Assembly: GCA_040387855.1 (NCBI GenBank)
Contig: JAZKCY010000001.1
Coordinates: 846,922 to 910,921 of the forward strand
Direction: 5' to 3'
Length of the DNA stretch: 64,000 nt
DNA from: Patescibacteria group bacterium
GTDB lineage: Bacteria > Patescibacteriota > Minisyncoccia > Phycocordibacterales > JAKAEA01
Shown: in pieces, positions 1 to 64,000 of the stretch
Position numbering within the stretch: position 1 is the stretch's first letter
Layout of the letters: each line of letters starts with the position of its first letter
The notes under the pieces: model-generated
What the model saw: the letters and a program-made list of their open reading frames with translations, nothing else
Databases searched by the model: none
Told to the model about the DNA's origin: nothing
Position numbers and translations under genes: made by a program

Positions 1-775
1 ATTTAATGCTGAAGCGCCGAGTGATGGACCAATGGTTTGGGTTCCTACATGCTCAATAGGAATTGGAAGTGCACCGTTTTTAAGATTATCTACCAAAGCT
101 TTTGCTTCAGCATTTGAAAATCCTCCAGTAATTTGTGCTTCACCATTAGCAATTTCACTTTGAATTACTGGCTGAGAAATAATTTGATCATCTAAAAAGA
201 TCGCGAGTACTCTTCCCAAGTTTTCTCGTGTGATCTTTGCAAAAAGCGTTGAACCTTCATCGTTAAAAACTAGTGATACTGTAGGTCCTCCAAATTGATC
301 GAAGGTAAGCTGTGCTGTTTCAAGATACTGACCTGTAAGCCCAGTATCAGTAAACAATTCACCAATAGTCTTTGTTGTTGTTCCTGCTGTTAAAGCGGCT
401 TCTCCCTCAGCGGTAAGAAGACGGAAATCTAGACGTGGAGTTTTGCCGATAATATTAATTGCCTCCTCTGTATTTGTTACACCTGGCAATTCAACAACAA
501 GCTTTGGCTCATTGTTAAATGCATTTGCACCTTCAAGCTGTACGAGCTGCTCACCCACACCGAAAGGATTAATTCTCTTTTCGATAAGTGTTCGAAGAGA
601 ATTAAGTCGATCATCAAGATCTTCTTTTGGTACGTCTGCAGTATTTGCCTTATAGACAAGCTCGGTACCTCCTGCCAAATCGAGACCAAGTTTGTATGAT
701 GACTTAGTGTATACAACCCACCCCAAAACGACCATAACAACCAATAATATAAGAGCCCAGATGCGGTATTTATTC
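1..775 (-). CDS. secD: Protein-export membrane protein SecD, N-terminal part (gene runs past the window start)
   Basis: My own translation from the ATG at revcomp 773-775 stays open to position 1: MNKYRIWALILLVVMVVLGWVVYTKSSYKLGLDLAGGTELVYKA.... It has an N-terminal TM helix and a periplasmic domain with a SecD-like GLDLxGG motif. It is absent from the ORF track because no stop codon falls inside the window. Confidence 0.55.
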
Positions 776-831
776 ATAAATTTCGTATATATGTAGAGGT
801 ATCCTAGCTCAAATAAGCGTAGAAATCAATG

Positions 832-1059
832 CTATCCTAAATCTTTAACAGCTTTTTCAAGTGTGTTCATTCCTTCTTCTAGATCACCTACAACTTCTTC
901 TTGAGCTTTAGATATATCAGCATCGAATGCATCAACATCTGCAGCAAGTGAATCCATATCACTTTGAGATTTTTGAGCAAAGGCTGCCATCTGAGCATCA
1001 AAATCTGCTAATTCTGGATCAATGTCATTTGTATCATCTTGAGTATGTTGTGTTGACAT
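832..1059 (-). CDS. Hypothetical small acidic protein (75 aa)
   Basis: ORF track entry. Very D/E-rich. Sits 9 nt downstream of the large coiled-coil gene in the same orientation. Confidence 0.4.
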   Translation of the reverse strand: MSTQHTQDDTNDIDPELADFDAQMAAFAQKSQSDMDSLAADVDAFDADISKAQEEVVGDLEEGMNTLEKAVKDLG

Positions 1060-1068
1060 AAATTATTA

Positions 1069-4000
1069 TTACTTAATAAAACTGTTTTGGAATTTTCTAA
1101 GTGAATCATTAACGAGACTCTGCTGGGGAGAATCAATAATCATTCTATTTATTGCAACATAGGTTTGATATATCCACGCAAAATCACTTGGTTTATCTAA
1201 TTTTAACTCTTCTATTGATTTAGCACTTGTGATTACCTTGAGGGCATCTTTAACTAATAAAGTTTCTGCTTGTTTTTTAAGATACTCCTCAGCAACTGCT
1301 AAGAAATTTTTCCCCGGTTTAAAATCAGGAATAACAAGTTTATTTGCCCTAATGAAATCATTCCATGCGTCACCATACTTTGCCAAATTTTCAGGTCGAA
1401 TCTTTAATGCTTCAGGAGCTGTATTACTCTCAGTAGTATCGAATCTATCATATCTACTTGGATCCACTTCTTCCATATCACCTTCTTCAACGGTTGAATC
1501 ACTATTATTGTTTAACCCTAGATCCTCAGCCAAATCATCATCTTCATCCTCTGCTGAATCTTCGGACTTATTTGAGTCAATATCATATTCACCACCGCGA
1601 TTTGGAAGTGTATCAACTTTTCTCTTTTGTCCAAAACGCTGGAAATATCTTTTATTATCCACGAATGTCTTAAGTTTTTCTCGAGGTCCTGTCATGTGAG
1701 CAAACAAGTCACCCAACTTTCGTCTTCGATCACTCAACAATTTACGAGCTTCAGCAATCTTTGCTTTCCAATGTTTAACCTCATGTTTTCTAAGACTTTT
1801 ATCTCGTAGCTTTTCTTCTATTTTACTGATTAATCCTGTAAATTTTTCAATATCTTTTTCAAGTTCATTTTCACGATCTTTGAGTGCACCATATTTCTTT
1901 TCATAAGGAGCTGCCTTTTCATCTATTCTTCGAGTTATATCACCAATTATCGCTTCGCGTTGCGCCTCAAATGCTTTCAATGTATCTTGTGCAGTTTCGT
2001 ATTTTGTTTCAAGCTTATCCAACTTAGTTTCGCACTCTCGCTTTTTTACTCGTAGATCACGCAAAGATTTTTGAATCTCATTTTGCTTCTTTTCAGAAAT
2101 CCCCTGAGCAGCCTGCTCTTCAAGATATGCAATTTTACTTAGAATTGAATCTCGTTGTTGTGTAAGTCGGGGTATTTCTTGTTTAAAGATTCTCAACTTT
2201 GAATAGTGCTCCTCTACTTTATCTTCTAATTTTTCTGCACGCTTTGGATCTCTGATTGCATTAATTCTTTCAGCTATAGCATCTCGAGTTTTTCCTATAA
2301 ACTCTCCAAACTTACCTTGAAAGAGACCTCTTCTATTTTTCTTTGAAGATGGCGTTGTTTCTATTTTACTATCTGGCTTAAATGGTGGTATTACTTCTGA
2401 ATCAGGTTTCAACTTTAACTCTTCATCGATAATTTCAGGAGTAAGCTTTCCTGATTCTTCTTTAGGGAGATCCTGGTCTTTAGTATCTTTTACTTCAGGA
2501 GTAGGTTCAGGCTTTTTGCTGTTCATTCCTAAAGCTTCATCAATAGCAGCGTCATCTAGTGGTGCTTCTGGTGGGGGCAGATTTTCTGCATCAGTGTTAA
2601 CTGGTACGGGCTCAGCCTCAGCTGCTGGTTCTGGTGGATTGATTTCGGTTATAAGTTTTGAGATTTCTTTATCTGCATCTTTCAAACCACTAATTGCAAA
2701 ATGTGTACTACTCGTTATACGCCCTACTGTTTTAACATCATCATTTATTAAATGATTAAGCCATCGGTGAGCACGGTCTAAAGTTGTAATAATATTTGTT
2801 ACAGTTTCAGACTGATGTGATCCCTCAAGAGTTTTAAATTGGTTAAGTGAATCAGTAAGACCTTGAAAGACATCGCTTATAATCTCCTCATTATATGCTT
2901 TAGACTCTTCAAGATTTTTCAAAACCTCAACATACAAATTAAAATGCTCTTGATATGACTCTAATGTTCCTGGATGATCTTTAATAAAATCGAGCGTAAG
3001 AGGAATCATTTCTGGAGCGTCAGGAATTTTTTCTGCATTATCTTTTACCTCAGCACTCGTTTCTGCTGCAGTTTCAGCTTTCTTTGCTGCGAGCTCCTTT
3101 CCAAAATTTTCAATATCACGATAAGCAGCATTGAGAGCTGTAAGTGCGGCGTGCAAACTCTTACCCTTTTCTCTAGGATCATGTTTATTTTCTTTAACTT
3201 CTTTGAGGGCAGTCAGAGCGTTTATTATATGTTCCGAACAATTAGTTACACTTTTAAAATCTGCAAACTTTGATTCATTATGTAAAACTACATCACTATA
3301 CATAAGCTGCTCCCGAATGAGATCAATATCTTCGTCTCGTAAATCTTGTTGTCCGGTTATAGCCTTATCGACAGCATCCCCATATGAATTGAACTGCGCT
3401 GAAAAGATAATTAGATCAGTAGGGTTTTGTTTTAGATCTTCTACGGATAAAGTAGTAAAATCAATTAAATCATCTTTATTATAATCAAATCTTCGTGCTG
3501 GTTGTTCAGTACTTTCAGCAGCTGCTTCTGCAACTACGGGTTCTACAACAGTATCTCCTTCAGCAACTGTTGATTCAGCAGGAATCTCAGCCGGAGCTTC
3601 AGCTAGTACTGGCTCTGCTTCGGGCTGTACTTCAGCTACAGTAGGCACTGAAACTTCTGTCATTAAAGCATCTAATTTAGTTCTCACTTTTGTTAAAGAT
3701 TCCTTGATTCCTTCCAGTTCCTGTTGATGATTATCACCTTTGGCAAATGTAAGTAAATTCAATTCCCCTCTTGCTTCAATAACGTGAGACCGAACTTCTG
3801 CCGCTGCGAGTGATTGCGATTCAAATCTTTGTAAGCACGAATTAATCTTGTCTAAAGCTTTCTCTATAAATACATCTTGAGAACTATCAATCGTTTTTGT
3901 AGTAGCCAAAATCTTATCAACCATTCTTTCGAGCTGATCTACACTATCAAAAAAAACATTCAATCGATAAGGATCTTCCTTAAGACTATCCAATGTAAGA

Positions 4001-4419
4001 GCATTTAATTCACTCAAATCAACAGGCGCTTCATTTAACCCTTCTGGAGATTCACCCTTTTTTAACGTAGCTTCTACGTTACCTGTAAAATCCGTAGCTA
4101 TCGCCTCTGCACGGTCATGAGCATCAGGCATAATAGCAGCCGCCTGTTCAGCTGTTCCACCTTTATCTATAAATCTATTCATACCTTGCTGAGCTAATTC
4201 ATCAACATCATCAACAGCAGCTTCTGCTGTTAGATCAACATGAGTTCTAAGTGCTTCTGGTGTAAAAGTTTGAGCTTCCGGCCCTGTTTCACTAGCATCC
4301 AGGGTAGATTCACCTTCACCTCCCTCGACTCTAGTAGGATCTCCTGCATTTAATTGACCTTCGAGATCGCCAGGAGCTGGTTTGAGAATTTTATCAGGGC
4401 CATCCATTGTTGAAGTCAT
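1069..4419 (-). CDS. Hypothetical large acidic coiled-coil protein (1116 aa)
   Basis: Long uninterrupted ORF. E/K/D-rich heptad-like stretches and PEAEP/AEAP low-complexity linkers. No catalytic motifs recognised. Confidence 0.6.
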   Translation of the reverse strand: MTSTMDGPDKILKPAPGDLEGQLNAGDPTRVEGGEGESTLDASETGPEAQTFTPEALRTHVDLTAEAAVDDVDELAQQGMNRFIDKGGTAEQAAAIMPDAHDRAEAIATDFTGNVEATLKKGESPEGLNEAPVDLSELNALTLDSLKEDPYRLNVFFDSVDQLERMVDKILATTKTIDSSQDVFIEKALDKINSCLQRFESQSLAAAEVRSHVIEARGELNLLTFAKGDNHQQELEGIKESLTKVRTKLDALMTEVSVPTVAEVQPEAEPVLAEAPAEIPAESTVAEGDTVVEPVVAEAAAESTEQPARRFDYNKDDLIDFTTLSVEDLKQNPTDLIIFSAQFNSYGDAVDKAITGQQDLRDEDIDLIREQLMYSDVVLHNESKFADFKSVTNCSEHIINALTALKEVKENKHDPREKGKSLHAALTALNAAYRDIENFGKELAAKKAETAAETSAEVKDNAEKIPDAPEMIPLTLDFIKDHPGTLESYQEHFNLYVEVLKNLEESKAYNEEIISDVFQGLTDSLNQFKTLEGSHQSETVTNIITTLDRAHRWLNHLINDDVKTVGRITSSTHFAISGLKDADKEISKLITEINPPEPAAEAEPVPVNTDAENLPPPEAPLDDAAIDEALGMNSKKPEPTPEVKDTKDQDLPKEESGKLTPEIIDEELKLKPDSEVIPPFKPDSKIETTPSSKKNRRGLFQGKFGEFIGKTRDAIAERINAIRDPKRAEKLEDKVEEHYSKLRIFKQEIPRLTQQRDSILSKIAYLEEQAAQGISEKKQNEIQKSLRDLRVKKRECETKLDKLETKYETAQDTLKAFEAQREAIIGDITRRIDEKAAPYEKKYGALKDRENELEKDIEKFTGLISKIEEKLRDKSLRKHEVKHWKAKIAEARKLLSDRRRKLGDLFAHMTGPREKLKTFVDNKRYFQRFGQKRKVDTLPNRGGEYDIDSNKSEDSAEDEDDDLAEDLGLNNNSDSTVEEGDMEEVDPSRYDRFDTTESNTAPEALKIRPENLAKYGDAWNDFIRANKLVIPDFKPGKNFLAVAEEYLKKQAETLLVKDALKVITSAKSIEELKLDKPSDFAWIYQTYVAINRMIIDSPQQSLVNDSLRKFQNSFIK

Positions 4420-4580
4420 ATTTGTGAGAGTTCTTTTCTTAATTGATCAACCTTACTTTGTTCTAACTTTGCCATCGCTTTTTTCAACTCTTCACGATAT
4501 TCGTTTTTAAGTCCTTCAATTTTCTCCAGAAATTCTCTTTCTAGTTCTTTAATTTCTTCTACTTGAGACTCAGTTAACAT
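4416..4580 (-). CDS. Hypothetical small coiled-coil protein (~54 aa), translationally coupled to the 1116-aa gene
   Basis: My own translation: MLTESQVEEIKELEREFLEKIEGLKNEYREELKKAMAKLEQSKVDQLRKELSQI. Its TGA stop overlaps the ATG of the downstream gene (ATGA). It is below the ORF-track size cutoff. Confidence 0.3.
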   Translation of the reverse strand: MLTESQVEEIKELEREFLEKIEGLKNEYREELKKAMAKLEQSKVDQLRKELSQI

Positions 4581-4587
4581 GAATCAA

Positions 4588-5493
4588 TTATACAATGTTT
4601 TCTATACTCTTCAATTCAGCTATCCCCTGTTCTAAAGATATTTGCGGCTCCCAGTTAAGTAATTTTTTTGCTTTTGTTGCATCTGCACGACTATTTTGTG
4701 CTTCAAGACGAGCTGGTACATAAACAATGTCACCACCAATTAATTGAGCAAACATATTTATAGTATGATTTTTACCTGTTCCAATATTTATAACTTCTCC
4801 TTTTCCAATATTATTATTTTCCATTGCTAGGATATTTGCCCGGACAACATCATAAACATGCGTAAAATCTCTTGTTTGTTCACCACTACCAGTAATAGTG
4901 AGTGGTTTACCTTCTTTTTTTAGCTTAATAAAATGAGCAATTACTGATGGATATGCTCCACCAGCGCTTTGTCGAGGTCCATACACATTAAAATATCTAA
5001 ATGAAACTGTCGGCAATTGATATACCATGCTCCACACTTTGCAATATTCTTCACCAATATATTTGTGAAGTCCATAAGGACTCTTTGGCTGAGGAATCAT
5101 AGATTCTTCCCATGGTAAAACGGCTTGATCACCATATGCCGCAGATGACCCTGAATATATAACTTTTTTTACTTTTGCTTCATGTGAAGCAATAAGCACA
5201 TTGAGCATGCCTGTAACATTTATGTCATGCGTGCGATCTGGATGTTCGAGTGATTCTTGAATACTTGGCACTGCAGCTAAATGAAATACATAGTCTGCAC
5301 CTGAAATGACAGCAGTTACTCCTGTTTTATCTATGATACTAAGATGATGAAATGTAGCATCAGGGTGAATATTTTCTTTTTTACCTCCTGATAAATCATC
5401 AATGATATGAACATTAAAACCCTTTTCTACAAGGGCATGCACGAGGTGTGAACCAATAAATCCTGCTCCTCCAGTAACGACAACTTTATTCAT
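4588..5493 (-). CDS. NAD-dependent epimerase/dehydratase (UDP-sugar 4-epimerase family)
   Basis: N-terminal Rossmann GxxGxxG (VVVTGGAGFIGSHLV), a YxxxK context and the length typical of SDR-type nucleotide-sugar epimerases. Confidence 0.85.
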   Translation of the reverse strand: MNKVVVTGGAGFIGSHLVHALVEKGFNVHIIDDLSGGKKENIHPDATFHHLSIIDKTGVTAVISGADYVFHLAAVPSIQESLEHPDRTHDINVTGMLNVLIASHEAKVKKVIYSGSSAAYGDQAVLPWEESMIPQPKSPYGLHKYIGEEYCKVWSMVYQLPTVSFRYFNVYGPRQSAGGAYPSVIAHFIKLKKEGKPLTITGSGEQTRDFTHVYDVVRANILAMENNNIGKGEVINIGTGKNHTINMFAQLIGGDIVYVPARLEAQNSRADATKAKKLLNWEPQISLEQGIAELKSIENIV

Positions 5494-5538
5494 AATATAT
5501 CTATGATAACCCAGTTTTATCTTATTTTGTTACAAGAC

Positions 5539-6894
5539 TTATTTACCAGCGATAGATAATAATTTCTTTACAGTTTTAAGTGCAATAGTTATATCCAGTA
5601 AGAATGATCTGTTTTTAAGATAATACAAGTCATATGAAAGCTTCTCCTTGGTTTCAATTACTCCCACACCATGGTGAGCATGATTGTCGTGATAGATTTG
5701 TGCCCATCCTGAAAGTCCCGGTTTAATTGTATGGCGAATCCCATAAAAAGGAATTTGTTTTTGATACTCAGCAACGAGTACTGGTAATTCTGGGCGTGGA
5801 CCAATAAGTGATATATCACCTTGTATTACATTAATAAGCTGAGGAAGCTCATCAAGTCTTGTTTTTCTAAGGAAAGTTCCAATTTTTGTAACTTTATTAT
5901 AGGCCCTACCCTGCTCATCATATTTTCCTGCACCAGCAGTGGTCATGGTTCGGAATTTTATAATCCACATTGATTCTCCATCTTTACCTATTCGTTCTGT
6001 GAAAAAGAAAAGCGGGCCCTTATCTTCTATCTTTATAGCAATATATATAAACGGATACACGATAAAAGAGATAAGTCCTAACGGTAAAGCAATTGCAATA
6101 TCCATAATTCGCTTAAGAGTATCGTACGCTCGTGTTGGTATAAAAGAAATATTTTCTAAGAACCAATCTTGAGTGATAAGTGATAACGGAATACGATCAA
6201 AAACAGTTTCATACATTTTATGCATATCTACAAACATAATCTGCGAGAATATACGGTCATACAAGACTGGAATTAATGGATCAATCTTTGGATGCTTAAA
6301 ATCAACAACAAGAAGAGATACCTTTCCAGCAGCTATCTCTTTTGAAATAAGTTCAGCTGCTTCATTGGCATGAATATGATCAAGATCTATTTGATGAGTA
6401 AAATGGATACTATATCGTTCATGTTTATTTACTTCGTCATACAGCTCTTTCATTTCTTTGCCTCGGGCAATAAGCACAGCTTGCTGCTTTTTTGCGCCAC
6501 CAAATAATGAATACCCCCAAATTCTCCATATATATATGAGTAGCAATGAGACACTTAAATAAATAAACAGATTTGTTTTTGGAGTAATTTCATAAAATGG
6601 AATAAAATAGAAAAACAATACAGCAATGATACTGTTTGTAATATGAGCCTTTAAAATATTGCTCGACAAACCATTACGTAAAATAATTGCTCTCTTTTCA
6701 TACAGTCCTCCAATAAAAAATACAAGTAGCCACACTATGAAAAGAATAGAAAACGGCACTAAGTGACTATATAAAATACTGTCATCAGGAATCTTTTGAT
6801 ATCTAATGAGCAACGTTACCCACAACGATGCATAGAATATTAGTATATCTGTAAAAAACAAGAGAAATGGAACCCGTTTATTGAGTGCGTTCAT
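5539..6894 (-). CDS. Polyprenyl-phosphate sugar phosphotransferase (WbaP/bacterial sugar transferase family)
   Basis: N-terminal multi-TM region. The C-terminal catalytic domain carries the conserved ...DELPQLINVIQGDISLIGPRPELP... motif of initiating sugar transferases. Confidence 0.85.
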   Translation of the reverse strand: MNALNKRVPFLLFFTDILIFYASLWVTLLIRYQKIPDDSILYSHLVPFSILFIVWLLVFFIGGLYEKRAIILRNGLSSNILKAHITNSIIAVLFFYFIPFYEITPKTNLFIYLSVSLLLIYIWRIWGYSLFGGAKKQQAVLIARGKEMKELYDEVNKHERYSIHFTHQIDLDHIHANEAAELISKEIAAGKVSLLVVDFKHPKIDPLIPVLYDRIFSQIMFVDMHKMYETVFDRIPLSLITQDWFLENISFIPTRAYDTLKRIMDIAIALPLGLISFIVYPFIYIAIKIEDKGPLFFFTERIGKDGESMWIIKFRTMTTAGAGKYDEQGRAYNKVTKIGTFLRKTRLDELPQLINVIQGDISLIGPRPELPVLVAEYQKQIPFYGIRHTIKPGLSGWAQIYHDNHAHHGVGVIETKEKLSYDLYYLKNRSFLLDITIALKTVKKLLSIAGK

Positions 6895-7022
6895 GAATGT
6901 TTTGTGGCTTCACTATAGCAAAAAGCCATAAAATTGCTAGCTGTTGAGGTGAGTTGTACACATGAGTGGTACTTTTTTATTACTAAATCTGATAGAATAA
7001 AATTCTAGTATCCTTTTGTCGT

Positions 7023-7307
7023 ATGGCTGTAGAATTTGAAGAAGATCAATTTAATACAATAGACCCAACAATGGCACGAATACATGCATCTCAAAAACAG
7101 CACTCAAGTCTCACATTGGTGCTCGTAAAAAAAGGGGTGTTTAAAAGTGAGCAGCAAGCTCATAAAGTTTTTTTGATTGTAGCACTTGTTTCTCTCCTCG
7201 CGTCAGTATTTATTATTGGGTACTTTGTATTTAATATTGGCAGACCACAAGAAACAAAATTGCAGTTGCCTCCTGAAATATTGCAAAAATTACAAGGTAC
7301 AAACTAA
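7023..7307 (+). CDS. Small single-TM protein, partner of a pilin cassette (paralog of 8182..8457)
   Basis: 94 aa with about 50 cytoplasmic residues, one TM helix, then a short tail. Shares LVKKG...EQA.K...TM...PEILQK.LQ with the 8182..8457 ORF. It stops 12 nt before the pilin gene start. Confidence 0.55.
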   Translation: MAVEFEEDQFNTIDPTMARIHASQKQHSSLTLVLVKKGVFKSEQQAHKVFLIVALVSLLASVFIIGYFVFNIGRPQETKLQLPPEILQKLQGTN

Positions 7308-7319
7308 TGACATTTTCAT

Positions 7320-8138
7320 ATGAAGTTCTTCCCATCGCATAAAAAATCCGGTTTTACGCTTATTGAGTTATTAGTGGTAGTTGCCATTATTGGTGTACTT
7401 TCGTCTATTGTACTCGTAAGCCTTAATACAGCACGAGTAAAGGCAAAAAATGCAGCGGCACTTGTTATTGTTCACCAAATACAAATCGCTATGGCACTTT
7501 ACTATGATGATTATGGCGAATATCCAGACAATGGCGATGGGTTTTATTGTATTGGTAGCGATCGCTGCTATATCAATGGACAAATCTATACTCAGGTTCT
7601 TACGTTAGATACTCTCAATAAAATCCCCCCAATACTTACATCTGAAACCAACTCATTCTGGTTTTCACCTGCTACAGCACATGCTGCAGGCGAATTCTCA
7701 AAATTCGTAGTGCCTATTGATAACGAGCAGAATGCCGGGGTAATTTACTATGAAGGTAGTAGTGATGAATCATATGTATTATTTCCAGAAGTTGAAGGAA
7801 ACACTACAACATGGTTCGCTCAAAATCCTGGCAATACTAGTACTACAGTATATACAACATCTTCTAACGAAAATGGAAGTGGAAGCGGTAGTGTATCAGA
7901 ATCTCCAAGCGAATCTGAATCACCTAGTGAATCTGAAAGTCCAAGTGATTCTGGCTCAACTAATAATAATTTATATTATTTCTGCGAATATCAAGGAGGA
8001 GCTACAGGTGATGGATATGGTTGGAGTGATGGAAATGATTGTACATACTATTACTGTTCTTACCAAGGGTATCCAAGTAACGGATACGGTTGGAGTAATG
8101 GATCAAATTGTGGTAATGGTTCAGGATCAGGTTCATAA
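7320..8138 (+). CDS. Type IV pilin-like protein (class III signal peptide) with a Ser/Glu-rich repeat and Cys-rich C-terminal region
   Basis: Prepilin motif KKSG|FTLIELLVVVAIIGVLSSIV, with G at -1, F at +1 and E at +5. The C-terminus has SESPSESESPSESESPSDSGS repeats and YxxC Cys-rich segments. Confidence 0.75.
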   Translation: MKFFPSHKKSGFTLIELLVVVAIIGVLSSIVLVSLNTARVKAKNAAALVIVHQIQIAMALYYDDYGEYPDNGDGFYCIGSDRCYINGQIYTQVLTLDTLNKIPPILTSETNSFWFSPATAHAAGEFSKFVVPIDNEQNAGVIYYEGSSDESYVLFPEVEGNTTTWFAQNPGNTSTTVYTTSSNENGSGSGSVSESPSESESPSESESPSDSGSTNNNLYYFCEYQGGATGDGYGWSDGNDCTYYYCSYQGYPSNGYGWSNGSNCGNGSGSGS

Positions 8139-8181
8139 ACCTATTTCAGTTAAGCGTACTCTAGTATATAATTAGCTTACT

Positions 8182-8457
8182 ATGGCAGAGATAGAATTTA
8201 ATGAAGAAAATAGATTAGATGTCGATCTCACTGCCCGTGCGGTTCCCCTTAGAGAAGAGCAGGGACTCATTTTTCTTGTAAAGAAAATGCATCTTGCCAA
8301 AAATAATGAGCAAGCTGAAAAAATACTTATAGTAATTGCAATTGCTTGTTTTGTTATGGCATTCGGAGTTGTGTTACTTCTCGTTGTTCGTCCAAAAAAT
8401 CAGGCTACCTATAAAGTCTCTCCTGAGATACTTAAAGATATTCAGAATAAACCATAA
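8182..8457 (+). CDS. Small single-TM protein, partner of a pilin cassette (paralog of 7023..7307)
   Basis: 91 aa with the same architecture and conserved motifs as 7023..7307. It stops 2 nt before the next pilin gene. Confidence 0.55.
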   Translation: MAEIEFNEENRLDVDLTARAVPLREEQGLIFLVKKMHLAKNNEQAEKILIVIAIACFVMAFGVVLLLVVRPKNQATYKVSPEILKDIQNKP

Positions 8458-8459
8458 CT

Positions 8460-9878
8460 ATGTTTAAAAAATTCTCACGAGGCTTTACATTGGTAGAACT
8501 TATAGTTGTTTTATCGGTGATTACATTGCTTGTATCTATTGTTCTTACATCCATTCAATCAGCTAAAGCAAGTGCACAAGATCGACAAGCTCGAAGTGAT
8601 GTTGCTGAGATTCAGCTTGGTCTTGAACTCTATTACAATCAAAATGGTCACTATCCCAAGCCTATAAGTAGAACTCCAGAACGATACTATTGTATTGGTA
8701 TTGCTCAAACTGATACCTGTATATTTGCTGACGAAATAAAATATGGTGATCCAACCCTCTATGCAATAAAGCCAAAAACAAATCCTGCAGGAGTAGAAAC
8801 TCTTATGGCACAAGCTTTGGGAGCGTTTAAACTTATTCCAACAATTGATCTAAATATAAGACCGGTTCGCACAGTTGGAGGTCAAAATTTTTGGGGATAT
8901 ATTTATGATACAGAAACAGAGGAAGTTATTTGGGCTGAGACGGATACTCTCATAAGTAGCCCTGCGGGAGAAACTATTCAAGATCCAAATGCTGGTGGCA
9001 CCGTACCTGAAGGATCTCAATTTGAAGTAAGTTGTGGTCAGTACAATGCCCTCTTCAATTTTATGTGGTTTGCTATCGGAGGTTGTGGATATCCTTGGTT
9101 TGCAACTCCATATGATCCAAGCGGATCAACATCTGGATCAGCTTCAACGTATGATTATAGTATTGGCTGGGAACGTGGATTTGGACCCTGTGCTGAAACC
9201 AATTACACCGTATCAAATTCATGTGTAACAGGATTCTTATGTAACTTTGATGGCGTTGGTGATAATCCATTATGTGATGTATCAGTAACACCTAGTGACT
9301 CTGATTCTCCGAGTGATTCAGGTAGTCCAAGCGAATCTGACTCTCCAAGTGATTCAGGTTCACCAAGTGACTCTGGTAGTCCTAGTGATTCTGGCTCACC
9401 AAGCGACTCAGGTAGCCCTAGTGATTCAGGTTCACCAAGCGACTCTGGTAGTCCTAGTGATTCAGGTTCACCAAGTGACTCTGGTAGTCCTAGTGATTCT
9501 GGTAGTGGCGGTGGTGGAGGTGGTTTTGTGTACTGTAGTGATTTATCTACAGCACCAACACTAGAAGATTGCCCAACTGAAGAACCATCTGGTTCATGCG
9601 GATATATTACCTACAACCCTTACTATGATACATATGATCCATCATCTCGATGCTATGATACATACGTGTACGCATGTGAAACCGGTCGTTATAGCTCTAT
9701 GGATATGTGCTACAACGAAAATCCAGCTTCATCATCTTCAGAATCTGAAAGCTACTCAGAGTCATATTCTGAAAGTTATTCTGATTCTGGCTCACCTAGT
9801 GAATCAGAGAGTCCAAGCGAATCAGAGTCACAAAGTGATTCTGGATCTGATTCTGGCGGAGGTTGGTGGTGGTGGTAA
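8460..9878 (+). CDS. Type IV pilin-like protein with a long (SDSGSP)n acidic Ser-rich repeat, Cys-rich segments and a C-terminal GGGWWWW
   Basis: Prepilin motif SRG|FTLVELIVVLSVITLLVSIV. There are about 12 SDSGSP repeats, a GGGGGG linker, a Cys-rich region, SESYSESYSESYS repeats and a terminal ...GGGWWWW. Confidence 0.75.
   Translation: MFKKFSRGFTLVELIVVLSVITLLVSIVLTSIQSAKASAQDRQARSDVAEIQLGLELYYNQNGHYPKPISRTPERYYCIGIAQTDTCIFADEIKYGDPTLYAIKPKTNPAGVETLMAQALGAFKLIPTIDLNIRPVRTVGGQNFWGYIYDTETEEVIWAETDTLISSPAGETIQDPNAGGTVPEGSQFEVSCGQYNALFNFMWFAIGGCGYPWFATPYDPSGSTSGSASTYDYSIGWERGFGPCAETNYTVSNSCVTGFLCNFDGVGDNPLCDVSVTPSDSDSPSDSGSPSESDSPSDSGSPSDSGSPSDSGSPSDSGSPSDSGSPSDSGSPSDSGSPSDSGSPSDSGSGGGGGGFVYCSDLSTAPTLEDCPTEEPSGSCGYITYNPYYDTYDPSSRCYDTYVYACETGRYSSMDMCYNENPASSSSESESYSESYSESYSDSGSPSESESPSESESQSDSGSDSGGGWWWW
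9296..9510 (+). repeat. Tandem 18-bp (36-bp superperiod) coding repeat encoding (SDSGSP)n
   Basis: Visible in the sequence: agtgactctggtagtcct agtgattcaggttcacca iterated about 6 times, with synonymous wobble changes. Confidence 0.8.
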
Positions 9879-9880
9879 TA

Positions 9881-12265
9881 TTACTTCTTTAGATCTCTTC
9901 TAAGAGAATATACAGCAGCTCCTAAAGCCAGTAGAGAAAGAATATACCCTATAATTAATGATAAAGGCTTAGCAAACGTTATTGTTGCTGAGTCTTTTAT
10001 GTATGTAAGTGTATATACAGGACTAGCCATGTAGGTTGATTCCCCATCCGTTCTTTTCCAAGCTGGAAAATATGTGGATGTAATAAGAACTGGTACTGCC
10101 TGCGGTGTAGATGAGGCAAATTTTACCTCTATTTTTGAATCAGTAATTAAATAAGAATCAATTGTAGGAATGTTTTTAATTGGTTGTTGAGTCTCTTTAA
10201 GAAATTCAAATATAAACCCCATAGCGGTTCGGATTACCTTTTGATCTCCATCTCGGGTTATTTGCTCTGCTACAAACCTTACATTCTTAGAACCTCTTAG
10301 TTTCTTTTCTAACCCAACAAATAATTCACTTTTATCTTGAATGAGTACTAGCGGATGTGTCTTAGCAAACTCAGTGATGCGAGCTAAAGCTTTATCATAA
10401 TTTTTATATGTATAATCTACGATAATAGCACTCTTAAAACGATCTAAATCAGGTGTAGTATCAAGATATTGGTCTTCCCCACGTGCTAAGACCATCGTAG
10501 GATCTGCTCGAAGGAACAATTCTTCCTGAAATCTGACAAAATCAAATGTAGTCGTGGTTCTCTTTTTAAAATCTGCTGGTGCAAATACAATTGTTGGCTC
10601 ATATTCCAAAGCGTGTACTTCTTTACGTACTGGATCCTTTAGATGATATATTCTCCAATGACCAAAATCTTTTTCAAGCTCCATATGAGGATCCTTTTCC
10701 ATCTGAGCTTTCATTTGTCCTGAAGAAACAATAAAGAAATTGATACCAAGTATTTGTGCACGAACTGCATCTTTATCGAATCCTTGGTTACGAAATACAG
10801 AATTTGATCTGAGATATGCATCTACCGACATTCGTTCATCTCGAGTCGAATATGCGCCTCGTACAGGCACCATAAATGGTGATTGAATAGCTGATTCTAC
10901 AAGAATATTGTAAGTACTTTTCATAGAGTCCCCTGCTTTGCGTGATATTACATATTCTAATGCACGGGCACCAGATGTAACTTCCACATTAAAGGTCCCC
11001 TTCTTATCTTTTAAATAGTCAGCTATGTCTTCTGCTCGGTCACGATTATAGCCAAAATAAAAATCGGAAATTTTATTGCTATTCATAATTGGAACCCAAG
11101 CCAAGATAAATGGGGTTGAAAATATAAGCGTGAAAAACACTTTATAAAATATACTTGGAAGGTAAAATATTATTCTATAGAGACAATAGCCCACACATAT
11201 CGCACTCAACATATAAAAGCATGGCAAGGCCCGGTAAATGTGTATTGGAAATCGTGGAAACAACCGTTCTACATGGAATGCAACTGGAATAAATAGAAGC
11301 AATGACGAAATACTCAATACAAGTATAGGCATATGTCTTTTCCGATATGCAAGAAGGCCGGCACCTACAGTAAATACAACAAGATGTGACCATCTCAACA
11401 AAAATAATCCTATTCCTGATGCACCAGGGCCAGTATCAATTCCCAGTGATCTACCCGCCATATTTCCAAAATATGCGAGCATTGGTAAATACCAAAACAA
11501 GGAAGCACCCAGTGGCAGTGCACCTAAAGCAAAAAATCGAACAAGTCTTTTGGTAAGATGCGGGTCTTGTAACCATTTTTTCGGATGAGTGAAAGCTCGA
11601 CGCTCAAGTGCTACAAACTGAACGATATAGACAACAAGAGCTACCGGTAACACATGAACACTAGCAAGCAATGTGAAAAACAATGCAACTATCGAAAGAT
11701 AATAGTCTCGTATCGATTTAGTGGCATTTAAAAAGAAATAGAGCCATATAATGAGACATATGAAACCAAACAAGTGCGGGGCTAATCCAACATGAAAAGT
11801 TCCCTGAAGTGTTACCCCCATATTTCCGTATTTGGGATAAAACATTGAAAGTAATACTGCTGCAGTAGCAACTGTAGAAGAAGCAGCCCATATATTCTTG
11901 GTATATTTATATAATATAAATCCTAATAATCCAGGGATTGCTAATGTTGATACTAAAATACATAGTTTGAATACTGCGGCATAACTAAGCGGCAGAAGCA
12001 TATATACAAAAGCTGCCACAAAATAAAACATTGGAGGATAAAACTGAGGAAATGGCATCCCATCAAACCATTTTTGTGTCCATCCCCAGGTACTTGGGAA
12101 TATATTCTTTGCATAATATTCACCTATAGCAACGTGCCCATACGAATCATTACCAGAAGGCACAGGAACGCGAATATATGTTACGAATAATTGAAAATTA
12201 AGAAAAAATAAAAGGATTGCACCTCCAATGAGTAATGAAGCGTATAGTATTATTGTCTTTTTCAC
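9881..12265 (-). CDS. Large polytopic membrane protein with a C-terminal extracytoplasmic domain; GT-C-fold glycosyltransferase-like, family unassigned
   Basis: 794 aa with about 13 predicted TM helices in the first roughly 400 residues, then a roughly 390-aa soluble domain. No WWDYG motif was seen, so it is not a confident STT3/PglB call. Its position beside pilins and glycosyltransferases suggests a role in glycan transfer or polymerisation. Confidence 0.45.
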   Translation of the reverse strand: MKKTIILYASLLIGGAILLFFLNFQLFVTYIRVPVPSGNDSYGHVAIGEYYAKNIFPSTWGWTQKWFDGMPFPQFYPPMFYFVAAFVYMLLPLSYAAVFKLCILVSTLAIPGLLGFILYKYTKNIWAASSTVATAAVLLSMFYPKYGNMGVTLQGTFHVGLAPHLFGFICLIIWLYFFLNATKSIRDYYLSIVALFFTLLASVHVLPVALVVYIVQFVALERRAFTHPKKWLQDPHLTKRLVRFFALGALPLGASLFWYLPMLAYFGNMAGRSLGIDTGPGASGIGLFLLRWSHLVVFTVGAGLLAYRKRHMPILVLSISSLLLFIPVAFHVERLFPRFPIHIYRALPCFYMLSAICVGYCLYRIIFYLPSIFYKVFFTLIFSTPFILAWVPIMNSNKISDFYFGYNRDRAEDIADYLKDKKGTFNVEVTSGARALEYVISRKAGDSMKSTYNILVESAIQSPFMVPVRGAYSTRDERMSVDAYLRSNSVFRNQGFDKDAVRAQILGINFFIVSSGQMKAQMEKDPHMELEKDFGHWRIYHLKDPVRKEVHALEYEPTIVFAPADFKKRTTTTFDFVRFQEELFLRADPTMVLARGEDQYLDTTPDLDRFKSAIIVDYTYKNYDKALARITEFAKTHPLVLIQDKSELFVGLEKKLRGSKNVRFVAEQITRDGDQKVIRTAMGFIFEFLKETQQPIKNIPTIDSYLITDSKIEVKFASSTPQAVPVLITSTYFPAWKRTDGESTYMASPVYTLTYIKDSATITFAKPLSLIIGYILSLLALGAAVYSLRRDLKK

Positions 12266-12337
12266 ATCCTAAAGTGTATCAAGAAATTATCGATGAGCAT
12301 ATGGCAACATATGGTATAGTAGCGATTATAGAATTAT

Positions 12338-13474
12338 ATGAGCCAAAAGAAGATTCTTTTTATAATAACAAAATCAAATTGGGGCGGTGCGCAACGCTAT
12401 GTTTTTGATCTTGCGACTAGACTTTCCCCTACTGATTTCGATGTCTCTGTCCTTTTTGGAGGTCATGGGGTTCTTGCTGATAAACTAGTTGAGAAAAAAG
12501 TTCGAACACTTTCATTTGAAAAAATGTGGCGAGATATCAACTTTATTGAAGATGTTAAGGCATTCTTTAAATTGGTTTCTCTACTACGAGCAGAACGTCC
12601 AGACATAGTTCACCTTAATAGTTCTAAGATTGGTGGTCTTGGAGCTCTCGCAGCGCGAATTGCTGGTATTCCAAAAATCATTTTTACTGTTCACGGTTTT
12701 GCATTTAATGAAGACCGACCTCAGTGGCAAAAATTAGTAATAAAATGCATAAGTTGGATAACAATGTTTTTATGCACAGATGTAATTTTTATTTCAAAAA
12801 CCGAACATGCCCAAATAGCGAAATGGCCGCTTGTGTCTCATAAAGGCAAGATTATCTACAATGGTATAGAGACACCTGAATTTTATGATCGCACCACAGC
12901 TCGATCACTGATGGCATCTACACTTGCGATCTCTCAAGACACACTTGATGGTAAACCAGTTGTACTTACCATTGCTGAACTAACCCATAATAAAGGGCTT
13001 ATCTATGCACTTGAAGCTATGCGTGATCTTCCCGAGCATATCTACATTATTATTGGCGGTGGAGAGTGCGAGCAAGCGTTTAGAGCCTATATTCACGAGC
13101 ATACTCTTGAAAACAGAGTGTTTCTAGCAGGCTTTGTAAAAAACGCGGCACAGTATTTACACGCAGCTGATATCTTTCTTTTACCATCAATTAAAGAAGG
13201 TCTTCCCTATGTGCTTATTGAAGCAGGCTTTGCAGAATTACCAACAGTAGCTACGTATATTGGAGGTATTGCTGAAATTATTGAGGATCAAAAAACAGGC
13301 ACACTCATACAGCACCGATCTGCATCTGAAATAGTACACGCGCTTAAGACATATAGTGAAAACCCCGTAAAAGCTCGAGAGCACGGATCTGCCCTTTTAC
13401 ATAAAGTACAAAGTGAATTTAGTAGTTCAAAAATGATCGAACAAACATCAGCGCTCTATCTCCAAAAATCTTAA
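12338..13474 (+). CDS. Glycosyltransferase family 4 (GT-B fold)
   Basis: N-terminal NWGGAQRYV-type motif and a C-terminal EGLPYVLIEAGFAELPTVATYIGGIAEII (E-x7-E GT4 signature). Confidence 0.8.
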   Translation: MSQKKILFIITKSNWGGAQRYVFDLATRLSPTDFDVSVLFGGHGVLADKLVEKKVRTLSFEKMWRDINFIEDVKAFFKLVSLLRAERPDIVHLNSSKIGGLGALAARIAGIPKIIFTVHGFAFNEDRPQWQKLVIKCISWITMFLCTDVIFISKTEHAQIAKWPLVSHKGKIIYNGIETPEFYDRTTARSLMASTLAISQDTLDGKPVVLTIAELTHNKGLIYALEAMRDLPEHIYIIIGGGECEQAFRAYIHEHTLENRVFLAGFVKNAAQYLHAADIFLLPSIKEGLPYVLIEAGFAELPTVATYIGGIAEIIEDQKTGTLIQHRSASEIVHALKTYSENPVKAREHGSALLHKVQSEFSSSKMIEQTSALYLQKS

Positions 13475-14168
13475 TCGGTGTAATCAGACCTTCTTTAATT
13501 ATCTTTCCAGACATTTTTGATTGACCAACTTTTCGTTCACTAAACATAATAGGTAATTCTATATGCTTTGCATGTTGTTTTACGCATCTATATTTAAATT
13601 CAATTTGATATGAATATCCAGCAGAAGCAATAGAACCAATATCTATCTTTTTTGCAATATCAGTAGAAATACATATAAAACCAGCTGTTAAGTCTTTAAT
13701 TCCAATAAGGCACAATGCTCGGACATACACATTCCCCCACTTACTAAGCATTTTTCGCCGCCAATTCCAGTTGGATATACCGCCATGACGCACATACCGA
13801 GATCCGACAACAAGATCATGCGTAAAAGCCTTTTCAAATATATCTTTTATATACATTGGATGATGTGAGCCATCTGCATCCATCGTAATTATTTTTTGTA
13901 TATGAGGTCGTTGCAAGATTATCTGATATGCAGCTTTATAAGCATTTCCTAGACCATCTTTTGCTGAGCGATTTAATAATTCTATAGTTGGATATTTTAT
14001 TTTCAGTGCAGTAACTACATCTCTGGTACCATCGGGTGAATTGTCATCTACGACAAATATAGATATTCCTGGATGTCGCGATAAAATATCTTCCACTAGG
14101 GGTTTAATATTTTCTCGCTCATTATACGTAGGTATAATTATTGTAGTTTTAGATTCCCAAGAATTCAT
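13419..14168 (-). CDS. GT2 glycosyltransferase, polyprenol-phosphate mannose/glucose synthase (DPM1-like)
   Basis: IIIPTYNERENI...FVVDDNSPDGT...ITMDADGSHHP motifs typical of Dpm1/GtrB-like GT2 enzymes. It overlaps the upstream convergent gene by about 56 nt. Confidence 0.8.
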   Translation of the reverse strand: MNSWESKTTIIIPTYNERENIKPLVEDILSRHPGISIFVVDDNSPDGTRDVVTALKIKYPTIELLNRSAKDGLGNAYKAAYQIILQRPHIQKIITMDADGSHHPMYIKDIFEKAFTHDLVVGSRYVRHGGISNWNWRRKMLSKWGNVYVRALCLIGIKDLTAGFICISTDIAKKIDIGSIASAGYSYQIEFKYRCVKQHAKHIELPIMFSERKVGQSKMSGKIIKEGLITPIKIFGDRALMFVRSFLNY

Positions 14169-15312
14169 TTTTTATAACATCGCGGTGAGCAGCACGACGA
14201 TGACGGCGCATACTCATTAATATTCCGAGAGCCAAGAACTCCGTTACCAAGTGCGATCCTCCATAACTCATAAAAGGCACCGTAACTCCTGTCACGGGAA
14301 GTAACCCAATATTCATTCCTATATTTACAATAATATGAGTCATAAATAGTATGGCTATACCCATTCCATACAAAATTTCAAAATTTGAGGCACCATACAT
14401 ACTGTTGTAAAGTATCCGCCAAATTACTATTCCATACAAGATAAACAAAATGACAACTCCTATAAAACCCCATTCTTCAGCAAATGCAGCAAAAATAAAG
14501 TCTGTTTGATACTCTGGTAGAAAGCTCAGTTTTGATTGTGTTCCATACCCAATTCCTTTTCCAAGCATTTGGCCTGAACCTACTGCTATTGTTGATTGAT
14601 AGGCGTTATATCCAGCCCCATGAATATCTGCTAATGGATGGATAAACGTCATAATACGAGCTTTTTGATAATCTTTAAAGACATACATCCATAGACCAGC
14701 AAATGATACCGCTCCAATGAGAAGCACTGCAATAACATGTCGTTTGGAAATTCCAGAAACGAATACCATACCAAACCATATAAAGAATACGATGATAGCT
14801 CCTCCGAAATCGGGCTGTGCAATGATCAATAAGAATATAACCATTGAGTACAATCCAGAAACTAAAATATGTCGAATGTTTCTGATCTCTATATGCCGTC
14901 GAGAAAAATATTTAGAAAGTAAAAGAATTAGAAAAATTTGAGCTACATCTGAAGGTTGTAATGAAACAAAACCCAAACGAAACCAACTTTGTGCTCCTTT
15001 TGCTACATGCCCCACAACAAACAGCAAGGTCAGCATACAACAAGCAAATAGAAATAACGCCACAATGACATTGGTACGTTTAAGAAAACTCAAATCAAGA
15101 TAACTTACAACAAAAAAGATAACTAGCGCTACAGGAATAAATACTAATTGTTTGTAAAACAATGTACTATCACCTGAAAATGAATTCATCGTTACTAATC
15201 CAGCACCAAGTATTGGTAGGGTTGCACCAAGAAGTATCCAATCGATAGTCCCCTTGGCTCCATATGTTTTTTTCTTTAATCCTTTAAATAGCCCCAAAAC
15301 TAAATCTATCAT
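14149..15312 (-). CDS. SEDS-family protein (RodA/FtsW/SpoVE) peptidoglycan glycosyltransferase
   Basis: Multi-TM protein with the conserved ...GSGQMLGKGIGYGTQSKLSFLPEYQTDFIFAAFAEEWGFIG... block that is diagnostic of the SEDS family. Confidence 0.85.
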   Translation of the reverse strand: MIDLVLGLFKGLKKKTYGAKGTIDWILLGATLPILGAGLVTMNSFSGDSTLFYKQLVFIPVALVIFFVVSYLDLSFLKRTNVIVALFLFACCMLTLLFVVGHVAKGAQSWFRLGFVSLQPSDVAQIFLILLLSKYFSRRHIEIRNIRHILVSGLYSMVIFLLIIAQPDFGGAIIVFFIWFGMVFVSGISKRHVIAVLLIGAVSFAGLWMYVFKDYQKARIMTFIHPLADIHGAGYNAYQSTIAVGSGQMLGKGIGYGTQSKLSFLPEYQTDFIFAAFAEEWGFIGVVILFILYGIVIWRILYNSMYGASNFEILYGMGIAILFMTHIIVNIGMNIGLLPVTGVTVPFMSYGGSHLVTEFLALGILMSMRRHRRAAHRDVIKNEFLGI

Positions 15313-16061
15313 CGAGGTAGTGCAATAATTTCAATACGTGATACTTCCTTAACAAATGATCGAGGCCATGTAAAAACGATAGGTTTTGATGTTTGACGAT
15401 ATAATTGATCAACAAGTGTGCGAGATACAGCAAATGCATTACCGTCTGTGCCATATACAACAGCAAACACAATCACCTCACTAATATCTTTATAGGTTGG
15501 ATTACTAAGATCTGCAGTAATTACTGGCCCTGTAGGTGTTTGGGTCAAAAGCTGATTTTCAATTAGTGGTTCAGGACGATCCTGAGGTGCACGCTGCCAT
15601 GAAAACGTTGTGCCTATATCAATAAACGTCCGGGCTGGTACCTTGTCCCCCATATCAAGTCCTGCTTCCATAATGAGAAAGCTTTTTCGAGGAGGAACAT
15701 ATGCGACACCTTTCTTTTCAAGTATTAACGTATTATCAATATCATAAATACTAAATGTATATGGAACATTGAAGGCTTCTGCTTCTAAATTGGGATTATG
15801 CACATATGCAGCAGCAGTATACATAGTCTCAGTTACTTTAAAGGTCTGTTGCCACTGTACTTGTGGATTATTCTCTGCAGGCTTACACAACAACACGCAT
15901 GGACCACCACAGTCTATCCCCTGTTCACCTTGATTTTGCTTTCTGTCTTTACAGCTAGGTTTTTTATATAAAACTGCAAATGCTGGGAGACCAATAAACA
16001 CTATAAGAACCAGTAAAAAACCGCCACTATACCACAGCTTTCGTTTAGATGCCCAATCCAT
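15309..16061 (-). CDS. Hypothetical membrane-anchored protein (250 aa)
   Basis: N-terminal TM helix then a soluble domain with a CxxC/CGGPC cluster. Its stop overlaps the SEDS gene start (ATGA, 4-nt overlap). Confidence 0.5.
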   Translation of the reverse strand: MDWASKRKLWYSGGFLLVLIVFIGLPAFAVLYKKPSCKDRKQNQGEQGIDCGGPCVLLCKPAENNPQVQWQQTFKVTETMYTAAAYVHNPNLEAEAFNVPYTFSIYDIDNTLILEKKGVAYVPPRKSFLIMEAGLDMGDKVPARTFIDIGTTFSWQRAPQDRPEPLIENQLLTQTPTGPVITADLSNPTYKDISEVIVFAVVYGTDGNAFAVSRTLVDQLYRQTSKPIVFTWPRSFVKEVSRIEIIALPR

Positions 16062-16103
16062 AATACGTACAGTATAGCAAAAAATACGCTATACTAAAAT
16101 GAC

Positions 16104-16943
16104 ATGAAACTGTATTACTGGAAGATGCAAGGCGGCAACTTTGGTGATGATTTAAACCCATTGGTATGGAATCATTATTTAAATAATCACCTAGATTCTG
16201 ATCCAAAAACCACGGTCTTAGGAATTGGTACACTTATAAATGACAAATTACTAGGGAGGATTCGAGAAGCTCATACAATACATGTTTTTGGGACTGGAGT
16301 TGGACTTGGAAACCATTTACAAGATTTACCATTTATTGATGATGCATGGAATGTACACTGGGTACGTGGTCCACTTTCAGCACAGGTATTAGGATTACCA
16401 CCATCAACGGCAGTTAGTGATGGAGCAATGCTTATAGGACAACTCTATAAACCTCAAGCTAACGTAAAAAAATATGCATGGTCATTTATGCCGCATGTGT
16501 ACCAAGCACGTAATGGAGATAAAGCTTGGAAACTGGTGTGTGAACGAGCTGGCATACACTACATAGACCCACGCTTACCAGTTACTACAATTTTAGAAAT
16601 GCTGTCGCAAACAGAAGTACTCATTGCAGAGGCAATGCATGGAGCTATTGTGGCAGATGCTTTACGTGTACCTTGGATACCAGTCACTTCAAGCGATAGG
16701 ATACTTTCTTTCAAATGGCAAGATTGGTGTGCATCACTTGATATTGCATATGCCCCACAAAAACTTTCTTACATTAGAAATCTTAATCGCTTTTTTTTCA
16801 AATCAAAGTTAAAAGAAACCGAAGCTGATTTTAAAAATATTAAACTGTCACCTACATATCTTAGTTCTACTACTAAATATAATGAAGTCATTCAAGAAAT
16901 GCTTCAACGTATAGAGCGTTTCAAGCAAAAAGTATATGAATAA
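16104..16943 (+). CDS. Polysaccharide pyruvyl transferase family protein (ExoV/CsaB-like)
   Basis: N-terminal GGNFGDDL motif characteristic of PF04230 pyruvyl transferases, in a glycosylation-locus context. Confidence 0.5.
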   Translation: MKLYYWKMQGGNFGDDLNPLVWNHYLNNHLDSDPKTTVLGIGTLINDKLLGRIREAHTIHVFGTGVGLGNHLQDLPFIDDAWNVHWVRGPLSAQVLGLPPSTAVSDGAMLIGQLYKPQANVKKYAWSFMPHVYQARNGDKAWKLVCERAGIHYIDPRLPVTTILEMLSQTEVLIAEAMHGAIVADALRVPWIPVTSSDRILSFKWQDWCASLDIAYAPQKLSYIRNLNRFFFKSKLKETEADFKNIKLSPTYLSSTTKYNEVIQEMLQRIERFKQKVYE

Positions 16944-17979
16944 AATCGATGTTCTAAGCCTTCCTAGGATGGATCATAACCCCTACCAAACACTTTTAGC
17001 TTCACATCTTGAGGTTGTGGGGGTACATACTCATGTAGTACGTAAAGGCATAGTAGCGTTTATATATGACATAGCCTTTGCTAAAGCTGATATTATTCAC
17101 ATTCATTTTACCCATTTTTTATTTCAAAATTCTAGTAATAAAAAACGCCCATTGATTATTGCCCTGTCTGCAGCTTTTGTATTCTTAGTACTTATACGAT
17201 ATAGAAAGCTACTGGGAGCGAAAATAATATACACATTTCATAATAATCTCAGTCATGAGCAATTTTATCCAAAAATAGAGCGTTTAGTACTACATAGGAT
17301 TCTCCATATGTCATCAAATATATTTGCACATTTTAATGAAGCTAGAGATTTTATTCACACATCATATTCTATTGATAGAGCAAAGATTTCAATAATTCCT
17401 CATGGGGATTACTCAGGATATTACAAAAACACAATGTCTTTTCAAGAAGCACGGAAACTATTAGATATCGATCCTAAAACCTATGTGTATTTATTTTTTG
17501 GAAATATTAGATCATACAAAGGTATACCCAAGCTTATTCATACATTCAAAAAACTACAACAAACTAATACTCTCCTTTATATTGTTGGCAACCCCGCAAA
17601 TTCAGAAATAAAACAGCTCATAGAGAAAGCCATAGAATCGCTCCCTACTATTCGTTGTGTATATGAATTTATTCCTAATGATACTGTACAGATCTATATG
17701 AATGCAGCGAATGTGATTGTACTTCCCTATCGTGATGTATTTACTTCAGGTATTGCTCACTTGGCATTAACTTTCAACAAACCTTTTATTGCGCCAAATA
17801 TCAATGCTCTCAAAGAATTTAAAGATACTGCTCTTCTCTATGATTCTGCAAATCCTCATGGATTATATGAAGCATTATGCGATGCTCCAAAATTCACTCA
17901 GGACTATACGAGAGCTTATACCCAAACAACCTGGGATAGTATTGCTAAACAGACAGCTACGGTATACTTAAAAACATAA
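16936..17979 (+). CDS. Glycosyltransferase, GT-B fold (group 1-like)
   Basis: 347 aa with a C-terminal ...FFGNIRSYKGIPKLI... and a glycosyltransferase-like second Rossmann domain. The family assignment is tentative. Confidence 0.45.
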   Translation: MNKIDVLSLPRMDHNPYQTLLASHLEVVGVHTHVVRKGIVAFIYDIAFAKADIIHIHFTHFLFQNSSNKKRPLIIALSAAFVFLVLIRYRKLLGAKIIYTFHNNLSHEQFYPKIERLVLHRILHMSSNIFAHFNEARDFIHTSYSIDRAKISIIPHGDYSGYYKNTMSFQEARKLLDIDPKTYVYLFFGNIRSYKGIPKLIHTFKKLQQTNTLLYIVGNPANSEIKQLIEKAIESLPTIRCVYEFIPNDTVQIYMNAANVIVLPYRDVFTSGIAHLALTFNKPFIAPNINALKEFKDTALLYDSANPHGLYEALCDAPKFTQDYTRAYTQTTWDSIAKQTATVYLKT

Positions 17980-17982
17980 ACC

Positions 17983-18873
17983 ATGAATACCCGACCGACC
18001 ACAACAGTACTTATTCCTGCATTCAATGAAGAAGCAAATATTCGACGTCTTATTCAGGATTGCCTAAAACAAGACGCAGATACATTTGATCTTCAGAAAA
18101 TTATTATTATCTCTGATGGTAGCTCTGATGCTACAGTCTCAGAAGCTCAATCAATACAGGATTCTCGAGTTACTATTTTTGCATATACTGACCGACTGGG
18201 AAAAGCGCAAAGGCTCAATACTATTTATAAAACTATCACAACAGATCTTATAATTAACTTAGATGCTGATGTGAGAATTACAGATACTGAAACTTTTAAA
18301 AATCTCATACACCGACATATGATAGATAATGCTGATGTCGTGTGTGGTATTTCGTTACCTCTAGAACCACAAACGTTTGTAGAACAAGCGGCATTTTTAG
18401 GATCAAGTATCTATGTACAAAGTAAATACAAACTTAAAGAGAAAATGGGTAAAAACTGTATAGATGGCAGAATATTTTCTTGCACTGCAAAATCAATAAA
18501 AAACATTGAAATTCCGGCAAATTCGGCTACAGATACGTACACATATTTTTATTTTAAGCTAAATAATAATAACGTTGTATTTGAACCAAAAGCGAGCGTA
18601 CTCTTTCGTTTGCCATCAACAATGAAAGATTATATTCGACAACACAAACGATATGAACGACCAAACTACCATCTCTATTTTGCTAAAGAGTTTTTAGAAA
18701 AAGAAGACATAAAACCAACTATACCGTGGACATTGTTGTTATTTAAAAAGGCTGTTGTGCATCCACTCAGAGCAACATGTCTTATTTTTATGCATTTTTA
18801 CTCTAAATATGCTTCAAAAAGCTATAAACGTGTTGCTGTATGGGAGCACATTTCAAGCTCAAAACGTGTATAA
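17983..18873 (+). CDS. GT2 family glycosyltransferase
   Basis: TVLIPAFNEEANI...IIIISDGSSDAT...NLDADV motifs, which are the GT2 DxD-type N-terminal domain. Confidence 0.7.
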   Translation: MNTRPTTTVLIPAFNEEANIRRLIQDCLKQDADTFDLQKIIIISDGSSDATVSEAQSIQDSRVTIFAYTDRLGKAQRLNTIYKTITTDLIINLDADVRITDTETFKNLIHRHMIDNADVVCGISLPLEPQTFVEQAAFLGSSIYVQSKYKLKEKMGKNCIDGRIFSCTAKSIKNIEIPANSATDTYTYFYFKLNNNNVVFEPKASVLFRLPSTMKDYIRQHKRYERPNYHLYFAKEFLEKEDIKPTIPWTLLLFKKAVVHPLRATCLIFMHFYSKYASKSYKRVAVWEHISSSKRV

Positions 18874-18908
18874 TAGAAAGTACTGAAAAACCTTATTGAG
18901 ATGAGATC

Positions 18909-19805
18909 ATGAATGATATTAAACCCCGTATATCTGTAGTCATCCCTATTTATAATGAAGAGTCTAGTATCCAATCGATTCTTAGAAGTATTTTACAGCA
19001 AAATACTTCAGATTTTATACTCCATGAAATACTTGTTTTATCTGATGGCAGCACTGATTCAAGTGTGTCTGAAGTTAGAAAAGTTAAAGATTCGCGAATA
19101 ACTCTTTACGACTATACTGATCAACAAGGACAAAATGCTCGACTAAATTTTGCATATAGTAAATGTAGTGGGACTATTATTATTACTCTTGATGGAGATA
19201 TTGAAATCAGTGATAGAAATTTATTTCAACACTTAGTTACCGCGCATAGCGTACATAAAGCTGATATTGTGTGTGGAAACCCAGTACCACTTGCGCCACG
19301 CAATTTCATTGAGAAAGTGGCTTTCTTTGGAGCAGATGTTGATCAATCAGTTAAAGCCAAGCTTGAAGATAAAGCTATGCGATACCGACTCATTGGTAGA
19401 ATCTTTTCTTGCACGAAAGAATCACTTAACGGATTAGTGATTCCGCTTGATGTATCAAATGATGTATATATCTACTATTATAGTAAGCTCAAAAATCGTA
19501 TCATTACATTTGAACCGAAAGCAGCTGTATATTTCAGACTTCCCTCAACACTTCATGATATTGTGCAGCAATACAAACGACACTTGCATACCAATCATCA
19601 TATATATTTTTCAAAAGAAGTAACTCAACGTGAAGATACCCGTACGTTACAACATATATACCCAATATTCTTTAAAAAATCACTGAGACATCCATTTTTA
19701 AGTATCGCATTTGTTTTGGTATATTTAAAAGCTGTCGTGTTAGCAAAAAGATATTTACGAACAGCAACATGGGAGTACATAGCAAGTACAAAAAACAACG
19801 CATAA
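18909..19805 (+). CDS. GT2 family glycosyltransferase (tandem paralog of 17983..18873)
   Basis: ISVVIPIYNEESSI...LVLSDGSTDSS...TLDGDI motifs. It is co-linear with the preceding ORF over its full length. Confidence 0.7.
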   Translation: MNDIKPRISVVIPIYNEESSIQSILRSILQQNTSDFILHEILVLSDGSTDSSVSEVRKVKDSRITLYDYTDQQGQNARLNFAYSKCSGTIIITLDGDIEISDRNLFQHLVTAHSVHKADIVCGNPVPLAPRNFIEKVAFFGADVDQSVKAKLEDKAMRYRLIGRIFSCTKESLNGLVIPLDVSNDVYIYYYSKLKNRIITFEPKAAVYFRLPSTLHDIVQQYKRHLHTNHHIYFSKEVTQREDTRTLQHIYPIFFKKSLRHPFLSIAFVLVYLKAVVLAKRYLRTATWEYIASTKNNA

Positions 19806-19808
19806 CAT

Positions 19809-21281
19809 ATGTTCTCAAAAAAAATTTATCTTATAGTTAGTTTATGTATCATCGGTCTCTATTTATTTACACTTAAAGGTAATTTTGATCAACCGTTTAT
19901 TAGTCAGCTTTACTGCCCGTTTGAATCTGCACATGAGTGTGCTCCATTTGCAAACATGCAAAGCCTTATCTATTACGGATCAAACTCATTAGATAAAAAC
20001 TTAGTTGTTTTTGGGAGAATAGATGTTGGTTTCTATCAAGGGAATTTTTATAGTCTATTTCCACCTGGTCTTGCCATCCTAGCCATTCCTTTCTATCTTC
20101 TTGGCCATGCATTTCATGTAGGCCAACTTTTTGCATTCTCATTTGTTATGATCTGTGCTCTTCTTAATGGGTTGCTTTTATACTATATTTCGCGAAGTAT
20201 ATTTAAGCTATCTACACGTGCATCACTCATAACGCCGGTTATCTTCCTTTTAAGCTCAACGGCGTGGTCCTATGGCATTACATTTTTTCAACATCAGGTA
20301 AGCACCACACTGCTCCTACTGTGTTTTTGGCTTATCTGGAAAGGATCACAGACAAGTCTACCACATTGGAAGTATACCTATGTGCCAGTGGCTTTATACG
20401 GGCTTTCTGGGCATATAGATTATCCCAATCTAGTACTCCTTTCCCCAATGATGGTCTATTTGTTGGTAGTAATTTGTAAAGCAGCAGCTCCTCGTATCCA
20501 GAAAGCATTTCTTATGTTTAAGTTGCTAGCAGTACTTGGAATTCTTTTATTGTCTTATCCTTTATACAACCATATACTTTTTGGCGATTGGAGAATCTTG
20601 CAAAATAGACTGCCTCACTTTTTTGAAGTTGAAGAAGCAGGAGTCGCCGAACAAGAAAAACTCGTTAGGAGATCAGCTGTTTCATATATATTTGTGCTAG
20701 ATAGATTGCCGAAAGGACTCTACACTCTGCTGTTTTCCCCAGGTAGAGGACTATTCCTATATTCTCCTATTTTTATTTTCATATTTTTTACGCTACGAAA
20801 AAGATTCTTTAAAAATGCAACGACTGAGCAATGTATACTTTGGCTTACCGTAATTCTTTTCCTCTTGCTGTATGGTAGCTATGGTGATGCATCAGGAGGA
20901 TTTTCTTATGGTCCTAGGTTTTTAGTACCCATAATGGCGATTTTATCTCTGTTTGTTGCTCAATATATTGATAGTCTTAAAAACAAAATAATTACTATTG
21001 CATTGTTTATAACGTTAAGTTATTCACAAGCGATAGCACTCCTAGGAGCCATTACACAAAGCATTAATGTCCCTTGTGTTGCTCCAGCCACTATTTCTAC
21101 ATGTACATATGTCATGAATATTGGACACCTTATATCAAATAAGAGTAACAGTTTTGTATATAAAACTATGCTACAAGATCATGTGCCTTTATTCTTTGTA
21201 TACATATTTATACTTATGCTCATTACTAGTATGTCTGCAACGCTTATTTTTCAAAATAAAAAAGATCCGAATTCAACCTAG
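19809..21281 (+). CDS. Polytopic membrane protein, GT-C-like (ArnT/PMT-like) glycosyltransferase candidate
   Basis: 490 aa with at least 10 TM helices. Its start is 4 nt after the stop of the upstream GT2. No soluble domain. Confidence 0.45.
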   Translation: MFSKKIYLIVSLCIIGLYLFTLKGNFDQPFISQLYCPFESAHECAPFANMQSLIYYGSNSLDKNLVVFGRIDVGFYQGNFYSLFPPGLAILAIPFYLLGHAFHVGQLFAFSFVMICALLNGLLLYYISRSIFKLSTRASLITPVIFLLSSTAWSYGITFFQHQVSTTLLLLCFWLIWKGSQTSLPHWKYTYVPVALYGLSGHIDYPNLVLLSPMMVYLLVVICKAAAPRIQKAFLMFKLLAVLGILLLSYPLYNHILFGDWRILQNRLPHFFEVEEAGVAEQEKLVRRSAVSYIFVLDRLPKGLYTLLFSPGRGLFLYSPIFIFIFFTLRKRFFKNATTEQCILWLTVILFLLLYGSYGDASGGFSYGPRFLVPIMAILSLFVAQYIDSLKNKIITIALFITLSYSQAIALLGAITQSINVPCVAPATISTCTYVMNIGHLISNKSNSFVYKTMLQDHVPLFFVYIFILMLITSMSATLIFQNKKDPNST

Positions 21282-21505
21282 CATAGAGCTGTGTCAAATC
21301 GAATCTTAAAAAATGATTCCCATTGCTTTTGAGATGTATTATTCGGATCGAGTTTTTCAAGGGCTTTCTCGAGTACATTGTCAGCGAGAAATACCCTACT
21401 TTTTTTATCGTTGATAATTCTTCTACACTCATCTGCAATTTCATCTCCCCATGCGCCCCTTGTACGAGCGAGAAATGCTTCTGCTTCAGGTGTATCGCGC
21501 AGCAT
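21278..21505 (-). CDS. Hypothetical protein (75 aa)
   Basis: ORF MLRDTPEAEAFLARTRGAWGDE... preceded by a strong SD (taAGGAGGcgaaATG). The overlapping 21244..21528 ORF in another frame was judged less likely. Confidence 0.45.
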   Translation of the reverse strand: MLRDTPEAEAFLARTRGAWGDEIADECRRIINDKKSRVFLADNVLEKALEKLDPNNTSQKQWESFFKIRFDTALC

Positions 21506-21553
21506 TTCGCCTCCTTATGTATGAACACATCAATTCCAACAAAATACTACTAC

Positions 21554-21582
21554 TATCATAGACAATACTTACTGTTAAATCA
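21554..21582 (-). promoter_or_regulatory. Candidate sigma70 promoter for the 75-aa ORF (TTGATT-17-TATGAT)
   Basis: Minus-strand reading gives TTGATTtaacagtaagtattgtcTATGAT, located about 45 nt upstream of the SD. Confidence 0.4.
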
Positions 21583-21612
21583 ACAAAAAACCACTTATAA
21601 AAAGTGGTTTTT
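21583..21612. terminator. Bidirectional rho-independent terminator downstream of the 5S rRNA
   Basis: aaaaaaccacttataaaaagtggtttttt forms a perfect 9-bp stem flanked by A-run and T-run tracts. Confidence 0.6.
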
Positions 21613-21622
21613 TGATTAAATA

Positions 21623-21737
21623 CTTCGTACCGGCGGCTAGCTACTTTCCCCCCAGAAGGGTATCATCGCCTCAACGGGGCTTAACTGCTGTGTTCGGAAT
21701 GAGAACAGGTGTGGCCCCCGCGACAAACCACCAGAAC
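21623..21737 (-). rRNA. rrf: 5S rRNA
   Basis: The reverse complement reads tctggtggtttgtcgcggggg...ccgaacacagcagttaagccccgttgaggcgatgatacccttctggggggaaagtagctagccgccggtacgaag, which has the canonical 5S helices and the CCGAAC...GTTAAGC core. Confidence 0.85.
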
Positions 21738-22149
21738 GAAACATTCAATGTACTACTTTCAAATTTAATCAATTGAAAGCTCTAAAGTGGGCGCGGCTAC
21801 CAGGAAGTGGGGGACCTGAACAACAAGCCGGCCACTTTATTACTGGAAGACCACGCTTCGCTCCGAAGAGCTAAAGAACATGATCCACTTTGGAACTTTC
21901 AATTACAAGAGCTTTTACAAACAACAATACTTACTGTTCATGGAACCCCTCGATTTCACTCGGGGTAAAAATTCCATGTAACAGGATAAAATCAAGATTT
22001 TGCAATTTAAATTGCGGTGCTTCATACATTTCCTAATAAGGATCGATTAATTAGTACATCTCGGCTCAACACATTACTGTGCGTACACCTAATGCCTATA
22101 TACGTAATCATCTCTTACGAATCTCAAACGATTTCTAATCTTGGAGTAT

Positions 22150-22180
<31 letters not shown>

Positions 22181-22336
22181 ATTTCCCGACATAGCTACTC
22201 TGCGATGCCCTTGGCAGGACAGCAGATAGACCAGAGGTCAGTTCAACTCGGTCCTCTCGTACTAGAGTCAAATCTCCTCAAAAATCAACGCCTGCAGCAG
22301 ATAGGAGACCAACCTGTCTCACGCATATTTGTCACA

Positions 22337-22662
22337 CATCACTGTGTGTATTGGACTATAGCTTCATCCCCTTTTTAAAGAAGGACTACTGACGATTAGT
22401 CTCTACGGGCTCTAGATTTCTCTAAATTCCCTCGGTATAGCCTTGATCATCAATCAAGATTCCACCGAAATTAGTCAGTTTGATTCATAAATATTTCTAT
22501 TCATGACCGCCGTGATTAGTATACTTCTGTATACTGGTTAGTTTCATATCTTGCGAATAGGTTACTCACCTATTCGACTTTGTTAAACGAAAAAACACTT
22601 TAATGTTTTCTTCCTCTGTTGGGGTTCAGACGGTTCAAGAGACAACTCACGTTATCTACTGA
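22337..22662 (-). other. Intervening sequence 1 in 23S rRNA (about 326 nt, ORF-less), a putative group I intron at E. coli position about 2585-2593
   Basis: The exon sequence ...GGTTCAGACCGT | CGTGAGACAGGTTGGTCTCCTATCTG... matches E. coli GGTTTAGAACGTCGTGAGACAGTTCGGTCCCTATCTG. It is interrupted by 326 nt that are absent from canonical 23S. The upstream exon ends in T and the insert ends in G. Confidence 0.6.
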
Positions 22663-23325
22663 ACGGTCTGAACCCAGCTCGCGTATCTTTTTAAATGGCG
22701 AACAGCCATACCCTTGGAAGCTTCTCCACCTCCAGGATAAGATGAGCCGACATCGAGGTGCCGAACACTACCGTCGCTCTGGACGCTTAGGTAGTACCAG
22801 CCTGTTATCCCTAGAGTAGCTTTTATCCGATAATCTCCGGCCGCATCTAATGCGAACCGTCGGTTCACTTTGTCCCGCTTTCGCGCCTGTTCGACAAGTA
22901 CGTCTTACAGTCAAGCAAGCTTATGCCAATACACTATCGCCACGGTTTCCATTCGCGGCTAGCTTACCTTAATGAACTCCTCCGTTACTTTTTAGGAGGA
23001 TAGCGCCCCACTAAAACTGCCCACCAGATACTGTCTCTCATCGTTTTTGCCGTTGAGGTTAGAGTGTACATCTATAAAGAATGGTATTTCACTGACGACT
23101 CCACCATCCCCGAGAGGATAGCTTCAAAGTCTCCCATCTATGCTACGCAGTAACAACGTACACGCAATATCAAGTTGCAGTAAAGCTTCTAGGGTCTTTT
23201 CGTCTAGCTGCAGGTAACCGGCATCTTCACCGGTATTGTATTTTCACCGGGCGAGTCCCCGAGACAGTTGCTCAGTCATTACACCATTCGTGCGCGTCAG
23301 AACTTACCTGACAAGGAATTTCGCT

Positions 23326-23573
<248 letters not shown>

Positions 23574-24995
23574 CAGGGCTTATATCAGTCAGCAATTAAA
23601 TCTTGCGATCCAATCACCGCCAATATTTGACCTTCTGGCATTGGTCAGGTGTCACCCCCTATACATCCTCTTTCGAGTTCGCAGGGAGCTGTGTTTTTGG
23701 TAAACAGTTGCCAAGCATACTTTAGCTGCGGCCTACTTGCGTAGGCAAGCCTTATCCCGAAGTTACGGCTGCTTTTTTGCCGAGTTCCTTGGGGACCTCT
23801 CACCCGTTCGTCTTGGTCTACTCGACCTGATCACCTGTGTCGGTTTGCGGTACGGTTTTCATAGTGATAATTTTAGGGGTTTTTCTTGGGAGCGTGCTTT
23901 CAAGACTTAGCTTGGGTTGCCCCTTGCATCGTCGCTTCATTTCCAGTCGCCATTGAAGGCAGAGTTCCGGATTTACCTAGAACTCCCAGTTAAGACACGA
24001 ACATCAATCCAATAAGATGATCTTGATACTACACCCCGTCCTCCCATCAAACACTATAAAAGTCATGGAATATTAACCATGTGTCCATCGGATGCGGCGT
24101 TTGCCATCTCCTTAGGCCCGACTAACCCTTCGCTGATTGTCATCGCGAAGGAAACCTTGATCTTTCGACGTGTATGGTTTTCACATACATTGTGGTTACT
24201 TGTGCCAACATTCTTACTTCGCAACGCTCCAGTATGGGTCACCCCTTTACCTTCATCGCTGATGCGAATACTCTCCTACCAGTATAACTATTCGAAAATA
24301 ATTATAATCCTCAGTTTCGGTACTACGCTTAGCCCCGATTATCTTCGGTGCGGAAACTCTCGATGAGTGAGCTGTTACGCTTTCTTTAAAGGATGGCTGC
24401 TTCTAAGCCAACCTCCTCATTGTCTGAGAGTTTCCACTTCCTTGAGTGCACTTAGCGTAAATTTAGGGACCTTAAATAGAGATCCGGGCTGTTTCCCTTT
24501 TGACCAATGGAGCTTAGCCCCCACAGTCTAACTGCCATGTTCTTGATCTTTGGTATTCGGAGTTTGATAGGTCTCGCGAGATTTCTCCCTGTCGAGACCT
24601 TCCAGTGCTCTACCCCCAAAGGGAACACATGACGCTAGCCCAAAAGCTATTTCGGAGAGAACCAGCTATTACCAGGCTCGGTTAGCTTTTCACTTCTTAC
24701 CACAAGTCATCCCAAGATGTTGAACGGTCTACGGGTTCGGGCCTCCATTGTTCTTTCGAACAACTTCACCCTGCTCATGGCAAGCTCGCTCTGGTTTCGG
24801 GTCTGATGCATACTACTTATTCGCGCTATTCACACTCGGTTTCCCTAGGACTCCAAGCTCTCGCTCTTAGTCATGCAGCATGCATCAACTCGTTGGCTCA
24901 TTCTTCAATAGGCACGCCGTGACGGATGCTTGCGCACCCGCTCCGACTCCTTGTAGGCATATGGTTTCAGGTCTATTTCACTGTCCTCACCGGAC

Positions 24996-25037
<42 letters not shown>

Positions 25038-25839
25038 TCTGAAAATATTTAGCCTTACCGGTTAGTTCCGGCAGATTCCTCCGAGCCATTCGTGTCTCGA
25101 AGTACTCAAGAATGACAACAAAAAAGATAATTCATTTTAACGTACGGGGCCATTACCCTCTAGGGCGCTGCTTTCCAACAGCTTGCGCTAATGAATCATT
25201 TTGTAACTTTTCTTGCTTAAAAAGCAACGTTATCACCTTACAACCCCCAGTCGTCAACTTAGAAGAGAATTGCTTCCCCACTAAGTTGAAGACTGAGTTT
25301 GGGCTTCTACGCTTTCGCTCGCCGCTACTTACGTAATACTTATTAGTTTCTTTTCCTCTAGGTACTGAAATGTTTTACTTCCCTAGGTATGCTCTAAATG
25401 CGTCAAGCGCATTAGTCTCAACTTATAGTTGAGGGGTTTCCCCATTCGGAAATCTTCGGATCGACTGTTGCCAGGCACATCCCCGAAGCTTATCGCAGCC
25501 ATGCCACGTCCTTCATCGCTTTTCAGAGCCAAGGCATCCACCATATGCCCTTACATTCCCTATTAGGAAATGTAAGAACCACAATCTTGTTTTATCCTGT
25601 TACATGTAATCTTTCGATTTCAGTAACAAGTTTTAATGTATTGTTTACCTGTTTAATCACTATTGCCCTACAAGACAATAGTGAAGTTTTTGTTCTGATG
25701 ATGTTCTTATCAAACATCACCAGAGCTCTTGCCTGTCCTCACCACCCGAAAAGACCCATATGCACTCCTGCACGTAAGTTCTTTAGTGATGGAACAGAAT
25801 TAAATTTTCAAATGACTTATTCGGACTTATATTCTTAAC

Positions 25840-25864
25840 AAAAAATCCGCTTTCGCGCGGATCG
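25840..25864 (-). terminator. Rho-independent terminator (minus strand) in the spacer between the GC-rich island and the 23S rRNA leader
   Basis: The minus strand reads cgatccgcgcgaaagcggat followed by TTTTTT. Confidence 0.45.
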
Positions 25865-26036
25865 TAGATACACTCTATTGCTAGGGCTTATCTATATCCG
25901 ATTAAGATTTCTTGTTAACAACATAATTTCAGTAGTGATGCCTATTATACACACCGAGAAAATAGAGTCAAGAGATTATTTAAAACAAATGAAACACCTA
26001 TATAAATCAAGCTAAGATTAGTATTTAAAGACGAAT

Positions 26037-26062
26037 GAAGCCGCACTGTTTGGTGCGGCTTC
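26037..26062. terminator. Perfect 10-bp hairpin at the left edge of the GC-rich island (possible terminator or boundary element)
   Basis: gaagccgcac tgtttg gtgcggcttc. On the plus strand it is followed by a T-rich tract. Confidence 0.3.
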
Positions 26063-26152
26063 GTGCTCATTTTATTATTCGGTAGTAGCACACCGGGCGA
26101 ATTTCTTCGCGAAAGATCAAATGTGACTCAGTTCAGGACCTCAGACGTCAGG

Positions 26153-27001
26153 TCAGCCCTTCGCCGACGGCCCAGCATGTCCGTCTTCGGGGGCGACCAC
26201 ACGGGTCGGGTCCGGGGACTCCCAGGCGTAGCTGTCGATGGGTTTCCCGTCGGTACCCGTGGGAACCCAGTCGGCCGGAGCGCGGAGGCCGTAGAGGCTG
26301 CTACCCAAGGCCTCGAGGTCGATCGGCTCATCACTTTCGTGCGTGACGTCGAGCAGCAACCCCTGACCGTCACCGACAGCGTCGGGATAGGGATCGTGGG
26401 TAATGCTCACGACCCTCAGGCTGGTCACTCGCATCCCGGTAACCGCGGAGTTGTCCGGGACCGGAATGGATACCCCAGCGAACCGCTGATCATCCTCGTC
26501 GCGCTTCGAGAAGGCCATGACGATGAGAAACCGCATGAGCGATCCTCCCGTCAAAATCTCCTCTTGGTACAGCGCATACGCCACGGCCATCAGGATGCCG
26601 ATGATGCTCGGCAGTAGCGACACCAATGCTTCCCCGAGGACGATTGCGTAGATCCCGCTGACGAGTGCAAACGCCGAGCCAAGAAGCGCAAACCACCAGC
26701 AGATGAAGACTCCGACCTCGTCGTCCGACGTGCCGTTCTCGATCTCCGTAGCCACCGCCTTGATGATCTTCATCCAGACGATGATCACGAGGAACAGGAA
26801 CAGCGAATCGAACCACCGCGAGAGGTTGATCACCGTCCCGGCCGAAACCAGGGAGAGATCAAACGACATGCGGTAGGCCTCGATCGGCACCTCCGACTGG
26901 TTGGCCCAGTACACCAGGCTCACGCTAAGCGCGAACAGCGCCCAGACAGAAGCCGGAAGCGACCAGAGGAACGACACGGTAGAAAAAAAGATTCGAGACA
27001 T
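26153..27001 (-). CDS. Island ORF 1: polytopic membrane protein with a C-terminal acidic soluble domain (282 aa), function unknown
   Basis: High-GC ORF. About 5 TM helices in the first roughly 170 aa, then a D/E/P-rich soluble tail. RBS is tcAAGGAcggtttacaATG. The overlapping ORFs in other frames look like R/G/P-rich high-GC artefacts. Confidence 0.55.
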   Translation of the reverse strand: MSRIFFSTVSFLWSLPASVWALFALSVSLVYWANQSEVPIEAYRMSFDLSLVSAGTVINLSRWFDSLFLFLVIIVWMKIIKAVATEIENGTSDDEVGVFICWWFALLGSAFALVSGIYAIVLGEALVSLLPSIIGILMAVAYALYQEEILTGGSLMRFLIVMAFSKRDEDDQRFAGVSIPVPDNSAVTGMRVTSLRVVSITHDPYPDAVGDGQGLLLDVTHESDEPIDLEALGSSLYGLRAPADWVPTGTDGKPIDSYAWESPDPTRVVAPEDGHAGPSAKG

Positions 27002-27065
27002 TGTAAACCGTCCTTGATTGAGAACTAATGGATACTAAACCGAACGATTCGGCCTATATCCACGC

Positions 27066-27102
27066 TGTGTATATATTACCATATTTTATACATAAAGTCA
27101 AA
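27066..27102 (-). promoter_or_regulatory. Near-consensus sigma70 promoter for island ORF 1 (TTGACT-17-TGgTAATAT)
   Basis: Minus strand: tTTGACTttatgtataaaatatggTAATATatac. -35 lies at revcomp 27096-27101 and -10 at revcomp 27073-27078. Confidence 0.5.
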
Positions 27103-27103
27103 T

Positions 27104-27136
27104 AAAAAAGACCCCACACAACTATGTCGTGCGGGG
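27104..27136 (-). terminator. Rho-independent terminator of island ORF 2
   Basis: Minus strand: ccccgcacgacatagttgtgtgggg followed by TCTTTTTT. One G.T wobble in an 8-bp stem. Confidence 0.5.
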
Positions 27137-27216
27137 CCCTTGCATTTCGAGAACGGTGGAAAATGCTCACCGATAAAGATCAAATCTCATGACGCTACGC
27201 TACTATGCCCTGTCAA

Positions 27217-27759
27217 TCAGGCCGGCCGCATGATCACGTGCATCGCGCGGCGCTTGAGGGCCTTCAAGAAAATCTTGGGCTTCATGACCGCAGCCCGGAG
27301 GCGCGGCATCTTGCAGTCCACGTAGTGGATGACCAAGCAGCAGACGCCGAGAATGATCAGTCCAATCCCCCCGAAGAACGCCATGCTCACGCCTTGGCCG
27401 GCGAGCGTCCCGAACCCCATGAAGAGGAAGGAGACCATGCCGATCCACACGTATACCTGGTCGTAGCTGAACGACTTGCCCCAGAGCATGCGGCGCCCGT
27501 AGGTGTCGTGGCCGGCGGCGTCCTTCTCCTTGCGGAGGGTCATGCCGTAGCAGAACGACCAGTGGCCGATGAACGCCATCAACCCGAGGGTAATGAGGTC
27601 CACGAACCGGGGGCCGTTGACCGCCTCCATGAAGAAGCGGCTCGGCCGGGCGTTGTTCCAGAGCCACGGCGTGCCGAAGGTCAGGATCACGAGCCCCCAG
27701 ATGCTGGCGATCGCGAGCGTGACCAGGAGAGCGAACACGTAGGACTTGATGCGGAACAT
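27217..27759 (-). CDS. Island ORF 2: four-TM membrane protein with a basic C-terminal tail (~181 aa), function unknown
   Basis: The ORF track gives 27217..27840, but the likely start is the internal ATG (revcomp 27757-27759), which is preceded by tcAAGGAcggttcccATG. The sequence is MFRIKSYVFALLVTLAIASIWGLVIL.... Confidence 0.55.
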   Translation of the reverse strand: MFRIKSYVFALLVTLAIASIWGLVILTFGTPWLWNNARPSRFFMEAVNGPRFVDLITLGLMAFIGHWSFCYGMTLRKEKDAAGHDTYGRRMLWGKSFSYDQVYVWIGMVSFLFMGFGTLAGQGVSMAFFGGIGLIILGVCCLVIHYVDCKMPRLRAAVMKPKIFLKALKRRAMHVIMRPA

Positions 27760-27829
27760 GGGAACCGTCCTTGAAATGAGAGCTGACGTGCATACGACCG
27801 GACTGTCCGGCAATAACACATCCTGGGTA

Positions 27830-27858
27830 TATGATATCATATTTATACAAATTTGTCA
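27830..27858 (-). promoter_or_regulatory. Near-consensus sigma70 promoter for island ORF 2 (TTGACA-17-TGaTATCAT), divergent partner of the ORF 3 promoter
   Basis: Minus strand: TTGACAaatttgtataaatatgaTATCAT. -35 lies at revcomp 27853-27858. Confidence 0.5.
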
Positions 27859-27867
27859 AATATATTA

Positions 27868-27895
27868 TTTGACTTTATTTATTTATATGATATAA
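27868..27895 (+). promoter_or_regulatory. Near-consensus sigma70 promoter for island ORF 3 (TTGACT-16-TGaTATAAT)
   Basis: TTGACTttatttatttatatgaTATAAT. -35 is at 27868-27873 and -10 at 27890-27895, with an extended TG. Confidence 0.55.
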
Positions 27896-27994
27896 TACAT
27901 ACTAAGGAAAAGCGTTCGGTTACTCTCGGTCTCCGGGAGCGACGCTAATCCAAGACTCCTGTTACCTGCGAATTTCGCAGGAGGAGAAGGTATC

Positions 27995-28471
27995 GTGATT
28001 GGAATGATCCAGAGCACGCTTCGTCAGTTCGCCCTCACCAGCAACGATCCCAGCCTCGACCTCACCCAGAGGCGGCAGGGGTGGCAGCCCAGCTGGATGT
28101 GGGTGCGGATGGGTGACCTTGTGCAGGCGGTGAACAGCGCCCACCCCGAGCTCTCTCCCTTCGACCAGAAGATCTGGACCGGCAAGGAGCTCGGAAACAC
28201 GTTTGCCGAGATCAACCGGATCCAGACCTTCTGGTTTGTCATGGAGGGCTACAAGGAGCCCCAGTACGAGAACATCGTCCGCGGCATCCCGCCCAGGAAC
28301 ATCCCGTTCGACCAGCTGGAGCTCTTCGTCCCCGCAGTCTGGGCCGAGCAGGTCTTCGCGATCACCCGCAAGGGCATCACGGCGATCCTGTGGATGAGCA
28401 ACAAGCCCTACGGTCAACGCGGAACGAACATCGTCGCCATCGACGAGATTCTCAAGGCCGCCGCGGCCTAA
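27995..28471 (+). CDS. Island ORF 3: hypothetical cytoplasmic protein (158 aa)
   Basis: GTG start 9 nt downstream of GGAGG. The SD is partly sequestered in the perfect hairpin cctgcgaa-t-ttcgcagg (27965-27981). No recognisable domain. Confidence 0.55.
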   Translation: MIGMIQSTLRQFALTSNDPSLDLTQRRQGWQPSWMWVRMGDLVQAVNSAHPELSPFDQKIWTGKELGNTFAEINRIQTFWFVMEGYKEPQYENIVRGIPPRNIPFDQLELFVPAVWAEQVFAITRKGITAILWMSNKPYGQRGTNIVAIDEILKAAAA

Positions 28472-28510
28472 AATAATGTACCCCGACAATTCACCGGGAA
28501 TGTGAATTAA

Positions 28511-28562
28511 GAACCCCGAGCCCCGGAGCCTGCGAAAGCACGCCCCGGGGTTCACTATTTTA
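28511..28562 (+). terminator. Rho-independent terminator of island ORF 3
   Basis: gaaccccg...ccggggttc forms an 8-bp GC-rich stem with an internal loop, followed by ACTATTTTAT. Confidence 0.5.
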
Positions 28563-28576
28563 TACAAACCCATAGT

Positions 28577-28604
28577 TTGACTTTCTGTATTTTTATGATA
28601 TAAT
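28577..28604 (+). promoter_or_regulatory. Near-consensus sigma70 promoter for island ORF 4 (TTGACT-16-TGaTATAAT)
   Basis: TTGACTttctgtatttttatgaTATAAT, the same architecture as the ORF 3 promoter. The 5' UTR contains the 12-bp perfect palindrome CCACACGTGTGG (28641-28652). Confidence 0.55.
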
Positions 28605-28691
28605 TAGCACAGACATACAAAGGGTTCGAGTAGTGGTGATCCACACGTGTGGTCCCTATTTTAATCCAATGTATACCTGGGAGATCCTGAT

Positions 28692-29156
28692 ATGTTGAAC
28701 ACTTTAATGAGCCGTGCGGCAGCGTACATCAACACGATGCCCGAAGGCTCCAGCACGCGCAACCGTGCGTCGGCAGCGTTCGCACTGGCACAAGCGATCG
28801 CACTCTCCATGGCTCAACGCGAGCCGCGGGAGTCGAAGTTCGTGATGTTCACGAACCAGCAGCTCCAGCGCGCGTTCGATGTCCTCCGGCACTACAACGT
28901 GGAGACAGTCACCGACCACGAGTGCCTGGAGCCGGCGATCAAGATGTTGGCCTGGGCATTCATCCAGACCGCCAACGGCTTCGGTGAGAACATCGAGCGC
29001 GACATCAAGCTCGTGTTCATCGAAGGTGATCACTACAACGTCATCCACGAGGACACGCTCCACCGCGCGTTGACCTGCATCCGTGAAGGAGCAAAGTCGA
29101 TCGTAGCCGGAATCCCGGAGCTGGCCGGTGTGATGCACCCCGAATCCACAGTCTGA
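28692..29156 (+). CDS. Island ORF 4: hypothetical cytoplasmic protein (154 aa)
   Basis: ATG preceded by GGGAG at -8. High-GC codon usage. No recognisable domain. Confidence 0.55.
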   Translation: MLNTLMSRAAAYINTMPEGSSTRNRASAAFALAQAIALSMAQREPRESKFVMFTNQQLQRAFDVLRHYNVETVTDHECLEPAIKMLAWAFIQTANGFGENIERDIKLVFIEGDHYNVIHEDTLHRALTCIREGAKSIVAGIPELAGVMHPESTV

Positions 29157-29200
29157 AAGTACATGCCCATCTTCGCAGGCATATAGAAAAGCGAACAACC

Positions 29201-29250
29201 GAGCCCCGACACCAGAGACTTACATCTGGTGCCGGGGCTCTTACGTTTTA
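29201..29250 (+). terminator. Rho-independent terminator of island ORF 4
   Basis: gagccccgacaccag agacttacat ctggtgccggggctc forms a 15-bp stem with one mismatch, followed by TTACGTTTTAG. Confidence 0.55.
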
Positions 29251-29261
29251 GTAATCTACAA

Positions 29262-29307
29262 AATTTTATATAAAAAATGGTCAGGTCTCCCGGAGGAAAC
29301 CTGACCA
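29262..29307 (-). terminator. Rho-independent terminator of island ORF 5
   Basis: Minus strand: tggtcaggt ttcctccgggag acctgacca (perfect 9-bp stem) followed by TTTTTTATATAAAATTTT. It starts 5 nt after the stop codon. Confidence 0.6.
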
Positions 29308-29311
29308 TGTC

Positions 29312-29683
29312 TCACATGGCCTTCGGCCAGTTGGGACAACTCAACTTGTACATTCTCTTCTCCACTGCATCAATGTGATGCCAGTAGCACTTGAGGCATA
29401 CTGGACATTGCTTGATGATACAGCCAGAATCGGCTGTCCTATCCCCGCTTCGAGGAGGACAACACGTGGAGTAGCCTACTACATCTTCAAATCGTCCGAG
29501 ACTGTCTGTCAGCACGAAGCTACATCCCCGCTTAGCGCAGCGGTACTCACCGTGCGCAATCCGAGGACTCCACTGCACGCCCCACGAATCGTCGGTTGGC
29601 TTTGGAGCAGCACCCGAGCTCGTCATCTCAATCACCACCGGTACTAGCACTTGAAGTACCGCGGTTCCCACAATCTTTTCCAT
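29312..29683 (-). CDS. Island ORF 5: small Cys-rich protein (~124 aa; 10 Cys, zinc-ribbon/knottin-like pattern) with a hydrophobic N-terminus
   Basis: The ORF track gives 29312..29737, but the likely start is the ATG at revcomp 29681-29683 (MEKIVGTAVLQVLVPVVIE...). The AGGA of the SD sits in the loop of a perfect 8-bp hairpin, catacgaaAGGAttcgtatg. Cys clusters are CAKRGC, CCPP, CIIKQCPVCLKC and SCPNW. Confidence 0.5.
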   Translation of the reverse strand: MEKIVGTAVLQVLVPVVIEMTSSGAAPKPTDDSWGVQWSPRIAHGEYRCAKRGCSFVLTDSLGRFEDVVGYSTCCPPRSGDRTADSGCIIKQCPVCLKCYWHHIDAVEKRMYKLSCPNWPKAM

Positions 29684-29762
29684 ACGAATCCTTTCGTATG
29701 AATGCCTGAGGTTTAAGAACAGAAGTCCCGCCGACACATGCCGGCGGGATTGCCCGTTGGAT

Positions 29763-29790
29763 ATAATAGAATAAATACTAGTTTTGTCAA
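29763..29790 (-). promoter_or_regulatory. Near-consensus sigma70 promoter for island ORF 5 (TTGACA-16-TATTAT)
   Basis: Minus strand: TTGACAaaactagtatttattcTATTAT. It is followed in the 5' UTR by the GC hairpin cccgccg...cggcggg (29722-29743). Confidence 0.5.
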
Positions 29791-29808
29791 CGGATATCTC
29801 GTCGGGAT

Positions 29809-30438
29809 TTATCGGGCAGCAACGTTAATCTTATCCAGAATAATTTCGTGTTCATAATCAAGAATATCCCGAACAAGCTTATCGTAGACGCCTAATCGAT
29901 ACTGAAAATCTGCAGTTTCAAAAGAGGCATAACGAATTTCTTTTCCAAGCTCAGATTCTAGAGTTCGAACTACATTTTCAAGTGTTCCCTTTCGTAAATT
30001 ATCTCCAACAACGAGGAGATCAACACGCGAATCCCAATTTTGTATAAAAAATCCAGAAATAATAACAAGCTTAAGTTTACCAACACGAGCAAGCTTTCGT
30101 AATAACTCCTGGTTGCGCTGTTCACTAACATGCACCAAAAGATTCTTTAGTGGGTCTAAATATTCAAATGTGTAATCAAGCGTCCAGCCCATTACTCGAT
30201 GGCGTTCTATTTTTTTATTTTTTCCTCGGCCAACTTCTACATCTCTAAAAAAGCTTTTCTTTTTAAGCATGCCCATTTTTTCAAGCAATGAGAGTTCTTG
30301 TCGTGCCGCTGTTGGAGTTACTTTTGATCGTTCAATAACATGATCTATGTCATAGCTTTCTTCATTGTTAAACAAGAAAAGTCGCATGATTTTTACCTTT
30401 GCTGCTGAACCAAATAGTTTTTCGAGAATGTCGAGCAT
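29809..30438 (-). CDS. Putative winged-helix + minimal nucleotidyltransferase-domain protein (209 aa)
   Basis: N-terminal wHTH-like region. The central ...ISGFFIQNWDSRVDLLVVGD... resembles the GS-x(n)-DxD pol-beta-type NTase motif. Low-GC host-like composition. Confidence 0.4.
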   Translation of the reverse strand: MLDILEKLFGSAAKVKIMRLFLFNNEESYDIDHVIERSKVTPTAARQELSLLEKMGMLKKKSFFRDVEVGRGKNKKIERHRVMGWTLDYTFEYLDPLKNLLVHVSEQRNQELLRKLARVGKLKLVIISGFFIQNWDSRVDLLVVGDNLRKGTLENVVRTLESELGKEIRYASFETADFQYRLGVYDKLVRDILDYEHEIILDKINVAAR

Positions 30439-30527
30439 GTATGAAATCGGTTATGATTACTGGCTAGTATAGCATTCTCTTGGGTTCTGGAAAATTGACG
30501 ATATTTCTATGTATTGCCTGATATATA

Positions 30528-30563
30528 TAACAAAAGCTCCCACATCATAATGTGAGAGCTTTT
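30528..30563 (-). terminator. Rho-independent terminator after rplL
   Basis: Minus strand: aaaagctctcacattatgatgtgggagctttt followed by GTTATAT. Confidence 0.5.
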
Positions 30564-30582
30564 GTGTTAGAAAATCTAGAAA

Positions 30583-30990
30583 TTATTTCAATTCTACCTT
30601 TCCTCCAGCTGCTTCGATGTCTTTCTTCATCTTTTCAGCATCTTCCTTCTTTACTCCTTCCTTAAGGTTAGCAGGTGCTGATTCTACAAGAGTCTTTGCT
30701 TCTGCAAGACCGAGTGAAAGTGCTTCCTTAACTACCTTGATAACTGCAACCTTTGCTGCTCCGAAATCTTTAAGGTGAACGGTAAATGCTGACTTTTCTT
30801 CTGCAGGCGCTGCTGCTGCACCTCCCGCTGGAGCTGCTGCTACTGCTGCTGCTGAAACTCCGAATCGCTTTTCTAATACTTTAACAAGGTCATTGAGTTC
30901 GAGAACTGACATTTTCTCAATCTTCTCAACCATATCCTTGAACTGAGCTGGCACTTCTGCCGGAGCTGCATTCTGTACTTCTTCTGACAT
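30583..30990 (-). CDS. rplL: 50S ribosomal protein L7/L12
   Basis: The Ala-rich flexible hinge ([16 protein letters not shown]) and the C-terminal domain ...[38 protein letters not shown]... are typical of bL12. Confidence 0.9.
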
Positions 30991-31015
30991 AATGTTGAAA
31001 TTTAATTAGTAATTA

Positions 31016-31507
31016 TTATGCTGACTTTCCTTGTGCAATCTGATCCAATGCGATAACTACACGCTGGATTGGAGAATTGATAAGGTTAACGAACATTCCA
31101 TAGAGAGTTTCTCGAGGAGGAATAGCTGCAAGAGCAGTCATTTCATCCTTGGTCATGTACTTCCCTTCGAATACTCCTCCGAGGATAGAAAGTTTGCCAT
31201 CAAACTTTTTCTCGAATGTATACACTTCTCGTGCAGGTGCGAGGAGATCGTCTCCATATGCAAGTGCAAGCTCTCCATCAAGTTCAGGCATTTCACCTGT
31301 TACTCCCTTTTCTGTGAAAGCTTTCTTTGCGAGAGTCTTCTTAGCAACAGTATATTTTACTCCTGCTTTTCGAAGCTGCTGACGCATAGCTGTTGAATCA
31401 CCTACGGTCAAACCATGAAAGTTTACAAACACGACACTTTTAGCATCGTTTGCAACTTCTGATACTTTCTCTAATACTTCCTTCTTTTTGCTTTTTGGTA
31501 ATGGCAT
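31016..31507 (-). CDS. rplJ: 50S ribosomal protein L10
   Basis: Conserved uL10 block ...MRQQLRKAGVKYTVAKKTLAKKAF..., in the canonical rplJ-rplL order. Confidence 0.9.
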   Translation of the reverse strand: MPLPKSKKKEVLEKVSEVANDAKSVVFVNFHGLTVGDSTAMRQQLRKAGVKYTVAKKTLAKKAFTEKGVTGEMPELDGELALAYGDDLLAPAREVYTFEKKFDGKLSILGGVFEGKYMTKDEMTALAAIPPRETLYGMFVNLINSPIQRVVIALDQIAQGKSA

Positions 31508-31654
31508 GAGGTTTTAAAAACCTAAAAAATAAAATCGACCATCGGGCCGAATAGAGTGAATATATACATCGCTGTATATATTCGTACCTCGAGAGGTCTT
31601 GTGTAGGATTTCTCCCTACTGCCTCTTGTCTTTAGCCGATGTCGATATAATACA

Positions 31655-34621
31655 CTATTTTAGAAAGTTGTAAAGTAGTCTTTCTAGCTTAATAAACTGT
31701 CCCTTATTTGGATGTTGTACAAGCTTTTCTAAGACTTTTTTAAGCTGTGTTGATTGTCCTGACTGAAGCTGAATATCCACAATACCATCGTTATCAAAGT
31801 CTATTGGTAACTTTTTATCTTGCACTAAATTTCCAAGCTGAACATTGCTTACCATATCAGGAACAACTGGAATATCTTTATGTTCATGATGAGAAACAAC
31901 TGCATTATTAATTACATGATCAACAATTATTGTTGCAGTACCAAAATCTGTGCCTTTAAAAGTAAGTTCTAGATTAGGATTATAAGGAATACTCACATAC
32001 TTCCCTTCTCCATATTCCTGGTATGCGCCTTGTGGAATATTTTCATCTATAAACTTAACAGAAGAATTAGATACAGATGATGTTGAAATACCTAGATGAT
32101 TTCCCAAAGTATCATACACATCTATGCTTACGGGCGAATGAATACTAATTCGAATCTGATTTTGATCAGTCTCAAGCGTTGAAGTTGAAAAGTAACGAGA
32201 GATTATCTTTTTATCAGTAATTATATTATTTATAAGATCTTGAACTGGAGAAGCTTCAAGTATATTTGCATGCGATGTATGCGTGGCACCAGAATTATGA
32301 TACAGCGGGAAGTTGAAATAATAGGTCGGCTGATCGAGCATTGCTGCAGCACTTAGAGCAATAACGGTACCGTCTCCATCTCGAGAGTATGTAGGATTAT
32401 GAATTAAATAATCTTTGTCTCCACAAATAATATTGCATGCCTGAGTACGCTCAATGGAATATTTAACTCCCGCTAACGTATCAAGACCAGTACCAACAAC
32501 TTGATGAACAGTAATTCCCTGTGGTGGGAGCCATTCATCTTGTCTTTCGTGAGTTACTTCTGAACGAATAAGCAATGTCGGATTAGCAATATTTGGAGTT
32601 AAAAAATCATTTACTCCAGGGTCTTTCCGATCTTTTCGAAATGCTAGCAAAAATTCTCTAAATGTTGATGCATCATTAATTTCTGTTCCATATACAGACA
32701 AACTTGTACCCGAAGCTATTTGAACAACTGGAATAGTACTACGTTCTAAATATACTTTTGAGGGCAAAAGATTATAAGCGCTTGGCATATTTTCAGCTAA
32801 CAGGCGTGAACCTTTTTTGCTCATAATGAATCCTTGTAGATATACCTGCTCATCACTATGGAGTAGCGATGCTAAAGCTTTAGGTGTACCAAGTTGAGGA
32901 ACAGCAACAAATATTACATCGTCAAGCAAATATTCAAGATTTTCTTTCCTGATCTCATCAATTAGTGCTTTGGATAGTAATCCCCCATTGCTGTGTGCGA
33001 CTATAGTCACTTTTTTAGATTTAGATGATTCTGCTAAAGATTTAAATAGAGCTATAAGATTATAGCTGGCTCCATTTTCTAATTTTATATCTTTGGAAAT
33101 AATGTCGGTATAGTCTAATCGCCAATCGTATGGAGCTGCTTTCCATTGATTAATGAGCTTTTTATCCACCAGGTCATCCATAGCTTTCATAAAACTTTTG
33201 TATATTGTAGGACGATGAAATGGAATTATATTTATTTCATCCACAATATCTTTGGTATAAATATTTTCGTAGATACTTTTTCCATCTTCATTTAGCAATA
33301 AATCAAATATATCAGTATCGATGTTTGGTTCCCACAACTGATCTCCGTTTGTCAAAACTCTTGGTTTGTAGAGTCTACTAGCTTGAAGTCCCGGTAAAAA
33401 CAAAACATTAGAGCAACATATATCTTTTTTTTCTGGATCTTCCAATAACCATGGAGTAAACAGCACATTCGCAGGTTCAGGGTTTGGGCCTGTTGAATCT
33501 CCCCACCAATTATTTCGAGCATCAAATGCATGCTCAGTGGTACTTAAAATACTATCTTCATGATTATCTTTTATTGAACTATGTGAAATAGAGCCACCAA
33601 CTACACCATGTAGTTCTATTCCCCTTTTATTATTTTGAAAGATACTTGAAGTAACAGTGATATGAGCACCGTTGAAGCTCATTAAGCCACTCTCTTGAGC
33701 ATCTTGAATGGTACTTGAAGCTATAATCATATTTGTTTGACTATATGCTAGAACTGCATTTTGGAGGCTTCCAGTTATCGTTGAATTTAAAAGTGTAGCC
33801 TTAGTAAGATTAAAATTACTGCTATTAAATGCAGCAAGTGCAGAACCCATTCCATGATATGAAATCGTGGAATCAGAAATCTTTACGATGCTATTATTAA
33901 ACACATTAATTCCATCTTTAAGACTATCTTCTTCCCCAACATCAACTATACAGGCAATACAATTTAATTCACTTGAATTATAGAGAGTAATTCCTCCGTC
34001 TGAATGCTGAATTGTCGTCGAGGCAATGTCTACACTGCTGTGATTGAAAGCTGTTAAGCCATACGTAGGAATATTCTCTATACTCGAATTTATTAGATGC
34101 ACACGTGAGTTATCAGCTTGAATACCCTTTCTACTATCACTCATAAGCATGTTTTGTATTGTCAGCTGGGTATCTTTTGCTGAAATGCCGTTGTTTATAT
34201 ATCGAACTACTATATTTTTAAGGATTGACGGTTGTGATGAACGAAAAAAAATACCACCTATATCATCTTGTGATGGCAGTGAATTATTAAGATCTTCATT
34301 TGTATCACCACCAATATCATTATTAAACGAAGTGACGATAATCTTGTCATTTTCATTTCCTAGTAAATAAAGGCTTCCTTCCATATCTAAACTACCATTA
34401 TCAAATTTTATGATAACTCCAGGTTGTACAGTAATAATCACATCTTTTGGAACATAGACATCTCCTTGGATAACATACGGGCTATTATCCTTAGTCCATT
34501 CCATACTCTGCGTAACTCGTGAGTCTATATATGTGGTTGCTGATACTGATACAGGTGCAATTAAAATACATGAACCAGTAAGAATAAAAAATAAAGAAAT
34601 TTTAGAAATGAAATATCGCAT
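31655..34621 (-). CDS. Secreted protein with parallel beta-helix repeats and an alpha/beta-hydrolase (GxSxG lipase-like) domain (988 aa)
   Basis: N-terminal signal peptide. There are repeated N/S/T-rich segments of about 22 residues typical of right-handed beta-helix proteins. The central VTIVAHSNGGLL motif is a nucleophile elbow (AHSNGG). Confidence 0.55.
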   Translation of the reverse strand: MRYFISKISLFFILTGSCILIAPVSVSATTYIDSRVTQSMEWTKDNSPYVIQGDVYVPKDVIITVQPGVIIKFDNGSLDMEGSLYLLGNENDKIIVTSFNNDIGGDTNEDLNNSLPSQDDIGGIFFRSSQPSILKNIVVRYINNGISAKDTQLTIQNMLMSDSRKGIQADNSRVHLINSSIENIPTYGLTAFNHSSVDIASTTIQHSDGGITLYNSSELNCIACIVDVGEEDSLKDGINVFNNSIVKISDSTISYHGMGSALAAFNSSNFNLTKATLLNSTITGSLQNAVLAYSQTNMIIASSTIQDAQESGLMSFNGAHITVTSSIFQNNKRGIELHGVVGGSISHSSIKDNHEDSILSTTEHAFDARNNWWGDSTGPNPEPANVLFTPWLLEDPEKKDICCSNVLFLPGLQASRLYKPRVLTNGDQLWEPNIDTDIFDLLLNEDGKSIYENIYTKDIVDEINIIPFHRPTIYKSFMKAMDDLVDKKLINQWKAAPYDWRLDYTDIISKDIKLENGASYNLIALFKSLAESSKSKKVTIVAHSNGGLLSKALIDEIRKENLEYLLDDVIFVAVPQLGTPKALASLLHSDEQVYLQGFIMSKKGSRLLAENMPSAYNLLPSKVYLERSTIPVVQIASGTSLSVYGTEINDASTFREFLLAFRKDRKDPGVNDFLTPNIANPTLLIRSEVTHERQDEWLPPQGITVHQVVGTGLDTLAGVKYSIERTQACNIICGDKDYLIHNPTYSRDGDGTVIALSAAAMLDQPTYYFNFPLYHNSGATHTSHANILEASPVQDLINNIITDKKIISRYFSTSTLETDQNQIRISIHSPVSIDVYDTLGNHLGISTSSVSNSSVKFIDENIPQGAYQEYGEGKYVSIPYNPNLELTFKGTDFGTATIIVDHVINNAVVSHHEHKDIPVVPDMVSNVQLGNLVQDKKLPIDFDNDGIVDIQLQSGQSTQLKKVLEKLVQHPNKGQFIKLERLLYNFLK

Positions 34622-34777
34622 GGGTATATAACACCATGCGATAGATCAAATTTTCTTAAAGATACTATGAATTACTTATTTACCATCAAGAGGATAAGAA
34701 AGCTTACACATAATACAGTAAGAAATCCCGTGAGGAATTTAAAAAAATCTTTATCGAACATGAAATTATAATAACAC

Positions 34778-34806
34778 AAAACCCCGCCTTTCGGCGGGGT
34801 TTTGTT
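34778..34806. terminator. Bidirectional rho-independent terminator
   Basis: aaaaccccgcc ttcg gcggggtttt followed by GTT. It lies 35 nt downstream of the minus-strand gene's stop codon. Confidence 0.55.
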
Positions 34807-34840
34807 AACTAATCCAGATCCTTTAGCTTGCGCTAAGAGA

Positions 34841-36676
34841 TTATTTTACGAATGTAACTGGATTTGTCTTGAAGTCGTTCAATCCCCATGTCTGTGTAAC
34901 GGTTACTCCGTTTACAACAGCCTGAGCCTGAGTCAACTGAACCACTTCACTTGTAAGTGATCCGTTTCCAAGACCTGTAAGATCTGCAGTACTTACGTTG
35001 AATACAACTGTAACTGTGTATTCTGATCCTTCAGCAAGTACTGATGGGTTTCCAGAAACTGTTACACTGTCAGCTGATCCTAGACTTACTGCACTTGATG
35101 ATGAAGCAACAGTTGCTGTAAAGTCTGAAGCGACAGGAAGTGTCATAGAACCTCCAACTGGCTTAGCCTTTAGGTTGAATGTTGCTGTGATACCTGTTGA
35201 TGATGCAGTATTTCCTCCAGATAGCACTGCTGCTGTTGCTGAAGATGATGACCATCCTGGTGTTGCTGAGTAGAAGTACTGATTGTTTCCAGCAATTGTT
35301 GCTGAAGCTGTAGCAGTTGAACCATTTGGTTTATCGTAGCTTACAGAGTTAACTGTTGTACTTGCGATTGTTCCGTTGGTTGTTCCTGTTGGGAAATCAG
35401 CCTTAACTGTGAACACCTTTGTTGCGTCCTTTGCTACATTAACTGAAGAGTTACTGAAGCTAAAGGTTGTTGTTGTTGCATTTGTTCGTGAGTCAACAAG
35501 TGTTGATCCATCGTACAAGTACAATGTTGCTGCTGTAGTTGCTGATGATGAACTTGTTAGAGTTACACCAGTTACCTTAGCATCTCCGTCAACTGCTCGA
35601 ACTCCGAAAGTTGCAAGGGTTACTCCTTGTGCTCCTGAAGTTGAAGTTACTCGGTGTGTCTGTGAGAAAGGATTACTTGCATCGGCCTGTAGGGTCAATG
35701 TAGCTGCTCCTGGCTTCTTGAATGTGTGTGTTCGTGTAACTGTGTCGATATTGTAGTATGATACTACGTTATTTCCACTTGATACTCGGAGTGAGTTTGA
35801 TCCGTAACCTGAAACTACAACTGTTCGGTCGTTGTCAATTCCAGCGTTTGTGTTCACTGAGAATACAAGGTTCTTCATACCATCCTTTGGAACTGTAAGA
35901 CCAATGTCAGACAATCGAATGTAGTATACATTTGATGAGTCCTTGATAAAGTCAGATGAACCAACTGTCCATGACTTGAGAAGGGTTGATCCGTCCCATG
36001 CCTTGATAGTGTTCACGAAGTTTCCTGGGTTTTCGTAAGAAGTTGTTGTTGTGTTGTAAACAGATACTTCAAGGTCTGCTCGGTCGATCTTAACTGCTCC
36101 TAGCTTTGCTCGGAGGTCAAGTCCGTATACCTGAACATCAGTACTTGACTGAATGTTTGCATTGTTTGAAGGTGTTGCTGCCTGATTCACTTCAAGAGTT
36201 CCTTCTGTTCCAGGAGTTGATGTTGTTCCTCCTGTTGAGCAGAGTGCTCCTGTCATTGAATTGTAGATAGCTCCTGTTGCGCATCCAGGTGTAGGTGTTG
36301 TTGTTCCTCCAGTTGATCCTGTTCCCATTGTAGCAATGTATGCTCGTGTAATAGGTCCAAAGTATCCTGCTGCTGGTGAAATGTTAACACTTGCCTGCCA
36401 TGCTGCCAAAGCTGCCTTTGTAAGAGATCCGAAGTAACCTGTTGGGGCTACTGAAAGATATCCCTTAGTTGAAAGGATTGTTTGTAATTCTGTAACATCA
36501 GCTCCTCGTGAACCTACTGTAAGGTTTCGTGCGAATGATGTTGTTGTCTGAGCGTTAGCTGAGACAGTAGTAAGACCTACTACAAGGGTGAGTACCATTG
36601 CTACGCTCAAGAGCGCTGCAACAATCTTCTGTGATGATTTGATAGACATAATAAATAAGTTATATATAACTGTCAC
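34841..36676 (-). CDS. Secreted/cell-surface protein with a putative peptidoglycan-binding domain and a Thr/Ser-rich beta-rich C-terminal region (611 aa)
   Basis: GTG start 6 nt after GGGAG. There is a signal or anchor segment. The PG_binding_1-like region is LTVGSRGADVTELQTILSTKGYL...GYFGSLTKAALAAWQAS. A long T/S/G/A/V-rich region follows. Confidence 0.55.
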   Translation of the reverse strand: MTVIYNLFIMSIKSSQKIVAALLSVAMVLTLVVGLTTVSANAQTTTSFARNLTVGSRGADVTELQTILSTKGYLSVAPTGYFGSLTKAALAAWQASVNISPAAGYFGPITRAYIATMGTGSTGGTTTPTPGCATGAIYNSMTGALCSTGGTTSTPGTEGTLEVNQAATPSNNANIQSSTDVQVYGLDLRAKLGAVKIDRADLEVSVYNTTTTSYENPGNFVNTIKAWDGSTLLKSWTVGSSDFIKDSSNVYYIRLSDIGLTVPKDGMKNLVFSVNTNAGIDNDRTVVVSGYGSNSLRVSSGNNVVSYYNIDTVTRTHTFKKPGAATLTLQADASNPFSQTHRVTSTSGAQGVTLATFGVRAVDGDAKVTGVTLTSSSSATTAATLYLYDGSTLVDSRTNATTTTFSFSNSSVNVAKDATKVFTVKADFPTGTTNGTIASTTVNSVSYDKPNGSTATASATIAGNNQYFYSATPGWSSSSATAAVLSGGNTASSTGITATFNLKAKPVGGSMTLPVASDFTATVASSSSAVSLGSADSVTVSGNPSVLAEGSEYTVTVVFNVSTADLTGLGNGSLTSEVVQLTQAQAVVNGVTVTQTWGLNDFKTNPVTFVK

Positions 36677-37238
36677 ATTTTTCTCCCTCTTTATTATTAA
36701 TATATATAGAATGAGAGAAAAACATGTTTTTGACTTTTTGTGTTCTTTCTTTAAAGAACATCGACTTTCTTTTAAAGATCGAACGTTTTACTACAACAAC
36801 TGAAGCCTAACAATTGTCGCAGCATCTACACTATTTTTTTGTCTTTTGTTTGATCGACTCAAGACAAAAAAGTAGGTTTTGTGAGTAAGTCTGAATTTCT
36901 ATCGTTAGCAACAGTAGAGGGAAAAGTAATTCGGAAGTGCACACTCTCTATTCAATTTTCAATGTTCTTATTCGTTCAAACCCGATCGATTTCAGTATGC
37001 ATCGTAGTATAGCATAAACAGCTTCATGCTCAACAACGATGTGAGGACCTGGTTTGTGGATAACTAGCCTAATTTCGAATTTTATATCGATAATCCTGGC
37101 AGCATCCAGTTGGCGTATAATTACATACTGATCAACTAAAGTCAATAAATATATAGCTATAATTCCCAGTCCTACATTTACTACGACGAACGAAGAGATT
37201 AGTAACTTACGCTAAGAATTTTTACTTGATTACTTACA

Positions 37239-38066
37239 TTATTGAGGTAATGAATATGTGCTCCAACGTCTCTCACCCTCTTTTTTAATAAGACCTTCTT
37301 CAACCAGAGTCAGCAGTTCTCGTTGGATAGTTTTTTCACTATAATCTTTTACTACCGCAAGGAAGTCTTTAATACTGAGATTGTTTTGCTGTCGTAGCAG
37401 CGCAAGAATTGCCTCTCTACGCTCACTTTTTTTTACGGGGGAATTATCCTGAGATTCTACAGTGTGCTGAGATCGCTGTTGAACAGTTACATCTGGCCTA
37501 CTTACTTTTTTATCATAAGTGGGCACTACTGATTCTCGCACTCCTGTATTTCGATTACTTCCAAACCCTTGGCTAGCAGCTACAGCAGCTTGATGATGCT
37601 TCATCTGTAAATCGATATCTGCAAATAGAGTTGTATCAATAACCATCTTTGAAGCATATCGAGATGAAACTTTTGAAATGAGATCTTTCACTTTTGAAAT
37701 TTCTCGTTGGAGGACATTCGAATTCATTTCTGAAACTATCCCCGACCAATATGCCATTGAAAGATATGATCCCAACTCAAGGACATGGGCAGAGAGAATT
37801 TGAAGCAAATGCTGCTCTGACTTTAACGAAGCAATAAAAGACACGGAATCGTTCAAGCATTTTAAACAACTTTCCCTCAAAGACAATTTCATTATTTCAG
37901 TGTCAGGCAACTCATTAGTCACAAGGAAAAGAGCAGCTACAACATTCTCCACTCTTCTATAGAGAATATAGATATCATAATCACCTTTAAAGGCAATTGG
38001 ATCATATACGAGTCCCATTGATTGATTGTCCTTTTGGTAATTATTGTCCTTTTTGAATTCTGACAT
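37239..38066 (-). CDS. Hypothetical protein with a C-terminal winged-helix DNA-binding domain (putative transcriptional regulator, 275 aa)
   Basis: The C-terminal ...REAILALLRQQNNLSIKDFLAVVKDYSEKTIQRELLTLVEEGLIKKEG... has an HTH-like pattern. It is divergent from ftsK. Confidence 0.45.
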   Translation of the reverse strand: MSEFKKDNNYQKDNQSMGLVYDPIAFKGDYDIYILYRRVENVVAALFLVTNELPDTEIMKLSLRESCLKCLNDSVSFIASLKSEQHLLQILSAHVLELGSYLSMAYWSGIVSEMNSNVLQREISKVKDLISKVSSRYASKMVIDTTLFADIDLQMKHHQAAVAASQGFGSNRNTGVRESVVPTYDKKVSRPDVTVQQRSQHTVESQDNSPVKKSERREAILALLRQQNNLSIKDFLAVVKDYSEKTIQRELLTLVEEGLIKKEGERRWSTYSLPQ

Positions 38067-38108
38067 ATCTTGTCTTTTAGCATGTCCTTTATATAAGACA
38101 TGTATTTT

Positions 38109-38214
38109 TGTCCATTATATATGGGACAGTGTCTTTGTCAAAAAATCCTTGGTTAGAGCGCTTATTTTTTATGACTTATATGATATTTTTCCCATGTCTA
38201 TGCTAAAATAGACA
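38109..38214. promoter_or_regulatory. Two 20-bp TGTC-N12-GACA palindromes in the regulator/ftsK divergent intergenic region (candidate operators)
   Basis: TGTCCATTATATATGGGACA is at 38109-38128 and TGTCTATGCTAAAATAGACA at 38195-38214. The second overlaps an extended -10-like TGcTAAAAT. Confidence 0.35.
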
Positions 38215-38239
38215 CATACTTATTGAAATTCCTTTTAAG

Positions 38240-40507
38240 ATGGCTAAGAAAAATAATAAAAAGAAAAACAAAGAGAAACTAGAAGAAGTTGAGATTGTAG
38301 AGCGAAGTTATTTAAAAGAAGAAACAGTACGATTTATTTATGCAATAATCTTTTTTATTGCGGCTATAGTTCTTGTCTTTTCATCACTTCATCAGGCAGG
38401 TATTGTAGGTGAACAATTATACGGAGGACTTAGTTATTTATTAGGTATTGGATATTTCTTATTACCACTCCTTTTATCGGTGCTTGGAATAATCTTCCTA
38501 AAGTCTATTAAACAGAATATTGCATGGCCAAAGATTATAGGATCTTTTCTATTCTTATTCTCTGCATTAGGAATTATAAGTACCGTAATGAAAGATCTAG
38601 AAGGATTAGGCAGAGGTGGGCTTCTTGGTAATCTTATTTCTAATCCCCTGGTCTCCCTTTTTGATATAACCGTTACACTTGTAATATTAGGTGGCTTCTT
38701 AATCATCTCTGCTATCATTATTTTTGATACACACCTAACATTTAATAGCATTGCATTTTGGAGAAGGAAGCCTACTGAAGATGGAGCTGAATTTGAAGAA
38801 GATATAGAGATTGATGATGGAACTCCGGTACTTATTGAGGAGAAAAAACATGAACCTATTCCTGCTCCCGTTGTTGCTCGTTCTGAAGAAGAACTTGATA
38901 AGCCAAAGGGTCTCAAAAAAGTTCTTGGATTTGAAAAAGAAACAAAACCAAAAGATGCAGACTTCGCTATTGATGTAAGCAAATTTTTTGGTAAGCCATA
39001 CAATCCCCCTCCAATTTCACTTTTGGAACAAGATAAAGGAAAGCCTGTTGTTGGAGACGTAAAAGCAAATGCAAATATTATTAAGCGTACTCTTCAAAAT
39101 TTTGGCATTAATGTTGAAATGGATGAAGTTTCTATCGGACCATCAGTAACTCGATATGCGTTAAAACCAGCTGAAGGTGTGAAGCTTTCAAAAATTGTTG
39201 GCCTACAAAATGATCTATCGCTAGCACTTGCAGCTCACCCTCTCCGTATCGAAGCACCTATTCCTGGTAAGTCACTCGTAGGTATCGAAATTCCAAACAC
39301 AACAAAAACAATGGTTGGTCTCGGAACACTCTTTATGAATGATGAGTTTAAAAACTCAGACAAACCACTTCTTGTTGGACTCGGTAAAGGAATTTCTGGA
39401 AAGGCACATTTTGCAAACATTGCAAAAGCTCCTCACCTCCTTATTGCCGGTGCAACAGGATCTGGTAAATCAGTTACTGTTCATACAATAGTAACTTCCC
39501 TCTTATATAGAAACTCTCCAGTAAACCTTAAGTTTATTATGATCGACCCAAAACGAGTCGAACTTACCCAGTATAATAATATTCCCCATCTTCTAACTCC
39601 GGTTATAACTGAAGCAAAAAAGTCTATCTTGGCATTGAAGTGGGCAGGAAAAGAAATGGATCGACGATACGACATCCTTCAGGAACATAAAGTCCGAGAT
39701 ATTGATTCATATCATAAAAACATCCTCACTCCAGCTTTAAAGAAACTTGAGAAAGCAGGACCAAAGATTGAAGGTGAGGAGGCGGCAAAAATTCCTGAGG
39801 CAATGCCTTATATTGTGATTATCATCGACGAGTTGGCAGATCTTATGCAAGCATTCCCTCGAGAATTAGAATCAGCCATTGTTCGCCTTGCTCAAATGAG
39901 TCGAGCTGTTGGTATTCATCTTATTCTTTCAACACAACGACCATCGGTAAACGTTATTACAGGTCTTATTAAAGCAAACGTTCCTTCCCGACTTGCTCTT
40001 CAAGTGTCTTCACAAATAGACTCTCGAACTATCCTTGATGCTGCAGGAGCTGAAAAATTGCTTGGTGCCGGAGATATGCTCTTCCAATCTGCAGATATGT
40101 CCAAACCTCAACGTATTCAATCTGCCTTTATATCAGAAACAGAAATGAAAGCTGTCGTAAAGTATCTTATCGATAATTATGCAGATGAGCTACCAAATGA
40201 AATTAACCTTACTGAAGGTGCTGGTGAAAAGAACTCAATATTTGAATCATCATTTGATGACAATGATGGAGGTGACGACGATGACCTGTATGAGCAAGCT
40301 CGCGAGATTGTAATAAGCGCTGGTAAAGCCTCAACATCATATCTCCAAAGAAAACTAAGTATTGGATATGCTCGCGCAGCACGACTCATAGATATGCTTG
40401 AAGAGCGCGGAGTTATCGGCCCTGGATCAGGATCAAAACCACGAGAAGTTATGGGAGCAGGTGCAGTAGCAAACTCTGACTCATCTGGCGATGAATCAGG
40501 CCAATAA
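38240..40507 (+). CDS. ftsK: DNA translocase FtsK/SpoIIIE
   Basis: N-terminal TM helices, a linker, a motor domain with Walker A GATGSGKSV and ...IIIDELADLM... (Walker B), and a C-terminal gamma-like winged helix. Confidence 0.9.
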   Translation: MAKKNNKKKNKEKLEEVEIVERSYLKEETVRFIYAIIFFIAAIVLVFSSLHQAGIVGEQLYGGLSYLLGIGYFLLPLLLSVLGIIFLKSIKQNIAWPKIIGSFLFLFSALGIISTVMKDLEGLGRGGLLGNLISNPLVSLFDITVTLVILGGFLIISAIIIFDTHLTFNSIAFWRRKPTEDGAEFEEDIEIDDGTPVLIEEKKHEPIPAPVVARSEEELDKPKGLKKVLGFEKETKPKDADFAIDVSKFFGKPYNPPPISLLEQDKGKPVVGDVKANANIIKRTLQNFGINVEMDEVSIGPSVTRYALKPAEGVKLSKIVGLQNDLSLALAAHPLRIEAPIPGKSLVGIEIPNTTKTMVGLGTLFMNDEFKNSDKPLLVGLGKGISGKAHFANIAKAPHLLIAGATGSGKSVTVHTIVTSLLYRNSPVNLKFIMIDPKRVELTQYNNIPHLLTPVITEAKKSILALKWAGKEMDRRYDILQEHKVRDIDSYHKNILTPALKKLEKAGPKIEGEEAAKIPEAMPYIVIIIDELADLMQAFPRELESAIVRLAQMSRAVGIHLILSTQRPSVNVITGLIKANVPSRLALQVSSQIDSRTILDAAGAEKLLGAGDMLFQSADMSKPQRIQSAFISETEMKAVVKYLIDNYADELPNEINLTEGAGEKNSIFESSFDDNDGGDDDDLYEQAREIVISAGKASTSYLQRKLSIGYARAARLIDMLEERGVIGPGSGSKPREVMGAGAVANSDSSGDESGQ

Positions 40508-40526
40508 TAAATAAAGGTATATAATT

Positions 40527-40886
40527 ATGTATCATCAAGACGGCAAAGTACTCATAAAAATAATTGTAATCATTCTTATTATTGTTGGTATTGGAGGATA
40601 TTCTCTCTATCAAGCAAAAAATCTTATCTCTGGACCGAAAATTAGTCTTGCATGGCCTCAAAATGGAGCTACACTTGATAATCCTGCCGTAGCTATTAAA
40701 GGTATGGCAAAGAATATTGCATACATTAGTCTTAATGACCGGCAGATCTTTGTCGATAAAGATGGAAATTTTAATGAGGAATTATTACTCGCTCCAGGGT
40801 ATAATATATGGAAGCTTGAAGCGAAAGATAAGTTTGGTAGGAACGTCGTCAAGAAGATAGAATTGGTCTTGAACAAAGCTTTATAG
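40527..40886 (+). CDS. Hypothetical membrane-anchored protein (119 aa)
   Basis: N-terminal TM helix (IKIIVIILIIVGIGGYSLY) followed by a small soluble domain. Confidence 0.45.
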   Translation: MYHQDGKVLIKIIVIILIIVGIGGYSLYQAKNLISGPKISLAWPQNGATLDNPAVAIKGMAKNIAYISLNDRQIFVDKDGNFNEELLLAPGYNIWKLEAKDKFGRNVVKKIELVLNKAL

Positions 40887-40919
40887 AAATTTTATTAACG
40901 CCGGGTAAGATACGAATAT

Positions 40920-41984
40920 ATGGCAAAAAAAGATAAAAAAGAACCGAAGTCTGGAAATGCAGGTATTGATGCAGCGTTAGCAGAAATAAAAACAAAGTTC
41001 GGTGATGAAGCAATCATGAAACTTGGAGATAAACCCAAGGTTGATGTGGATGCAATCCCCACAGGATCTATAGGTCTTGATGCAGCGCTTGGTGTAGGTG
41101 GTCTTCCTCGAGGACGAATTATTGAAGTCTTTGGACCAGAATCATCTGGTAAGACTACCCTTGCCTTACACGTAATTGCTGAAGCACAAAAGAAAGGAGG
41201 TATTTGTGCTTACATCGATGCAGAACATGCAATGGATCCTGCCTATGCTCAAAAGCTTGGTGTAAACATTAACGAGCTTCTTATCTCTCAACCTGATACA
41301 GGAGAACAAGGTCTTGAAATCACAGAAAGTCTCGTACGATCTGGAAAAATCGACATTGTAGTTGTCGACTCTGTTGCTGCCCTTACTCCTAAAGATGAAA
41401 TTGAAGGAGATATGGGTGCTCAGCACATGGGTAAACAAGCTCGATTGATGTCACAAGCTCTTCGAAAGCTTACTGGTATCGTGGCAAAATCAAAGACCAT
41501 GGTGATCTTTATCAACCAAATCCGAATGCAAATTGGTGTGATGTTTGGTAACCCAGAAACAACTCCTGGAGGAAAGGCCCTCAAGTTCTATGCATCCGTA
41601 CGTATCGATATCCGACGAATTGCTCAGATTAAGAAAGGTGAAGAAATTGTAGGAGGCCGAGTACGAGTTAAAGTCGTTAAGAATAAAGTTGCTGCTCCAT
41701 TTAGACAAACAGAATTTGATTTGATTTATAACGAAGGAATTTCACAAGAAGGTGAAATGATTGCTCTTGGAGAAAAGATGGGCATCATTCAAAAGTCAGG
41801 TACTTCATATGCCTATGGCGATGTAAAACTCGGCCGAGGATATGATGCTACTCGAACATATCTCAAAGAGAATAAGGAGTTGAAAGATGAAATCTTAGGG
41901 TTAATCCGAGACAATCTCAAAAACGATGATGTTCTTATGATTAAGGGCGCACCCGAAGATTCATCAACAGATGATGCAGAATAA
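40920..41984 (+). CDS. recA: Recombinase RecA
   Basis: Canonical RecA blocks: [20 protein letters not shown] (Walker A), [20 protein letters not shown] and loop L2 ...[22 protein letters not shown].... Confidence 0.95.
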
Positions 41985-42004
41985 ATTCTTATTTAATAAA
42001 AATC

Positions 42005-42376
42005 ATGAAAAATAACCCTGATAGTCTCTTGATGGTAAATAATATGGATCGACCTTCCCTATTAACCAAAATTGAAATTCCTGAAGGTTTCACAAAAGGT
42101 AAGGATGGTTCAGCACGATTAGATGGAATAAAAGACTGTTTATCGACCCGAATGGTAGATCAATTCCGAGCAATGAATCAACAACCCGATGCTTCAACTG
42201 TAGAAGAGGCTATTAATGCTTATGTTGCTGAGTATAGTCCATTTGATCTCACTGATTCTGAGTCAGCTAGACTTAATCATCCTGATTTAATAGATTCTGC
42301 AGCTCAAGATACTGTGACGGGTTTTGTAAGAAGCTTAAAACAAGACGTTTTACGAGATCTTGGACTTCTCAAATAG
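42005..42376 (+). CDS. Hypothetical protein (123 aa)
   Basis: ORF track entry. It sits in the position often occupied by recX, but no RecX-like helical repeat pattern was recognised. Confidence 0.4.
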   Translation: MKNNPDSLLMVNNMDRPSLLTKIEIPEGFTKGKDGSARLDGIKDCLSTRMVDQFRAMNQQPDASTVEEAINAYVAEYSPFDLTDSESARLNHPDLIDSAAQDTVTGFVRSLKQDVLRDLGLLK

Positions 42377-42451
42377 ATAGACTTTCTCCCAAACCTAAGC
42401 TAGAATCGATAGTACTTAATTAGTATTATCGATTTTTAGTACACCACTGCC

Positions 42452-43033
42452 ATGAGCATGCTTGAATACAACGAAATAACCGTTAATAAATTTATCATCA
42501 TTGAAGGCCAGCCATACGTAGTACTTGATTCTCATGTATTCCGAAAGCAGCAGCGAAAGCCCGTAAATGCTACAAAGCTACGAAACCTCATTACTGGCAA
42601 CGTTAAGGAAATCTCTTTCCACGTATCAGAAAAAGTTGAATCTGCTGACCTAGAAAAAAGAAATGTTAAATTCCTATTCACGAATAAAGGTGAATGGTGG
42701 TTCTGTGAAGTAAACGACCCAGCGAAGCGATTTAAACTTCCTGCTGTAATGGTTGGAGAGAACGGTAAGTTTATGAAGGCTAATACCCTTGTAGAATCGC
42801 TTGTATTCAATGAGGAAATCATTGGTGTGACTTTACCTATTAAAGTTGATCTTAAGGTTACAGAGGCATTTCCAGCCGTTAAAGGAGATACTGCAAAAGG
42901 TGGATCAAAAACGGTAAAGCTTGAAACCGGAGCAACAATAAACGTCCCTATGTTCATCAATCAAGATGAAATCATTCGAATCAATACTGAAACTGGTGAA
43001 TACGTAGAACGAGTTGGAGGAAATAGTTTCTAA
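42452..43033 (+). CDS. efp: Elongation factor P
   Basis: The conserved loop region ...RKQQRKPVNATKLRNLITGN... matches the EF-P KPGKG/TKLRN signature region. The length is 193 aa. Confidence 0.85.
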   Translation: MSMLEYNEITVNKFIIIEGQPYVVLDSHVFRKQQRKPVNATKLRNLITGNVKEISFHVSEKVESADLEKRNVKFLFTNKGEWWFCEVNDPAKRFKLPAVMVGENGKFMKANTLVESLVFNEEIIGVTLPIKVDLKVTEAFPAVKGDTAKGGSKTVKLETGATINVPMFINQDEIIRINTETGEYVERVGGNSF

Positions 43034-43051
43034 GATCTCCCTCCTGACAAT

Positions 43052-43084
43052 AAAAAATCCCTACTAATTAGTAGGGATTTTTTA
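43052..43084 (+). terminator. Rho-independent terminator after efp
   Basis: aaaaaatccctactaattagtagggatttttt forms a perfect 9-bp stem with a T-run. Confidence 0.6.
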
Positions 43085-43118
43085 TTGTATACTTATAGAT
43101 ACGTTAATTATTTATTAC

Positions 43119-43496
43119 ATGAGCGCATCAGCACAAGCCCTAGAAACCCTTAAACGAGAAATTGAAGCCTCTAAACGCGAAATCCAACGTAAAGAGCCCG
43201 ACCTAAAAAGAAAAGCAGATGAACACAATAGACTCAAGGCAGAAGTCGCTAAAATGGAACAGGACGTAGGGCACTTTAAAGCAGAGCAACAAAAGAAAGA
43301 ATTAGAACTTAAAAAGAAGGAAGAGGAGATAAATCGTAAAAAACAAGAAGAAACAAAGATGGAACAAGAGATAGAACGAATGAAGAAAGAGATCGAACAT
43401 ATTCATTCCGAGCTCGAGCATCATGCCCGTGAAATGGAAAGTATGCAACGGGAATTGGAACACACTCTTGAAGAGTCAAAAAGAAAAGCAGCATAA
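43119..43496 (+). CDS. Hypothetical highly charged coiled-coil protein (125 aa)
   Basis: E/K/R-rich heptad-like sequence throughout, with its own terminator downstream. Confidence 0.5.
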   Translation: MSASAQALETLKREIEASKREIQRKEPDLKRKADEHNRLKAEVAKMEQDVGHFKAEQQKKELELKKKEEEINRKKQEETKMEQEIERMKKEIEHIHSELEHHAREMESMQRELEHTLEESKRKAA

Positions 43497-43503
43497 ACTC
43501 AAA

Positions 43504-43536
43504 CAAAAAAACTCCAGCGTTATGCTGGAGTTTTTT
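43504..43536. terminator. Bidirectional rho-independent terminator
   Basis: aaaaaactccagc gttat gctggagtttttt. Confidence 0.6.
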
Positions 43537-43547
43537 GTTTATAGTCT

Positions 43548-43793
43548 TTATCGAGACACGAATGGGAGGAGTCCCATAAATCGTGCGCGCTTCACGGCTG
43601 TTGCGAGCTGGCGCTGGCTCTTTGAGCTTGTGCCTGTTCGCTTTCGTGAAATCATTCGAGCATGAGGATTAAGAAACTTCTTGAGAATCTCAATATCCTT
43701 ATAATCGATATGCTTTATATTATTCTGTGAAAAGTAACACTGCTTTGACATGATAATTTGCGGCTTATTGTATTGTGTAGTTTTTGATTGCAC
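43548..43793 (-). CDS. rpsR: 30S ribosomal protein S18
   Basis: ...ISRKRTGTSSKSQRQLATAVKRARFMGLLPF... matches the bS18 core. It is downstream of ssb in the canonical operon. Confidence 0.85.
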   Translation of the reverse strand: MQSKTTQYNKPQIIMSKQCYFSQNNIKHIDYKDIEILKKFLNPHARMISRKRTGTSSKSQRQLATAVKRARFMGLLPFVSR

Positions 43794-43798
43794 GTTGT

Positions 43799-44269
43799 TT
43801 AAAATGGAATGTCTTCTGGGTTGATTTCTTCCTCTGGATATTCGATGGTATCAATTCCTTCGTTTTTGTCAACCTTTGGGCTTGCTTGGTTGCCTTGTGA
43901 AGCAGGAGCTCCAGCTGAGGCAGGACCAGGGCCACCTGCACTTGCTCGATTACCAAACTGAACTCGATCTGCAATGATTTCTGTTCGGTAGAGCTTCTTT
44001 CCGTCTGCACCATCCCATGATCGGGTCTGCATTCGGCCTTCTACAAGTACTGATGAACCCTTCTTAAGATACTGAGCCGCTGTTTCAGCCTGACGGCCAA
44101 ACACTACTACGTTGTGATAATCAGCTGACTCTTGTCGAGCTCCGCTTTTATCTTTCCAAACTCGATTGGTTGCTACTGAGAAACTTGCCACTTGAATACC
44201 TGATGGGAGTGATTTAAGCTCCGGATCTCGTGTGAGATTTCCTATAACAATTGCTCGGTTGAGATACAT
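43799..44269 (-). CDS. ssb: Single-stranded DNA-binding protein
   Basis: The OB fold MYLNRAIVIGNLTRDPEL...YHNVVVFGRQAE..., a Gly/Pro/Ala-rich linker and the C-terminal acidic tail ...EEEINPEDIPF. Confidence 0.9.
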   Translation of the reverse strand: MYLNRAIVIGNLTRDPELKSLPSGIQVASFSVATNRVWKDKSGARQESADYHNVVVFGRQAETAAQYLKKGSSVLVEGRMQTRSWDGADGKKLYRTEIIADRVQFGNRASAGGPGPASAGAPASQGNQASPKVDKNEGIDTIEYPEEEINPEDIPF

Positions 44270-44278
44270 AGTTGATTA

Positions 44279-44800
44279 TTATACGACTAAATTATCTATT
44301 GTTTTGTCGATATCTTCTCCTTCTACCTTTGGAGCTTCTGCATCATCTTTAGCTTCACCTTCTACTCCTTCAGGAGCATCAGTTGGCTTAAAGAGTACTT
44401 TCTGAGCCACCATAGTGTTCTCTCGAACAGTATTGATAGTCATGAATCTAATAAGTGTTTCCATCTTATCAAGATCTTCCTTAATGAGTGGAATTGCATG
44501 TGAGGTTGCCTCAAATTTAATCCATCCAAAATAGGCTTCAGAATACTTTGATCGCTTGCTTCCTACCACTTTAACCATTTCATAAGCGAGTGGTCGTAGT
44601 GTCGGAAAGTCCTCGGTAATAAAGGTTCCTTGTCGGCTTTCAATACTTGCCTTGATTGCCTGTACCTCTTGTGGAAGGTTTTCTTCCGCAATTGTAGGAA
44701 CGAGGAGATAGCCGATCTCGTAGACTTTCATCCCGTTATCGTTTTTCATTTCGTTTTTTGCCATGACCCACAGATTATCACATATCTCTGTGGCTTGCAA
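44279..44800 (-). CDS. rpsF: 30S ribosomal protein S6 (start probably at an internal Met)
   Basis: KVYEIGYLLVP... resembles the bS6 N-terminus (YEIVFMVHP) and there is an acidic C-terminal tail. The ORF may begin at MAKNEM or MKVYEI rather than at 44800. Confidence 0.75.
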   Translation of the reverse strand: MQATEICDNLWVMAKNEMKNDNGMKVYEIGYLLVPTIAEENLPQEVQAIKASIESRQGTFITEDFPTLRPLAYEMVKVVGSKRSKYSEAYFGWIKFEATSHAIPLIKEDLDKMETLIRFMTINTVRENTMVAQKVLFKPTDAPEGVEGEAKDDAEAPKVEGEDIDKTIDNLVV

Positions 44801-44829
44801 TAGCTTAGCATAGCCATATGAAATAGTTT

Positions 44830-45615
44830 TTAAGAAGGTCTAAAAAAGACCTTAAGGGTTGTTTCCATGAGAGCCTGCTTAACAGATTCAAGGTCCTTAC
44901 CTTTAATTTCAGCTATTTTCTTCACTATTTCCTCAACATAGAGCGGACTGTTTCGTTTTCCTCGATAAGGCACGGGAGCAGCAAATGGACTATCAGTTTC
45001 AGCCATCATATGGCTTAAAGGCACATATCGCACAACTTCCTGGTACTGTGGAGCAAATGTAATAGGCCCAGTAAATGACATCGTGAAGTCTAATTCCAAT
45101 ATCTGAGCAGCAATATCTAACGGCGAAGTAAAAAAATGAAAATTTGCTCGTAAGACATCTCCATATTCCCTCTTTTTTGAGGCTAAAAGGGCAAGAACAT
45201 CTGGGTATGCATCTCTGCAATGAATCATTAAAGGTTTACTATGAGCAACAGCAAAAGCAATTTGTTTTTCAAATTCATCTTTCTGTCGCTGTTTCTCTAT
45301 GTCAGGACTTTCAGGTAGCCGCGCATAATCAAGACCACATTCCCCTATTGCTACGGTTTTTGGATGATTAACCAACACTAAGTAATCTGCTTCGTTAAAA
45401 GATTCAGTGGCATTATCTGCAGGATGAAGACCAACAGCAGCATAAAGATGTGCATGTTTTGTTGCCAATTCTACGGCATTTCGTGAGGTTTGAAGATCAA
45501 CTCCAATAGTTATTGTTGCAACCTTCTGCTTTCGCATCTCTTCAATTACCTGATCTCGATCTAGATCAAAATCTTTAAAATCCAAATGTGAATGAATATC
45601 AAAATAGTCGTACAT
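44830..45615 (-). CDS. tatD: TatD-family metal-dependent DNase/hydrolase
   Basis: N-terminal DIHSHLDF (the metal-binding HxH) and TIM-barrel hydrolase blocks. The length is 261 aa. Confidence 0.85.
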   Translation of the reverse strand: MYDYFDIHSHLDFKDFDLDRDQVIEEMRKQKVATITIGVDLQTSRNAVELATKHAHLYAAVGLHPADNATESFNEADYLVLVNHPKTVAIGECGLDYARLPESPDIEKQRQKDEFEKQIAFAVAHSKPLMIHCRDAYPDVLALLASKKREYGDVLRANFHFFTSPLDIAAQILELDFTMSFTGPITFAPQYQEVVRYVPLSHMMAETDSPFAAPVPYRGKRNSPLYVEEIVKKIAEIKGKDLESVKQALMETTLKVFFRPS

Positions 45616-45921
45616 TTAAATTATCATTTTCCTAAGTTTATCCTGAAGTTGTCTCAGCTGTTCTAATTCGAGATCTAAGTCTTCATTGCTTTCAAACTGA
45701 ATTTGAGCACCTTGGTCCGATAAACCTTTTTTTATCTCTGTATGATCATCAATACTGTCTTTAACCTCCTGTTCAATAGCTTCTTTAAAGACTGGATCAT
45801 TTCTATCCAATATAAGTTGAATTACAGCTTTGTCATTATATCCAGACATGCTATCAAGTAAAAAACTAGTGATCATGTCACGAGCTTCACCTTCATAAGG
45901 ATTATTTCTAGGTTGTTCCAT
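45616..45921 (-). CDS. Hypothetical protein (101 aa)
   Basis: ORF track entry. It abuts tatD with no gap. Confidence 0.4.
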   Translation of the reverse strand: MEQPRNNPYEGEARDMITSFLLDSMSGYNDKAVIQLILDRNDPVFKEAIEQEVKDSIDDHTEIKKGLSDQGAQIQFESNEDLDLELEQLRQLQDKLRKMII

Positions 45922-45932
45922 ATATATACTAT

Positions 45933-47381
45933 TTAATCTTTTCTCATAAATAACGGCTGTTCTGGCATCTTTCGCTCTTTGATAAGAGCTTGAATTGCAG
46001 CACCAGTTGTTGGTAGTACTGGTTCTAATTGCTGAGCTATTTTATAAAGACTAAATAGTAAATGATGAATATCTTTCTTCCCTGCCTCAAGATCTACTTT
46101 TACTTTCTTAAAAGGCTGCTCTGTTTGAATGTATCCATCAAGATCTGAAATTTGTTTCCAAATTGCTTCAAGAGCTTTGTTAATTTGATAATGTTCATAG
46201 AACTCAATCGGAGATCCATCACCAAACACAGTAGTTTTTAAATCATCATCTGTTAATGCAACTTCGTTTGTTATTGTCATTTTTAAGATTCTAGAGGTGA
46301 GATTTCCAAGACCATTGGCTAAATCAGCATTAAATGCAGTCTTAAATTTATCCATTGTAAAATCACTATCCTCAAACGGATGAATATGTCGTGCTAAGTA
46401 GTATCGAAGTGGTTCTATGCCATATTCTTCGACAATGTCATATGGGTTTATCACATTTCCTAAAGATTTAGACATTTTTTGACCACCAGAAGTAATAAAG
46501 CCGTGAATTACTATTTGTTTTGAAGGTGGTAGATCTGCAGCCATGAGCATGGCTTGCCACATCGCTGATTGCTGCCGAAGATTGTCTTTTCCAGCAAACT
46601 GGACTACAGGCCAATAGGTATTAAACTTATCAAGATTGGTTGGCCAGCCTATCGCTGATATATAATTTACAAGAGCATCAAACCATACATACATAACCTG
46701 ACTATCATCACCTGGTACAGGCACACCCCAGGGCATCTTGCTCTTGAGACGTGAAATACTAAAGTCTTCTAGCCCTCGAGAAATAAAAGCTTTTATTTCA
46801 TTAAATCTAAAATCTGGAACAACAAACTCAGGATTGTCTTTATAATGCTGTTCTAGCTTTTCTTTAAATGCACTAAATTTAAAAAAGTAATTTTCTTCTT
46901 CTATTAATTCTATTTGTAAATTAGGATGAATAGGACACTTATCATCTACTAATTCTGAATCTGTCTTTTCAAGCTCACAACCAACGCAATATTTAACCGA
47001 ATAGCTCTTTTTAGTTATATAGCCATTTTTATCACAAATCTTCCAAAAGTCTTGTGCAGCTGCTTTATGATGAACATCAGTAGTTCGAATAAAATTTAAC
47101 TCTGAAAGACCTAATTTATCTTTAAGACCTCTAAATTTCTCAGCATACCCATCAACATATGTTTGAGTATCTATACCTGCTTCTTCAGCCTTCCTGTGTA
47201 TTTTGAGGCCGTGTTCATCGGTACCAGTGTTAAAGAAAACATCGTATCCCATCAGGCGTTTGTATCGAGCAATAATATCAGCTTGCACTATTTCCAAAGC
47301 AAAACCAATATGTGGATCTGAGTTCACATACGGCAAAGTCGTCGTTATATAAAATGCGTTTTTATTGTTCTGGTTCTGCAT
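45933..47381 (-). CDS. metG: Methionyl-tRNA synthetase (short form)
   Basis: Class I HIGH region ...TTLPYVNSDPHIGFALEIVQADIIARYKRLMGYDVFFNTGTDEHGLKI... closely matches the MetRS consensus. KMSKSLGNVI is present. Confidence 0.9.
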   Translation of the reverse strand: MQNQNNKNAFYITTTLPYVNSDPHIGFALEIVQADIIARYKRLMGYDVFFNTGTDEHGLKIHRKAEEAGIDTQTYVDGYAEKFRGLKDKLGLSELNFIRTTDVHHKAAAQDFWKICDKNGYITKKSYSVKYCVGCELEKTDSELVDDKCPIHPNLQIELIEEENYFFKFSAFKEKLEQHYKDNPEFVVPDFRFNEIKAFISRGLEDFSISRLKSKMPWGVPVPGDDSQVMYVWFDALVNYISAIGWPTNLDKFNTYWPVVQFAGKDNLRQQSAMWQAMLMAADLPPSKQIVIHGFITSGGQKMSKSLGNVINPYDIVEEYGIEPLRYYLARHIHPFEDSDFTMDKFKTAFNADLANGLGNLTSRILKMTITNEVALTDDDLKTTVFGDGSPIEFYEHYQINKALEAIWKQISDLDGYIQTEQPFKKVKVDLEAGKKDIHHLLFSLYKIAQQLEPVLPTTGAAIQALIKERKMPEQPLFMRKD

Positions 47382-48435
47382 ATACGTTTAATCTTTTTTC
47401 TCGAGCAACACCTCTATTTTTTTCGACATCACTCATAAATTCGGTTAATGCTACGGCAATTGGCACTGATATAAGTACACCTAGAAATCCTCCAGCTTTA
47501 CTTCCAATTAATAAGGCAATAATGACAACAAGCGGTGGAACGTTGAGAATCTTACGAACTACAACCGGGTAAATTATATTGCTCTCAATTTGCTGTATAG
47601 CAAGATACACCAATGCGATAATTATACCAAATGTGAGTCCTCCTTGGAGGAATGCAACAAGCACGCCCGGTAATGCGCCAATAATACCGCCAAACACAGG
47701 AATAATTTCAAATATCATTGAAACAAATGCCAAAAACAAAGCATTTTTTACTCCAAGAATAGTTAGACTGATAAATACAAGGACACCCACTATGACAGCA
47801 AGGATGAGCTGTCCTTGCATCCAAATACCAATTTTATGCTGAGTACGATGCCATAAATTAATTATGTATTCTTCATGCTTTAGTGGTAATACAAGACGTA
47901 AGAAGTCTTCTACACCCTTTTCCTGCACCGCAAGATAGAAAGAGATAACAAGGGTTAATAAAAAGCTTAAGGCTCCTCCGAATATCGCAATAATTGTAGC
48001 AAGCACAGCACCACTATCACTTGTCATTCCACCAATCAGATCTTGAAGTACAGTACCAATTGATTCTACTGGTGAGAAATTCTGACTTAAGACAGGATGA
48101 GCTGCAATATCAACTGTTGATACTGAAGTCGGCAACATTTGCATCACATCAGACAATTCTTGTACAAAAGACGGTGCAATAAAATAGAAAAATGCTCCAA
48201 TAAATGTTAGTAAAATAATGTAAATAATTATTACTGAAATCAATCGTGGGATTCTTCTCCGTACAAGCCATTTGGTACCAGGTTCTATAGCAGAAGCAAT
48301 TACCACAGCCGTTAGTACAATAAGAACAATATCTCGTAAATAATAGAGCGCAAAAGCAACAAAAAGAATACCCAATACCTTTATTATAGTACCTGTACTA
48401 ATTGTAATATTTGTTGAAGGAGGAGGTAGCTGCAT
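47362..48435 (-). CDS. AI-2E family transporter (PerM/YhhT-like)
   Basis: An 8-TM protein with an AI-2E-like topology and conserved Gly-rich TM segments. Its 3' end overlaps metG by 20 nt. Confidence 0.65.
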   Translation of the reverse strand: MQLPPPSTNITISTGTIIKVLGILFVAFALYYLRDIVLIVLTAVVIASAIEPGTKWLVRRRIPRLISVIIIYIILLTFIGAFFYFIAPSFVQELSDVMQMLPTSVSTVDIAAHPVLSQNFSPVESIGTVLQDLIGGMTSDSGAVLATIIAIFGGALSFLLTLVISFYLAVQEKGVEDFLRLVLPLKHEEYIINLWHRTQHKIGIWMQGQLILAVIVGVLVFISLTILGVKNALFLAFVSMIFEIIPVFGGIIGALPGVLVAFLQGGLTFGIIIALVYLAIQQIESNIIYPVVVRKILNVPPLVVIIALLIGSKAGGFLGVLISVPIAVALTEFMSDVEKNRGVAREKRLNVYAEPEQ

Positions 48436-48461
48436 GAAGTAATACTATCATAAAGCACCTT

Positions 48462-48872
48462 CTATTTTTTAATCCCATCTTTAAGCCACGAAGAGCTTTG
48501 AATTTTACCGCCCCCAACTCCAAACACCATTTCAATATTAAGGACCGAACACACTTCAGTTTCAGGAATATCTAAGGGAGACATCGTATCCCCACCTTTA
48601 GCAAAAACATGAGGTTTAATGTGCTGAAGGGTTTTTCTCACAGTTCTATCATCATCAAGAGCAATAATAACCTCATCCACAGCTTTGAGAGCTGCTACTA
48701 TTTCAGCACGTTCGTGGGCAGTCATAAATGGCACACTCCCCTTAAGTTTTACTTGTTCATCATTATTTACGATCACTATCAAATAGTCACCCAGCTTTTT
48801 TGCTTCTTGAATCAATCTAACATGGCCCTTATGAAGGGGATTAAAATATCCCGAAGTAGCAACAATCTTCAT
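48462..48872 (-). CDS. Cytidylyltransferase-like nucleotidyltransferase (RfaE domain II / TagD family)
   Basis: The SGYFNPLHKGH HxGH motif, ...KGG... and a GGxKxQSSS tail resemble heptose-1-phosphate adenylyltransferase. Confidence 0.65.
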   Translation of the reverse strand: MKIVATSGYFNPLHKGHVRLIQEAKKLGDYLIVIVNNDEQVKLKGSVPFMTAHERAEIVAALKAVDEVIIALDDDRTVRKTLQHIKPHVFAKGGDTMSPLDIPETEVCSVLNIEMVFGVGGGKIQSSSWLKDGIKK

Positions 48873-48895
48873 ACCATAAGTATACTCTACCTTTT

Positions 48896-50164
48896 TTAAA
48901 ACGTCAGCACTTTCTTTAGTTTTTCTTCATCAAGTGTTGGTCCAACAATAGCAAGATTGAGGCTTTTATCTACAAATACTTTTCTTGCTAGCTTTTGAAT
49001 ATCTTGTGCAGTAATAGATTTATATTCTTTAATTACATCTGCAGGAGATCGCAATTCATGGCGCAGTACTTCTTGATAACCATAAAATTCAGCAAGAGAA
49101 TCAGAAGACTCTAAACCAAGATACAAACTACCAATCAAATAATCTTTGGTCTTCTGTAATTCAGCATCTGAAACAAGCTCTGTCTTTAAACGATTAAGTT
49201 CTATCATGACTGCACTAATCACTTCTTCAACTCGCTTTACATCAGATCCAACTGATACAGAAAAACATCCGTGATCAGTGTATGAATCGAGTGATGCACG
49301 TACATAATATCCCACACCCATTTCTTCACGTAATTTTTGGAATAGACGTGAACTCATACCAGCACCAAGCACCGCTGTGAGCATTCTAAATACAGGAGTT
49401 GAAGCGTGGGCAATTGGAAAACCTCGTACACCAAGCACAAGATGAGCTTGATCAGTCTTTCTATCTTCTAATTTAATTGCCGGAGCAGTTTGAGCTTCTA
49501 CTACTTTTGGCTTCTTGCCTTTTTTTGTTTTCGGCAAGTGACCAAATGTTTTCATAATATCTTGATAGACTTTTTTCTCATCAAAATTTCCAGCGACAAT
49601 CACCGTTGTTGCTTCTGGTACATAAAACTGATTTCGATAAGCAACAAAGTCATCACGTTTCATTCCCATAACAGTTTCTCGTGTCCCAGCAATTCCCCAT
49701 CCAGCTGGCTGATCACCGTACATAAGCTCGGTAAAAAGCTCTTGAACATGTCGATGTGGCATGTCTTTGTACATATTAATTTCTTCTACAATCACGCCCT
49801 TTTCTTTTTCTATTTCTTTCTGATCAAAATTGGGATTCAAATAGAGATCTGAAACCACATCAAATATTTTGTGCACATGCTTTGGTGCAGATTTTGCATA
49901 ATAGCCTGTGTATTGTTCTCCAGTAAATGCATTATACTGAGCTCCAATAGAATCAAGCTCTCGACTTAGATCCAAAGCTGTAGGTCGTTTTTCGGTACCC
50001 TTAAAACACATATGCTCTAAAAAGTGTGAGATACCGTTTTTTTCTTTTGCTTCATATTCAGAACCCGCTTCTACCATAACAAGCACTGTTACTGTTGGAT
50101 TATCTTGCATGTGAATGGTAATCACTTTCAAACCGTTTTCCAGAATTTTCTTTTTATATTTCAT
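48896..50164 (-). CDS. M16 family zinc metallopeptidase (pitrilysin-like)
   Basis: Inverted zinc-binding motif HFLEHMCFKGT (HxxEH) near the N-terminus. The length and two-domain layout fit M16. Confidence 0.85.
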   Translation of the reverse strand: MKYKKKILENGLKVITIHMQDNPTVTVLVMVEAGSEYEAKEKNGISHFLEHMCFKGTEKRPTALDLSRELDSIGAQYNAFTGEQYTGYYAKSAPKHVHKIFDVVSDLYLNPNFDQKEIEKEKGVIVEEINMYKDMPHRHVQELFTELMYGDQPAGWGIAGTRETVMGMKRDDFVAYRNQFYVPEATTVIVAGNFDEKKVYQDIMKTFGHLPKTKKGKKPKVVEAQTAPAIKLEDRKTDQAHLVLGVRGFPIAHASTPVFRMLTAVLGAGMSSRLFQKLREEMGVGYYVRASLDSYTDHGCFSVSVGSDVKRVEEVISAVMIELNRLKTELVSDAELQKTKDYLIGSLYLGLESSDSLAEFYGYQEVLRHELRSPADVIKEYKSITAQDIQKLARKVFVDKSLNLAIVGPTLDEEKLKKVLTF

Positions 50165-50243
50165 TGTTCTCTATCATACGGAAATTTTAGAATGTCACAA
50201 CCCATTTTAAATTGAGTATAAAAAAACCACCAACACGAGCGTG

Positions 50244-50525
50244 TCAGGGGTTGGGCTTGGTTGCCGGCTTGGTAGCAGCTCGACGTGCATTTACCCGGGC
50301 TTCCAGGTTCTGCTTAAATGCAGTAACTGGGTCAAATTCGGGTGATATTGGTGCTGTCGCTGCTGGTGCAGGCTGACTAGCTGGTGCCACAATTGGCTGC
50401 GCAACCTGCTCAGCCTGGGGATGGTCATCGATCATCATGTCGATTACGTAATATCCCCCAACCACAATCGCGATCAAACCGAAGCAGCCGAGAATGACGA
50501 GGAACATTCGGACGAACGTGGGCAT
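50244..50525 (-). CDS. Hypothetical small membrane-anchored Pro/Ala-rich protein (93 aa)
   Basis: N-terminal TM helix followed by a P/A/Q-rich tail. Confidence 0.4.
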   Translation of the reverse strand: MPTFVRMFLVILGCFGLIAIVVGGYYVIDMMIDDHPQAEQVAQPIVAPASQPAPAATAPISPEFDPVTAFKQNLEARVNARRAATKPATKPNP

Positions 50526-50596
50526 GGAGATTTCTCCTGTACGAGGTATGGGTCGAGTCCTATTAAGAGCCTACATTACCTCTAAGTTCAGGTCAA

Positions 50597-51961
50597 TTAG
50601 AGATACTTTAGCAATTCAGTTAAAGCGACTCTCTCCTGCTTTCCTGTATCACGATCTCTTACCGTTACAGTCTCATTTTCAAGGGTATCAAAATCAATAG
50701 TTACACACCACGGAGTTCCAATTTCATCTTGTCGGCGGTATCGCTTTCCAATATTCCCGTTATCATCAAATGCAACACCTGGCATTGCTTTTCTCAAGCT
50801 CATATAGACCTCACGAGCTTTTTCTACAAGCGCAGGTTTATTCTTAAGCAATGGAAATACAGCAACTCGCACAGGAGCTACATTTGGAGAAAGTTTGAGA
50901 TACACACGCTTCTCGCCCCCAAGTTCATCTTCAGTATAGGCATCACCAAGGACGGCAAGCAAAAGTCTTCCCAGACCAAATGTAGGCTCTATTACATGTG
51001 GGATATATCGTTCTTTTGCTTCTTCATCATAGTAGCTGAGATCTACTTTTGAATGTTCAGTATGTTTCTTCAAATCGTAATCTGTTCGATAAGCTAAACC
51101 TAAAAGTTCTTTCTGGCCAATTGGGAAATCAAATTCGGTATCAACACTAAATTTAGAGTAGTGTGCCCGATCTGCTTCTGGGATTTCAACTTGATGAATC
51201 TTTTCAGCTGTAAGGCCTAAATCCTCAGTGAGAAATTCAACTTGCTCTTTCTGAAACGCTTTAAAAATTCCTTCCCATTCAGTAGGCTTCACGAAATATT
51301 CAATTTCCATTTGTTCAAGTTCTCGCACACGGAAAATAAAATCTCGAGGTGCAATTTCGTTACGGAATGCTTTTCCTACTTGTGCCATACCAAAAGGTAG
51401 CGTTGGATGAAAGGTATCTAAAATATTTTTGAAGTTTACAAACATACCCTGAGCAGTTTCAGGTCGAAGGTATGAAATTGATGATTCATCTTCCATAGCA
51501 CCAATATGTGTTTTAAACATCATATTAAACTGCCGAACGTCGCCCAGAGCATTACCATCAGGACTCTTAATTCCCTTTTCTTTTATAAGTGCATCCATCT
51601 GTGACAACGTCATTCCTTTTGGATCTACTCCAGTCTCTTCTAAAAGATGATCTGCTCGGAAACGCTTCTTTGTTTTAACATCCTCTACCAATGGATCAGA
51701 AAACCCATCAACATGGCCTGAAGCTTTCCATACATTTGGATTCATCAAAATCGCTGCATCCATTCCATACATATCGTCGCGCATATCTACAAAGCGCTTC
51801 CACCATAGATTCTGAATATTATTTTTTAGTTTTACGCCTAATGGCCCGTAATCCCAGGTACCAGCAAGACCACCGTAAATTTCTGAGCCTTGGTAAATAA
51901 AACCACGGCGCTTCGCAAGCGATATGAGTTTCTCCATTATTGTTTCTTGTTTTTCTGCCAT
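50597..51961 (-). CDS. glyS: Glycyl-tRNA synthetase (dimeric alpha2 type)
   Basis: The N-terminus ...KRRGFIYQGSEIYGGLAGTWDYGPLGVKLKNN... is the hallmark of eukaryote/archaeal-type GlyRS. Class II motifs are present. Confidence 0.9.
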   Translation of the reverse strand: MAEKQETIMEKLISLAKRRGFIYQGSEIYGGLAGTWDYGPLGVKLKNNIQNLWWKRFVDMRDDMYGMDAAILMNPNVWKASGHVDGFSDPLVEDVKTKKRFRADHLLEETGVDPKGMTLSQMDALIKEKGIKSPDGNALGDVRQFNMMFKTHIGAMEDESSISYLRPETAQGMFVNFKNILDTFHPTLPFGMAQVGKAFRNEIAPRDFIFRVRELEQMEIEYFVKPTEWEGIFKAFQKEQVEFLTEDLGLTAEKIHQVEIPEADRAHYSKFSVDTEFDFPIGQKELLGLAYRTDYDLKKHTEHSKVDLSYYDEEAKERYIPHVIEPTFGLGRLLLAVLGDAYTEDELGGEKRVYLKLSPNVAPVRVAVFPLLKNKPALVEKAREVYMSLRKAMPGVAFDDNGNIGKRYRRQDEIGTPWCVTIDFDTLENETVTVRDRDTGKQERVALTELLKYL

Positions 51962-51972
51962 TGAAGTAATTA

Positions 51973-53886
51973 TTATGGTCGTACTGGACCGTCTCTTGTA
52001 CTGTAATTTGGATCAGCTATAAGTGAACTATTAAGCTTAAGTCCCGATACATTAATTTGTTGAGATGTAAACACATCAATACCCTTAAACGTAATATCAT
52101 CCATGATTACTGGGGTTGAATTGATCTGACTAAATACTGGCGAATACTCTACCTGAAAAGCGACTTCTCGTGAAGGTTTTCCAGCTTCGCCAGCTGGAAT
52201 ATCGCCTACTCGCCAGACTACCTCATTTCGCTCAGGAATGAAAGTTATATTTTCATTGCTTGGGCTTGTAGTACCAACCCAGCGGACAGAACTTGGCATA
52301 AATCCTCGAACCTCCGCTTCTCGCACTCCGTTTGCTGGCTGAGACAACGTAAGATACACGGTATACGTTGTTTTTTGATCAGCTCGCATTGGAATAGGTC
52401 CACTATTTTTAAATGGACCAATTGAGTACACCAATCGTGGAGAAAGATTTATGAGAGACTGGACTTTTACATTTCGTGACCCAACTGAAGTGATAAGTCG
52501 TTCAGCTCCCACTGTACTTGCAGTAGATGTCATTTTCATCGTGATAGTTCCATTTTTTAGTGCAGCTAATGCAGAATTTGAAAGTGTTCCAAGATTGAAC
52601 CCAACGGTAATCATTTCACCCGGATCAATAACATCAAGTTCGTTATAGGTTGTTCTATCCCATGTAAGTGTTTTTGTCGTGAGATTATACAAAGCACCTC
52701 TACCATTTGGACTCTGAGGGTTTAATGCAGAACCGCTAAACGTAACCATTATCTTTCCATCAATAAGTGGCGTCGCATTATTATTTGTGATTCTAATAGT
52801 TCCGCCGACACTTGTTGATGGTGCTATCACAACATCTTTTCCAGTTGATCCTTCAAGTGTGATTTGCATCGCCAATGGCGGCTTCTTAATAAATACAGAT
52901 TCAGAAGACGCTAAATACGTAGTTACAATTGCTTTTTCATCAGCAGCATTTCCTGTTCCTGCTGTAAATCTAAATATTCTCTCATCATTTTCTTCACCTT
53001 CAGCGCGACCTGTAATTGTAATAGTTTGTTTTTCTCCTGGCTTTAATCGATCAAATTTCCAAATATTTGTATCAAATGTAGCAACGGGACTTGCTGAAAC
53101 AACTTCAAATCCAAATGGGTAATCTGCTCGAACAATCAGATTGTCTATTGGAACACTCGTATTTGAAACAACATCGATGCTAAATGTAAGTTCCTGACCT
53201 GAAGGTACTTCTGGAGGATTATTTACGGTAATAGTAAGAGGTGTTGATACTATTGCTACTTTGTAGGTTTTTTCTTTCTTAAATAGTCCGTTTGAATTAT
53301 TAACCCCGTACTCAAGAGTAATGTTAATATCTCGCATATCGTTTACTTGTCCAAAAAGGATAGCTCGAACAGTTCTTCGTAGCTGGGTCTTTGCTGCTAC
53401 ATCACCCAATTCTTCTTTGGTATGAAGTAAATCTTGAGTTATATCAACTGCATTTTTAGTACCATTGGGATAATCAATATATACCTGAGCATCTAAAAGT
53501 GGTGTGGCATTTTGGTTATCTACGATCACATCAAATGCTAGTTCATCACCAGCACCAACTGATACAGGGCCAACAAATTCAACATTTACTTTATCTGACG
53601 AAACAATATTAAAACCTCCATAAAATACAAAAGCTGCAGCACCTGCAGATATAACGAAGAATAATACAGAAATAATAAAAATCTTTTTAAAGAAAGATCC
53701 TGCTCGGGCTTGAGGAACAGTGCTTACATATTCAGACTTCTTTGGCTGCTCATGCTGCCATTCTGTATTAACATTAAGATCTGGATGGGAAAAACCGGAA
53801 CGTGCAGTGACATCATTAGTAAATTTTTGTTCATAGATCTTTTGTTCAAGATCTTCTACGCTGTGACTCTTTTTAGGATCCTCCAT
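51973..53886 (-). CDS. Hypothetical membrane-anchored protein with a large repetitive beta-rich extracytoplasmic region (637 aa)
   Basis: About 70 cytoplasmic residues, one TM helix (IFIISVLFFVISAGAAAFVFY), then repeated domains of about 100 aa. Confidence 0.5.
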   Translation of the reverse strand: MEDPKKSHSVEDLEQKIYEQKFTNDVTARSGFSHPDLNVNTEWQHEQPKKSEYVSTVPQARAGSFFKKIFIISVLFFVISAGAAAFVFYGGFNIVSSDKVNVEFVGPVSVGAGDELAFDVIVDNQNATPLLDAQVYIDYPNGTKNAVDITQDLLHTKEELGDVAAKTQLRRTVRAILFGQVNDMRDINITLEYGVNNSNGLFKKEKTYKVAIVSTPLTITVNNPPEVPSGQELTFSIDVVSNTSVPIDNLIVRADYPFGFEVVSASPVATFDTNIWKFDRLKPGEKQTITITGRAEGEENDERIFRFTAGTGNAADEKAIVTTYLASSESVFIKKPPLAMQITLEGSTGKDVVIAPSTSVGGTIRITNNNATPLIDGKIMVTFSGSALNPQSPNGRGALYNLTTKTLTWDRTTYNELDVIDPGEMITVGFNLGTLSNSALAALKNGTITMKMTSTASTVGAERLITSVGSRNVKVQSLINLSPRLVYSIGPFKNSGPIPMRADQKTTYTVYLTLSQPANGVREAEVRGFMPSSVRWVGTTSPSNENITFIPERNEVVWRVGDIPAGEAGKPSREVAFQVEYSPVFSQINSTPVIMDDITFKGIDVFTSQQINVSGLKLNSSLIADPNYSTRDGPVRP

Positions 53887-53905
53887 ATACCTATAGTATA
53901 CACGA

Positions 53906-54496
53906 CTAGAGCTGTGTTTCGCGAATAGAACTGTTGATTGCGTTGAGAGCTATTTTTTTCTTATCGATCATCTCTGTTAATAAATCTTTACTCCAAACGC
54001 TAGAAAGAAACTGCACAAGTTCTGCCTGTGAACTCATATATCCAAGTTCTTTTAAGATTCTGAGTACTAAAATTCTTTCAAAAGCCTTTATTTCTTCTTC
54101 AAACAATTCTTGCTGTTCCAAAAATTCAAAGCTTTGTTGCAACATAACGAATAACTCTTCATCCTTTTGCTCTCCTGGAATAAATCTTTTTAAAAGTGAA
54201 AAAACATGAGCAAACACAAGAATTATATTTTTCTTATCAAGATATGTATGATAATAATTTTCTTCAGCCTTAGCATTTGTTATACGCCAAATATCTTTAC
54301 CACGTACAATAGAAACTCGCGCTAATGATAAGTCTTGTAATGCTGCTTTTAATTTAGATTTAGAAAGTCGCACACCTTGAGCCGTAGCACGGACCATTCC
54401 CAAATCTTTGGTAAATACCCAATATACGCGGTTGGCTTCACCAGAGGGCTGGCTATCTAAAATAAATCCAAGTGTAGTATAAACATGATGAGCCAT
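53906..54496 (-). CDS. recO: DNA repair protein RecO (short form)
   Basis: The N-terminal OB-fold region ...YTTLGFILDSQPSGEANRVYWVFTKDLGMVRATAQGVR... matches the RecO N-terminus. Its start overlaps the ileS stop by 1 nt. Confidence 0.6.
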   Translation of the reverse strand: MAHHVYTTLGFILDSQPSGEANRVYWVFTKDLGMVRATAQGVRLSKSKLKAALQDLSLARVSIVRGKDIWRITNAKAEENYYHTYLDKKNIILVFAHVFSLLKRFIPGEQKDEELFVMLQQSFEFLEQQELFEEEIKAFERILVLRILKELGYMSSQAELVQFLSSVWSKDLLTEMIDKKKIALNAINSSIRETQL

Positions 54497-57400
54497 TATT
54501 TCTGAAGCGAAAGTTTGAATGTAAGATCCTCGATCTTTAATTCTTCACCTTCTACTTCAGAAAATACGACGTCGCGTACCTGAGCAACTTTCATTATGTC
54601 TGATTTAAATTTTTCTATTATAGATTTCCCCGTGTCTGATGTATCTACTGTAAGGGTCACAAAGTCGTGTGGATTTAATCCTGCGTTCTTTCGAGCTTCT
54701 TGTAGTGCTCGCATAAAATCTCGAGCTAAACCTTCTTCTTTAAGTTCTGGAGTAATTGTTGTATCAAGATTTAATTCATCCCCAAATATCACTTCTTTCA
54801 CATTTAATTCATCAGCAATTATTTGTTTGAATTGTTGATTATCTACTAATGATTTTTCTGCAATTGTAAGTTTTGAGAGAGGCTGACGCACTTTAACTCC
54901 TGCTTTTGATCTTACCTCTAGAGCTGTAGAAACAAGATTTCTCACTTCTTGCATCTGCACAATAACGTTTTGATTAATTACGTTACTTCCCGGCCATGAT
55001 TCTAAATGCACACTTTCTTTACCATCTGTTCCCTTCACTTTCTGATAGATGTCCTCTGCTAGGAACGGCATAAAAGGCGCTACAAGCTTCGACAGCTCAC
55101 GCAAAACATACTGAGTGGTATAGAGAGCATTTTCTTTATCTTGTGCGTCGTCGCCCTTAAATCGGTCACGAGAACGGCGGAGATACCATGTTGAAAGATC
55201 ATCGACAAATTGCATAAATGGTCGAGCTGCACGATCGAGCTTATAGCTTTCAAGATTTGTCGTCACTTCCTGAGACACTTCATTAAGTCGAGCTAGAATC
55301 CATTGATCTAATACATTAGTTGTAGAATTTCCTGTACCTGTGTAGTCACGTTCGTAGGTAGCAAAAAATGAGTACACATTTTGAAGGCGCATCAATACTT
55401 TCTTTGAAATTTCATCAACACCCTTTTCTGTAAAAGCTAAATCTTCTGCACGTACTGCAGGTGATGCAAGTAAATAGTAACGCATTGCGTCAGCCCCGTA
55501 CTTATCGAAAATATAACTAACTTCAGGGTAGTTCTTGAGTCTCTTCGACATTTTCTGGCCATCCTCTGCTAGCACAATTCCGTTTACAATTACATTCTTA
55601 TATGGAGCTTTTCCAAACAAAGCTACTGAGAGCACCAATAATGAATAAAACCATCCTCGAGTCTGATCTTGGCCTTCAGCAATAAAATCAGCCGGGAATC
55701 GTTTACCAGAATCTATAAGCTCTTTATTTTCAAATGGATAGTGAAGCTGACCATACGGCATTGATCCTGATTCATACCACGTATCAAATACTTCAGGCAC
55801 TCGCTTAAATGTTCCTCCACAGTCGCAGGCAAATGCTACTTCGTCGATAAATGGTCGATGGAGATCTATTTGATACGCTCTATTATGTGGAAGCTGCGCA
55901 AAATCTAAGGGTGATTCTTGACCTGGTGTAAGAAAGTTGCGATCCATTCCCCATAGTTCAATAATCTTTTCATCATGTCCTCCTTCAGCCACCGCAAAGA
56001 GCATAGTTGCAGGACCATCATGTGTTACAAGTAAAATGTTTTTACCTTCATATTTTGCATCAATGTCATAGATAAAATCACCAATGCGTGCTCGTACATC
56101 AGTGAGATTTTCACCTCCAGGTAGTGACTTTGTAAGTCGTTCTTTTACAGAGCCAAAGTACCGATGATATTCTTCAACAGTTTTACCGTTGTAATCTCCA
56201 AAATTAAATTCTTGGATTCGATCATCGGAAAGTCGTTCTCCTTTAAATGCAATTGTTTCAGTAACGACATCGGCTGTCTCTTGAGTACGTACGCATGGTG
56301 ATGCGATTATGATATCTATATTTTTATCTTTAAGCGCTTCTGCTGAAAGTTGTGCTTGTTCTCTACCATGATCAGTAAGATGGTGTGGAAATTTTGGATC
56401 GCAGCTCAAAATATTGGCTACATTGTGATCAGCCTCTCCATGTCTCATCACAAAATAGGTGTTGCGCTTTGTTTTCTTTTTAAGATCAGATAGTGATCCC
56501 ATTACTTCAGTTTTTCCACATTCTTTACAGATCCATACCGGAAGTGGCGCGCCCCAATAGCGAGATCGTGAAATTGCCCAATCACGAGCATTTTCAAGCC
56601 ATTTTCCAAAGCGGTTTTCTCCAATTTCTGGTGGCACCCAGGTTACCTTTTTATTTTCTTCTACGAGTTTATCTTTAAATTCAGTGACTTTTACAAACCA
56701 TGAGCTAGAAGCATAGTTTAGAAGTGGTGTATCACATCGCCAACAATGTGGGTATGAGTGAATAAGCTTTTCTTTTGCAAAAAGTGTTCCCTTTCCAGCT
56801 AAATATTTTATAACTTCGATATCCGCCTTTTGATGAGCTATAGGATCCTCTTTTGTTGCTTTTGCTTTAACTTTTGTGCCAGCAAAATCTGTTACTTCTT
56901 TTTTAAAAGTCCCGTCAGTGTTTACATGCTGAATGAAAGGTAAATTTTCTTTAACAGACAAAAGATAGTCATCTTCTCCAAACGCTGGAGCAATATGCAC
57001 AACTCCTGTTCCATCTGTTGTAGTTACAAATTCCCCTCCTACTATTTTCCATGCATTTTCTTTGTTCTTAAGATCTGCGTTTACGTAATAATCAAATACA
57101 GGCTTATATGTTTTTCCTAGCAAATCAGCGCCTAAAAATTCAGAAACTATTTCTGGATTCTTACTCTTGAATTTATCTTTAGATTTTTCTAATAAATCTT
57201 TTGCAAATATATAGTGAGTTTTACTATTTGATTCAGGATCAGTATCTTTTACTTTTACATAGGTTACATCTGGCTTTACTGCAAGTGCTGCGTTTCCTGG
57301 AAGTGTCCATGGAGTTGTTGTCCAAGCCACCACAAATGTACCTGGTTCATCTACAAGTTCAAACTTTGCATACACAGAAATATCTGTGATGTCTTTATAT

Positions 57401-58014
57401 CCCTGTGTTACTTCAAAGTTTGAAAGTGTTGTCTCACAATGAGGACACAGCGACATTGATTTAAATCCTTGATAGATCAGGTTTTTATCATGCAACGTTT
57501 TGAAAGACCACCAGATAGATTCAGAATACTTCCAATCCATAGTCTTATAGGCATTCTCCATGTCGATGAAGCGGCCTGTTCGAGGAATTATTGCTTTCCA
57601 TTCATGATCATACCGGAGCACACTTTCACGAGCTTTATCATTAAACTTTTCTATTCCCAATTCTTCAATATCTTTTTTACTCTTAAGACCTAATTCTTTT
57701 TCAACTAAGTTTTCGATTGGAAGTCCATGCGTATCCCATCCCCATCGTCGAGGTACATGAAAGCCATTCATAGTTTTATACCGAGGAATCACATCCTTCA
57801 TTGTTCCAGGTAAAATGTGACCATAGTGAGGAGCACCTGTAGCAAAAGGAGGACCATCAAAAAACATATAATTACCTTGTGGAGAATCTTTCTCTAATGT
57901 TTTTTCAAAGATGTTGTTTGCTTGCCAAAACGCAAGAAGCTCTTCTTCTCGTTGTACTAAAGCACTTTTTTCCGGCATTACTGCTGGTTTTTGAGGTTGT
58001 TCTTTATCAGCCAT
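54496..58014 (-). CDS. ileS: Isoleucyl-tRNA synthetase, eukaryote/archaeal type, carrying an inserted histidine-phosphatase (PGAM-like) domain
   Basis: DGPPFATGAPHYGHIL (the type-2 IleRS HIGH motif), WRCDTP, YWGAPLPVWICKECG, EVFDTWYESGSMPY and KMSKRLKNYP are all present. Between the Zn/CP segment and the DTWY motif, residues about 515-715 contain RHGE...HDG, the histidine phosphatase signature. Confidence 0.9.
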   Translation of the reverse strand: MADKEQPQKPAVMPEKSALVQREEELLAFWQANNIFEKTLEKDSPQGNYMFFDGPPFATGAPHYGHILPGTMKDVIPRYKTMNGFHVPRRWGWDTHGLPIENLVEKELGLKSKKDIEELGIEKFNDKARESVLRYDHEWKAIIPRTGRFIDMENAYKTMDWKYSESIWWSFKTLHDKNLIYQGFKSMSLCPHCETTLSNFEVTQGYKDITDISVYAKFELVDEPGTFVVAWTTTPWTLPGNAALAVKPDVTYVKVKDTDPESNSKTHYIFAKDLLEKSKDKFKSKNPEIVSEFLGADLLGKTYKPVFDYYVNADLKNKENAWKIVGGEFVTTTDGTGVVHIAPAFGEDDYLLSVKENLPFIQHVNTDGTFKKEVTDFAGTKVKAKATKEDPIAHQKADIEVIKYLAGKGTLFAKEKLIHSYPHCWRCDTPLLNYASSSWFVKVTEFKDKLVEENKKVTWVPPEIGENRFGKWLENARDWAISRSRYWGAPLPVWICKECGKTEVMGSLSDLKKKTKRNTYFVMRHGEADHNVANILSCDPKFPHHLTDHGREQAQLSAEALKDKNIDIIIASPCVRTQETADVVTETIAFKGERLSDDRIQEFNFGDYNGKTVEEYHRYFGSVKERLTKSLPGGENLTDVRARIGDFIYDIDAKYEGKNILLVTHDGPATMLFAVAEGGHDEKIIELWGMDRNFLTPGQESPLDFAQLPHNRAYQIDLHRPFIDEVAFACDCGGTFKRVPEVFDTWYESGSMPYGQLHYPFENKELIDSGKRFPADFIAEGQDQTRGWFYSLLVLSVALFGKAPYKNVIVNGIVLAEDGQKMSKRLKNYPEVSYIFDKYGADAMRYYLLASPAVRAEDLAFTEKGVDEISKKVLMRLQNVYSFFATYERDYTGTGNSTTNVLDQWILARLNEVSQEVTTNLESYKLDRAARPFMQFVDDLSTWYLRRSRDRFKGDDAQDKENALYTTQYVLRELSKLVAPFMPFLAEDIYQKVKGTDGKESVHLESWPGSNVINQNVIVQMQEVRNLVSTALEVRSKAGVKVRQPLSKLTIAEKSLVDNQQFKQIIADELNVKEVIFGDELNLDTTITPELKEEGLARDFMRALQEARKNAGLNPHDFVTLTVDTSDTGKSIIEKFKSDIMKVAQVRDVVFSEVEGEELKIEDLTFKLSLQK

Positions 58015-58053
58015 TGTGGCTCAAATACTAGCATTTTTTAGGCTAATATCAAA

Positions 58054-59796
58054 TTACATTCGTTCTGGAGCTTCAATTCCTAAGAGATACATTCCGTTTT
58101 TTAGTACCCATGATACTGCTTCTGTAAGGGCAACTTTATAAGGAGATTCTGAGTCGCGCTTTCCAACGATCTTATTATTTGCATAGTAAGCATTAAATGC
58201 TCCTGCTAACTCTGTAATGTAGGTCACAATATGATGCGGCGCAAATTCATTTGCAGATCGCTCAACTACTTCTGGGAACTTATAGAGCATTCGTTCTAAG
58301 GTTCCAAGTTCATCTGGAATAGTACTTAGTTTAATCTTAGGTTCTATTCCCTCGTCTTTAGCTTTTGCTAATACTGATTTTGTTCGTACATAGGTGTACT
58401 GAATATAGGGACCTGAGTCACCCTCAAATGAAAGTGATTTTTCTGGATCAAAGATAATATCTTTTCCAACTGTCTGGCGTAAAACTGTGTATTTAATTGC
58501 AGCGATAGCTACTTTCTCTGCGATCTCTCTTTTCTCAATCTCGTGATAGTTTTTGTCTGCCATTTTTTCATAGACCATCTTTTCGATATCTTCAATAAGT
58601 GATTCACCAGTAATAACATTACCCTTTCGTGAGCTCATTTTACCTGAAGCAAATCGCATCATACCGTGGCTAAAATGTTTGGTTCGTCGCGCAATTTCTG
58701 GATATATAAATTCCAGAGTTTTAAGAATTACTTTATAGTAATCATTTTGCTCACTGGCAGTAATGACAATAGAAAGATCATAGTCATGAAGCTCAAATTT
58801 ACGCTTAGTAAGTCCCAATTCTTTAGCTTCATATGTTGGTAGCTCTTGAGAGTTGATAAACACACGGTTATGTAATCCATGCTGTTCACCAGGAAATATT
58901 ACGGCCCCTTCGCTCAACACAAACACACCTCGATCTAGAAATGCTTGAACAATAGTTTTCCCTTCTTCAGCAACTTCGCTTTCATAGAAATGATAATCAA
59001 AACGACTGCCAAGCTTTCGGTAAATTTCTTCAAAATGCTTGATACTTATCGCCCGTCCCCAATCATAGATCTCTTGTACTTCAGGATCACTTTTCTCAAA
59101 AATCTTTTTATTGAGGTCTTTTATCTCTTTTTGAGCATCTGCAGATTCTTCATAGGCATTTGAACCATACACATATGCTTTACCCAAAAAAGCCACTTGG
59201 GCACGTTCGTTAGTTTGAGGAAATTCATCACGAAGTCTCATGATTCCCCAAATACACTTTGCAACATGAAGTCCCACATCTCCACCGTATGTAGCTCGTG
59301 TTAGTTTTGCATCTTGAAAGTCAAATGCACGAGAAAGGGCCTCTCCAATAGTATTCGACATTAGGTGCCCAATATGAAATTGCTTAAATGGATTTGGATC
59401 TGTATATTCGATAATTACTTTCTTATTCCACAACTTTTTAGTTTTTCCATACCATACTGTCTGATCTAATATCTCTGTAAGAGATTCTGTAAAAAACTTC
59501 TTAGTGAGTCTGAAGTTTATAAAACCAGGATGCACAGCTTGTACTGATTCTATATAGGGATGCTTTGTTTCTTTCAACAGATCATGAACTCGAGCAGTGA
59601 TTTTTTCAGCCAAATCAAATGGGCTCTTTGAGCTTGCTCCCAAAGATTTGAAAAGCACCATAGCAATGTTGGTAGAATAATCGCCATTCTTTTGATCAGC
59701 AGGATGATCAAGCACAATAGGAGCCATATCTTTGGGAACTCCCAGAGATTCACAGGCTCTTTGTATTAGGTCTTGTAGCGTACTCTGAATAGTCAT
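58054..59796 (-). CDS. argS: Arginyl-tRNA synthetase
   Basis: N-terminal Arg-tRNA-binding domain (...GDYSTNIAMVL...), HIGH-like FHIGHLMSNTIGEAL and a C-terminal DALR anticodon-binding domain ending ...GIEAPERM. Confidence 0.9.
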   Translation of the reverse strand: MTIQSTLQDLIQRACESLGVPKDMAPIVLDHPADQKNGDYSTNIAMVLFKSLGASSKSPFDLAEKITARVHDLLKETKHPYIESVQAVHPGFINFRLTKKFFTESLTEILDQTVWYGKTKKLWNKKVIIEYTDPNPFKQFHIGHLMSNTIGEALSRAFDFQDAKLTRATYGGDVGLHVAKCIWGIMRLRDEFPQTNERAQVAFLGKAYVYGSNAYEESADAQKEIKDLNKKIFEKSDPEVQEIYDWGRAISIKHFEEIYRKLGSRFDYHFYESEVAEEGKTIVQAFLDRGVFVLSEGAVIFPGEQHGLHNRVFINSQELPTYEAKELGLTKRKFELHDYDLSIVITASEQNDYYKVILKTLEFIYPEIARRTKHFSHGMMRFASGKMSSRKGNVITGESLIEDIEKMVYEKMADKNYHEIEKREIAEKVAIAAIKYTVLRQTVGKDIIFDPEKSLSFEGDSGPYIQYTYVRTKSVLAKAKDEGIEPKIKLSTIPDELGTLERMLYKFPEVVERSANEFAPHHIVTYITELAGAFNAYYANNKIVGKRDSESPYKVALTEAVSWVLKNGMYLLGIEAPERM

Positions 59797-59810
59797 GTAA
59801 TCCTACTCTA

Positions 59811-60266
59811 CTATATTTTCCCTGTACTTCCAAAGCCTCCTTGTCCACGATCTGATTCTGAAAGTTCTTCTACTTCTTCTATCACGCATTCTTCTCGTCG
59901 CTGAATAATCATTTGGGCAACCTTATGACCGCGCTCAAATATTATTGGTTGATCACCAAGATTGATCATTCCAACCATAATTTCTCCACGATATCCTGCA
60001 TCAATAACTCCTCCAAGTGTTTTTAACCCTGATCGATGTGAAAGCCCGCTTTTATCCCAAATGAGTCCAACATATCCATACGGAATTTCCATAGCGACAC
60101 CTGTTGGAATTTGTGCTCGTTCCATTGGTTTAATTTCAATAGGAACAGATGTATATAAATCATAAGCAGCGTCCCCTACCATTGCTGTAGTAGGCATCGT
60201 TGCATGAGGATGCATTTTCTTTACTTTTAAGACTAATGGTACAAATGACATATTATTCTTCAACAA
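59811..60266 (-). CDS. dut: dUTP diphosphatase
   Basis: Conserved dUTPase motifs ...DAGYRGEIMVGMINLG... and the C-terminal RGQGGFGSTG. Confidence 0.9.
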   Translation of the reverse strand: MLKNNMSFVPLVLKVKKMHPHATMPTTAMVGDAAYDLYTSVPIEIKPMERAQIPTGVAMEIPYGYVGLIWDKSGLSHRSGLKTLGGVIDAGYRGEIMVGMINLGDQPIIFERGHKVAQMIIQRREECVIEEVEELSESDRGQGGFGSTGKI

Positions 60267-60669
60267 AAAATTCTTTAAAAAGCATATCTGCTTCTTCTAC
60301 ATTCTTATATTTTTTAAATGTTAGATACGTATTTCCACTAATCATAGCTGATGGTCGTTTACCTTCTGTTTCGCGATATAAAGCTAAAATCGGCTTCTTA
60401 TGAGCTTCTGCAAAACCAATTTCATAACCCACTCCAAGACTGGCTGTAGTTACTTCTGCAACGAGTACATCAGATTCTTTAATCCAATTTAGATCACGTT
60501 CACAAATTTGTTCATCACTAAGATCCTGTTCTCCCATTACATCAAGATCTACTTTTCCAATATGTTCCGTAAGCACAGTGCCATAAGAACCCAGCTTTTT
60601 TATGAGCTCCAAATAGAGTTCTTTATCATCACGTCCGCCACGTATTGATCCTGCAAAATATATTTTCAT
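60253..60669 (-). CDS. 2'-deoxynucleoside 5'-phosphate N-hydrolase (DNPH1/Rcl-like; nucleoside 2-deoxyribosyltransferase superfamily)
   Basis: MKIYFAGSIRGGRDD...GTVLTEH...EQDLNWIKESDVLVAEVTTASLGVGYEIGFA...KPILALY closely parallels the DNPH1 consensus (YFCGSIRGGR...VLTEHV...QDLNWL...VVVAEVTQPSLGVGYELG). Confidence 0.7.
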   Translation of the reverse strand: MKIYFAGSIRGGRDDKELYLELIKKLGSYGTVLTEHIGKVDLDVMGEQDLSDEQICERDLNWIKESDVLVAEVTTASLGVGYEIGFAEAHKKPILALYRETEGKRPSAMISGNTYLTFKKYKNVEEADMLFKEFFVEE

Positions 60670-60887
60670 TACTCTTCTTTAAATACTTCAATACAAAGTA
60701 CATTAGGATCATTAACCATAATAAGGCGGCCGTCAGTAGTATTAAATTTCGTAAACTGGCCTTGCATAATGGTAGATGAAATCACACCTTTAATAGTCTT
60801 TTTTGTTCCACCCATAAAGGTAACAATCTGGGTTGTGGTTTTCCCCTGACTTCCTGCACTTGATTTGAGATCTACTTCTTTTGCCAT
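60669..60887 (-). CDS. Hypothetical small protein (72 aa)
   Basis: ORF track entry. Its stop abuts the start of the DNPH1-like gene. Confidence 0.35.
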   Translation of the reverse strand: MAKEVDLKSSAGSQGKTTTQIVTFMGGTKKTIKGVISSTIMQGQFTKFNTTDGRLIMVNDPNVLCIEVFKEE

Positions 60888-60904
60888 ACTAATATTTAAA
60901 TATA

Positions 60905-61606
60905 TTATTTCTTAATGATTTTTTTAACTACTTTGTATACTTCATCATTTACCTGTTCAGGCAACATACATACCATACCGTCGCAGCATTCAATACGAGT
61001 CCAGTTTTTATTACTTTCAGCCAATAAAAGCGCACTAGCCCGTGAATTTTTTAGATGAATAAGATTGTCTTCAGCAACATCTTTATTACCTCCATCTAAA
61101 TACTTCTTTTTTCGCAGACTCACTTTTTTCTGTAGCCACTCTTTACTCACTTCATAGGGAACATCGAGATAAATAACTTTATCTGGCTTTGGAATACCAA
61201 ATACTTTATATTCCATAGTATCGAGCCATTTTAAAAATTCTTGCCGCTCTTTTAGATTTTCAACTTTACCAGCTTGGTGAATTTGGTTGGCACTCACATA
61301 GCGATCAGCAATTACTACATATCCTTCATCGAGCCACTTTTTAATATCCTTGCTTGATTCAAGTCGATCAGCGGCATAGAGCACTGAGGCAATACGAGGA
61401 TCTACCTCGATAAAGTCTCCATACTTTCCAGAAAGATATTCTCCAATTAATTTTCCAAAAAAGTTGTTGTAGTAACGAGGAAAATCTATAGTCTTCACTT
61501 TTACTTTCTCTTTTAAGAGTCGTTTTTTTAGTAGCCCTACCTGTGTAGCCTTTCCTGATCCATCAATACCATCTATAACAATAAATTTTCCTTTGGTTGT
61601 TGGCAT
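60905..61606 (-). CDS. tmk: Thymidylate kinase
   Basis: P-loop FIVIDGIDGSGKATQ and DRY-like ...IADRY... motifs. The length is 233 aa. Confidence 0.9.
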   Translation of the reverse strand: MPTTKGKFIVIDGIDGSGKATQVGLLKKRLLKEKVKVKTIDFPRYYNNFFGKLIGEYLSGKYGDFIEVDPRIASVLYAADRLESSKDIKKWLDEGYVVIADRYVSANQIHQAGKVENLKERQEFLKWLDTMEYKVFGIPKPDKVIYLDVPYEVSKEWLQKKVSLRKKKYLDGGNKDVAEDNLIHLKNSRASALLLAESNKNWTRIECCDGMVCMLPEQVNDEVYKVVKKIIKK

Positions 61607-61610
61607 ATGA

Positions 61611-62819
61611 TTATTTCTTTTTCTTTCTTAGGGTCTTATCTATTTTCTCAGCAATTTGAATCATATGCTTTTCAGTGCGTCCTCGAGTAGTTTCTGCAGC
61701 AGTTCCCAATCGAACACCCGATGGATCCATAGCACTTCGTGTTTCTCCTGGAATAGTATTTTTATTTACAATGATTCCTGCTTTTTCTAAACGATCACTT
61801 GCATCTTTACCTCCCACTCCCTTTCCACCAAGCCATGTATCAACAAGCACCATATGACTATCTGTTCCATCAGATACAATTCTCCATCCTCGCTTTCGCA
61901 ATTCATCTGCAAGAACCTGTGCATTTTTCACTACCTGCTTTGCATATTTTTTAAATGCTGGAGTATCAGCTTCTTTAAGTGCAACAGCTACTGCTGCAAT
62001 TTGATTTACATGAGGACCACCCTGCATACCTGGGAATACTGATTTATCAATAAGTTCTGAAATATTTTTTTGCTCACCTTTTGCATTAGCAATAGTTTTA
62101 TCAAGTCGTGAGAAAATCATTGCGCTTCTAGGGCCACGCAATGTTTTGTGTACAGTTGTAGTGACAACATCTGCATATTCAAATGGTGATGGATACGCTT
62201 CGCCAGCAACAAGCCCTGCAAAGTGAGACATATCTACCATAAGCATTGCACCTGCGGCATCAGCTATATCTCTAAACTTTTTGAAATCAATTTTTCGTGG
62301 ATACGCAGTAAAACCAGCAACAATAAGCACTGGTTTATTTTCTACTGCAATCTTTGTTATTTCTTCATAATCTAGCTGCTCAGTTTCTGCATGAACTCCG
62401 TATGGCACTTGAAGCCAAAATTTTCCAGTAATAGATACTTTATGTCCGTGAGTAAGGTGACCTCCATTATCGAGTGCCATGCCCATAATTTTTCCATCCT
62501 TGGGAACGATAGCAGAATACACAGCAACGTTTGCAGGAGAACCAGAAAGAGGCTGAACGTTTACATGCCACTGCGTAGGCTTTAACTTAAAAAGCTTGAG
62601 GGCTCGCTTTTGAGCAAGATCTTCAATTTTATCTACAAACTTTTGCCCACCATAATATCTCTTACCTGAGTATCCCTCTGCATATTTATTAGTAAGCTCA
62701 GAGCCAAGAGCTTTAAGCACATCAGCTGACACATAGTTTTCAGAGGCAATAAGATTGGTCACTTCTTTCTGACGCTTCTTTTCCCCTTCTATAAGCTTTT
62801 TTATTTCTGTATCTTTCAT
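61611..62819 (-). CDS. glyA: Serine hydroxymethyltransferase
   Basis: Conserved PLP-lysine block ...VVTTTVHKTLRGPRSAMIF... and SHMT-wide collinearity. Confidence 0.95.
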   Translation of the reverse strand: MKDTEIKKLIEGEKKRQKEVTNLIASENYVSADVLKALGSELTNKYAEGYSGKRYYGGQKFVDKIEDLAQKRALKLFKLKPTQWHVNVQPLSGSPANVAVYSAIVPKDGKIMGMALDNGGHLTHGHKVSITGKFWLQVPYGVHAETEQLDYEEITKIAVENKPVLIVAGFTAYPRKIDFKKFRDIADAAGAMLMVDMSHFAGLVAGEAYPSPFEYADVVTTTVHKTLRGPRSAMIFSRLDKTIANAKGEQKNISELIDKSVFPGMQGGPHVNQIAAVAVALKEADTPAFKKYAKQVVKNAQVLADELRKRGWRIVSDGTDSHMVLVDTWLGGKGVGGKDASDRLEKAGIIVNKNTIPGETRSAMDPSGVRLGTAAETTRGRTEKHMIQIAEKIDKTLRKKKK

Positions 62820-62831
62820 TGGTATGTAGAA

Positions 62832-63995
62832 TTATTTCTTTTCTTTAATATCCTGCAATCCTCGGCGAACATCCCAATCATCTTTATCAAGATCAGGGTG
62901 AAGCACTAAATCAGGGAGAACCTTTTTCATACCGGTATACATTTTGTGCGCCACTTCTCGAAGGGTTGCATGCACAAGTTTTCCAGAACGAAGTTCCATT
63001 GTGTACACAGCTGCTGGAAGCCCATAGGTTACTTTACATGATACATTAAAGCCCATGGCTACATAATACTGAGTAATTTCTTTTGTGGCTTTGAGCGCTT
63101 TAATAGCTGCAACTTGTTCTTTGATAAGTTGCTTTGCTTGCTTCTGAAGATCTGCTGGGAGCTGTTCTATGTACCATTCATGAAAACCAAATTTTGTAGT
63201 GAGCAACGGCATGCGGCATACTCCGTTTCGATGTCGCTGAATGTCTCTGAATGATCCGAAATCCATTAAGAATTCAAAGGTAATTCTTCCAAGTTCAGTA
63301 AGGAAATGAGGGAGATTGGTTTTTACTGGGCGCTTCTTAATCAAATCTTTGTATGGCTTCAACATATCATTCTTAATAGTAGTGAATGTTGAAAATCCTT
63401 TTGTCTTAGGAGCTTCTGTATAATATGAATACTTCTCTACTGAAAGCTTTCGGTATGCTTCCTGTTCTGGATAGGTCTTATGCCCAAAGCTATGAGCATA
63501 TTTTTCTAAGAGCTTATCATTCATTTCTTTCGCAACCTTTTGAACTTCAGGCAATGGGAAATATTTCAAAAGTGAAAGCTTGTCATGAGCCTGGCGTAAA
63601 TTTGTGTGCCATGAAAGCTGTGTTGTCACTCCTGCTGGCAAAAATCCTCGTAGGATATCAAAGACACGAGCTTTGATCGCACGTGTATATACAGCTTCGT
63701 CTTCTGTTGCTTTTCTTGGATACTTACCTCGAAGGTGTTCTTCAAGTGCAGGCTGACTTCCCAAATAGAAGTCCATCCACTTTTGCATAATAGCCTTTGA
63801 AGCTTTTGTTTTTACAGGATCAATAATTTCCTGCTTTGACATATCAATGTAGCGAGAACTTGTTTCTTGTCCTGAGTAGAGCGGCCAGTCTTGGACGGCT
63901 TTTGCTACAAGCATTGATACTCCTTCGATAAACACAGTAGTAGATCCGCAATCTGCAATAGAAGCATGGCCATACCCTACATAGTAGCGTTCCAT
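62832..63995 (-). CDS. thyX: FAD-dependent thymidylate synthase ThyX (long form)
   Basis: ...GYGHASIADCGSTTVFIEGVSMLVAKAVQDW... resembles the ThyX RxxxHxS...F.IEG.SR block and an RHR motif (DIQRHRNG) is present. It sits beside dut, tmk and glyA. At 387 aa it is longer than canonical ThyX. Confidence 0.65.
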   Translation of the reverse strand: MERYYVGYGHASIADCGSTTVFIEGVSMLVAKAVQDWPLYSGQETSSRYIDMSKQEIIDPVKTKASKAIMQKWMDFYLGSQPALEEHLRGKYPRKATEDEAVYTRAIKARVFDILRGFLPAGVTTQLSWHTNLRQAHDKLSLLKYFPLPEVQKVAKEMNDKLLEKYAHSFGHKTYPEQEAYRKLSVEKYSYYTEAPKTKGFSTFTTIKNDMLKPYKDLIKKRPVKTNLPHFLTELGRITFEFLMDFGSFRDIQRHRNGVCRMPLLTTKFGFHEWYIEQLPADLQKQAKQLIKEQVAAIKALKATKEITQYYVAMGFNVSCKVTYGLPAAVYTMELRSGKLVHATLREVAHKMYTGMKKVLPDLVLHPDLDKDDWDVRRGLQDIKEKK

Positions 63996-64000
63996 AAATT

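Follow-up and report, generated by a model that had tools for sequence, protein, structure and literature searches.

A family of small predicted membrane proteins encoded directly upstream of type IV pilin genes in Patescibacteria

Introduction

Pilin-accessory gene cassettes have been described in the Pseudomonadota, with TfpX, TfpY and TfpZ in Pseudomonas aeruginosa and FimB in Dichelobacter nodosus as examples (PMC11841053). TfpY and FimB are membrane proteins of unknown biochemistry whose genes adjoin a specific pilin gene and are co-inherited with it in cassette form, and they are thought to interact with the pilin and to promote assembly while remaining outside the fibre (PMC11841053). 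TfpY-like proteins are ~235-245 aa long, with three N-terminal transmembrane (TM) helices and a periplasmic beta-rich domain; their genes follow pilA, from which an attenuating terminator separates them, and the pilin is consequently produced in larger amounts (PMC11841053). Here we describe a family of small proteins encoded beside pilin genes in a 64,000-nt stretch of a Patescibacteria group bacterium genome (hereafter, the window) and in related genomes. Like TfpY and FimB, these are predicted membrane proteins encoded adjoining their own pilin gene in a cassette-like arrangement. Unlike TfpY and FimB, they are ~95 aa long with one TM helix and a ~25-residue external tail, and the small gene precedes the pilin gene (13 of 13 pairs) as the first, tightly coupled cistron. 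Given the published description of TfpY, together with the lack of a match to the small proteins in Pfam, NCBIfam or the PDB, the family appears to lie outside the TfpY/FimB family.

Other known proteins offer partial parallels. PilN and PilO of the type IV pilus (T4P) alignment subcomplex, and GspM and GspL of type II secretion, are bitopic, N-in proteins of type IV filament machinery; they are present as one per machine, are encoded with pilM, are ~160-200 aa long, and have a periplasmic coiled coil and a ferredoxin-like domain. A conserved N-terminal peptide of PilN binds cytoplasmic PilM. By contrast with PilN, PilO and GspM, the two small proteins of the window are 94 and 91 aa long, with a ~25-residue tail that has one short helix, and each of the two gene copies is accompanied by its own pilin gene. 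The type III secretion needle chaperones PscE/PscG and the flagellar chaperone FliS are small, acidic proteins encoded beside their substrates, which they bind one-to-one; they cap the polymerisation surface and dock the substrate to the export machine. These chaperones are soluble and cytoplasmic, whereas the small proteins described here appear to be membrane-embedded, and their binding to a partner is putative. Lastly, the sensor kinase PilS, a multi-pass histidine kinase that regulates transcription, recognises pilin within the membrane, and is a precedent for a membrane protein that recognises the membrane-embedded N-terminal segment of a pilin; unlike PilS, the small proteins have no output domain.

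Among the surface organelles known in Patescibacteria (CPR), type IV pili are the main one, and they mediate host attachment and motility in cultivated relatives (PMC11623550). Little is understood of how pili are assembled in these bacteria, which have a cell wall and a reduced genome, and the handling of pilins before assembly is still an open question for the unrelated proteobacterial TfpY/FimB proteins (PMC11841053). A small protein encoded ahead of pilin genes, and co-diverging with the pilin head, would provide a new handle on how subunits are dealt with in the membrane before they are assembled.

Results

Two small gene-pilin gene pairs in the window

The original prediction for this locus was of a tandemly duplicated cassette, in which each of two paralogous small genes (small1 and small2) directly precedes a gene for a pilin-like protein (pilin1 and pilin2). 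The features of the locus are as follows.

4588..5493: epimerase gene; conserved left flank together with the Bac_transf gene
5539..6894, minus strand: Bac_transf phosphoglycosyl transferase gene, divergent neighbour; conserved left flank
6990..6998, plus strand: candidate extended -10 element, TGATAGAAT, upstream of small1; read from the sequence, weak
7006..7011, plus strand: second -10 candidate, TAGTAT, upstream of small1
7023..7307, plus strand: small1, predicted 94-aa bitopic membrane protein, family member
7320..8138, plus strand: pilin1, 272-aa prepilin (PF07963, E 6.6e-9; TIGR02532; GspG-like N-terminus)
7890..7953, plus strand: Ser/Pro/Glu repeat in pilin1, 18-nt period (TRF, 3.6 copies)
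8167..8172, plus strand: exact TATAAT that ends 9 nt upstream of the small2 start codon; likely -10 of cassette 2
8182..8457, plus strand: small2, 91-aa paralog of small1
8460..9878, plus strand: pilin2, 472-aa prepilin (PF07963, E 5.3e-6)
9289..9504, plus strand: (SPSDSG)n repeat of pilin2, 18-nt period, ~12 copies
9738..9857, plus strand: further degenerate repeat block in pilin2
9881..12265, minus strand: 794-aa polytopic membrane protein, convergent neighbour; conserved right flank
12338..13474, plus strand: GT4 glycosyltransferase gene

All four ORFs are present at the positions originally given. The adjacency holds, with stop-to-start gaps of 12 nt and 2 nt as read from the sequence, and so does the assignment of class III signals to both large genes: each product begins with a short basic leader ending in Gly, followed by Phe at +1 and Glu at +5 (G|FTL[IV]EL). 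The leader of pilin1 is MKFFPSHKKSG, followed by FTLIELLVV, and that of pilin2 is MFKKFSRG, followed by FTLVELIVV. Scores against the Pfam N_methyl model are 35.4 bits for pilin1 and 26.2 bits for pilin2 (gathering score 21.2), and those against TIGR02532 are 34.4 and 24.3 (cut-off 16.3). The two pilins are 36% identical across their first ~130 residues (E 1e-16). Both are indeed repeat-bearing. In pilin1, the head has a YP...YCIGSDRC motif and is followed by an SPSESE repeat and then by two Cys-rich C..YQG..GYGWS.G..C modules; in pilin2, the head carries YYCIGIAQTDTC, and behind it come a long SPSDSG repeat, a Gly run, a Cys-rich module and then a second acidic Ser-rich repeat. Models of the staphylococcal SD-repeat adhesins SdrC, SdrD, ClfA and ClfB match both the SPSESE and the SPSDSG tract, but only over the repeat region (residues 278-464 in pilin2), and the match is compositional, with 41.6 bits against a family cut-off of 1700; unlike those adhesins, the window pilins have neither an LPXTG motif nor an adhesin A domain. 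We found no prepilin peptidase, ATPase or platform genes in the scanned part of the 64-kb window.

small1 and small2 are anciently diverged paralogs

The two small proteins share a layout. small1 has an acidic N-terminus (MAVEFEEDQ), a juxtamembrane motif (LVKKGVFKSEQQA), a predicted TM helix at approximately residues 47-70 (nt ~7161..7232), and an external tail with PPEILQKLQ; small2 has MAEIEFNEEN, LVKKMHLAKNNEQA, a TM helix and SPEILKDIQ in the same order. An AlphaFold2 (AF2) model of small1 has a mean pLDDT of 79, with the TM helix above 90, short helices on either side of it, and a low-confidence N-terminus. The proposed paralogy is borne out by a full-length pairwise alignment, with 23% identity (BLASTP E 8e-7) and a Smith-Waterman score of 81, as compared with 33.8 +/- 6.9 for shuffles that preserve the composition of the N-terminal, TM and C-terminal parts separately; none of 5000 shuffles reached the observed score. 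The N-terminal parts alone also align significantly (2/5000 shuffles). The shared motifs initially listed are present as LVKKG/LVKKM and PEILQKLQ/PEILKDIQ, with the exception of EQAxK, which is exact only in small2 (EQAEK), small1 having EQQAHK.

The impression of a recent tandem duplication did not survive comparison of the cassettes, which at the DNA level have no long stretch of similarity apart from the Ser/Pro/Asp/Glu repeat unit. small1 is nearer to copies from other genomes than to small2, and the closest relatives of small2 are P0003 (E 4e-19) and P0004. The two cassettes represent anciently diverged subtypes; judged from their sequences, small1 and small2 are true paralogs, but old ones.

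The small proteins belong to a previously unannotated family

An exhaustive HMMER search at E <= 1e-3, with a profile built from two sequences, found 63 cluster representatives, all 65-127 aa long. Word-index protein searches with small1, small2 or the 63-member alignment returned only the queries themselves or six proteins; the family was revealed by the exhaustive HMMER search alone. The family, seen so far only in Patescibacteria/Paceibacteria-type genomes, had no match in Pfam, NCBIfam, PHROGs or the PDB by sequence search, and a Foldseek search with the AF2 model of a small protein gave no meaningful match. PilN (PF05137), PilO (PF04350), PilM_2 (PF11104) and T2SSM were absent among the 63 members at E <= 0.01. 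The small proteins therefore constitute a previously unannotated family of predicted ~95-aa bitopic membrane proteins.

Overall identity among members is 20-35%, and those that we read or aligned share a common layout: an acidic N-terminal motif, a juxtamembrane motif, one TM helix and a short external tail. The N-terminal motif, [VI]-[EQ]-F-x-[ED]-[ED], lies within the first ~10 residues (VEFEED in small1, IEFNEE in small2), and its Phe (F5) is present in 56 of 62 members. The juxtamembrane motif, K-x-G-h-A-K-x-x-x-Q-A, or in fuller form [KR]-x-[GKH]-[LI]-[AV]-K-[TND]-[ED]-x-Q-A, directly precedes the TM helix (KKGVFKSEQQA in small1, KKMHLAKNNEQA in small2); A46 is found in 58 of 63 members. 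The short external tail has the motif P-P-E. Conservation is 2.3 bits per column for the N-terminal motif, 1.9 for the juxtamembrane motif and 1.1 for the tail. In 59/63 members the N-terminal 15 residues carry a net negative charge, and Lys and Arg are richer on the N-side than on the C-side flank of the TM helix in 43 of the 63, and poorer in seven.

We also considered whether the small protein might itself be a prepilin-peptidase substrate, or mini-pilin, since KKG|VFKSE in small1 resembles G|FTLIE. We rejected this reading: Gly 38 is present in 32 of 63 members, the corresponding region of small2 reads Met-His, and ~8 polar residues separate the Gly from the TM helix.

Small genes precede pilin genes in diverse genomic contexts

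Our survey of related genomes located loci via the small gene, and hence says nothing about the fraction of pilins that have such a partner; several representatives are on contigs too short to display their neighbours, and a profile search of contigs with a six-sequence alignment yielded one genome locus and one metagenome locus. For 13 of 15 family genes, at 12 distinct loci, a prepilin gene starts -4 to +35 nt downstream on the same strand (binomial probability 2e-13 at a generous background of 7.5%). Conservation of the small ORFs beside prepilin genes, on which the original prediction depended, is therefore seen well beyond the window. Near-identical locus pairs have 0 differences in the small gene.

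The small-pilin pair is found in at least six genomic contexts, namely a glycan locus, a T4P machinery cluster (one of the 12 loci), and positions beside metG, recG, fba/L25 and rbfA/infB, and it thus moves as a module. The locus in the window belongs to the first of these. Its Bac_transf/epimerase left flank recurs in L003, L009/L010, L013 and L016/L017, and the 794-aa right-flank protein, which has no Pfam or NCBIfam match, is 36% identical (E 1e-151) to a 785-aa protein at the equivalent position in L009. A tie to atypically large, repeat-bearing pilins, as had been supposed from the window, does not extend to these loci: partner pilins elsewhere are 157, 197, 198, 268, 288, 318-332 (start codon uncertain), 353, 519, 559 and >1,700 aa long.

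Promoter elements close to the small genes

A consensus promoter/terminator scan, which requires a -35 element, gave nothing useful around the cassettes, and nothing at all upstream of small1. We instead identified -10 boxes by direct inspection and compared their frequency with a control count. Of 15 small genes, nine carry an exact TATAAT box 6-10 nt upstream of the start codon, as compared with 4.5% of control ORFs (p 3e-9). This placement suggests that the small gene is a leaderless first cistron. In the window, the likely -10 of cassette 2 would leave a very short leader, or none. None of the pilin ATGs that we inspected has a GGAGG-like ribosome-binding site in front of it.

Divergence of the external tail parallels that of the pilin head

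Similarity between the external tails of small proteins tracks similarity between the heads of their partner pilins (r 0.70, Mantel p 2e-4), and this is also seen within nine pairs with "CIG" pilins (r 0.47, p 0.003). These values come from 9-12 pairs compared by alignment score, with incomplete control for shared ancestry. No such tracking of the pilin head is seen for the TM segment (r 0.16), and the N-terminal part of the small protein is uncorrelated with the tail (r -0.27). The part of the small protein that varies along with the pilin head is thus its external tail, whereas the cytoplasmic motifs are constant.

Discussion

Our tentative reading, to which we give a little less than an even chance, is that the small protein is a dedicated pilin partner, a membrane escort or adaptor produced together with its own pilin, acting by a mechanism that we infer as follows. 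The small gene would be the promoter-proximal cistron, often leaderless, and given that the pilin gene starts only a few nucleotides behind it, the two proteins probably arise by co-translation of a single mRNA, at a constant ratio. The small protein would insert N-in/C-out, the orientation of a prepilin, and may bind, within the membrane, the (pre)pilin of its own pair; its variable external tail of ~25 residues would then rest on the stalk or head of the pilin. The invariant cytoplasmic motifs (VEFxEE and K-x-G-h-A-K-x-x-x-Q-A) could engage a partner that stays constant, with the assembly platform, the ATPase and the prepilin peptidase as candidates. The escort/adaptor would then hold the pilin subunit and either deliver it to the pilus machine or gate its entry, and its effect may be to promote assembly or to restrain it. 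The small protein may also be a chaperone, an anchor or a membrane-insertion factor, as originally proposed. It is possible, though doubtful, that these proteins represent a new class of subunit-specific pilin escort, made one-to-one from a leaderless bicistronic mRNA, with the variable tail capping the cognate pilin within the membrane and the invariant acidic N-terminal peptide docking the pair on the assembly machine. With similar reservation, this could be seen by analogy as the principle behind type III secretion and flagellar chaperones, moved into the membrane of ultra-small episymbiotic bacteria. If the escort reading is true, it would provide a means of choosing which of many adhesin-bearing pilins is displayed.

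A restraining role is an unlikely alternative: as a gatekeeper or negative regulator, the small protein would retain the pilin in the membrane, or mask its leader or cleavage site from the prepilin peptidase. We consider it just as unlikely that the gatekeeper controls which of several pilins enters the fibre, as opposed to aiding assembly. The adjacency, topology and co-divergence data that underlie the escort reading are also the basis of these proposals, and the acidic N-terminus would face the basic leaders of prepilins (+1 to +4) on the cytoplasmic side. However, basic leaders are universal among prepilins, so this charge complementarity is non-specific; regulators are usually not produced from the tightly coupled mRNA of their own target; and the present data do not separate a positive from a negative effect. 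Another suggestion comes from the neighbouring genes, since the pair sits within a locus encoding Bac_transf, GT4, GT2 and large polytopic membrane proteins in six genomes, in five of which (L003, L009/L010, L012, L013 and L016/L017) the homologous GT4 gene ends ~8 nt before the small gene, and L005 has GtrA, GT2 and PMT genes just downstream. Together with the SD-repeat-like tracts of the window pilins, this would fit an adaptor linking Ser-rich pilins to an adjoining membrane glycosyltransferase machinery for glycosylation, yet L004, L011, L014 and L018 have pairs without nearby glycosylation genes, and pairing extends to pilins of 157-198 aa, making such a function improbable.

It seems no less improbable that the small protein is a minimal subunit of the assembly platform, i.e., a reduced functional counterpart of PilN, PilO or GspM working for the machine in general. 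Such a subunit would share with PilN a bitopic, N-in topology and a conserved N-terminal peptide, and one copy is inside a T4P gene cluster beside PilM genes (L004). Nevertheless, as originally predicted, the small proteins are not PilM, PilN or PilO, none of which, nor T2SSM, is among the Pfam matches even at E <= 1; indeed, L004 has its own separate, weak PilO-like gene in addition to the PilM genes beside the pair. Moreover, the external part is only ~25 residues long and lacks a ferredoxin-like domain, the gene occurs in duplicate, one copy per pilin, and accompanies pilin genes rather than pilM, pilB or pilC, and CPR genomes have been reported to have PilN and PilO families of their own (PMC6744442). 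Even less probable is that the small gene is a translational loading cistron encoding a peptide of little function, with ribosomes that start on its leaderless 5' AUG passing to the pilin start. The position of the -10 boxes, the tiny gaps to the pilin ATG and the lack of a GGAGG-like site at the pilin ATGs inspected are consistent with this idea, but specific residues are kept at only 20-35% overall identity (F5 and A46 being the clearest), and length, TM helix and motifs are maintained across 63 clusters, which indicates constraint at the protein level that a mere loading ORF would not need. Finally, the pairing could be coincidental, with an unrelated small membrane protein inherited beside pilins within one lineage. 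Many loci do come from related Paceibacteria-type genomes with a common glycan-locus synteny, but the pair stays together in at least five other, unrelated contexts while the flanking genes change, such that coincidence is the least probable explanation of all.

The small gene also serves as a practical annotation marker: a 95-aa ORF with VEFxEE and KxGxAKxxxQA flags the downstream gene as a pilin gene, which is useful even for huge pilin genes or for those without another domain match. If the pairing were only regulatory or translational, it would still be a clean, conserved, leaderless two-gene module in organisms without genetics.

Each partner also occurs alone. A small gene in L008 is followed by prfB, and L016/L017 has an orphan copy; the two pilins of L008 and the pilin with a Laminin_G_3 (LamG) domain in L009 have no small partner. 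L012 resembles the window in having tandem small-pilin cassettes, and its copy ahead of a LamG pilin has no external tail; hence, the tail is not essential for every pairing.

Two divergent small protein–pilin cassettes

The window derives from a Patescibacteria (CPR) metagenome-assembled genome, and all four open reading frames of the original prediction are present:

7023..7307, plus strand, small1, 94 aa, single-TM protein of cassette 1
7320..8138, plus strand, pilin1, 272 aa
8182..8457, plus strand, small2, 91 aa, single-TM protein of cassette 2
8460..9878, plus strand, pilin2, 472 aa

NCBI records small1 and small2 as hypothetical proteins V4519_04700 and V4519_04710. The small gene stop codon and the pilin start are separated by 12 nt in cassette 1 and by 2 nt in cassette 2. 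A six-frame scan with a two-protein HMM and a prepilin motif found no additional small or prepilin genes in the 64 kb. Judged by sequence, both large genes encode pilins: they have class III signals (G|FTL[IV]EL), score above the Pfam N_methyl and TIGR02532 cut-offs, and have an N-terminal helix similar to that of GspG/ComGC. The two pilins are 36% identical across their first ~130 residues, and both contain Ser/Pro/Asp/Glu repeats with an 18-nt period.

BLASTP aligns small1 and small2 over their full length (23% identity, E 8e-7). Since the TM segment could inflate the score, we permuted each of the three segments (N-terminal, TM and C-terminal) on its own; shuffled sequences gave Smith-Waterman scores of 33.8 +/- 6.9, with 0 of 5000 reaching the score of 81 for the real pair, and the cytoplasmic parts alone are significant (2 of 5000 shuffles). 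The two proteins are thus paralogs, as had been proposed. The motifs that had been listed as shared are present, except that "EQAxK" is exact in small2 only, the small1 sequence being EQQAHK. By contrast, the proposal of a simple tandem duplication is contradicted. At the DNA level, the cassettes are similar only in the repeat unit and over the 16 nt that encode VEFEEE/IEFNEE; small1 is closer to copies from three other loci (L004, L012 and L005) than to small2, and pilin1 is closer to the pilins of L005, L004 and L011 than to pilin2. These observations rule out a recent tandem copy; the two cassettes are anciently diverged subtypes.

A lineage-restricted family of small membrane proteins

Word-index searches with small1 and small2 recovered nothing beyond the queries themselves. 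When a two-sequence profile was run exhaustively with HMMER against 1.84 billion cluster representatives, 63 proteins of 65-127 aa were identified at E<=1e-3. The family sequences that were read or aligned have a common layout.

Layout of the small family, from N- to C-terminus, with mean conservation in bits per column
N-terminal motif: [VI]-[EQ]-F-x-[ED]-[ED], with F in 56/62; 2.3
Linker between the two motifs: poorly conserved; 0.65
Juxtamembrane motif: [KR]-x-[GKH]-[LI]-[AV]-K-[TND]-[ED]-x-Q-A, with A in 58/63, continuing directly into the TM helix; 1.9
Single TM helix: outer end often G-Y-F-V-F-G-I-G-x-P; 1.6
External tail: short, with P-P-E-[IL]; 1.1

An AlphaFold2 model from the family alignment (mean pLDDT 79) has a low-confidence N-terminus, two short helices, a TM helix at 43-69 (pLDDT >90), a coil and a short helix at 84-92. 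The N-side flank of the TM helix is richer in K/R in 43 of the 63 members and poorer in seven, which, by the positive-inside rule, favours an N-in/C-out topology. In 59 of the 63, residues 1-15 carry a net negative charge.

No Pfam family matches the 63 members consistently, and the small protein has no match in NCBIfam, PHROGs, a PDB sequence search or a Foldseek search. Profile scans and the AlphaFold2 model led us to reject PilN, PilO or PilM as its identity; PilN and PilO families of their own have been reported for CPR genomes (PMC6744442). Named source organisms are Patescibacteria, Paceibacter, Paceibacterota and Taylorbacteria, together with one "bacterium" and one Nitrosopumilus, the last of which we take to be a mis-binned contig. 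By these sequence criteria, the proteins constitute a new, lineage-restricted family. We found no published description in the literature searched, though one may exist elsewhere.

Small genes precede pilin genes in many genomic contexts

We used the family HMM and the prepilin motif to search the surroundings of every representative on a usable contig, plus two loci from pattern scans. Thirteen of the 15 family genes, in 12 distinct loci, are followed by a same-strand prepilin start at -4 to +35 nt (median about 8). The probability of this adjacency is 2e-13, even if 7.5% of neighbouring genes are generously taken to be pilins. The central idea of the original prediction, a dedicated pilin partner, survives its own refuting condition, a lack of conserved pilin adjacency in other genomes. 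Its suggestion that the partner serves unusually large pilins is contradicted, since partner pilins range from 157 aa to >1,700 aa. Nine of the 12 full-length partner pilins have a common head motif, "YP...[YC]CIGxxxC".

Genomic contexts of small-family loci
Glycan-synthesis locus syntenic with the window: L003, L009/L010, L012, L013, L016/L017
T4P machinery cluster (two T2SSE ATPases, MshEN, PilM, weak PilO-like gene): L004
metG and DUF5652 flank: L005
recG-like helicase flank: L011
fba and ribosomal protein L25 on either side: L014
rbfA/infB flank: L018

Given that the flanking genes vary from locus to locus, the small–pilin pair behaves as a mobile two-gene module. The tandem double cassette of the window recurs in L012. 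In L005-L007 (three contigs, same gene), a 109-aa DUF5652 protein (PF18893) is encoded directly upstream of the pair.

The two exceptions to pilin adjacency are a copy in L008 (5001-5339), where prfB comes next and two pilins lacking a small partner lie 3 kb upstream, and an 84-aa orphan in L016/L017 (5994-6248), a second copy that lies behind a 559-aa pilin and has no pilin downstream. Another atypical member, a 70-aa copy in L012 (683-895), lacks the external tail and still precedes a pilin with a Laminin_G_3 (LamG) domain.

Small genes are putative first cistrons

An exact TATAAT ends 6-10 nt before the ATG of nine of the 15 small genes, at 6-7 nt in seven of them, compared with a background of 4.5% when every ATG ORF of >=100 aa in these loci is counted (p 3e-9). 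In the window, cassette 2 carries the exact box and the candidates of cassette 1 are weaker:

6990..6998, plus strand, one of the weaker -10 candidates of cassette 1, TGATAGAAT
8167..8172, plus strand, TATAAT of cassette 2, 9 nt ahead of the small2 ATG

If transcription starts at the customary distance from the -10 box, mRNAs of the TATAAT-bearing genes would be leaderless or nearly so. A GGAGG-like ribosome-binding site is missing ahead of every pilin start inspected. We infer that the small gene comes first on the mRNA and that pilin translation is coupled to it; the ratio of small protein to pilin would then be fixed.

Co-divergence with the pilin head and possible functions

Across 12 pairs, small-protein similarity tracks similarity of the partner pilin head (mature residues 29-120; r 0.63, Mantel p 1e-4), and does not track that of the nearly invariant pilin alpha1-N segment. 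The association with the head is strongest for the external tail (r 0.70, p 2e-4), weaker for the cytoplasmic part (r 0.30) and absent for the TM segment (r 0.16); for the tail, it is also seen within the nine "CIG" pairs (r 0.47, p 0.003). The N-terminal part of the small protein does not co-vary with its own tail (r -0.27), arguing against a pure species-tree effect. With small samples and crude similarity measures, we regard the co-divergence of tail and head as a pointer rather than proof.

The most likely mechanism is that of a pilin-specific escort or adaptor: the small protein would keep its own pilin subunit in the membrane and tie it to a constant cytoplasmic partner. This would fit cytoplasmic motifs that are constant whatever the pilin, an external tail that varies with the pilin head, a membrane orientation like that of a prepilin, and probably a common mRNA. 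The effect may be to promote or to restrain assembly; a gatekeeper that restrains its own pilin is a rival explanation, as is a link to the neighbouring glycosylation machinery. We disfavour a stripped-down platform subunit, since the gene is duplicated with each pilin. Similarly, residue-level conservation argues against a mere translational loading ORF, and the many genomic contexts argue against coincidental synteny.

The closest functional precedent for an escort or adaptor is the pilin-accessory cassette of Pseudomonadota (TfpX/Y/Z, FimB), of which TfpY has been proposed to interact with pilin, priming assembly while itself staying out of the fibre (PMC11841053). Those proteins have three TM helices, a periplasmic domain and about 235 aa, and are encoded downstream of the pilin behind a terminator; the small family shares none of these features, excluding membership on architectural grounds. 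The small–pilin pair may thus represent a new form of pilin-plus-accessory cassette.

Surroundings of the cassettes and other features of the window

The cassettes are flanked on the left by a divergent epimerase and Bac_transf pair, and on the right by a convergent gene for a 794-aa polytopic membrane protein, beyond which are a GT4 glycosyltransferase, GT2, FtsW and further glycosyltransferases. Gene order matches in a Paceibacter genome, where the positional counterpart of the 794-aa protein is 36% identical (E 1e-151). The scanned part of the window contains no pilus machinery genes.

The (SPSESE)n / (SPSDSG)n tracts of the pilins (7890-7953, 9289-9504 and 9738-9857) resemble staphylococcal SD-repeat regions. 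In staphylococci, SD repeats are glycosylated by GT4-type enzymes. The surroundings of the repeat-bearing pilins, with GT4, GT2 and Bac_transf genes and the conserved 794-aa protein, which has no family match, suggest that the pilin stalks are heavily O-glycosylated.

On the minus strand, 1069-4580 encodes a 1116-aa acidic protein with no Pfam domain; weak, far sub-threshold SMC/Rad50-type matches suggest a coiled coil at residues ~711-973. Just upstream is a 54-aa Glu/Lys-rich ORF. In L009, L013 and L016, a 53-55-aa ORF beside a large ORF cut by the locus end flanks the epimerase/Bac_transf locus, a likeness to the window in size and order alone.

A 23S-5S rRNA unit (21628-25564, minus strand) has a group I intron within the 23S gene (22332..22549) and no adjoining 16S; the 64-kb window has no tRNA genes. 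Directly past the 5' end of the 23S gene and ahead of rplL/rplJ is a ~4.5-5 kb island (25600-30500) of 53-56% G+C, compared with ~37% for the genome. Even at lax thresholds, neither 16S nor any other Rfam family matches the island, and searches of Pfam and PHROG gave no hit for its ORFs (141-282 aa, two of them plausible membrane proteins). The island may be an insert of foreign origin, a chimera from assembly or something unrecognised. Lastly, 54496-58014 (minus strand) encodes a 1172-aa IleRS-like class I aminoacyl-tRNA synthetase with a complete histidine-phosphatase domain (PF00300, E 2.3e-31) at residues 521-683, between the best-scoring catalytic stretch (26-516) and the anticodon-binding domain.

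Follow-up and report, generated by a model that had tools for sequence, protein, structure and literature searches.

The DNA described here is a window of 64 kb, the whole stretch that was analysed, from an ultra-small member of the Patescibacteria (Paceibacteria/Parcubacteria-like). It holds two pilin genes, organised as two tandem cassettes. Each cassette starts with the gene for a small one-pass membrane protein, called sTM here, and continues with the pilin gene. Both are located within a locus for glycan and envelope synthesis (Table 1). The pilin-family proteins, A and B, are the sole matches in the window to a combined screen for tryptophan runs or acidic repeats of the S[DE] type, which covered six-frame open reading frames of at least 60 aa. 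Only B has a run of three or more tryptophans.

The sTM proteins are paralogs (E 8e-7), and sTM1 matches no Pfam or NCBIfam family. The sTM2 stop codon sits 2 nt ahead of the start of B. Further genes in the locus are FtsW/RodA, a pyruvyl transferase and several of the GT2/GT4 type.

Table 1. Features of the pilin cassettes and their neighbours (positions in the window)
Feature	Position	Strand	Basis or remarks
Polyprenyl glycosylphosphotransferase (Bac_transf)	5539..6894	-	PF02397 E 1e-54; TIGR03025 295.0 bits, just under cut-off 295.55; divergent from pilin operon
sTM1, one-pass membrane protein, 94 aa, first in cassette 1	7023..7307	+	ORF; paralog of sTM2
Modular prepilin A, 272 aa	7320..8138	+	PF07963, TIGR02532
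Acidic Ser-rich linker of A, aa 185-214, NGSGSGSVSESPSESESPSESESPSDSGST	7872..7961	+	TRF, composition
Tyr/Cys-rich module of A	7974..8111	+	two 23-aa repeats, YYFCEYQGGATGDGYGWSDGNDC and TYYYCSYQGYPSNGYGWSNGSNC, two Cys each; read from translation
sTM2, one-pass membrane protein, 91 aa, first in cassette 2	8182..8457	+	ORF; homologs
Modular prepilin B, 472 aa	8460..9878	+	PF07963, TIGR02532, ortholog P0001
Cys-rich extension of B head, aa 185-275	9012..9284	+	C192, C209, C244, C255, C261, C272
Tandem array, 12 x 18 nt, PS[DE]S[GD]S, higher-order 36-nt period	9291..9506	+	codon register, TRF
Gly6 spacer of B (GGC GGT GGT GGA GGT GGT)	9507..9524	+	sequence
Six-Cys Tyr-rich terminal module of B, aa 356-422	9525..9725	+	Cys spacing 11-8-17-7-10
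Second acidic Ser-rich tail of B, aa 423-468, SSSSESESYSESYSESYSDSGSPSESESPSESESQSDSGSDSGGG	9726..9863	+	sequence, composition
(TGG)4 = WWWW, then TAA	9864..9878	+	sequence; independent contig
Multi-pass membrane protein, 794 aa, convergent with B	9881..12265	-	candidate extracytoplasmic glycosyltransferase by inference
GT4 glycosyltransferase	12338..13474	+	family matches
GT2 glycosyltransferase, polyprenyl-phosphate sugar synthase-like	13419..14168	-	best AglJ, PpgS

Two modular pilins

Both proteins start with a class III signal peptide around the motif G/FTL[IV]E, where the slash is the predicted cleavage site. For A this is MKFFPSHKKSG/FTLIELLVV (leader aa 1-11, cleavage after G11), and for B it is MFKKFSRG/FTLVELIVV (leader aa 1-8, cleavage after G8). 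A and B pass the cut-offs of PF07963 (35.4 and 26.2 bits, cut-off 21.2) and TIGR02532 (34.4 and 24.3 bits, cut-off 16.3). A preliminary description had called both pilin-like, which these matches bear out, and the acidic Ser-rich low-complexity tails and Cys/Tyr-rich modules that it noted are indeed in both translations. An AF2 model of B has a helix at 11-62 (block-mean pLDDT 75-96) and a small sheet at 136-157 (65-78); both predicted elements are confident and support pilin identity.

The pilin module of A extends to about aa 170. A search with A yielded 2665 pilin matches, mostly Patescibacteria pilins of 150-200 aa, and the median length of the relatives is 172 aa (n=272). What about 270 of these relatives have in common is the N-terminal pilin module only; their C-terminal tails are unrelated. 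Even the closest share aa ~1-155 and then diverge, and those nearest to A (P0010, P0011, P0012, P0044 and P0087) have its head with a different tail. These tails include PT-rich and G/S/Y-rich ones, a 110-aa stretch rich in Cys, NCT repeats that contain Cys, PKD-like repeats that lead into P10-(GS)n-F, an acidic SG stretch with a TSP3-like motif after it, and a beta-rich domain.

A and B follow this layout. After the signal peptide, the hydrophobic alpha-1 helix and the small pilin module come lineage-specific additions: an acidic, low-complexity linker rich in Ser, Asp, Glu and Pro and, after it, a small module rich in Tyr whose cysteines are even in number. They are a local variation on the already known theme of the modular pilin. 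Modular pilins are widespread and diverse, candidate phyla included, according to an InterPro survey (Raynaud et al. 2021, PMC8179133).

A prepilin peptidase would cleave A and B after the Gly, and the alpha-1 helix would retain them in the membrane or within a pilus. Since no genes for a pilus ATPase, platform or prepilin peptidase were identified among the open reading frames scanned in the 64 kb, filament assembly stays a proposal. This lack also fits another reading, in which A and B would not build long pili but would be envelope proteins (pseudopilin-like, anchored in the membrane or forming short fibres) that work with the wall/glycan locus, and in which the acidic linker would cross the wall like the SD region in staphylococcal adhesins. 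The conserved neighbours FtsW/RodA (in the window and in related locus L002) and a class A PBP (L001) point the same way, as does the best NCBIfam similarity, to the N-terminus of the pseudopilin GspG (41 bits, under its cut-off). Pilin genes are often distant from machinery genes however, the heads belong to a very abundant Patescibacteria pilin family, and grafted variable C-terminal modules are a hallmark of modular pilins displayed on pili (PMC8179133). We consider this envelope role unlikely.

Linkers, knobs and the end of B

The linker of A is 47% Ser and 17% Glu. It contains about three copies of SESPSE at 7896-7949 (by TRF: 7890-7953, period 18, 3.6 copies). A has six cysteines, at 77, 83, 222, 241, 246 and 264. 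Its Tyr/Cys-rich module, with the repeat pattern YYxCxYQG..GYGWSxGxxC, has no family match in Pfam.

B has 14 cysteines. Its single ortholog, P0001, is 49-57% identical to it, and synteny is conserved. The head, an acidic S/E/P linker and an end module with six Cys are all kept in P0001, and all six head-extension cysteines are invariant in the alignment. The extension itself has a pLDDT below 50 in the AF2 model, with no fold predicted. The end module of P0001 is in the equivalent position, with cysteine spacing 13-7-12-6-8; it starts with VYCS..AP, as in B, and beyond that the similarity is weak (E 0.04). The second acidic tail is missing from P0001. The Cys-rich modules have no predicted fold and are weakly conserved in sequence, which counts against the best explanation given below.

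It is proposed that the acidic linker would be an extended, disordered spacer, projecting a disulfide-bonded knob that would act as a binding (adhesion) module. Other modular pilins present grafted domains likewise.

In B the linker is encoded by a tandem array. The preliminary description placed this at 9296-9510, right within a few bases. TRF reports 9289-9503, with period 36, 6.0 copies, 84% matches and a score of 276, and a second period of 18 with 11.7 copies. The 12-unit count is that of the GenBank assembly, and independent short-read contigs break inside the array. The synonymous variation described earlier is there: 192 synonymous against 31 non-synonymous codon differences over 66 unit pairs. 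Judging by these mostly synonymous unit differences and the conservation in P0001, the genes of A and B appear to be real and constrained.

The longest exact repeat inside the array is 47 nt, in copies 108 nt apart. The linker of P0001 has a different unit and length (SESESQSPSESETPPPP x3). Together with the assembly break, this makes the earlier claim of a slippage-prone array plausible: the DNA may well be a substrate for slippage or recombination. Changes in array length would then tune the reach of the tail, or surface variation.

B ends in GGGWWWW (GGC GGA GGT TGG TGG TGG TGG TAA), as previously described. The (TGG)4 sits one base out of frame from the (GGT)n glycine tract, and a one-base frame shift at the WWWW codons reads GGGGNITSLDLF and then a stop. 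The array copy number or the WWWW ending could be an artefact of assembly or of a frameshift, with poly-Gly (…GGGGGGGNITSLDLF) as the true end. A k=31 assembly does fail to cross the array: two Logan contigs (run SRR26324620) cover 1320-9359 and 9473-19474, leaving a gap of 113 nt where 31-mers are not unique. Also, a one-base shift in GGT T GGT GGT GGT GGT turns W4 into G4 and lengthens the ORF by 8 codons. Both contigs are however 100% identical to the window, base for base, and the second one includes the TGG codons and the TAA. Given that these independent contigs match exactly on either side of the array, the WWWW tail is reproducible. The 47-nt exact repeat is shorter than an ordinary read, the extra base is within a TT dinucleotide and not in a long homopolymer, and in the shifted frame B would run 23 nt into the convergent gene. 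An artefact is very unlikely.

It had been suggested that WWWW could be a sorting or anchoring signal, perhaps a conserved one. P0001 ends in ...CFYGSGSE, and none of the other ~270 pilin relatives examined has WWWW. Neither before nor after it is there the hydrophobic helix and basic tail of known C-terminal sorting signals. In reference genomes, 120 sampled GGNGGN(TGG)4 sites yielded no credible protein with such an end. As WWWW is missing from the sole ortholog and from all relatives examined, a role as a conserved sorting signal was rejected. By sequence comparison, WWWW is a one-off, lineage-specific ending. It would be a recent product of the (GGT)n/(TGG)n trinucleotide tract.

Neighbouring genes and possible glycosylation

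The 794-aa protein starts with about 11 membrane helices (aa 1-390); a soluble domain (391-767) comes next, and the final helix is at 768-786. In its family of 12 homologs, G38 and D40 in loop 1 are invariant, as is GMPFPQFY.P (aa 69-78), with P77 in at least 90%. No significant match came from single-sequence or profile searches of Pfam, NCBIfam and PDB. The top hits were the arabinofuranosyltransferase AftA (8if8_C, E 4.8) and, for 2 of the 12 members, DUF6541 (E 0.033). Alignment by hhalign to E. coli ArnT and to a 490-aa putative glycosyltransferase in the window gave probabilities near 0.2%. A single-sequence AF2 model is unusable (mean pLDDT 42).

The gene neighbourhood recurs. Homologs of sTM are directly upstream of related pilin genes in five loci (L001, L002, L012, L013, L016), and ~790-aa homologs adjoin pilin or GT2 genes. 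The arrangement of sTM, pilin and ~790-aa protein is found at 40% identity in L002/L003 and at 27-29% identity in L012, L013 and L016, accompanied by Bac_transf, GT4, GT2 and FtsW/RodA genes. In L002, L016 and the P0010 contig, a GT4 homolog is directly upstream of the sTM-pilin pair. The GT4 of the window scores best against lipid-linked glycan assembly enzymes (stp2 with 145 bits, then TuaC, PglH/J and WbnH). The matches of its GT2 to AglJ and PpgS are all under curated cut-offs. A GT2 gene follows the ~790-aa homolog in six other loci; of these GT2s five were scanned, and all resemble polyprenyl-P-sugar synthases, one with a fused GtrA/DPMS domain. The P0010 locus has a PT-tailed pilin, and after it the slot of the ~790-aa protein is taken by an MptA_B/GT87 membrane mannosyltransferase.

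The pilin of L016 ends in an acidic (GSGSDS)n repeat, and those of L012 and L013 stop after a short G/S stretch. A long Ser-rich tail is not universal among syntenic pilins, an observation that counts against the best explanation.

That the Ser-rich tails are glycosylated in general is plausible. It is likewise plausible, from gene context, that this is extracytoplasmic O-glycosylation through the neighbouring genes. The linkers would be O-glycosylated outside the cytoplasm, with sugars from lipid-linked donors made by Bac_transf/GT4 and/or GT2, and the ~790-aa membrane protein would transfer these sugars. It is also possible that the locus makes a wall polymer and that the pilins are located there for another reason.

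The preliminary description had pointed to staphylococcal Sdr proteins. In a model built on this, cytoplasmic SdgA/SdgB-like GT-B enzymes would glycosylate SD repeats, and WWWW would be a conserved anchoring or sorting signal. The locus does have GT4 genes (GT-B fold), also in the three related loci just mentioned, and the C-terminal domain of the GT4 weakly resembles that of SdgB (E 3.7e-10). Trp-rich peptides are known to partition into membrane interfaces, which also counts in favour. The analogy did not hold up, however. Sdr/Clf models score 25-42 bits against A and B, far under cut-offs of 999-2500. The GT4 scores 39 bits against SdgB (cut-off 800) and matches lipid-linked glycan assembly families far better; SdgA/SdgB-type glycosylation is not supported. 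The repeat is a Pro-containing hexapeptide and not (SD)n, the LPXTG motif is absent, and the distribution of WWWW given above also argues against this model, which is extremely unlikely.

A stronger competitor, if still a doubtful one, is that the tails are unmodified: flexible, negatively charged or cation-binding, with the glycan genes serving a wall or surface polymer. Linkers of low complexity occur widely without requiring any modification; here linker 1 has a net charge of -14, and the tail one of -11. The 794-aa protein has no assignable transferase family, and FtsW/RodA, pyruvyl transferase and several GT2/GT4 genes are typical of polymer synthesis. Against this, the sTM-pilin pair stays beside the ~790-aa protein, GT4 and GT2 at 27-40% identity, and a recognised membrane mannosyltransferase adjoins the PT-tailed pilin in one lineage. 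In streptococci, Ser/Thr-rich extracytoplasmic disordered regions were glycosylated wherever tested (bioRxiv 10.1101/2024.05.05.592596).

Taken as one, the reading of modular pilins that display knobs on acidic linkers, with extracytoplasmic O-glycosylation, a length-changing array and a lineage-specific WWWW, has in our estimate a slightly better than even chance of being right.

Comparison with known systems

Like the staphylococcal ClfA/B and SdrC/D/E, A and B have an acidic Ser-Asp-rich repeat with a folded region on one side and the cell-proximal or distal end on the other. The DNA repeats with synonymous codon variation and the variable repeat length are also alike. The repeat here is however a hexapeptide with Pro and Gly instead of an SD dipeptide, A and B have no YSIRK/Sec signal, A domain or LPXTG motif, and an SdgA/B equivalent is absent.

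Streptococci use GtrB/PgtC2 and PgfS/PgfM1 to glycosylate disordered, Ser/Thr-rich regions outside the cytoplasm, and the pgf cluster encodes its own substrate adhesins too (bioRxiv 10.1101/2024.05.05.592596). That cluster has PgfS-PgfM1-PgfE-PgfM2 with the adhesins Cnm and WapA. Here too, a polyprenyl-P-sugar synthase-like GT2, an epimerase, a large membrane protein and Ser-rich substrates are encoded together, the Ser-rich segment comes after a folded domain, and the host is probably single-membraned. The differences are that no YfhO-family match was found, that the acceptor would be Ser/Asp/Glu/Pro-rich and not Ser/Thr-rich, and that the substrates are pilins and not sortase-anchored adhesins or membrane enzymes.

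Pilin glycosylation islands, such as pilA-tfpO and pilA-tfpW(-tfpX) of P. aeruginosa, or Neisseria PglL, similarly have a gene for a large multi-pass membrane protein beside the pilin; in P. aeruginosa the TfpW gene adjoins pilA (bioRxiv 10.1101/2020.04.19.049825). As here, genes for lipid-linked sugar synthesis are nearby, and Ser/Thr-rich pilin segments are candidate acceptors. However, none of the Wzy_C/O-antigen-ligase or GT-C models tested matches the 794-aa protein, its gene is convergent with the pilin gene and not co-directional, and the glycan here is inferred from genes. The accessory proteins TfpX/Y/Z span the membrane with three helices and are 170-245 aa long (PMC11841053), whereas the sTM-type proteins are one-pass, with 80-105 aa.

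A and B belong with the modular type IV pilins, like PilB/PilC of S. sanguinis and CofB of ETEC, in which the added parts also vary greatly between relatives. The additions of A and B differ in not being recognisable domains: they are acidic Ser-rich linkers of 30-73 aa, not a short loop, with very small Cys/Tyr-rich knobs (about 45-65 aa), and the gene for a small one-pass membrane protein is always ahead of the pilin gene.

Two pilin genes in tandem cassettes

Members of the Patescibacteria live on the surface of other microbes, and among their attachment organelles pili have the best support. Two pilin genes, A and B, lie in the window, each directly preceded by a gene for a small one-pass membrane protein (sTM1 and sTM2). 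The four genes run in the same direction with 2-43 nt between them. A and B are paralogs, 36% identical across their first ~130 residues, and sequence comparison shows that sTM1 and sTM2 are paralogs as well. A two-gene cassette has therefore been duplicated in tandem.

Coordinates of features in the window and at related loci on other contigs (L001-L016)
Feature	Sequence	Position	Strand	Length
Protein without family match, beyond the Bac_transf gene	window	1069-4419	-	1116 aa
sTM1	window	7023-7307	+	94 aa
Pilin A	window	7320-8138	+	272 aa
sTM2	window	8182-8457	+	91 aa
Pilin B	window	8460-9878	+	472 aa
Repeat units of the array in B	window	9291-9506		12 units
Multi-pass membrane protein	window	9881-12265	-	794 aa
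Protein without family match, after FtsW/RodA	window	15309-16061	-	~250 aa
Protein at the end of the glycan locus	window	19809-21281	+	490 aa
23S and 5S rRNA	window	21628-25564
Group I intron in 23S rRNA	window	22332-22549
GC-rich island	window	26200-29800		~3.6 kb
Class I aminoacyl-tRNA synthetase	window	54496-58014	-	1172 aa
sTM family member	L001	3730-4005
sTM family member	L002	7759-8004
sTM family member	L012	5225-5512
sTM family member	L013	9968-10294
sTM family member	L016	6046-6354
Pilin with Gly/Ser-rich end and aromatic residues	L012	4613-5203
Pilin with Gly/Ser-rich end and aromatic residues	L013	9376-9975
Charged Glu/Lys-rich protein without family match	L002	2643-5015	-	790 aa
Protein without family match, after FtsW/RodA	L002	13442-14188	-	~250 aa

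Both pilins start with a class III signal peptide of the pattern ...G/FTL(I/V)E: KKSG/FTLIELLVVVAIIGVLSSIVLV in A and FSRG/FTLVELIVVLSVITLLVSIVL in B, where the slash precedes position +1. In each, a short basic leader ends in Gly; position +1 is Phe, position +5 is Glu, and the hydrophobic stretch extends over ~20 aa. No prepilin motif was found elsewhere in the 64-kb window. The scores against PF07963 (A 35.4 bits, B 26.2 bits, cut-off 21.2) and TIGR02532 (A 34.4 bits, B 24.3 bits, cut-off 16.3) are all above cut-off. Together with the signal peptides, they bear out the preliminary description, which had called both proteins pilin-like. Pam pili, the donor-strand exchange pilins of candidate phyla, were considered as well and rejected on the grounds of the class III signal peptides.

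An AF2 model of B, built from a 56-sequence alignment, predicts the long N-terminal helix and small beta-sheet typical of type IV pilins. Block-mean pLDDT is 75-96 for the helix (residues 11-62) and 65-78 for the strands (136-157). Outside these parts it is below 50, so that only the pilin module is resolved. A Foldseek search of the PDB with this model returned nothing significant; PulG (1t92) came in at rank 4, E 3.2.

A scan of ORFs in the 64-kb window identified no prepilin peptidase and no pilus assembly genes. Between 6700 and 10300, promoter-like sites are fewer than in shuffled sequence, and a scan of the same region found no terminator between the convergent genes of B and the 794-aa membrane protein.

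The relatives of A and B can be aligned over residues ~1-155 only, and their tails are unrelated. For the relatives of A (P0010, P0011, P0012, P0044 and P0087 in our protein searches) and for the next-best relatives of B (P0130, P0132, P0160, P0243), the match is confined to the pilin module. What lies behind it differs widely: it can be a beta-rich domain, a set of PKD-like repeats leading into P10 and (GS)n-F, NCT repeats that contain Cys, an acidic SG segment bearing a thrombospondin-type-3-like motif, PT-rich or G/S/Y-rich sequence, or a 110-aa Cys-rich part. The median length of the relatives is 172 aa (n=272), against the 272 aa of A and 472 aa of B. The best of them carry the source names Paceibacterota, Parcubacteria or Minisyncoccia. 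Ordinary pilins of the family lack an extra C-terminal module; A and B each have one. That both are pilins of the modular type is very likely.

Repeat tails and the tryptophan end

The tail of A consists of about three SESPSE units, two 23-aa Tyr/Cys repeats (YYxCxYQG..GYGWSxGxxC) and the end GNGSGSGS. B is more elaborate: after a Cys-rich extension of the head follow PS(D/E)S(G/D)S units, six Gly, a Tyr-rich 67-aa module with 6 Cys, a second acidic tail of S, E and Y, and finally GGGWWWW. The acidic Ser-rich repeats, Cys-rich modules, tandem array and WWWW end given in the preliminary description can thus all be found in A or B. Its observation stands, and its interpretation holds in part: the proposals of a sorting signal and of a staphylococcal parallel are not supported.

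TRF gives the array a score of 276 with period 36 and 84% matches. Codon differences between the units are mostly synonymous (192, versus 31 non-synonymous), which means that the peptide is conserved and the DNA partly scrambled. An exact repeat of 47 nt persists, its copies separated by 108 nt.

A separate assembly of run SRR26324620 (Logan) yields two contigs identical to the window, at 1320-9359 and 9473-19474. The break coincides with the loss of unique 31-mers (start positions 9348-9364 and 9456-9472). Since it falls inside the array, the number of units (12) comes from the window assembly alone, with the flanks confirmed by both assemblies. The four TGG codons with their TAA stop, the C-terminal module of B and its second acidic tail are all reproduced by the second assembler.

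When 1.84 billion representative proteins were searched exhaustively with a profile, B had a single ortholog, P0001 (E 1e-233), and no other match with E below 1e-30. A head-only query of B likewise produced a single ortholog. The full-length word-indexed query scored 8000 candidates picked by shared words, which biases it towards repeat-containing proteins. It had seven matches: P0001 covers most of B, five of the other six cover the acidic repeat only, and one covers only the pilin N-terminus.

P0001 retains the head of B with all six Cys of its extension, as well as an end module of six similarly spaced Cys. Its acidic linker is built from a different unit, SESESQSPSESETPPPP, present three times. 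The protein ends in ...CFYGSGSE, and the second acidic tail and the Trp residues are absent. Its contig has the gene order of the window: a small ORF, the pilin and a convergent large membrane protein.

The extra C-terminal modules of A and B matched no Pfam or NCBIfam family. In B their pLDDT is below 50; the even Cys counts and the similar six-Cys spacing in P0001 speak for a disulfide-bonded knob. An adhesive role for these putative knobs is possible, if somewhat doubtful.

The end of B is encoded as GGC GGA GGT TGG TGG TGG TGG TAA. Deleting one T turns this into seven Gly, three in frame and four from the shifted tract, with the codon type of the Gly6 spacer. It had been proposed that the four Trp serve as a sorting or anchoring signal. 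WWWW is missing from P0001, no run of at least three W occurs among the other ~270 relatives examined, and no ORF in the window other than B has such an end.

The preliminary description had also suggested looking for proteins ending in WWWW in other genomes. Among 120 sampled GGNGGN(TGG)4 sites from the matches listed for reference genomes, none gave a credible protein ending in GGWWWW, and 101 were longer TGG tracts in high-GC genomes. As a scan for the stop-terminated motif, this is a weak negative among the matches listed.

In known C-terminal sorting signals (LPXTG, PEP-CTERM, GlyGly-CTERM and the like), a hydrophobic helix comes after the motif, and then a basic tail. B has neither: its last 50 residues are 46% Ser, contain no hydrophobic stretch, Lys or Arg, and end directly in WWWW. 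A sorting motif should in addition be conserved in orthologs and recur in other proteins, and among the proteins and sites covered WWWW does neither. Very probably it is not a sorting motif, and a tempting false lead is thereby removed.

The simplest reading is that the four Trp are a recent, lineage-specific ending, which arose when a Gly/Ser-rich terminus underwent a frame change or triplet slippage. They may still do something locally, such as forming a sticky aromatic cap. Gly/Ser-rich ends that are capped or interrupted by aromatic residues also occur in P0132, P0011, P0012 and at two related loci (L012, L013), in the forms ...GSGSGSGF, ...GTYTY, ...GGYYYGG..., ...GGSY and ...GSGY. Such ends may form a weak recurring theme, with GGGWWWW as an extreme case.

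The neighbourhood and the 794-aa membrane protein

The two cassettes are flanked by a divergent gene for a polyprenyl glycosylphosphotransferase (Bac_transf) and the convergent gene for the 794-aa protein. Farther out in the window are genes for GT4, GT2, FtsW/RodA, a conserved 250-aa protein, a pyruvyl transferase and additional GTs. This gene set is found again around pilin P0130 in loci L002/L003, with 40% identity between the membrane proteins.

A metagenome scan with the membrane protein recovered 16 loci with homologs at 27-34% identity; the best segment, at 48%, is one fragmentary match. No relatives were found in a scan of a genome collection. At three of the 16 loci (L012, L013, L016) a small-protein and pilin pair is adjacent to the membrane protein gene and convergent with it. 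The pilin at L016 has an acidic (GSGSDS)n repeat as its end. A gene for a large multi-pass membrane protein, putatively an enzyme, thus lies beside the pilin in the window and at L002/L003, L012, L013 and L016, as in pilin O-glycosylation systems, whose enzymes are the TfpO/PglL oligosaccharyltransferases and the GT-C enzyme TfpW.

Six other loci have a GT2 gene after the ~790-aa homolog. Five of the six were scanned, and the best matches, each of them sub-threshold, are PpgS, ArnC, dolichyl-P hexose transferase, AglJ and PgfS; these families are polyprenyl-phosphate sugar synthases. One GT2 beside a ~790-aa homolog is fused to GtrA_DPMS_TM (E 1.4e-22). At the P0010 locus the pilin has a PT tail, and a recognised membrane mannosyltransferase (MptA_B/GT87) comes after it in the position of the 794-aa protein. 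In the recovered loci generally, the gene following that of the ~790-aa family is usually a pilin or GT2 gene.

The ~790-aa family is predicted to have about 11 helices, a soluble domain of ~375 aa on the outside and one last helix. The first outside loop is strongly conserved, G-x-D...H...IFPSxWGW...GMPFPQFYPP (alignment A3), with an invariant Gly38-x-Asp40. Neither single sequences nor profiles of 2 and 12 sequences gave anything significant in Pfam, NCBIfam or the PDB, and hhalign found no match to E. coli ArnT or to the 490-aa protein of the window. In these comparisons there was no significant match to a Wzy_C or GT-C catalytic domain either. A single-sequence AF2 model is poor (pLDDT 42).

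The neighbourhood, the predicted topology and the invariant Asp40 would fit a membrane glycosyltransferase working outside the cytoplasm with lipid-linked sugars. Because sequence, profile and structure methods leave the family unplaced, it is from gene context that we infer, tentatively, that the tails of A and B may be glycosylated. A further-reaching and rather unlikely reading is that the small protein, the modular pilin and the ~790-aa protein, with Bac_transf, GT4, GT2 and FtsW/RodA, make up an undescribed module of Patescibacteria dedicated to glycosylation and display of pilin tails. These hypervariable tails, rich in Ser, Thr and Pro, would then be decorated by an unrecognised family of extracytoplasmic glycosyltransferases and used for attachment to host cells, and the small one-pass protein would be a pilin-specific partner.

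The small one-pass proteins (80-105 aa) are encoded directly upstream of the pilin gene at every locus recovered with such a pair. A motif is loosely kept, roughly L..LVKKG(I/V)V.S...A(N/Q)..LL, helix, ..PPE(I/L), and no family assignment was found. TfpX/Y/Z were rejected as a model, having three helices and 170-245 aa.

Several other genes are worth recording. The gene of the ~250-aa protein comes straight after FtsW/RodA, on its downstream side, in the window and at L002 alike, and the P0010 contig has a 257-aa ORF in its position. The charged protein of L002 occupies a place comparable to that of the 1116-aa protein. The 490-aa protein weakly matches the LA_3751/LA_3752 putative membrane glycosyltransferases (E 3e-11, below cut-off).

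The genome is of the Patescibacteria type, with a low GC content of 0.37. The GC-rich island (0.50-0.65) sits between the 23S rRNA and rplL/rplJ, with ORFs overlapping on both strands. It has no Rfam match, and two of its ORFs searched against Pfam had none there. A foreign insertion is one possibility for the island, a chimera of the assembly another. No 16S rRNA adjoining the 23S and 5S genes and no tRNA gene in the entire 64 kb were found. The catalytic domain of the aminoacyl-tRNA synthetase (tRNA-synt_1 and Anticodon_1) is interrupted by a histidine-phosphatase insert (His_Phos_1, aa 521-683, E 2.3e-31).

The locus illustrates how pilins diversify in Patescibacteria: a conserved pilin module carries fast-evolving tails of repeat linkers and tiny putative disulfide knobs, which are likely to determine what the cell adheres to. 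To our knowledge, there is almost no genetics for this phylum. The conserved, uncharacterised partner genes of A and B are worth following up, and the small membrane protein and the unclassified ~790-aa protein are two testable candidates for pilin maturation or glycosylation.

Comparison with known systems

The preliminary description had likened the repeats to staphylococcal Sdr proteins and their GT-B glycosyltransferases. The NCBIfam scores do not sustain this: SdrC 41.6 bits (cut-off 1700), SdrD 38.8 (2500), ClfB 33.1 (999) and ClfA 25 (1150). These matches are compositional. Staphylococcal SD-repeat adhesins have an (SD)n dipeptide and LPXTG, whereas the unit of B is PSDSGS and LPXTG is absent. 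The GT4 of the window scores 39.1 bits against SdgB and that of L002 36.5 bits against SdgA, both with a cut-off of 800. Their best matches are GT4 enzymes of polysaccharide assembly, and the window GT4 is much closer to the enzymes that build lipid-linked glycans than to SdgB.

Two precedents exist for the glycosyltransferase reading. In P. aeruginosa, tfpW adjoins pilA (bioRxiv 10.1101/2020.04.19.049825), a membrane enzyme gene beside a pilin gene, just as the gene of the 794-aa protein lies beside that of B. The GtrB/PgtC2 and Pgf systems of streptococci glycosylate Ser/Thr-rich disordered regions (bioRxiv 10.1101/2024.05.05.592596). They pair a GT2 polyprenyl-phosphate sugar synthase with a YfhO-type membrane transferase; no YfhO match was found for the 794-aa protein.

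Modular pilins, in which variable modules are grafted onto a pilin module, are widespread and include candidate-phyla examples (PMC8179133; Raynaud et al. 2021). A and B share with them the pilin module and the variable grafted C-terminal modules, and are additional members of this known type. What is unusual about the two is their acidic repeat linkers, their miniature putative disulfide knobs and the four-tryptophan end.

Follow-up and report, generated by a model that had tools for sequence, protein, structure and literature searches.

The chloroplast of Chlamydomonas carries the Cr.LSU/I-CreI intron after U2593 of its large subunit rRNA, the same site that is occupied at the locus described here. 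In bacteria of the CPR clade, group I introns in 23S rRNA genes were reportedly first noted by Brown et al. in 2015. A total of 968 insertions have been described in CPR 23S rRNA genes, 45% of which are group I introns (Tsurumaki et al., 2024, J Bacteriol, PMC11270868). The CPR group I introns cluster at sites 1917, 1931, 1952, 2593, 2604 and 2657, often together with LAGLIDADG_1 genes, and according to the same paper the transcripts lose the CPR rRNA insertions (PMC11270868). L2593 introns are also known from the cyanobacteria Synechococcus sp. C9, S. lividus C1 and Thermosynechococcus elongatus, where they measure 744-748 nt, carry a LAGLIDADG gene and display an extension of approximately 65 nt, P7.1/P7.2 (Haugen et al., 2007, PMC1995217).

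The window analysed here, a stretch of 64,000 nt from a Patescibacteria/CPR metagenome-assembled genome, contains a 23S rRNA gene on the minus strand that matches the Rfam LSU_rRNA_bacteria model with 2298.5 bits from model position 1 to 2925 (25564..22033), with a 5S rRNA gene downstream (21735..21628, Rfam). Using E. coli MG1655 rrlH as the reference for MAFFT alignment and for numbering, three large insertions were found in this gene, after E. coli positions 2593, 1931 and 291. The first one comprises 339 nt directly after U2593 (22662..22324), and in the structure-aware Rfam LSU alignment, likewise, 343 nt stand in place of 4 model positions within the hairpin loop of GGGUUcAGaaCGUC...GACAGuuCGGUC. 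This hairpin is helix 93, which lies at the peptidyl-transferase centre, beside A2602. On the minus strand the insert is flanked by ...GGGUUCAGACCGU on its 5' side and CGUGAGACAGGUUGG... on its 3' side; the last base of the 5' exon is U (22663) and that of the intron is G (22324), and since the adjoining bases are different (U/G and U/C), neither boundary can be shifted. An earlier sequence-only reading of this DNA had recognised the insert as extra to the canonical 23S rRNA, had quoted both flanks exactly, and had pointed to the exon T before the insert and the G at its end, all of which is borne out here; the alignment to E. coli 23S that it suggested is the one that places the insertion after U2593. 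Its coordinates, 22337-22662, are right at the high end and 13 nt off at the low end, so that the length is 339 nt and not 326 nt.

The surroundings of the insert show some further features. The 213-nt insertion after E. coli position 1931 (23538..23326) is an L1931 intron, the second intron of the same 23S rRNA gene, and the insertion after position 291 measures 87 nt (MAFFT). Directly upstream of the gene lies a compositionally foreign, GC-rich island of 3.7 kb, which gave no Pfam, PHROG, phage or plasmid match; a search of 5.8 billion clusters with one of its proteins yielded no relative. The isoleucyl-tRNA synthetase (IleRS) encoded at 54496-58014 is 100% identical to a protein from a Patescibacteria MAG and has its relatives in Paceibacterota, and the assignment of the host to the CPR is based on this homology search.

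Searching the 64-kb window with the Rfam Intron_gpI model (RF00028), the check that the earlier reading had proposed, gave a match of 51.8 bits on the minus strand (22549..22332, model positions 1-253). The score surpasses the gathering score of 50 by only 1.8 bits, and with E = 2.9e-10 in the 64-kb window the match is not due to chance. The insert is a CPR 23S group I intron at L2593 in its ORF-less form, that is, a known kind of element at a known hot spot. As a whole, the locus is very probably best explained as a complete group I intron that has no homing-endonuclease gene, is located after U2593, and binds its exons through an internal guide and a long helix with the 5' exon, which we call the exon clamp. 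The coordinates of these features are given in Table 1.

Table 1. Features of the L2593 intron and its host gene. Intron nucleotides are counted from the 5' splice site; window positions refer to the forward strand.
Feature	Intron nt	Window position	Strand	Remarks
Host 23S rRNA gene		22033..25564	-	3532 nt vs 2925 model positions (~600 nt extra)
L2593 group I intron	1-339	22324..22662	-	339 nt; nt 1 = 22662, nt 339 = 22324
5' exon -13..-1 (GGGUUCAGACCGU), clamp 5' strand		22663..22675	-	Last 6 nt, GACCGU, are the P1 5' strand
Intron 5' end	1-23	22640..22662	-	nt 1-4 (UCAG) extend the clamp; MFE fold
Clamp 3' strand (UUGAACCGUCUGAACCC)	25-41	22622..22638	-	Pairs with exon -13..-1 and nt 1-4
Peripheral hairpins in the P1 loop	53-74, 86-109, 128-145	22518..22610	-	Lineage-specific; MFE fold
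Internal guide, UCACG-GCGGUC	148-158	22505..22515	-	Sequence
P2 hairpin, AUGAAUA-GAAA-UAUUUAU, GNRA loop	159-176	22487..22504	-	MFE fold
P3 5' strand, ACUGAC	184-189	22474..22479	-	Pairs with 22388-22393
P4-P5-P6 domain		22407..22468	-	Rfam alignment
P4, UCGGUG with UAUACCGA	195-200 with 224-231		-	100% paired in 18 sequences
P5, CUUGAUU..AUCAAG	205-221		-	3 covarying pairs in 18 sequences
P6, GGG..CCC, inner GAAA-capped stem	232-256		-	1 covarying pair in 18 sequences
P7 5' strand, G-A(bulge)-GACUA	260-266	22397..22403	-	Carries the predicted G-binding G-C pair
P3 3' strand, GUCAGU	270-275	22388..22393	-	Closes the P3/P7 pseudoknot
P8 hairpin	277-297	22366..22386	-	5/5 pairs with compensatory changes in 18 sequences
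P7 3' strand, UAUAGUCC	303-310	22353..22360	-	Rfam alignment
P9 hairpin, CACACA-GUGA-UGUGUG, GNRA loop	315-330	22333..22348	-	5/6 pairs compensatory
Terminal guanosine (omega G), last intron nucleotide	339	22324	-	Sequence and MAFFT/Rfam LSU boundary
3' exon +1..+5, CGUGA		22319..22323	-	Pairs with the P10 guide strand; sequence

Relatives of the intron were searched for in one genome per species of bacteria and archaea, with a pattern that demands the P7 3' strand within 8-38 nt of the G/CGTGAGACAG junction. The search yielded at least 120 loci, from which 79 clean L2593 inserts, the window intron included, were analysed. Among the matches listed, these inserts are 213-840 nt long, and their hosts are mostly Patescibacteria (Saccharibacteria, Parcubacteria/Paceibacterota, Nomurabacteria, Jorgensenbacteria and others), the remainder belonging to Acidimicrobiaceae, Chloroflexota, Omnitrophota and others. 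The closest relative among them displays 69% identity by BLAST, and only from intron nucleotide 128 on. Nucleotides 1-127 show no BLAST similarity to the relatives, and conservation in this part is structural only.

To assess the catalytic core, we aligned 18 ORF-less members (17 relatives and the window intron) from the guide to the 3' exon. From this alignment RNAalifold recovered P10, P3, P4, P5, P6, P8 and P9. When the full structure with the P7 pseudoknot is considered, 96.6% of the cells of its 40 pairs are paired, compared with 33-41% in a control in which the partners were slid by 1-3 columns; 20 of the 40 pairs show changes on both sides, and none of 500 shuffles reached the observed values. 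The covarying core helices are P3, with compensatory changes at all six of its pairs, P5, P8 and P9. P7 is fully paired (100%) and invariant in the 18 sequences, its 3' strand having been fixed by the search pattern; because the pattern fixed them, the invariance of this strand, of the terminal G and of the 3' exon carries no weight. The P7 5' strand agrees with the Rfam consensus AGACUAAA, and the predicted guanosine-binding site, the G-C pair of P7 beside the bulged A, corresponds to that of the family consensus. P2 is missing from the RNAalifold structure, since the alignment is ragged in that region; its assignment is based on single-sequence folds and on visual inspection of the alignment, in which the relatives visibly have an equivalent hairpin whose loop is G(N)AA. 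Three nucleotides separate P7 from the P3 3' strand, and P8 starts 1 nt after the latter, which leaves no room for a P7.1/P7.2 extension.

None of the six reading frames of the intron contains an ORF of more than 33 codons, and a tblastn search with the endonucleases of its siblings gave no match in the intron or elsewhere in the 64-kb window. Five clamp-bearing siblings (L054, L063, L106, L108 and L121) do have open frames, of 149-182 codons, located between P2 and P7. Along its entire length, the product of L063 matches both I-MsoI and I-CreI (E = 1e-34 to 1e-20), and the products of L063 and L121 match Pfam LAGLIDADG_1. The claim that the insert lies at an I-CreI-type homing site is thus correct, given that ORF-bearing siblings at L2593 encode enzymes of the I-CreI/I-MsoI LAGLIDADG kind. 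The sequence-only reading was equally right in calling the insert ORF-less and in considering a small group I intron, and its proposal of a CPR-type rRNA insertion agrees with the host and with the recurrent site 2593. The term degenerate, which it had also used, does not suit an intron in which every core element is present (P1 to P10, the predicted G-binding P7 and the terminal G).

The internal guide lies far from the 5' splice site. Its first part, UCACG (nt 148-152), is complementary to the 3' exon CGUGA and makes up the P10 strand; its second part, GCGGUC (nt 153-158), is complementary to the 5' exon GACCGU and makes up the P1 strand, with a wobble between G153 and U-1. Together, UCACGGCGGUC is the reverse complement of the ligated exons GACCGU-CGUGA, save for the G opposite U-1. 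The resulting geometry is a 6-bp P1 topped by the U.G pair, a contiguous 5-bp P10, and P2 following without a spacer, and the P1 loop, in formal terms, consists of the 147 nt that separate the guide from the splice site. The G.U/omega-G convention pointed out in the earlier reading is therefore present, with the difference that the U.G partner sits 153 nt into the intron instead of close to the 5' end. Of the 39 clamp-bearing relatives among the matches listed, 37 retain NCACGGCGG, which was not required by the search pattern; the P10 pairing CACG/CGUG is found in all 18 aligned sequences. Given that both exons are nearly invariant, P1 and P10 are beyond a covariation test. The guide does not follow the G/A polymorphism at exon position -6, so the conserved P1 comprises 4-5 bp.

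A second candidate for the guide, the 5'-proximal complement UUGUCUC..ACCGUCUGAACCC, was considered as a combined P10 and P1 strand and was rejected: it would place an A opposite U-1, its presumed P10 strand folds into a GUGA-capped hairpin instead, and the canonical guide is present at nt 148-158.

The exon clamp is formed by the 5' exon and the first 41 nt of the intron. It measures approximately 23 bp when its apical hairpin is included (nt 6-23, AGAUAAC-GUGA-GUUGUCU, with a GNRA loop in the MFE fold), and it pairs A29 with U-1 and leaves C31 opposite exon C-3 as a conserved mismatch. Using RNAduplex, an energy of -25.6 kcal/mol was obtained for the clamp duplex, compared with -13.9 +/- 2.2 kcal/mol for 1000 dinucleotide shuffles, the lowest of which reached -23.2. 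Among the matches listed, 39 of the 79 L2593 introns analysed have the clamp, and all of them come from CPR or unnamed bins save L106, which is labelled Bathyarchaeia. In these 39 introns the pairing tracks the exon polymorphisms without exception: exon -8 and its partner are C-G in 36 and U-A in 3, and exon -6 and its partner are G-C in 28 and A-U in 11. Intron positions +1, +2, +4 and +5 also covary with their clamp partners. Clamp and P1 either exclude each other or form a pseudoknot, and both compete for exon -6..-1, where the guide gives the stabler duplex in 36 of 37 introns among the matches listed (mean energies of -6.4 kcal/mol for the guide and -1.2 kcal/mol for the clamp strand). 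At the splice site the clamp is weak and the guide is the better binder, and we infer that the long helix holds the exon as a clamp and then passes the splice site on to the guide.

An alternative reading takes this long helix as the catalytic P1 itself, with a U-A pair at the splice site, and leaves to UCACGGCGGUC only the alignment of the exons for the second step or some other role. The helix would be a far stabler P1 than the 6-bp one, it stands in the usual place of P1, as a hairpin at the start of the intron that encloses the splice site, its covariation is strong, and in 5 of 39 relatives among the matches listed the base opposite U-1 is a G. We consider this reading unlikely, however, given that in the other 34 of these 39 U-1 is paired with A, where U.G is expected, and that C-3 is left unpaired, as a mismatch, in 34 of 39 as well. 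Nearly all group I introns are known to require a U.G wobble at the 5' splice site. The downstream guide offers precisely this pair together with a contiguous P10, and abuts P2, as in Tetrahymena. Moreover, the relatives that lack the clamp use a GCGG/GCGU guide, and the Rfam model places the 3' strand of its first helix on GGCGGUCA.

Returning to the reading in which the guide forms P1 and the long helix is a clamp, splicing of the insert is probable from its sequence features and may proceed as follows. The clamp would form first, co-transcriptionally, as soon as nt 41 has been made, capturing exon -13..-1 and keeping the 5' exon away from ribosome assembly and tethered past the first step. 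Once the core has folded, the weak centre of the clamp (the C-3 mismatch and the U-1:A pair) would be displaced by the guide, which from more than 100 nt downstream would supply the catalytic U.G and produce the active P1. An external guanosine would then cut after U2593, the freed 5' exon would attack after the terminal G, and ligation of the exons would restore the conserved helix 93 sequence ACCGU-CGUGAGACAG. The distal 8-9 bp of the clamp may persist, tethering the exon through both steps. What is observed are the pairings and the fact that they are conserved; in which order the events occur, and whether the clamp brings any benefit, is conjecture. The 13-17-nt exon complement could also direct ORF-less copies, by reverse splicing, into 23S rRNA that lacks the intron. 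As for the I-CreI-like gene, it may have been lost from the intron or may never have been present in it; lacking an endonuclease gene, the intron would persist by vertical descent or by homing in trans.

Two further alternatives deny that the insert splices itself. In the first, it would be retained in the mature 23S rRNA, either as an expansion segment or as an unspliced intron. A precedent exists in Simkania, for which an unspliced group I intron in a bacterial 23S rRNA is reported (reference 28 in PMC11270868). The removal of CPR rRNA insertions from transcripts described in the same paper speaks against retention at the present locus (PMC11270868). A retained insert would split the loop of helix 93 beside A2602, in the peptidyl-transferase centre, and a covarying ribozyme core and a guide kept under selection across 18-39 lineages would be pointless in a spacer, which makes retention highly improbable.

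In the second, the insert would be an intervening sequence of the RNase III type, with an inactive ribozyme, that host RNases excise leaving the 23S rRNA fragmented and unligated. Fragmented 23S rRNAs are common in bacteria, and the helix at the 5' junction, with its approximately 23 bp, has sufficient length for RNase III to act on it. Known intervening sequences of this type occur at the tips of helices 9, 25 and 45 and have two ends that pair with each other; the present insert is located in the loop of helix 93, and its ends are unpaired with each other in the MFE fold. The long helix includes 13 nt of essential exon, so that a cut by RNase III would harm the rRNA itself. Ribozyme function is likewise favoured by the intact core and guide, and excision of this kind has very little probability in our view. 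A decaying relic in a non-functional or chimeric copy of the rRNA gene, or an assembly artefact, might be suspected in a metagenome-assembled genome that has a foreign-composition 3.7-kb island directly upstream of the gene, but is hardly credible at a locus where the 23S rRNA fits the bacterial model end to end and is followed by the 5S, where the L1931 and L2593 introns lie at exact canonical sites and their removal restores the conserved exon sequence, where the same pair of introns recurs in other CPR genomes, and where the host contig, of 981,549 bp, suggests a near-complete genome in a clade that typically has a single rRNA operon.

The main value of the complete intron described here is one of annotation: two introns are to be stripped from this 23S rRNA gene before phylogeny, primer design or ribosome modelling, and one ORF-less example is added to the known CPR hot spot at 2593. 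Only the clamp helix is potentially instructive beyond that. If functional, it would show how a ribozyme with a very short P1 secures its 5' exon in a folding rRNA precursor. We found no published description of such a helix, and it is possible, if rather doubtful, that the clamp and the distant guide constitute an undescribed module of a CPR-wide intron subfamily, namely a bipartite binder of the 5' exon with a built-in conformational switch.

Compared with the CPR introns of Tsurumaki et al. (2024, PMC11270868), the present one is alike in clade, gene, site 2593, L1931 partner and the Rfam model used for its detection, and differs in that the window copy has no ORF. The internal guide sequence is not mentioned in that study (PMC11270868), and therefore the exon clamp and its distant guide are absent there. 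With the cyanobacterial L2593 introns and with Cr.LSU it shares the site, and the endonucleases of its siblings are homologous to I-CreI. In contrast to the cyanobacterial introns, which are of the IA-type subgroup, it has neither P7.1/P7.2 nor an ORF, which implies a different structural lineage at the same site.

The core shares several features with the Tetrahymena type (IC1-like) as represented by the RF00028 consensus: P7 consists of AGACUA and UAUAGUC with a bulged A, J8/7 carries the GAAGCUAUAGUC motif, the exon part of P1 measures 6 bp with a G.U on top, and P10 lies directly 5' of the P1 guide. Unlike the Tetrahymena-type core, it has no P5abc and no P2.1, and it bears a 147-nt insertion in the P1 loop. 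In the Tetrahymena pre-rRNA, Woodson and Cech reportedly described P(-1), an exon-only alternative helix that inhibits splicing. The clamp is like P(-1) in being an alternative pairing of the nucleotides at the 5' splice site that competes with P1, and unlike it in using an intron-encoded strand as the competitor, one that covaries with the exon and that many lineages have conserved.

Finally, a functional analogy, and no more than that, exists with the extended guide sequences of engineered trans-splicing group I ribozymes, for example those from Azoarcus and Tetrahymena, which provide an extra duplex by a short P1, past an unpaired or weak stretch, and add substrate-binding energy (PMC3895272). 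The engineered guides are artificial, are placed at the 5' end of the ribozyme and bind the other side of the splice site (PMC3895272), whereas the window clamp is a natural, cis-acting element whose target is the 5' exon upstream of P1. Should the clamp be functional, it would constitute a natural counterpart of these extended guides.

The 23S rRNA gene carries a second ORF-less group I intron, inserted after E. coli U1931 (L1931). Its junctions read exon GGU / intron ...UGAUG / exon AGCGAAAUUCC, and with the Rfam Intron_gpI model it scores 28.6 bits (E = 2e-4), short of the 50-bit gathering threshold. Among the loci listed from our P7 and 3'-splice-site pattern scan, four from other CPR bacteria (L037, L046, L072 and L097) have homologous inserts of 220-278 nt at this position, the L037 insert being 71% identical to the intron described here, and an alignment of five sequences displays compensatory changes in these L1931 inserts.

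The gene also has additional domain I sequence, which forms two hairpin expansions in the Rfam alignment. Approximately 29 nt equivalent to E. coli positions 1715-1743 and 17 nt equivalent to 2780-2796 are missing. The 23S gene is linked to the 5S gene, neither a 16S gene nor any tRNA gene was found in the whole 64-kb window, and the rRNA operon is split.

Features of the window discussed here, with positions in window coordinates
Feature	Position	Strand	Details
Linked 23S and 5S	21628-25564		
L1931 group I intron, ORF-less	23326-23538	minus	213 nt, after E. coli U1931
Extra 23S domain I sequence	25192-25278		87 nt after E. coli 291; MAFFT
Promoter / repeat segments	27831-27896, 28577-28604, 29763-29790, 25944-25971		
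Compositional island	about 26050-29800		directly upstream of 23S gene; GC 0.55-0.65 vs 0.37 in remaining window
Island ORF	26153-27001	minus	
Island ORF	27217-27840	minus	
Island ORF	27995-28471	plus	
Island ORF	28692-29156	plus	
Isoleucyl-tRNA synthetase	54496-58014	minus	Pfam His_Phos_1 at aa 521-683

The four ORFs of the GC-rich island display GC3 values of 0.80-0.89, against about 0.3 for the neighbouring genes, and two of them look like membrane proteins. Pfam and PHROG searches with the island ORFs returned zero matches, no phage or plasmid DNA resembling the island was matched, and the 158-aa product retrieved only itself among 5.8 billion protein clusters. The island may have a foreign origin, may represent an unusual cassette specific to this lineage, or may result from a chimeric assembly. 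In the AT-rich spacers that separate its GC-rich ORFs there are predicted sigma-70-type promoters close to the consensus (TTGACT-16-TATAAT, 11 of 12 matches). Two of these promoters lie inside a 40-nt repeat whose copies at 27857-27896 and 28565-28604 are 80% identical. The rRNA is probably transcribed from a similar predicted promoter, situated approximately 380 nt before the 5' end of the 23S gene.

Elsewhere in the window, the isoleucyl-tRNA synthetase harbors a histidine-phosphatase domain as an insertion inside its catalytic domain, an architecture found in nearly all of the 120 CPR relatives listed.

The RefSeq record NZ_AP027616.1 (scan locus L001; 2911 bp), which bears an E. coli plasmid label, is made up almost wholly of a single 23S rRNA gene, and the sequence at the 5' terminus of E. 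coli 23S is missing from it. The record is likely to represent contamination or a wrongly circularised contig. The 4.7-kb contig DATEAU010000060.1 (scan locus L106), assigned to a 'Candidatus Bathyarchaeia archaeon' bin, contains a CPR-like L2593 intron with the clamp helix (the long pairing of the 5' exon and intron start with intron nt 25-41) and a LAGLIDADG ORF, and was probably mis-binned.

Among the loci listed, L2593 group I introns are present in non-CPR MAGs too, namely from Acidimicrobiaceae, Actinomycetota, Omnitrophota and Chloroflexota; the loci concerned are L007, L008, L023, L028, L033, L041, L043, L048, L058, L070, L073, L096, L110, L112 and others. These non-CPR introns have no clamp helix, and their guide, the internal sequence that pairs with the exons, is GCGUCC or GCGUUCUA, lies at most about 20 nt from the 5' splice site and covaries with the exon variant GAACGU.
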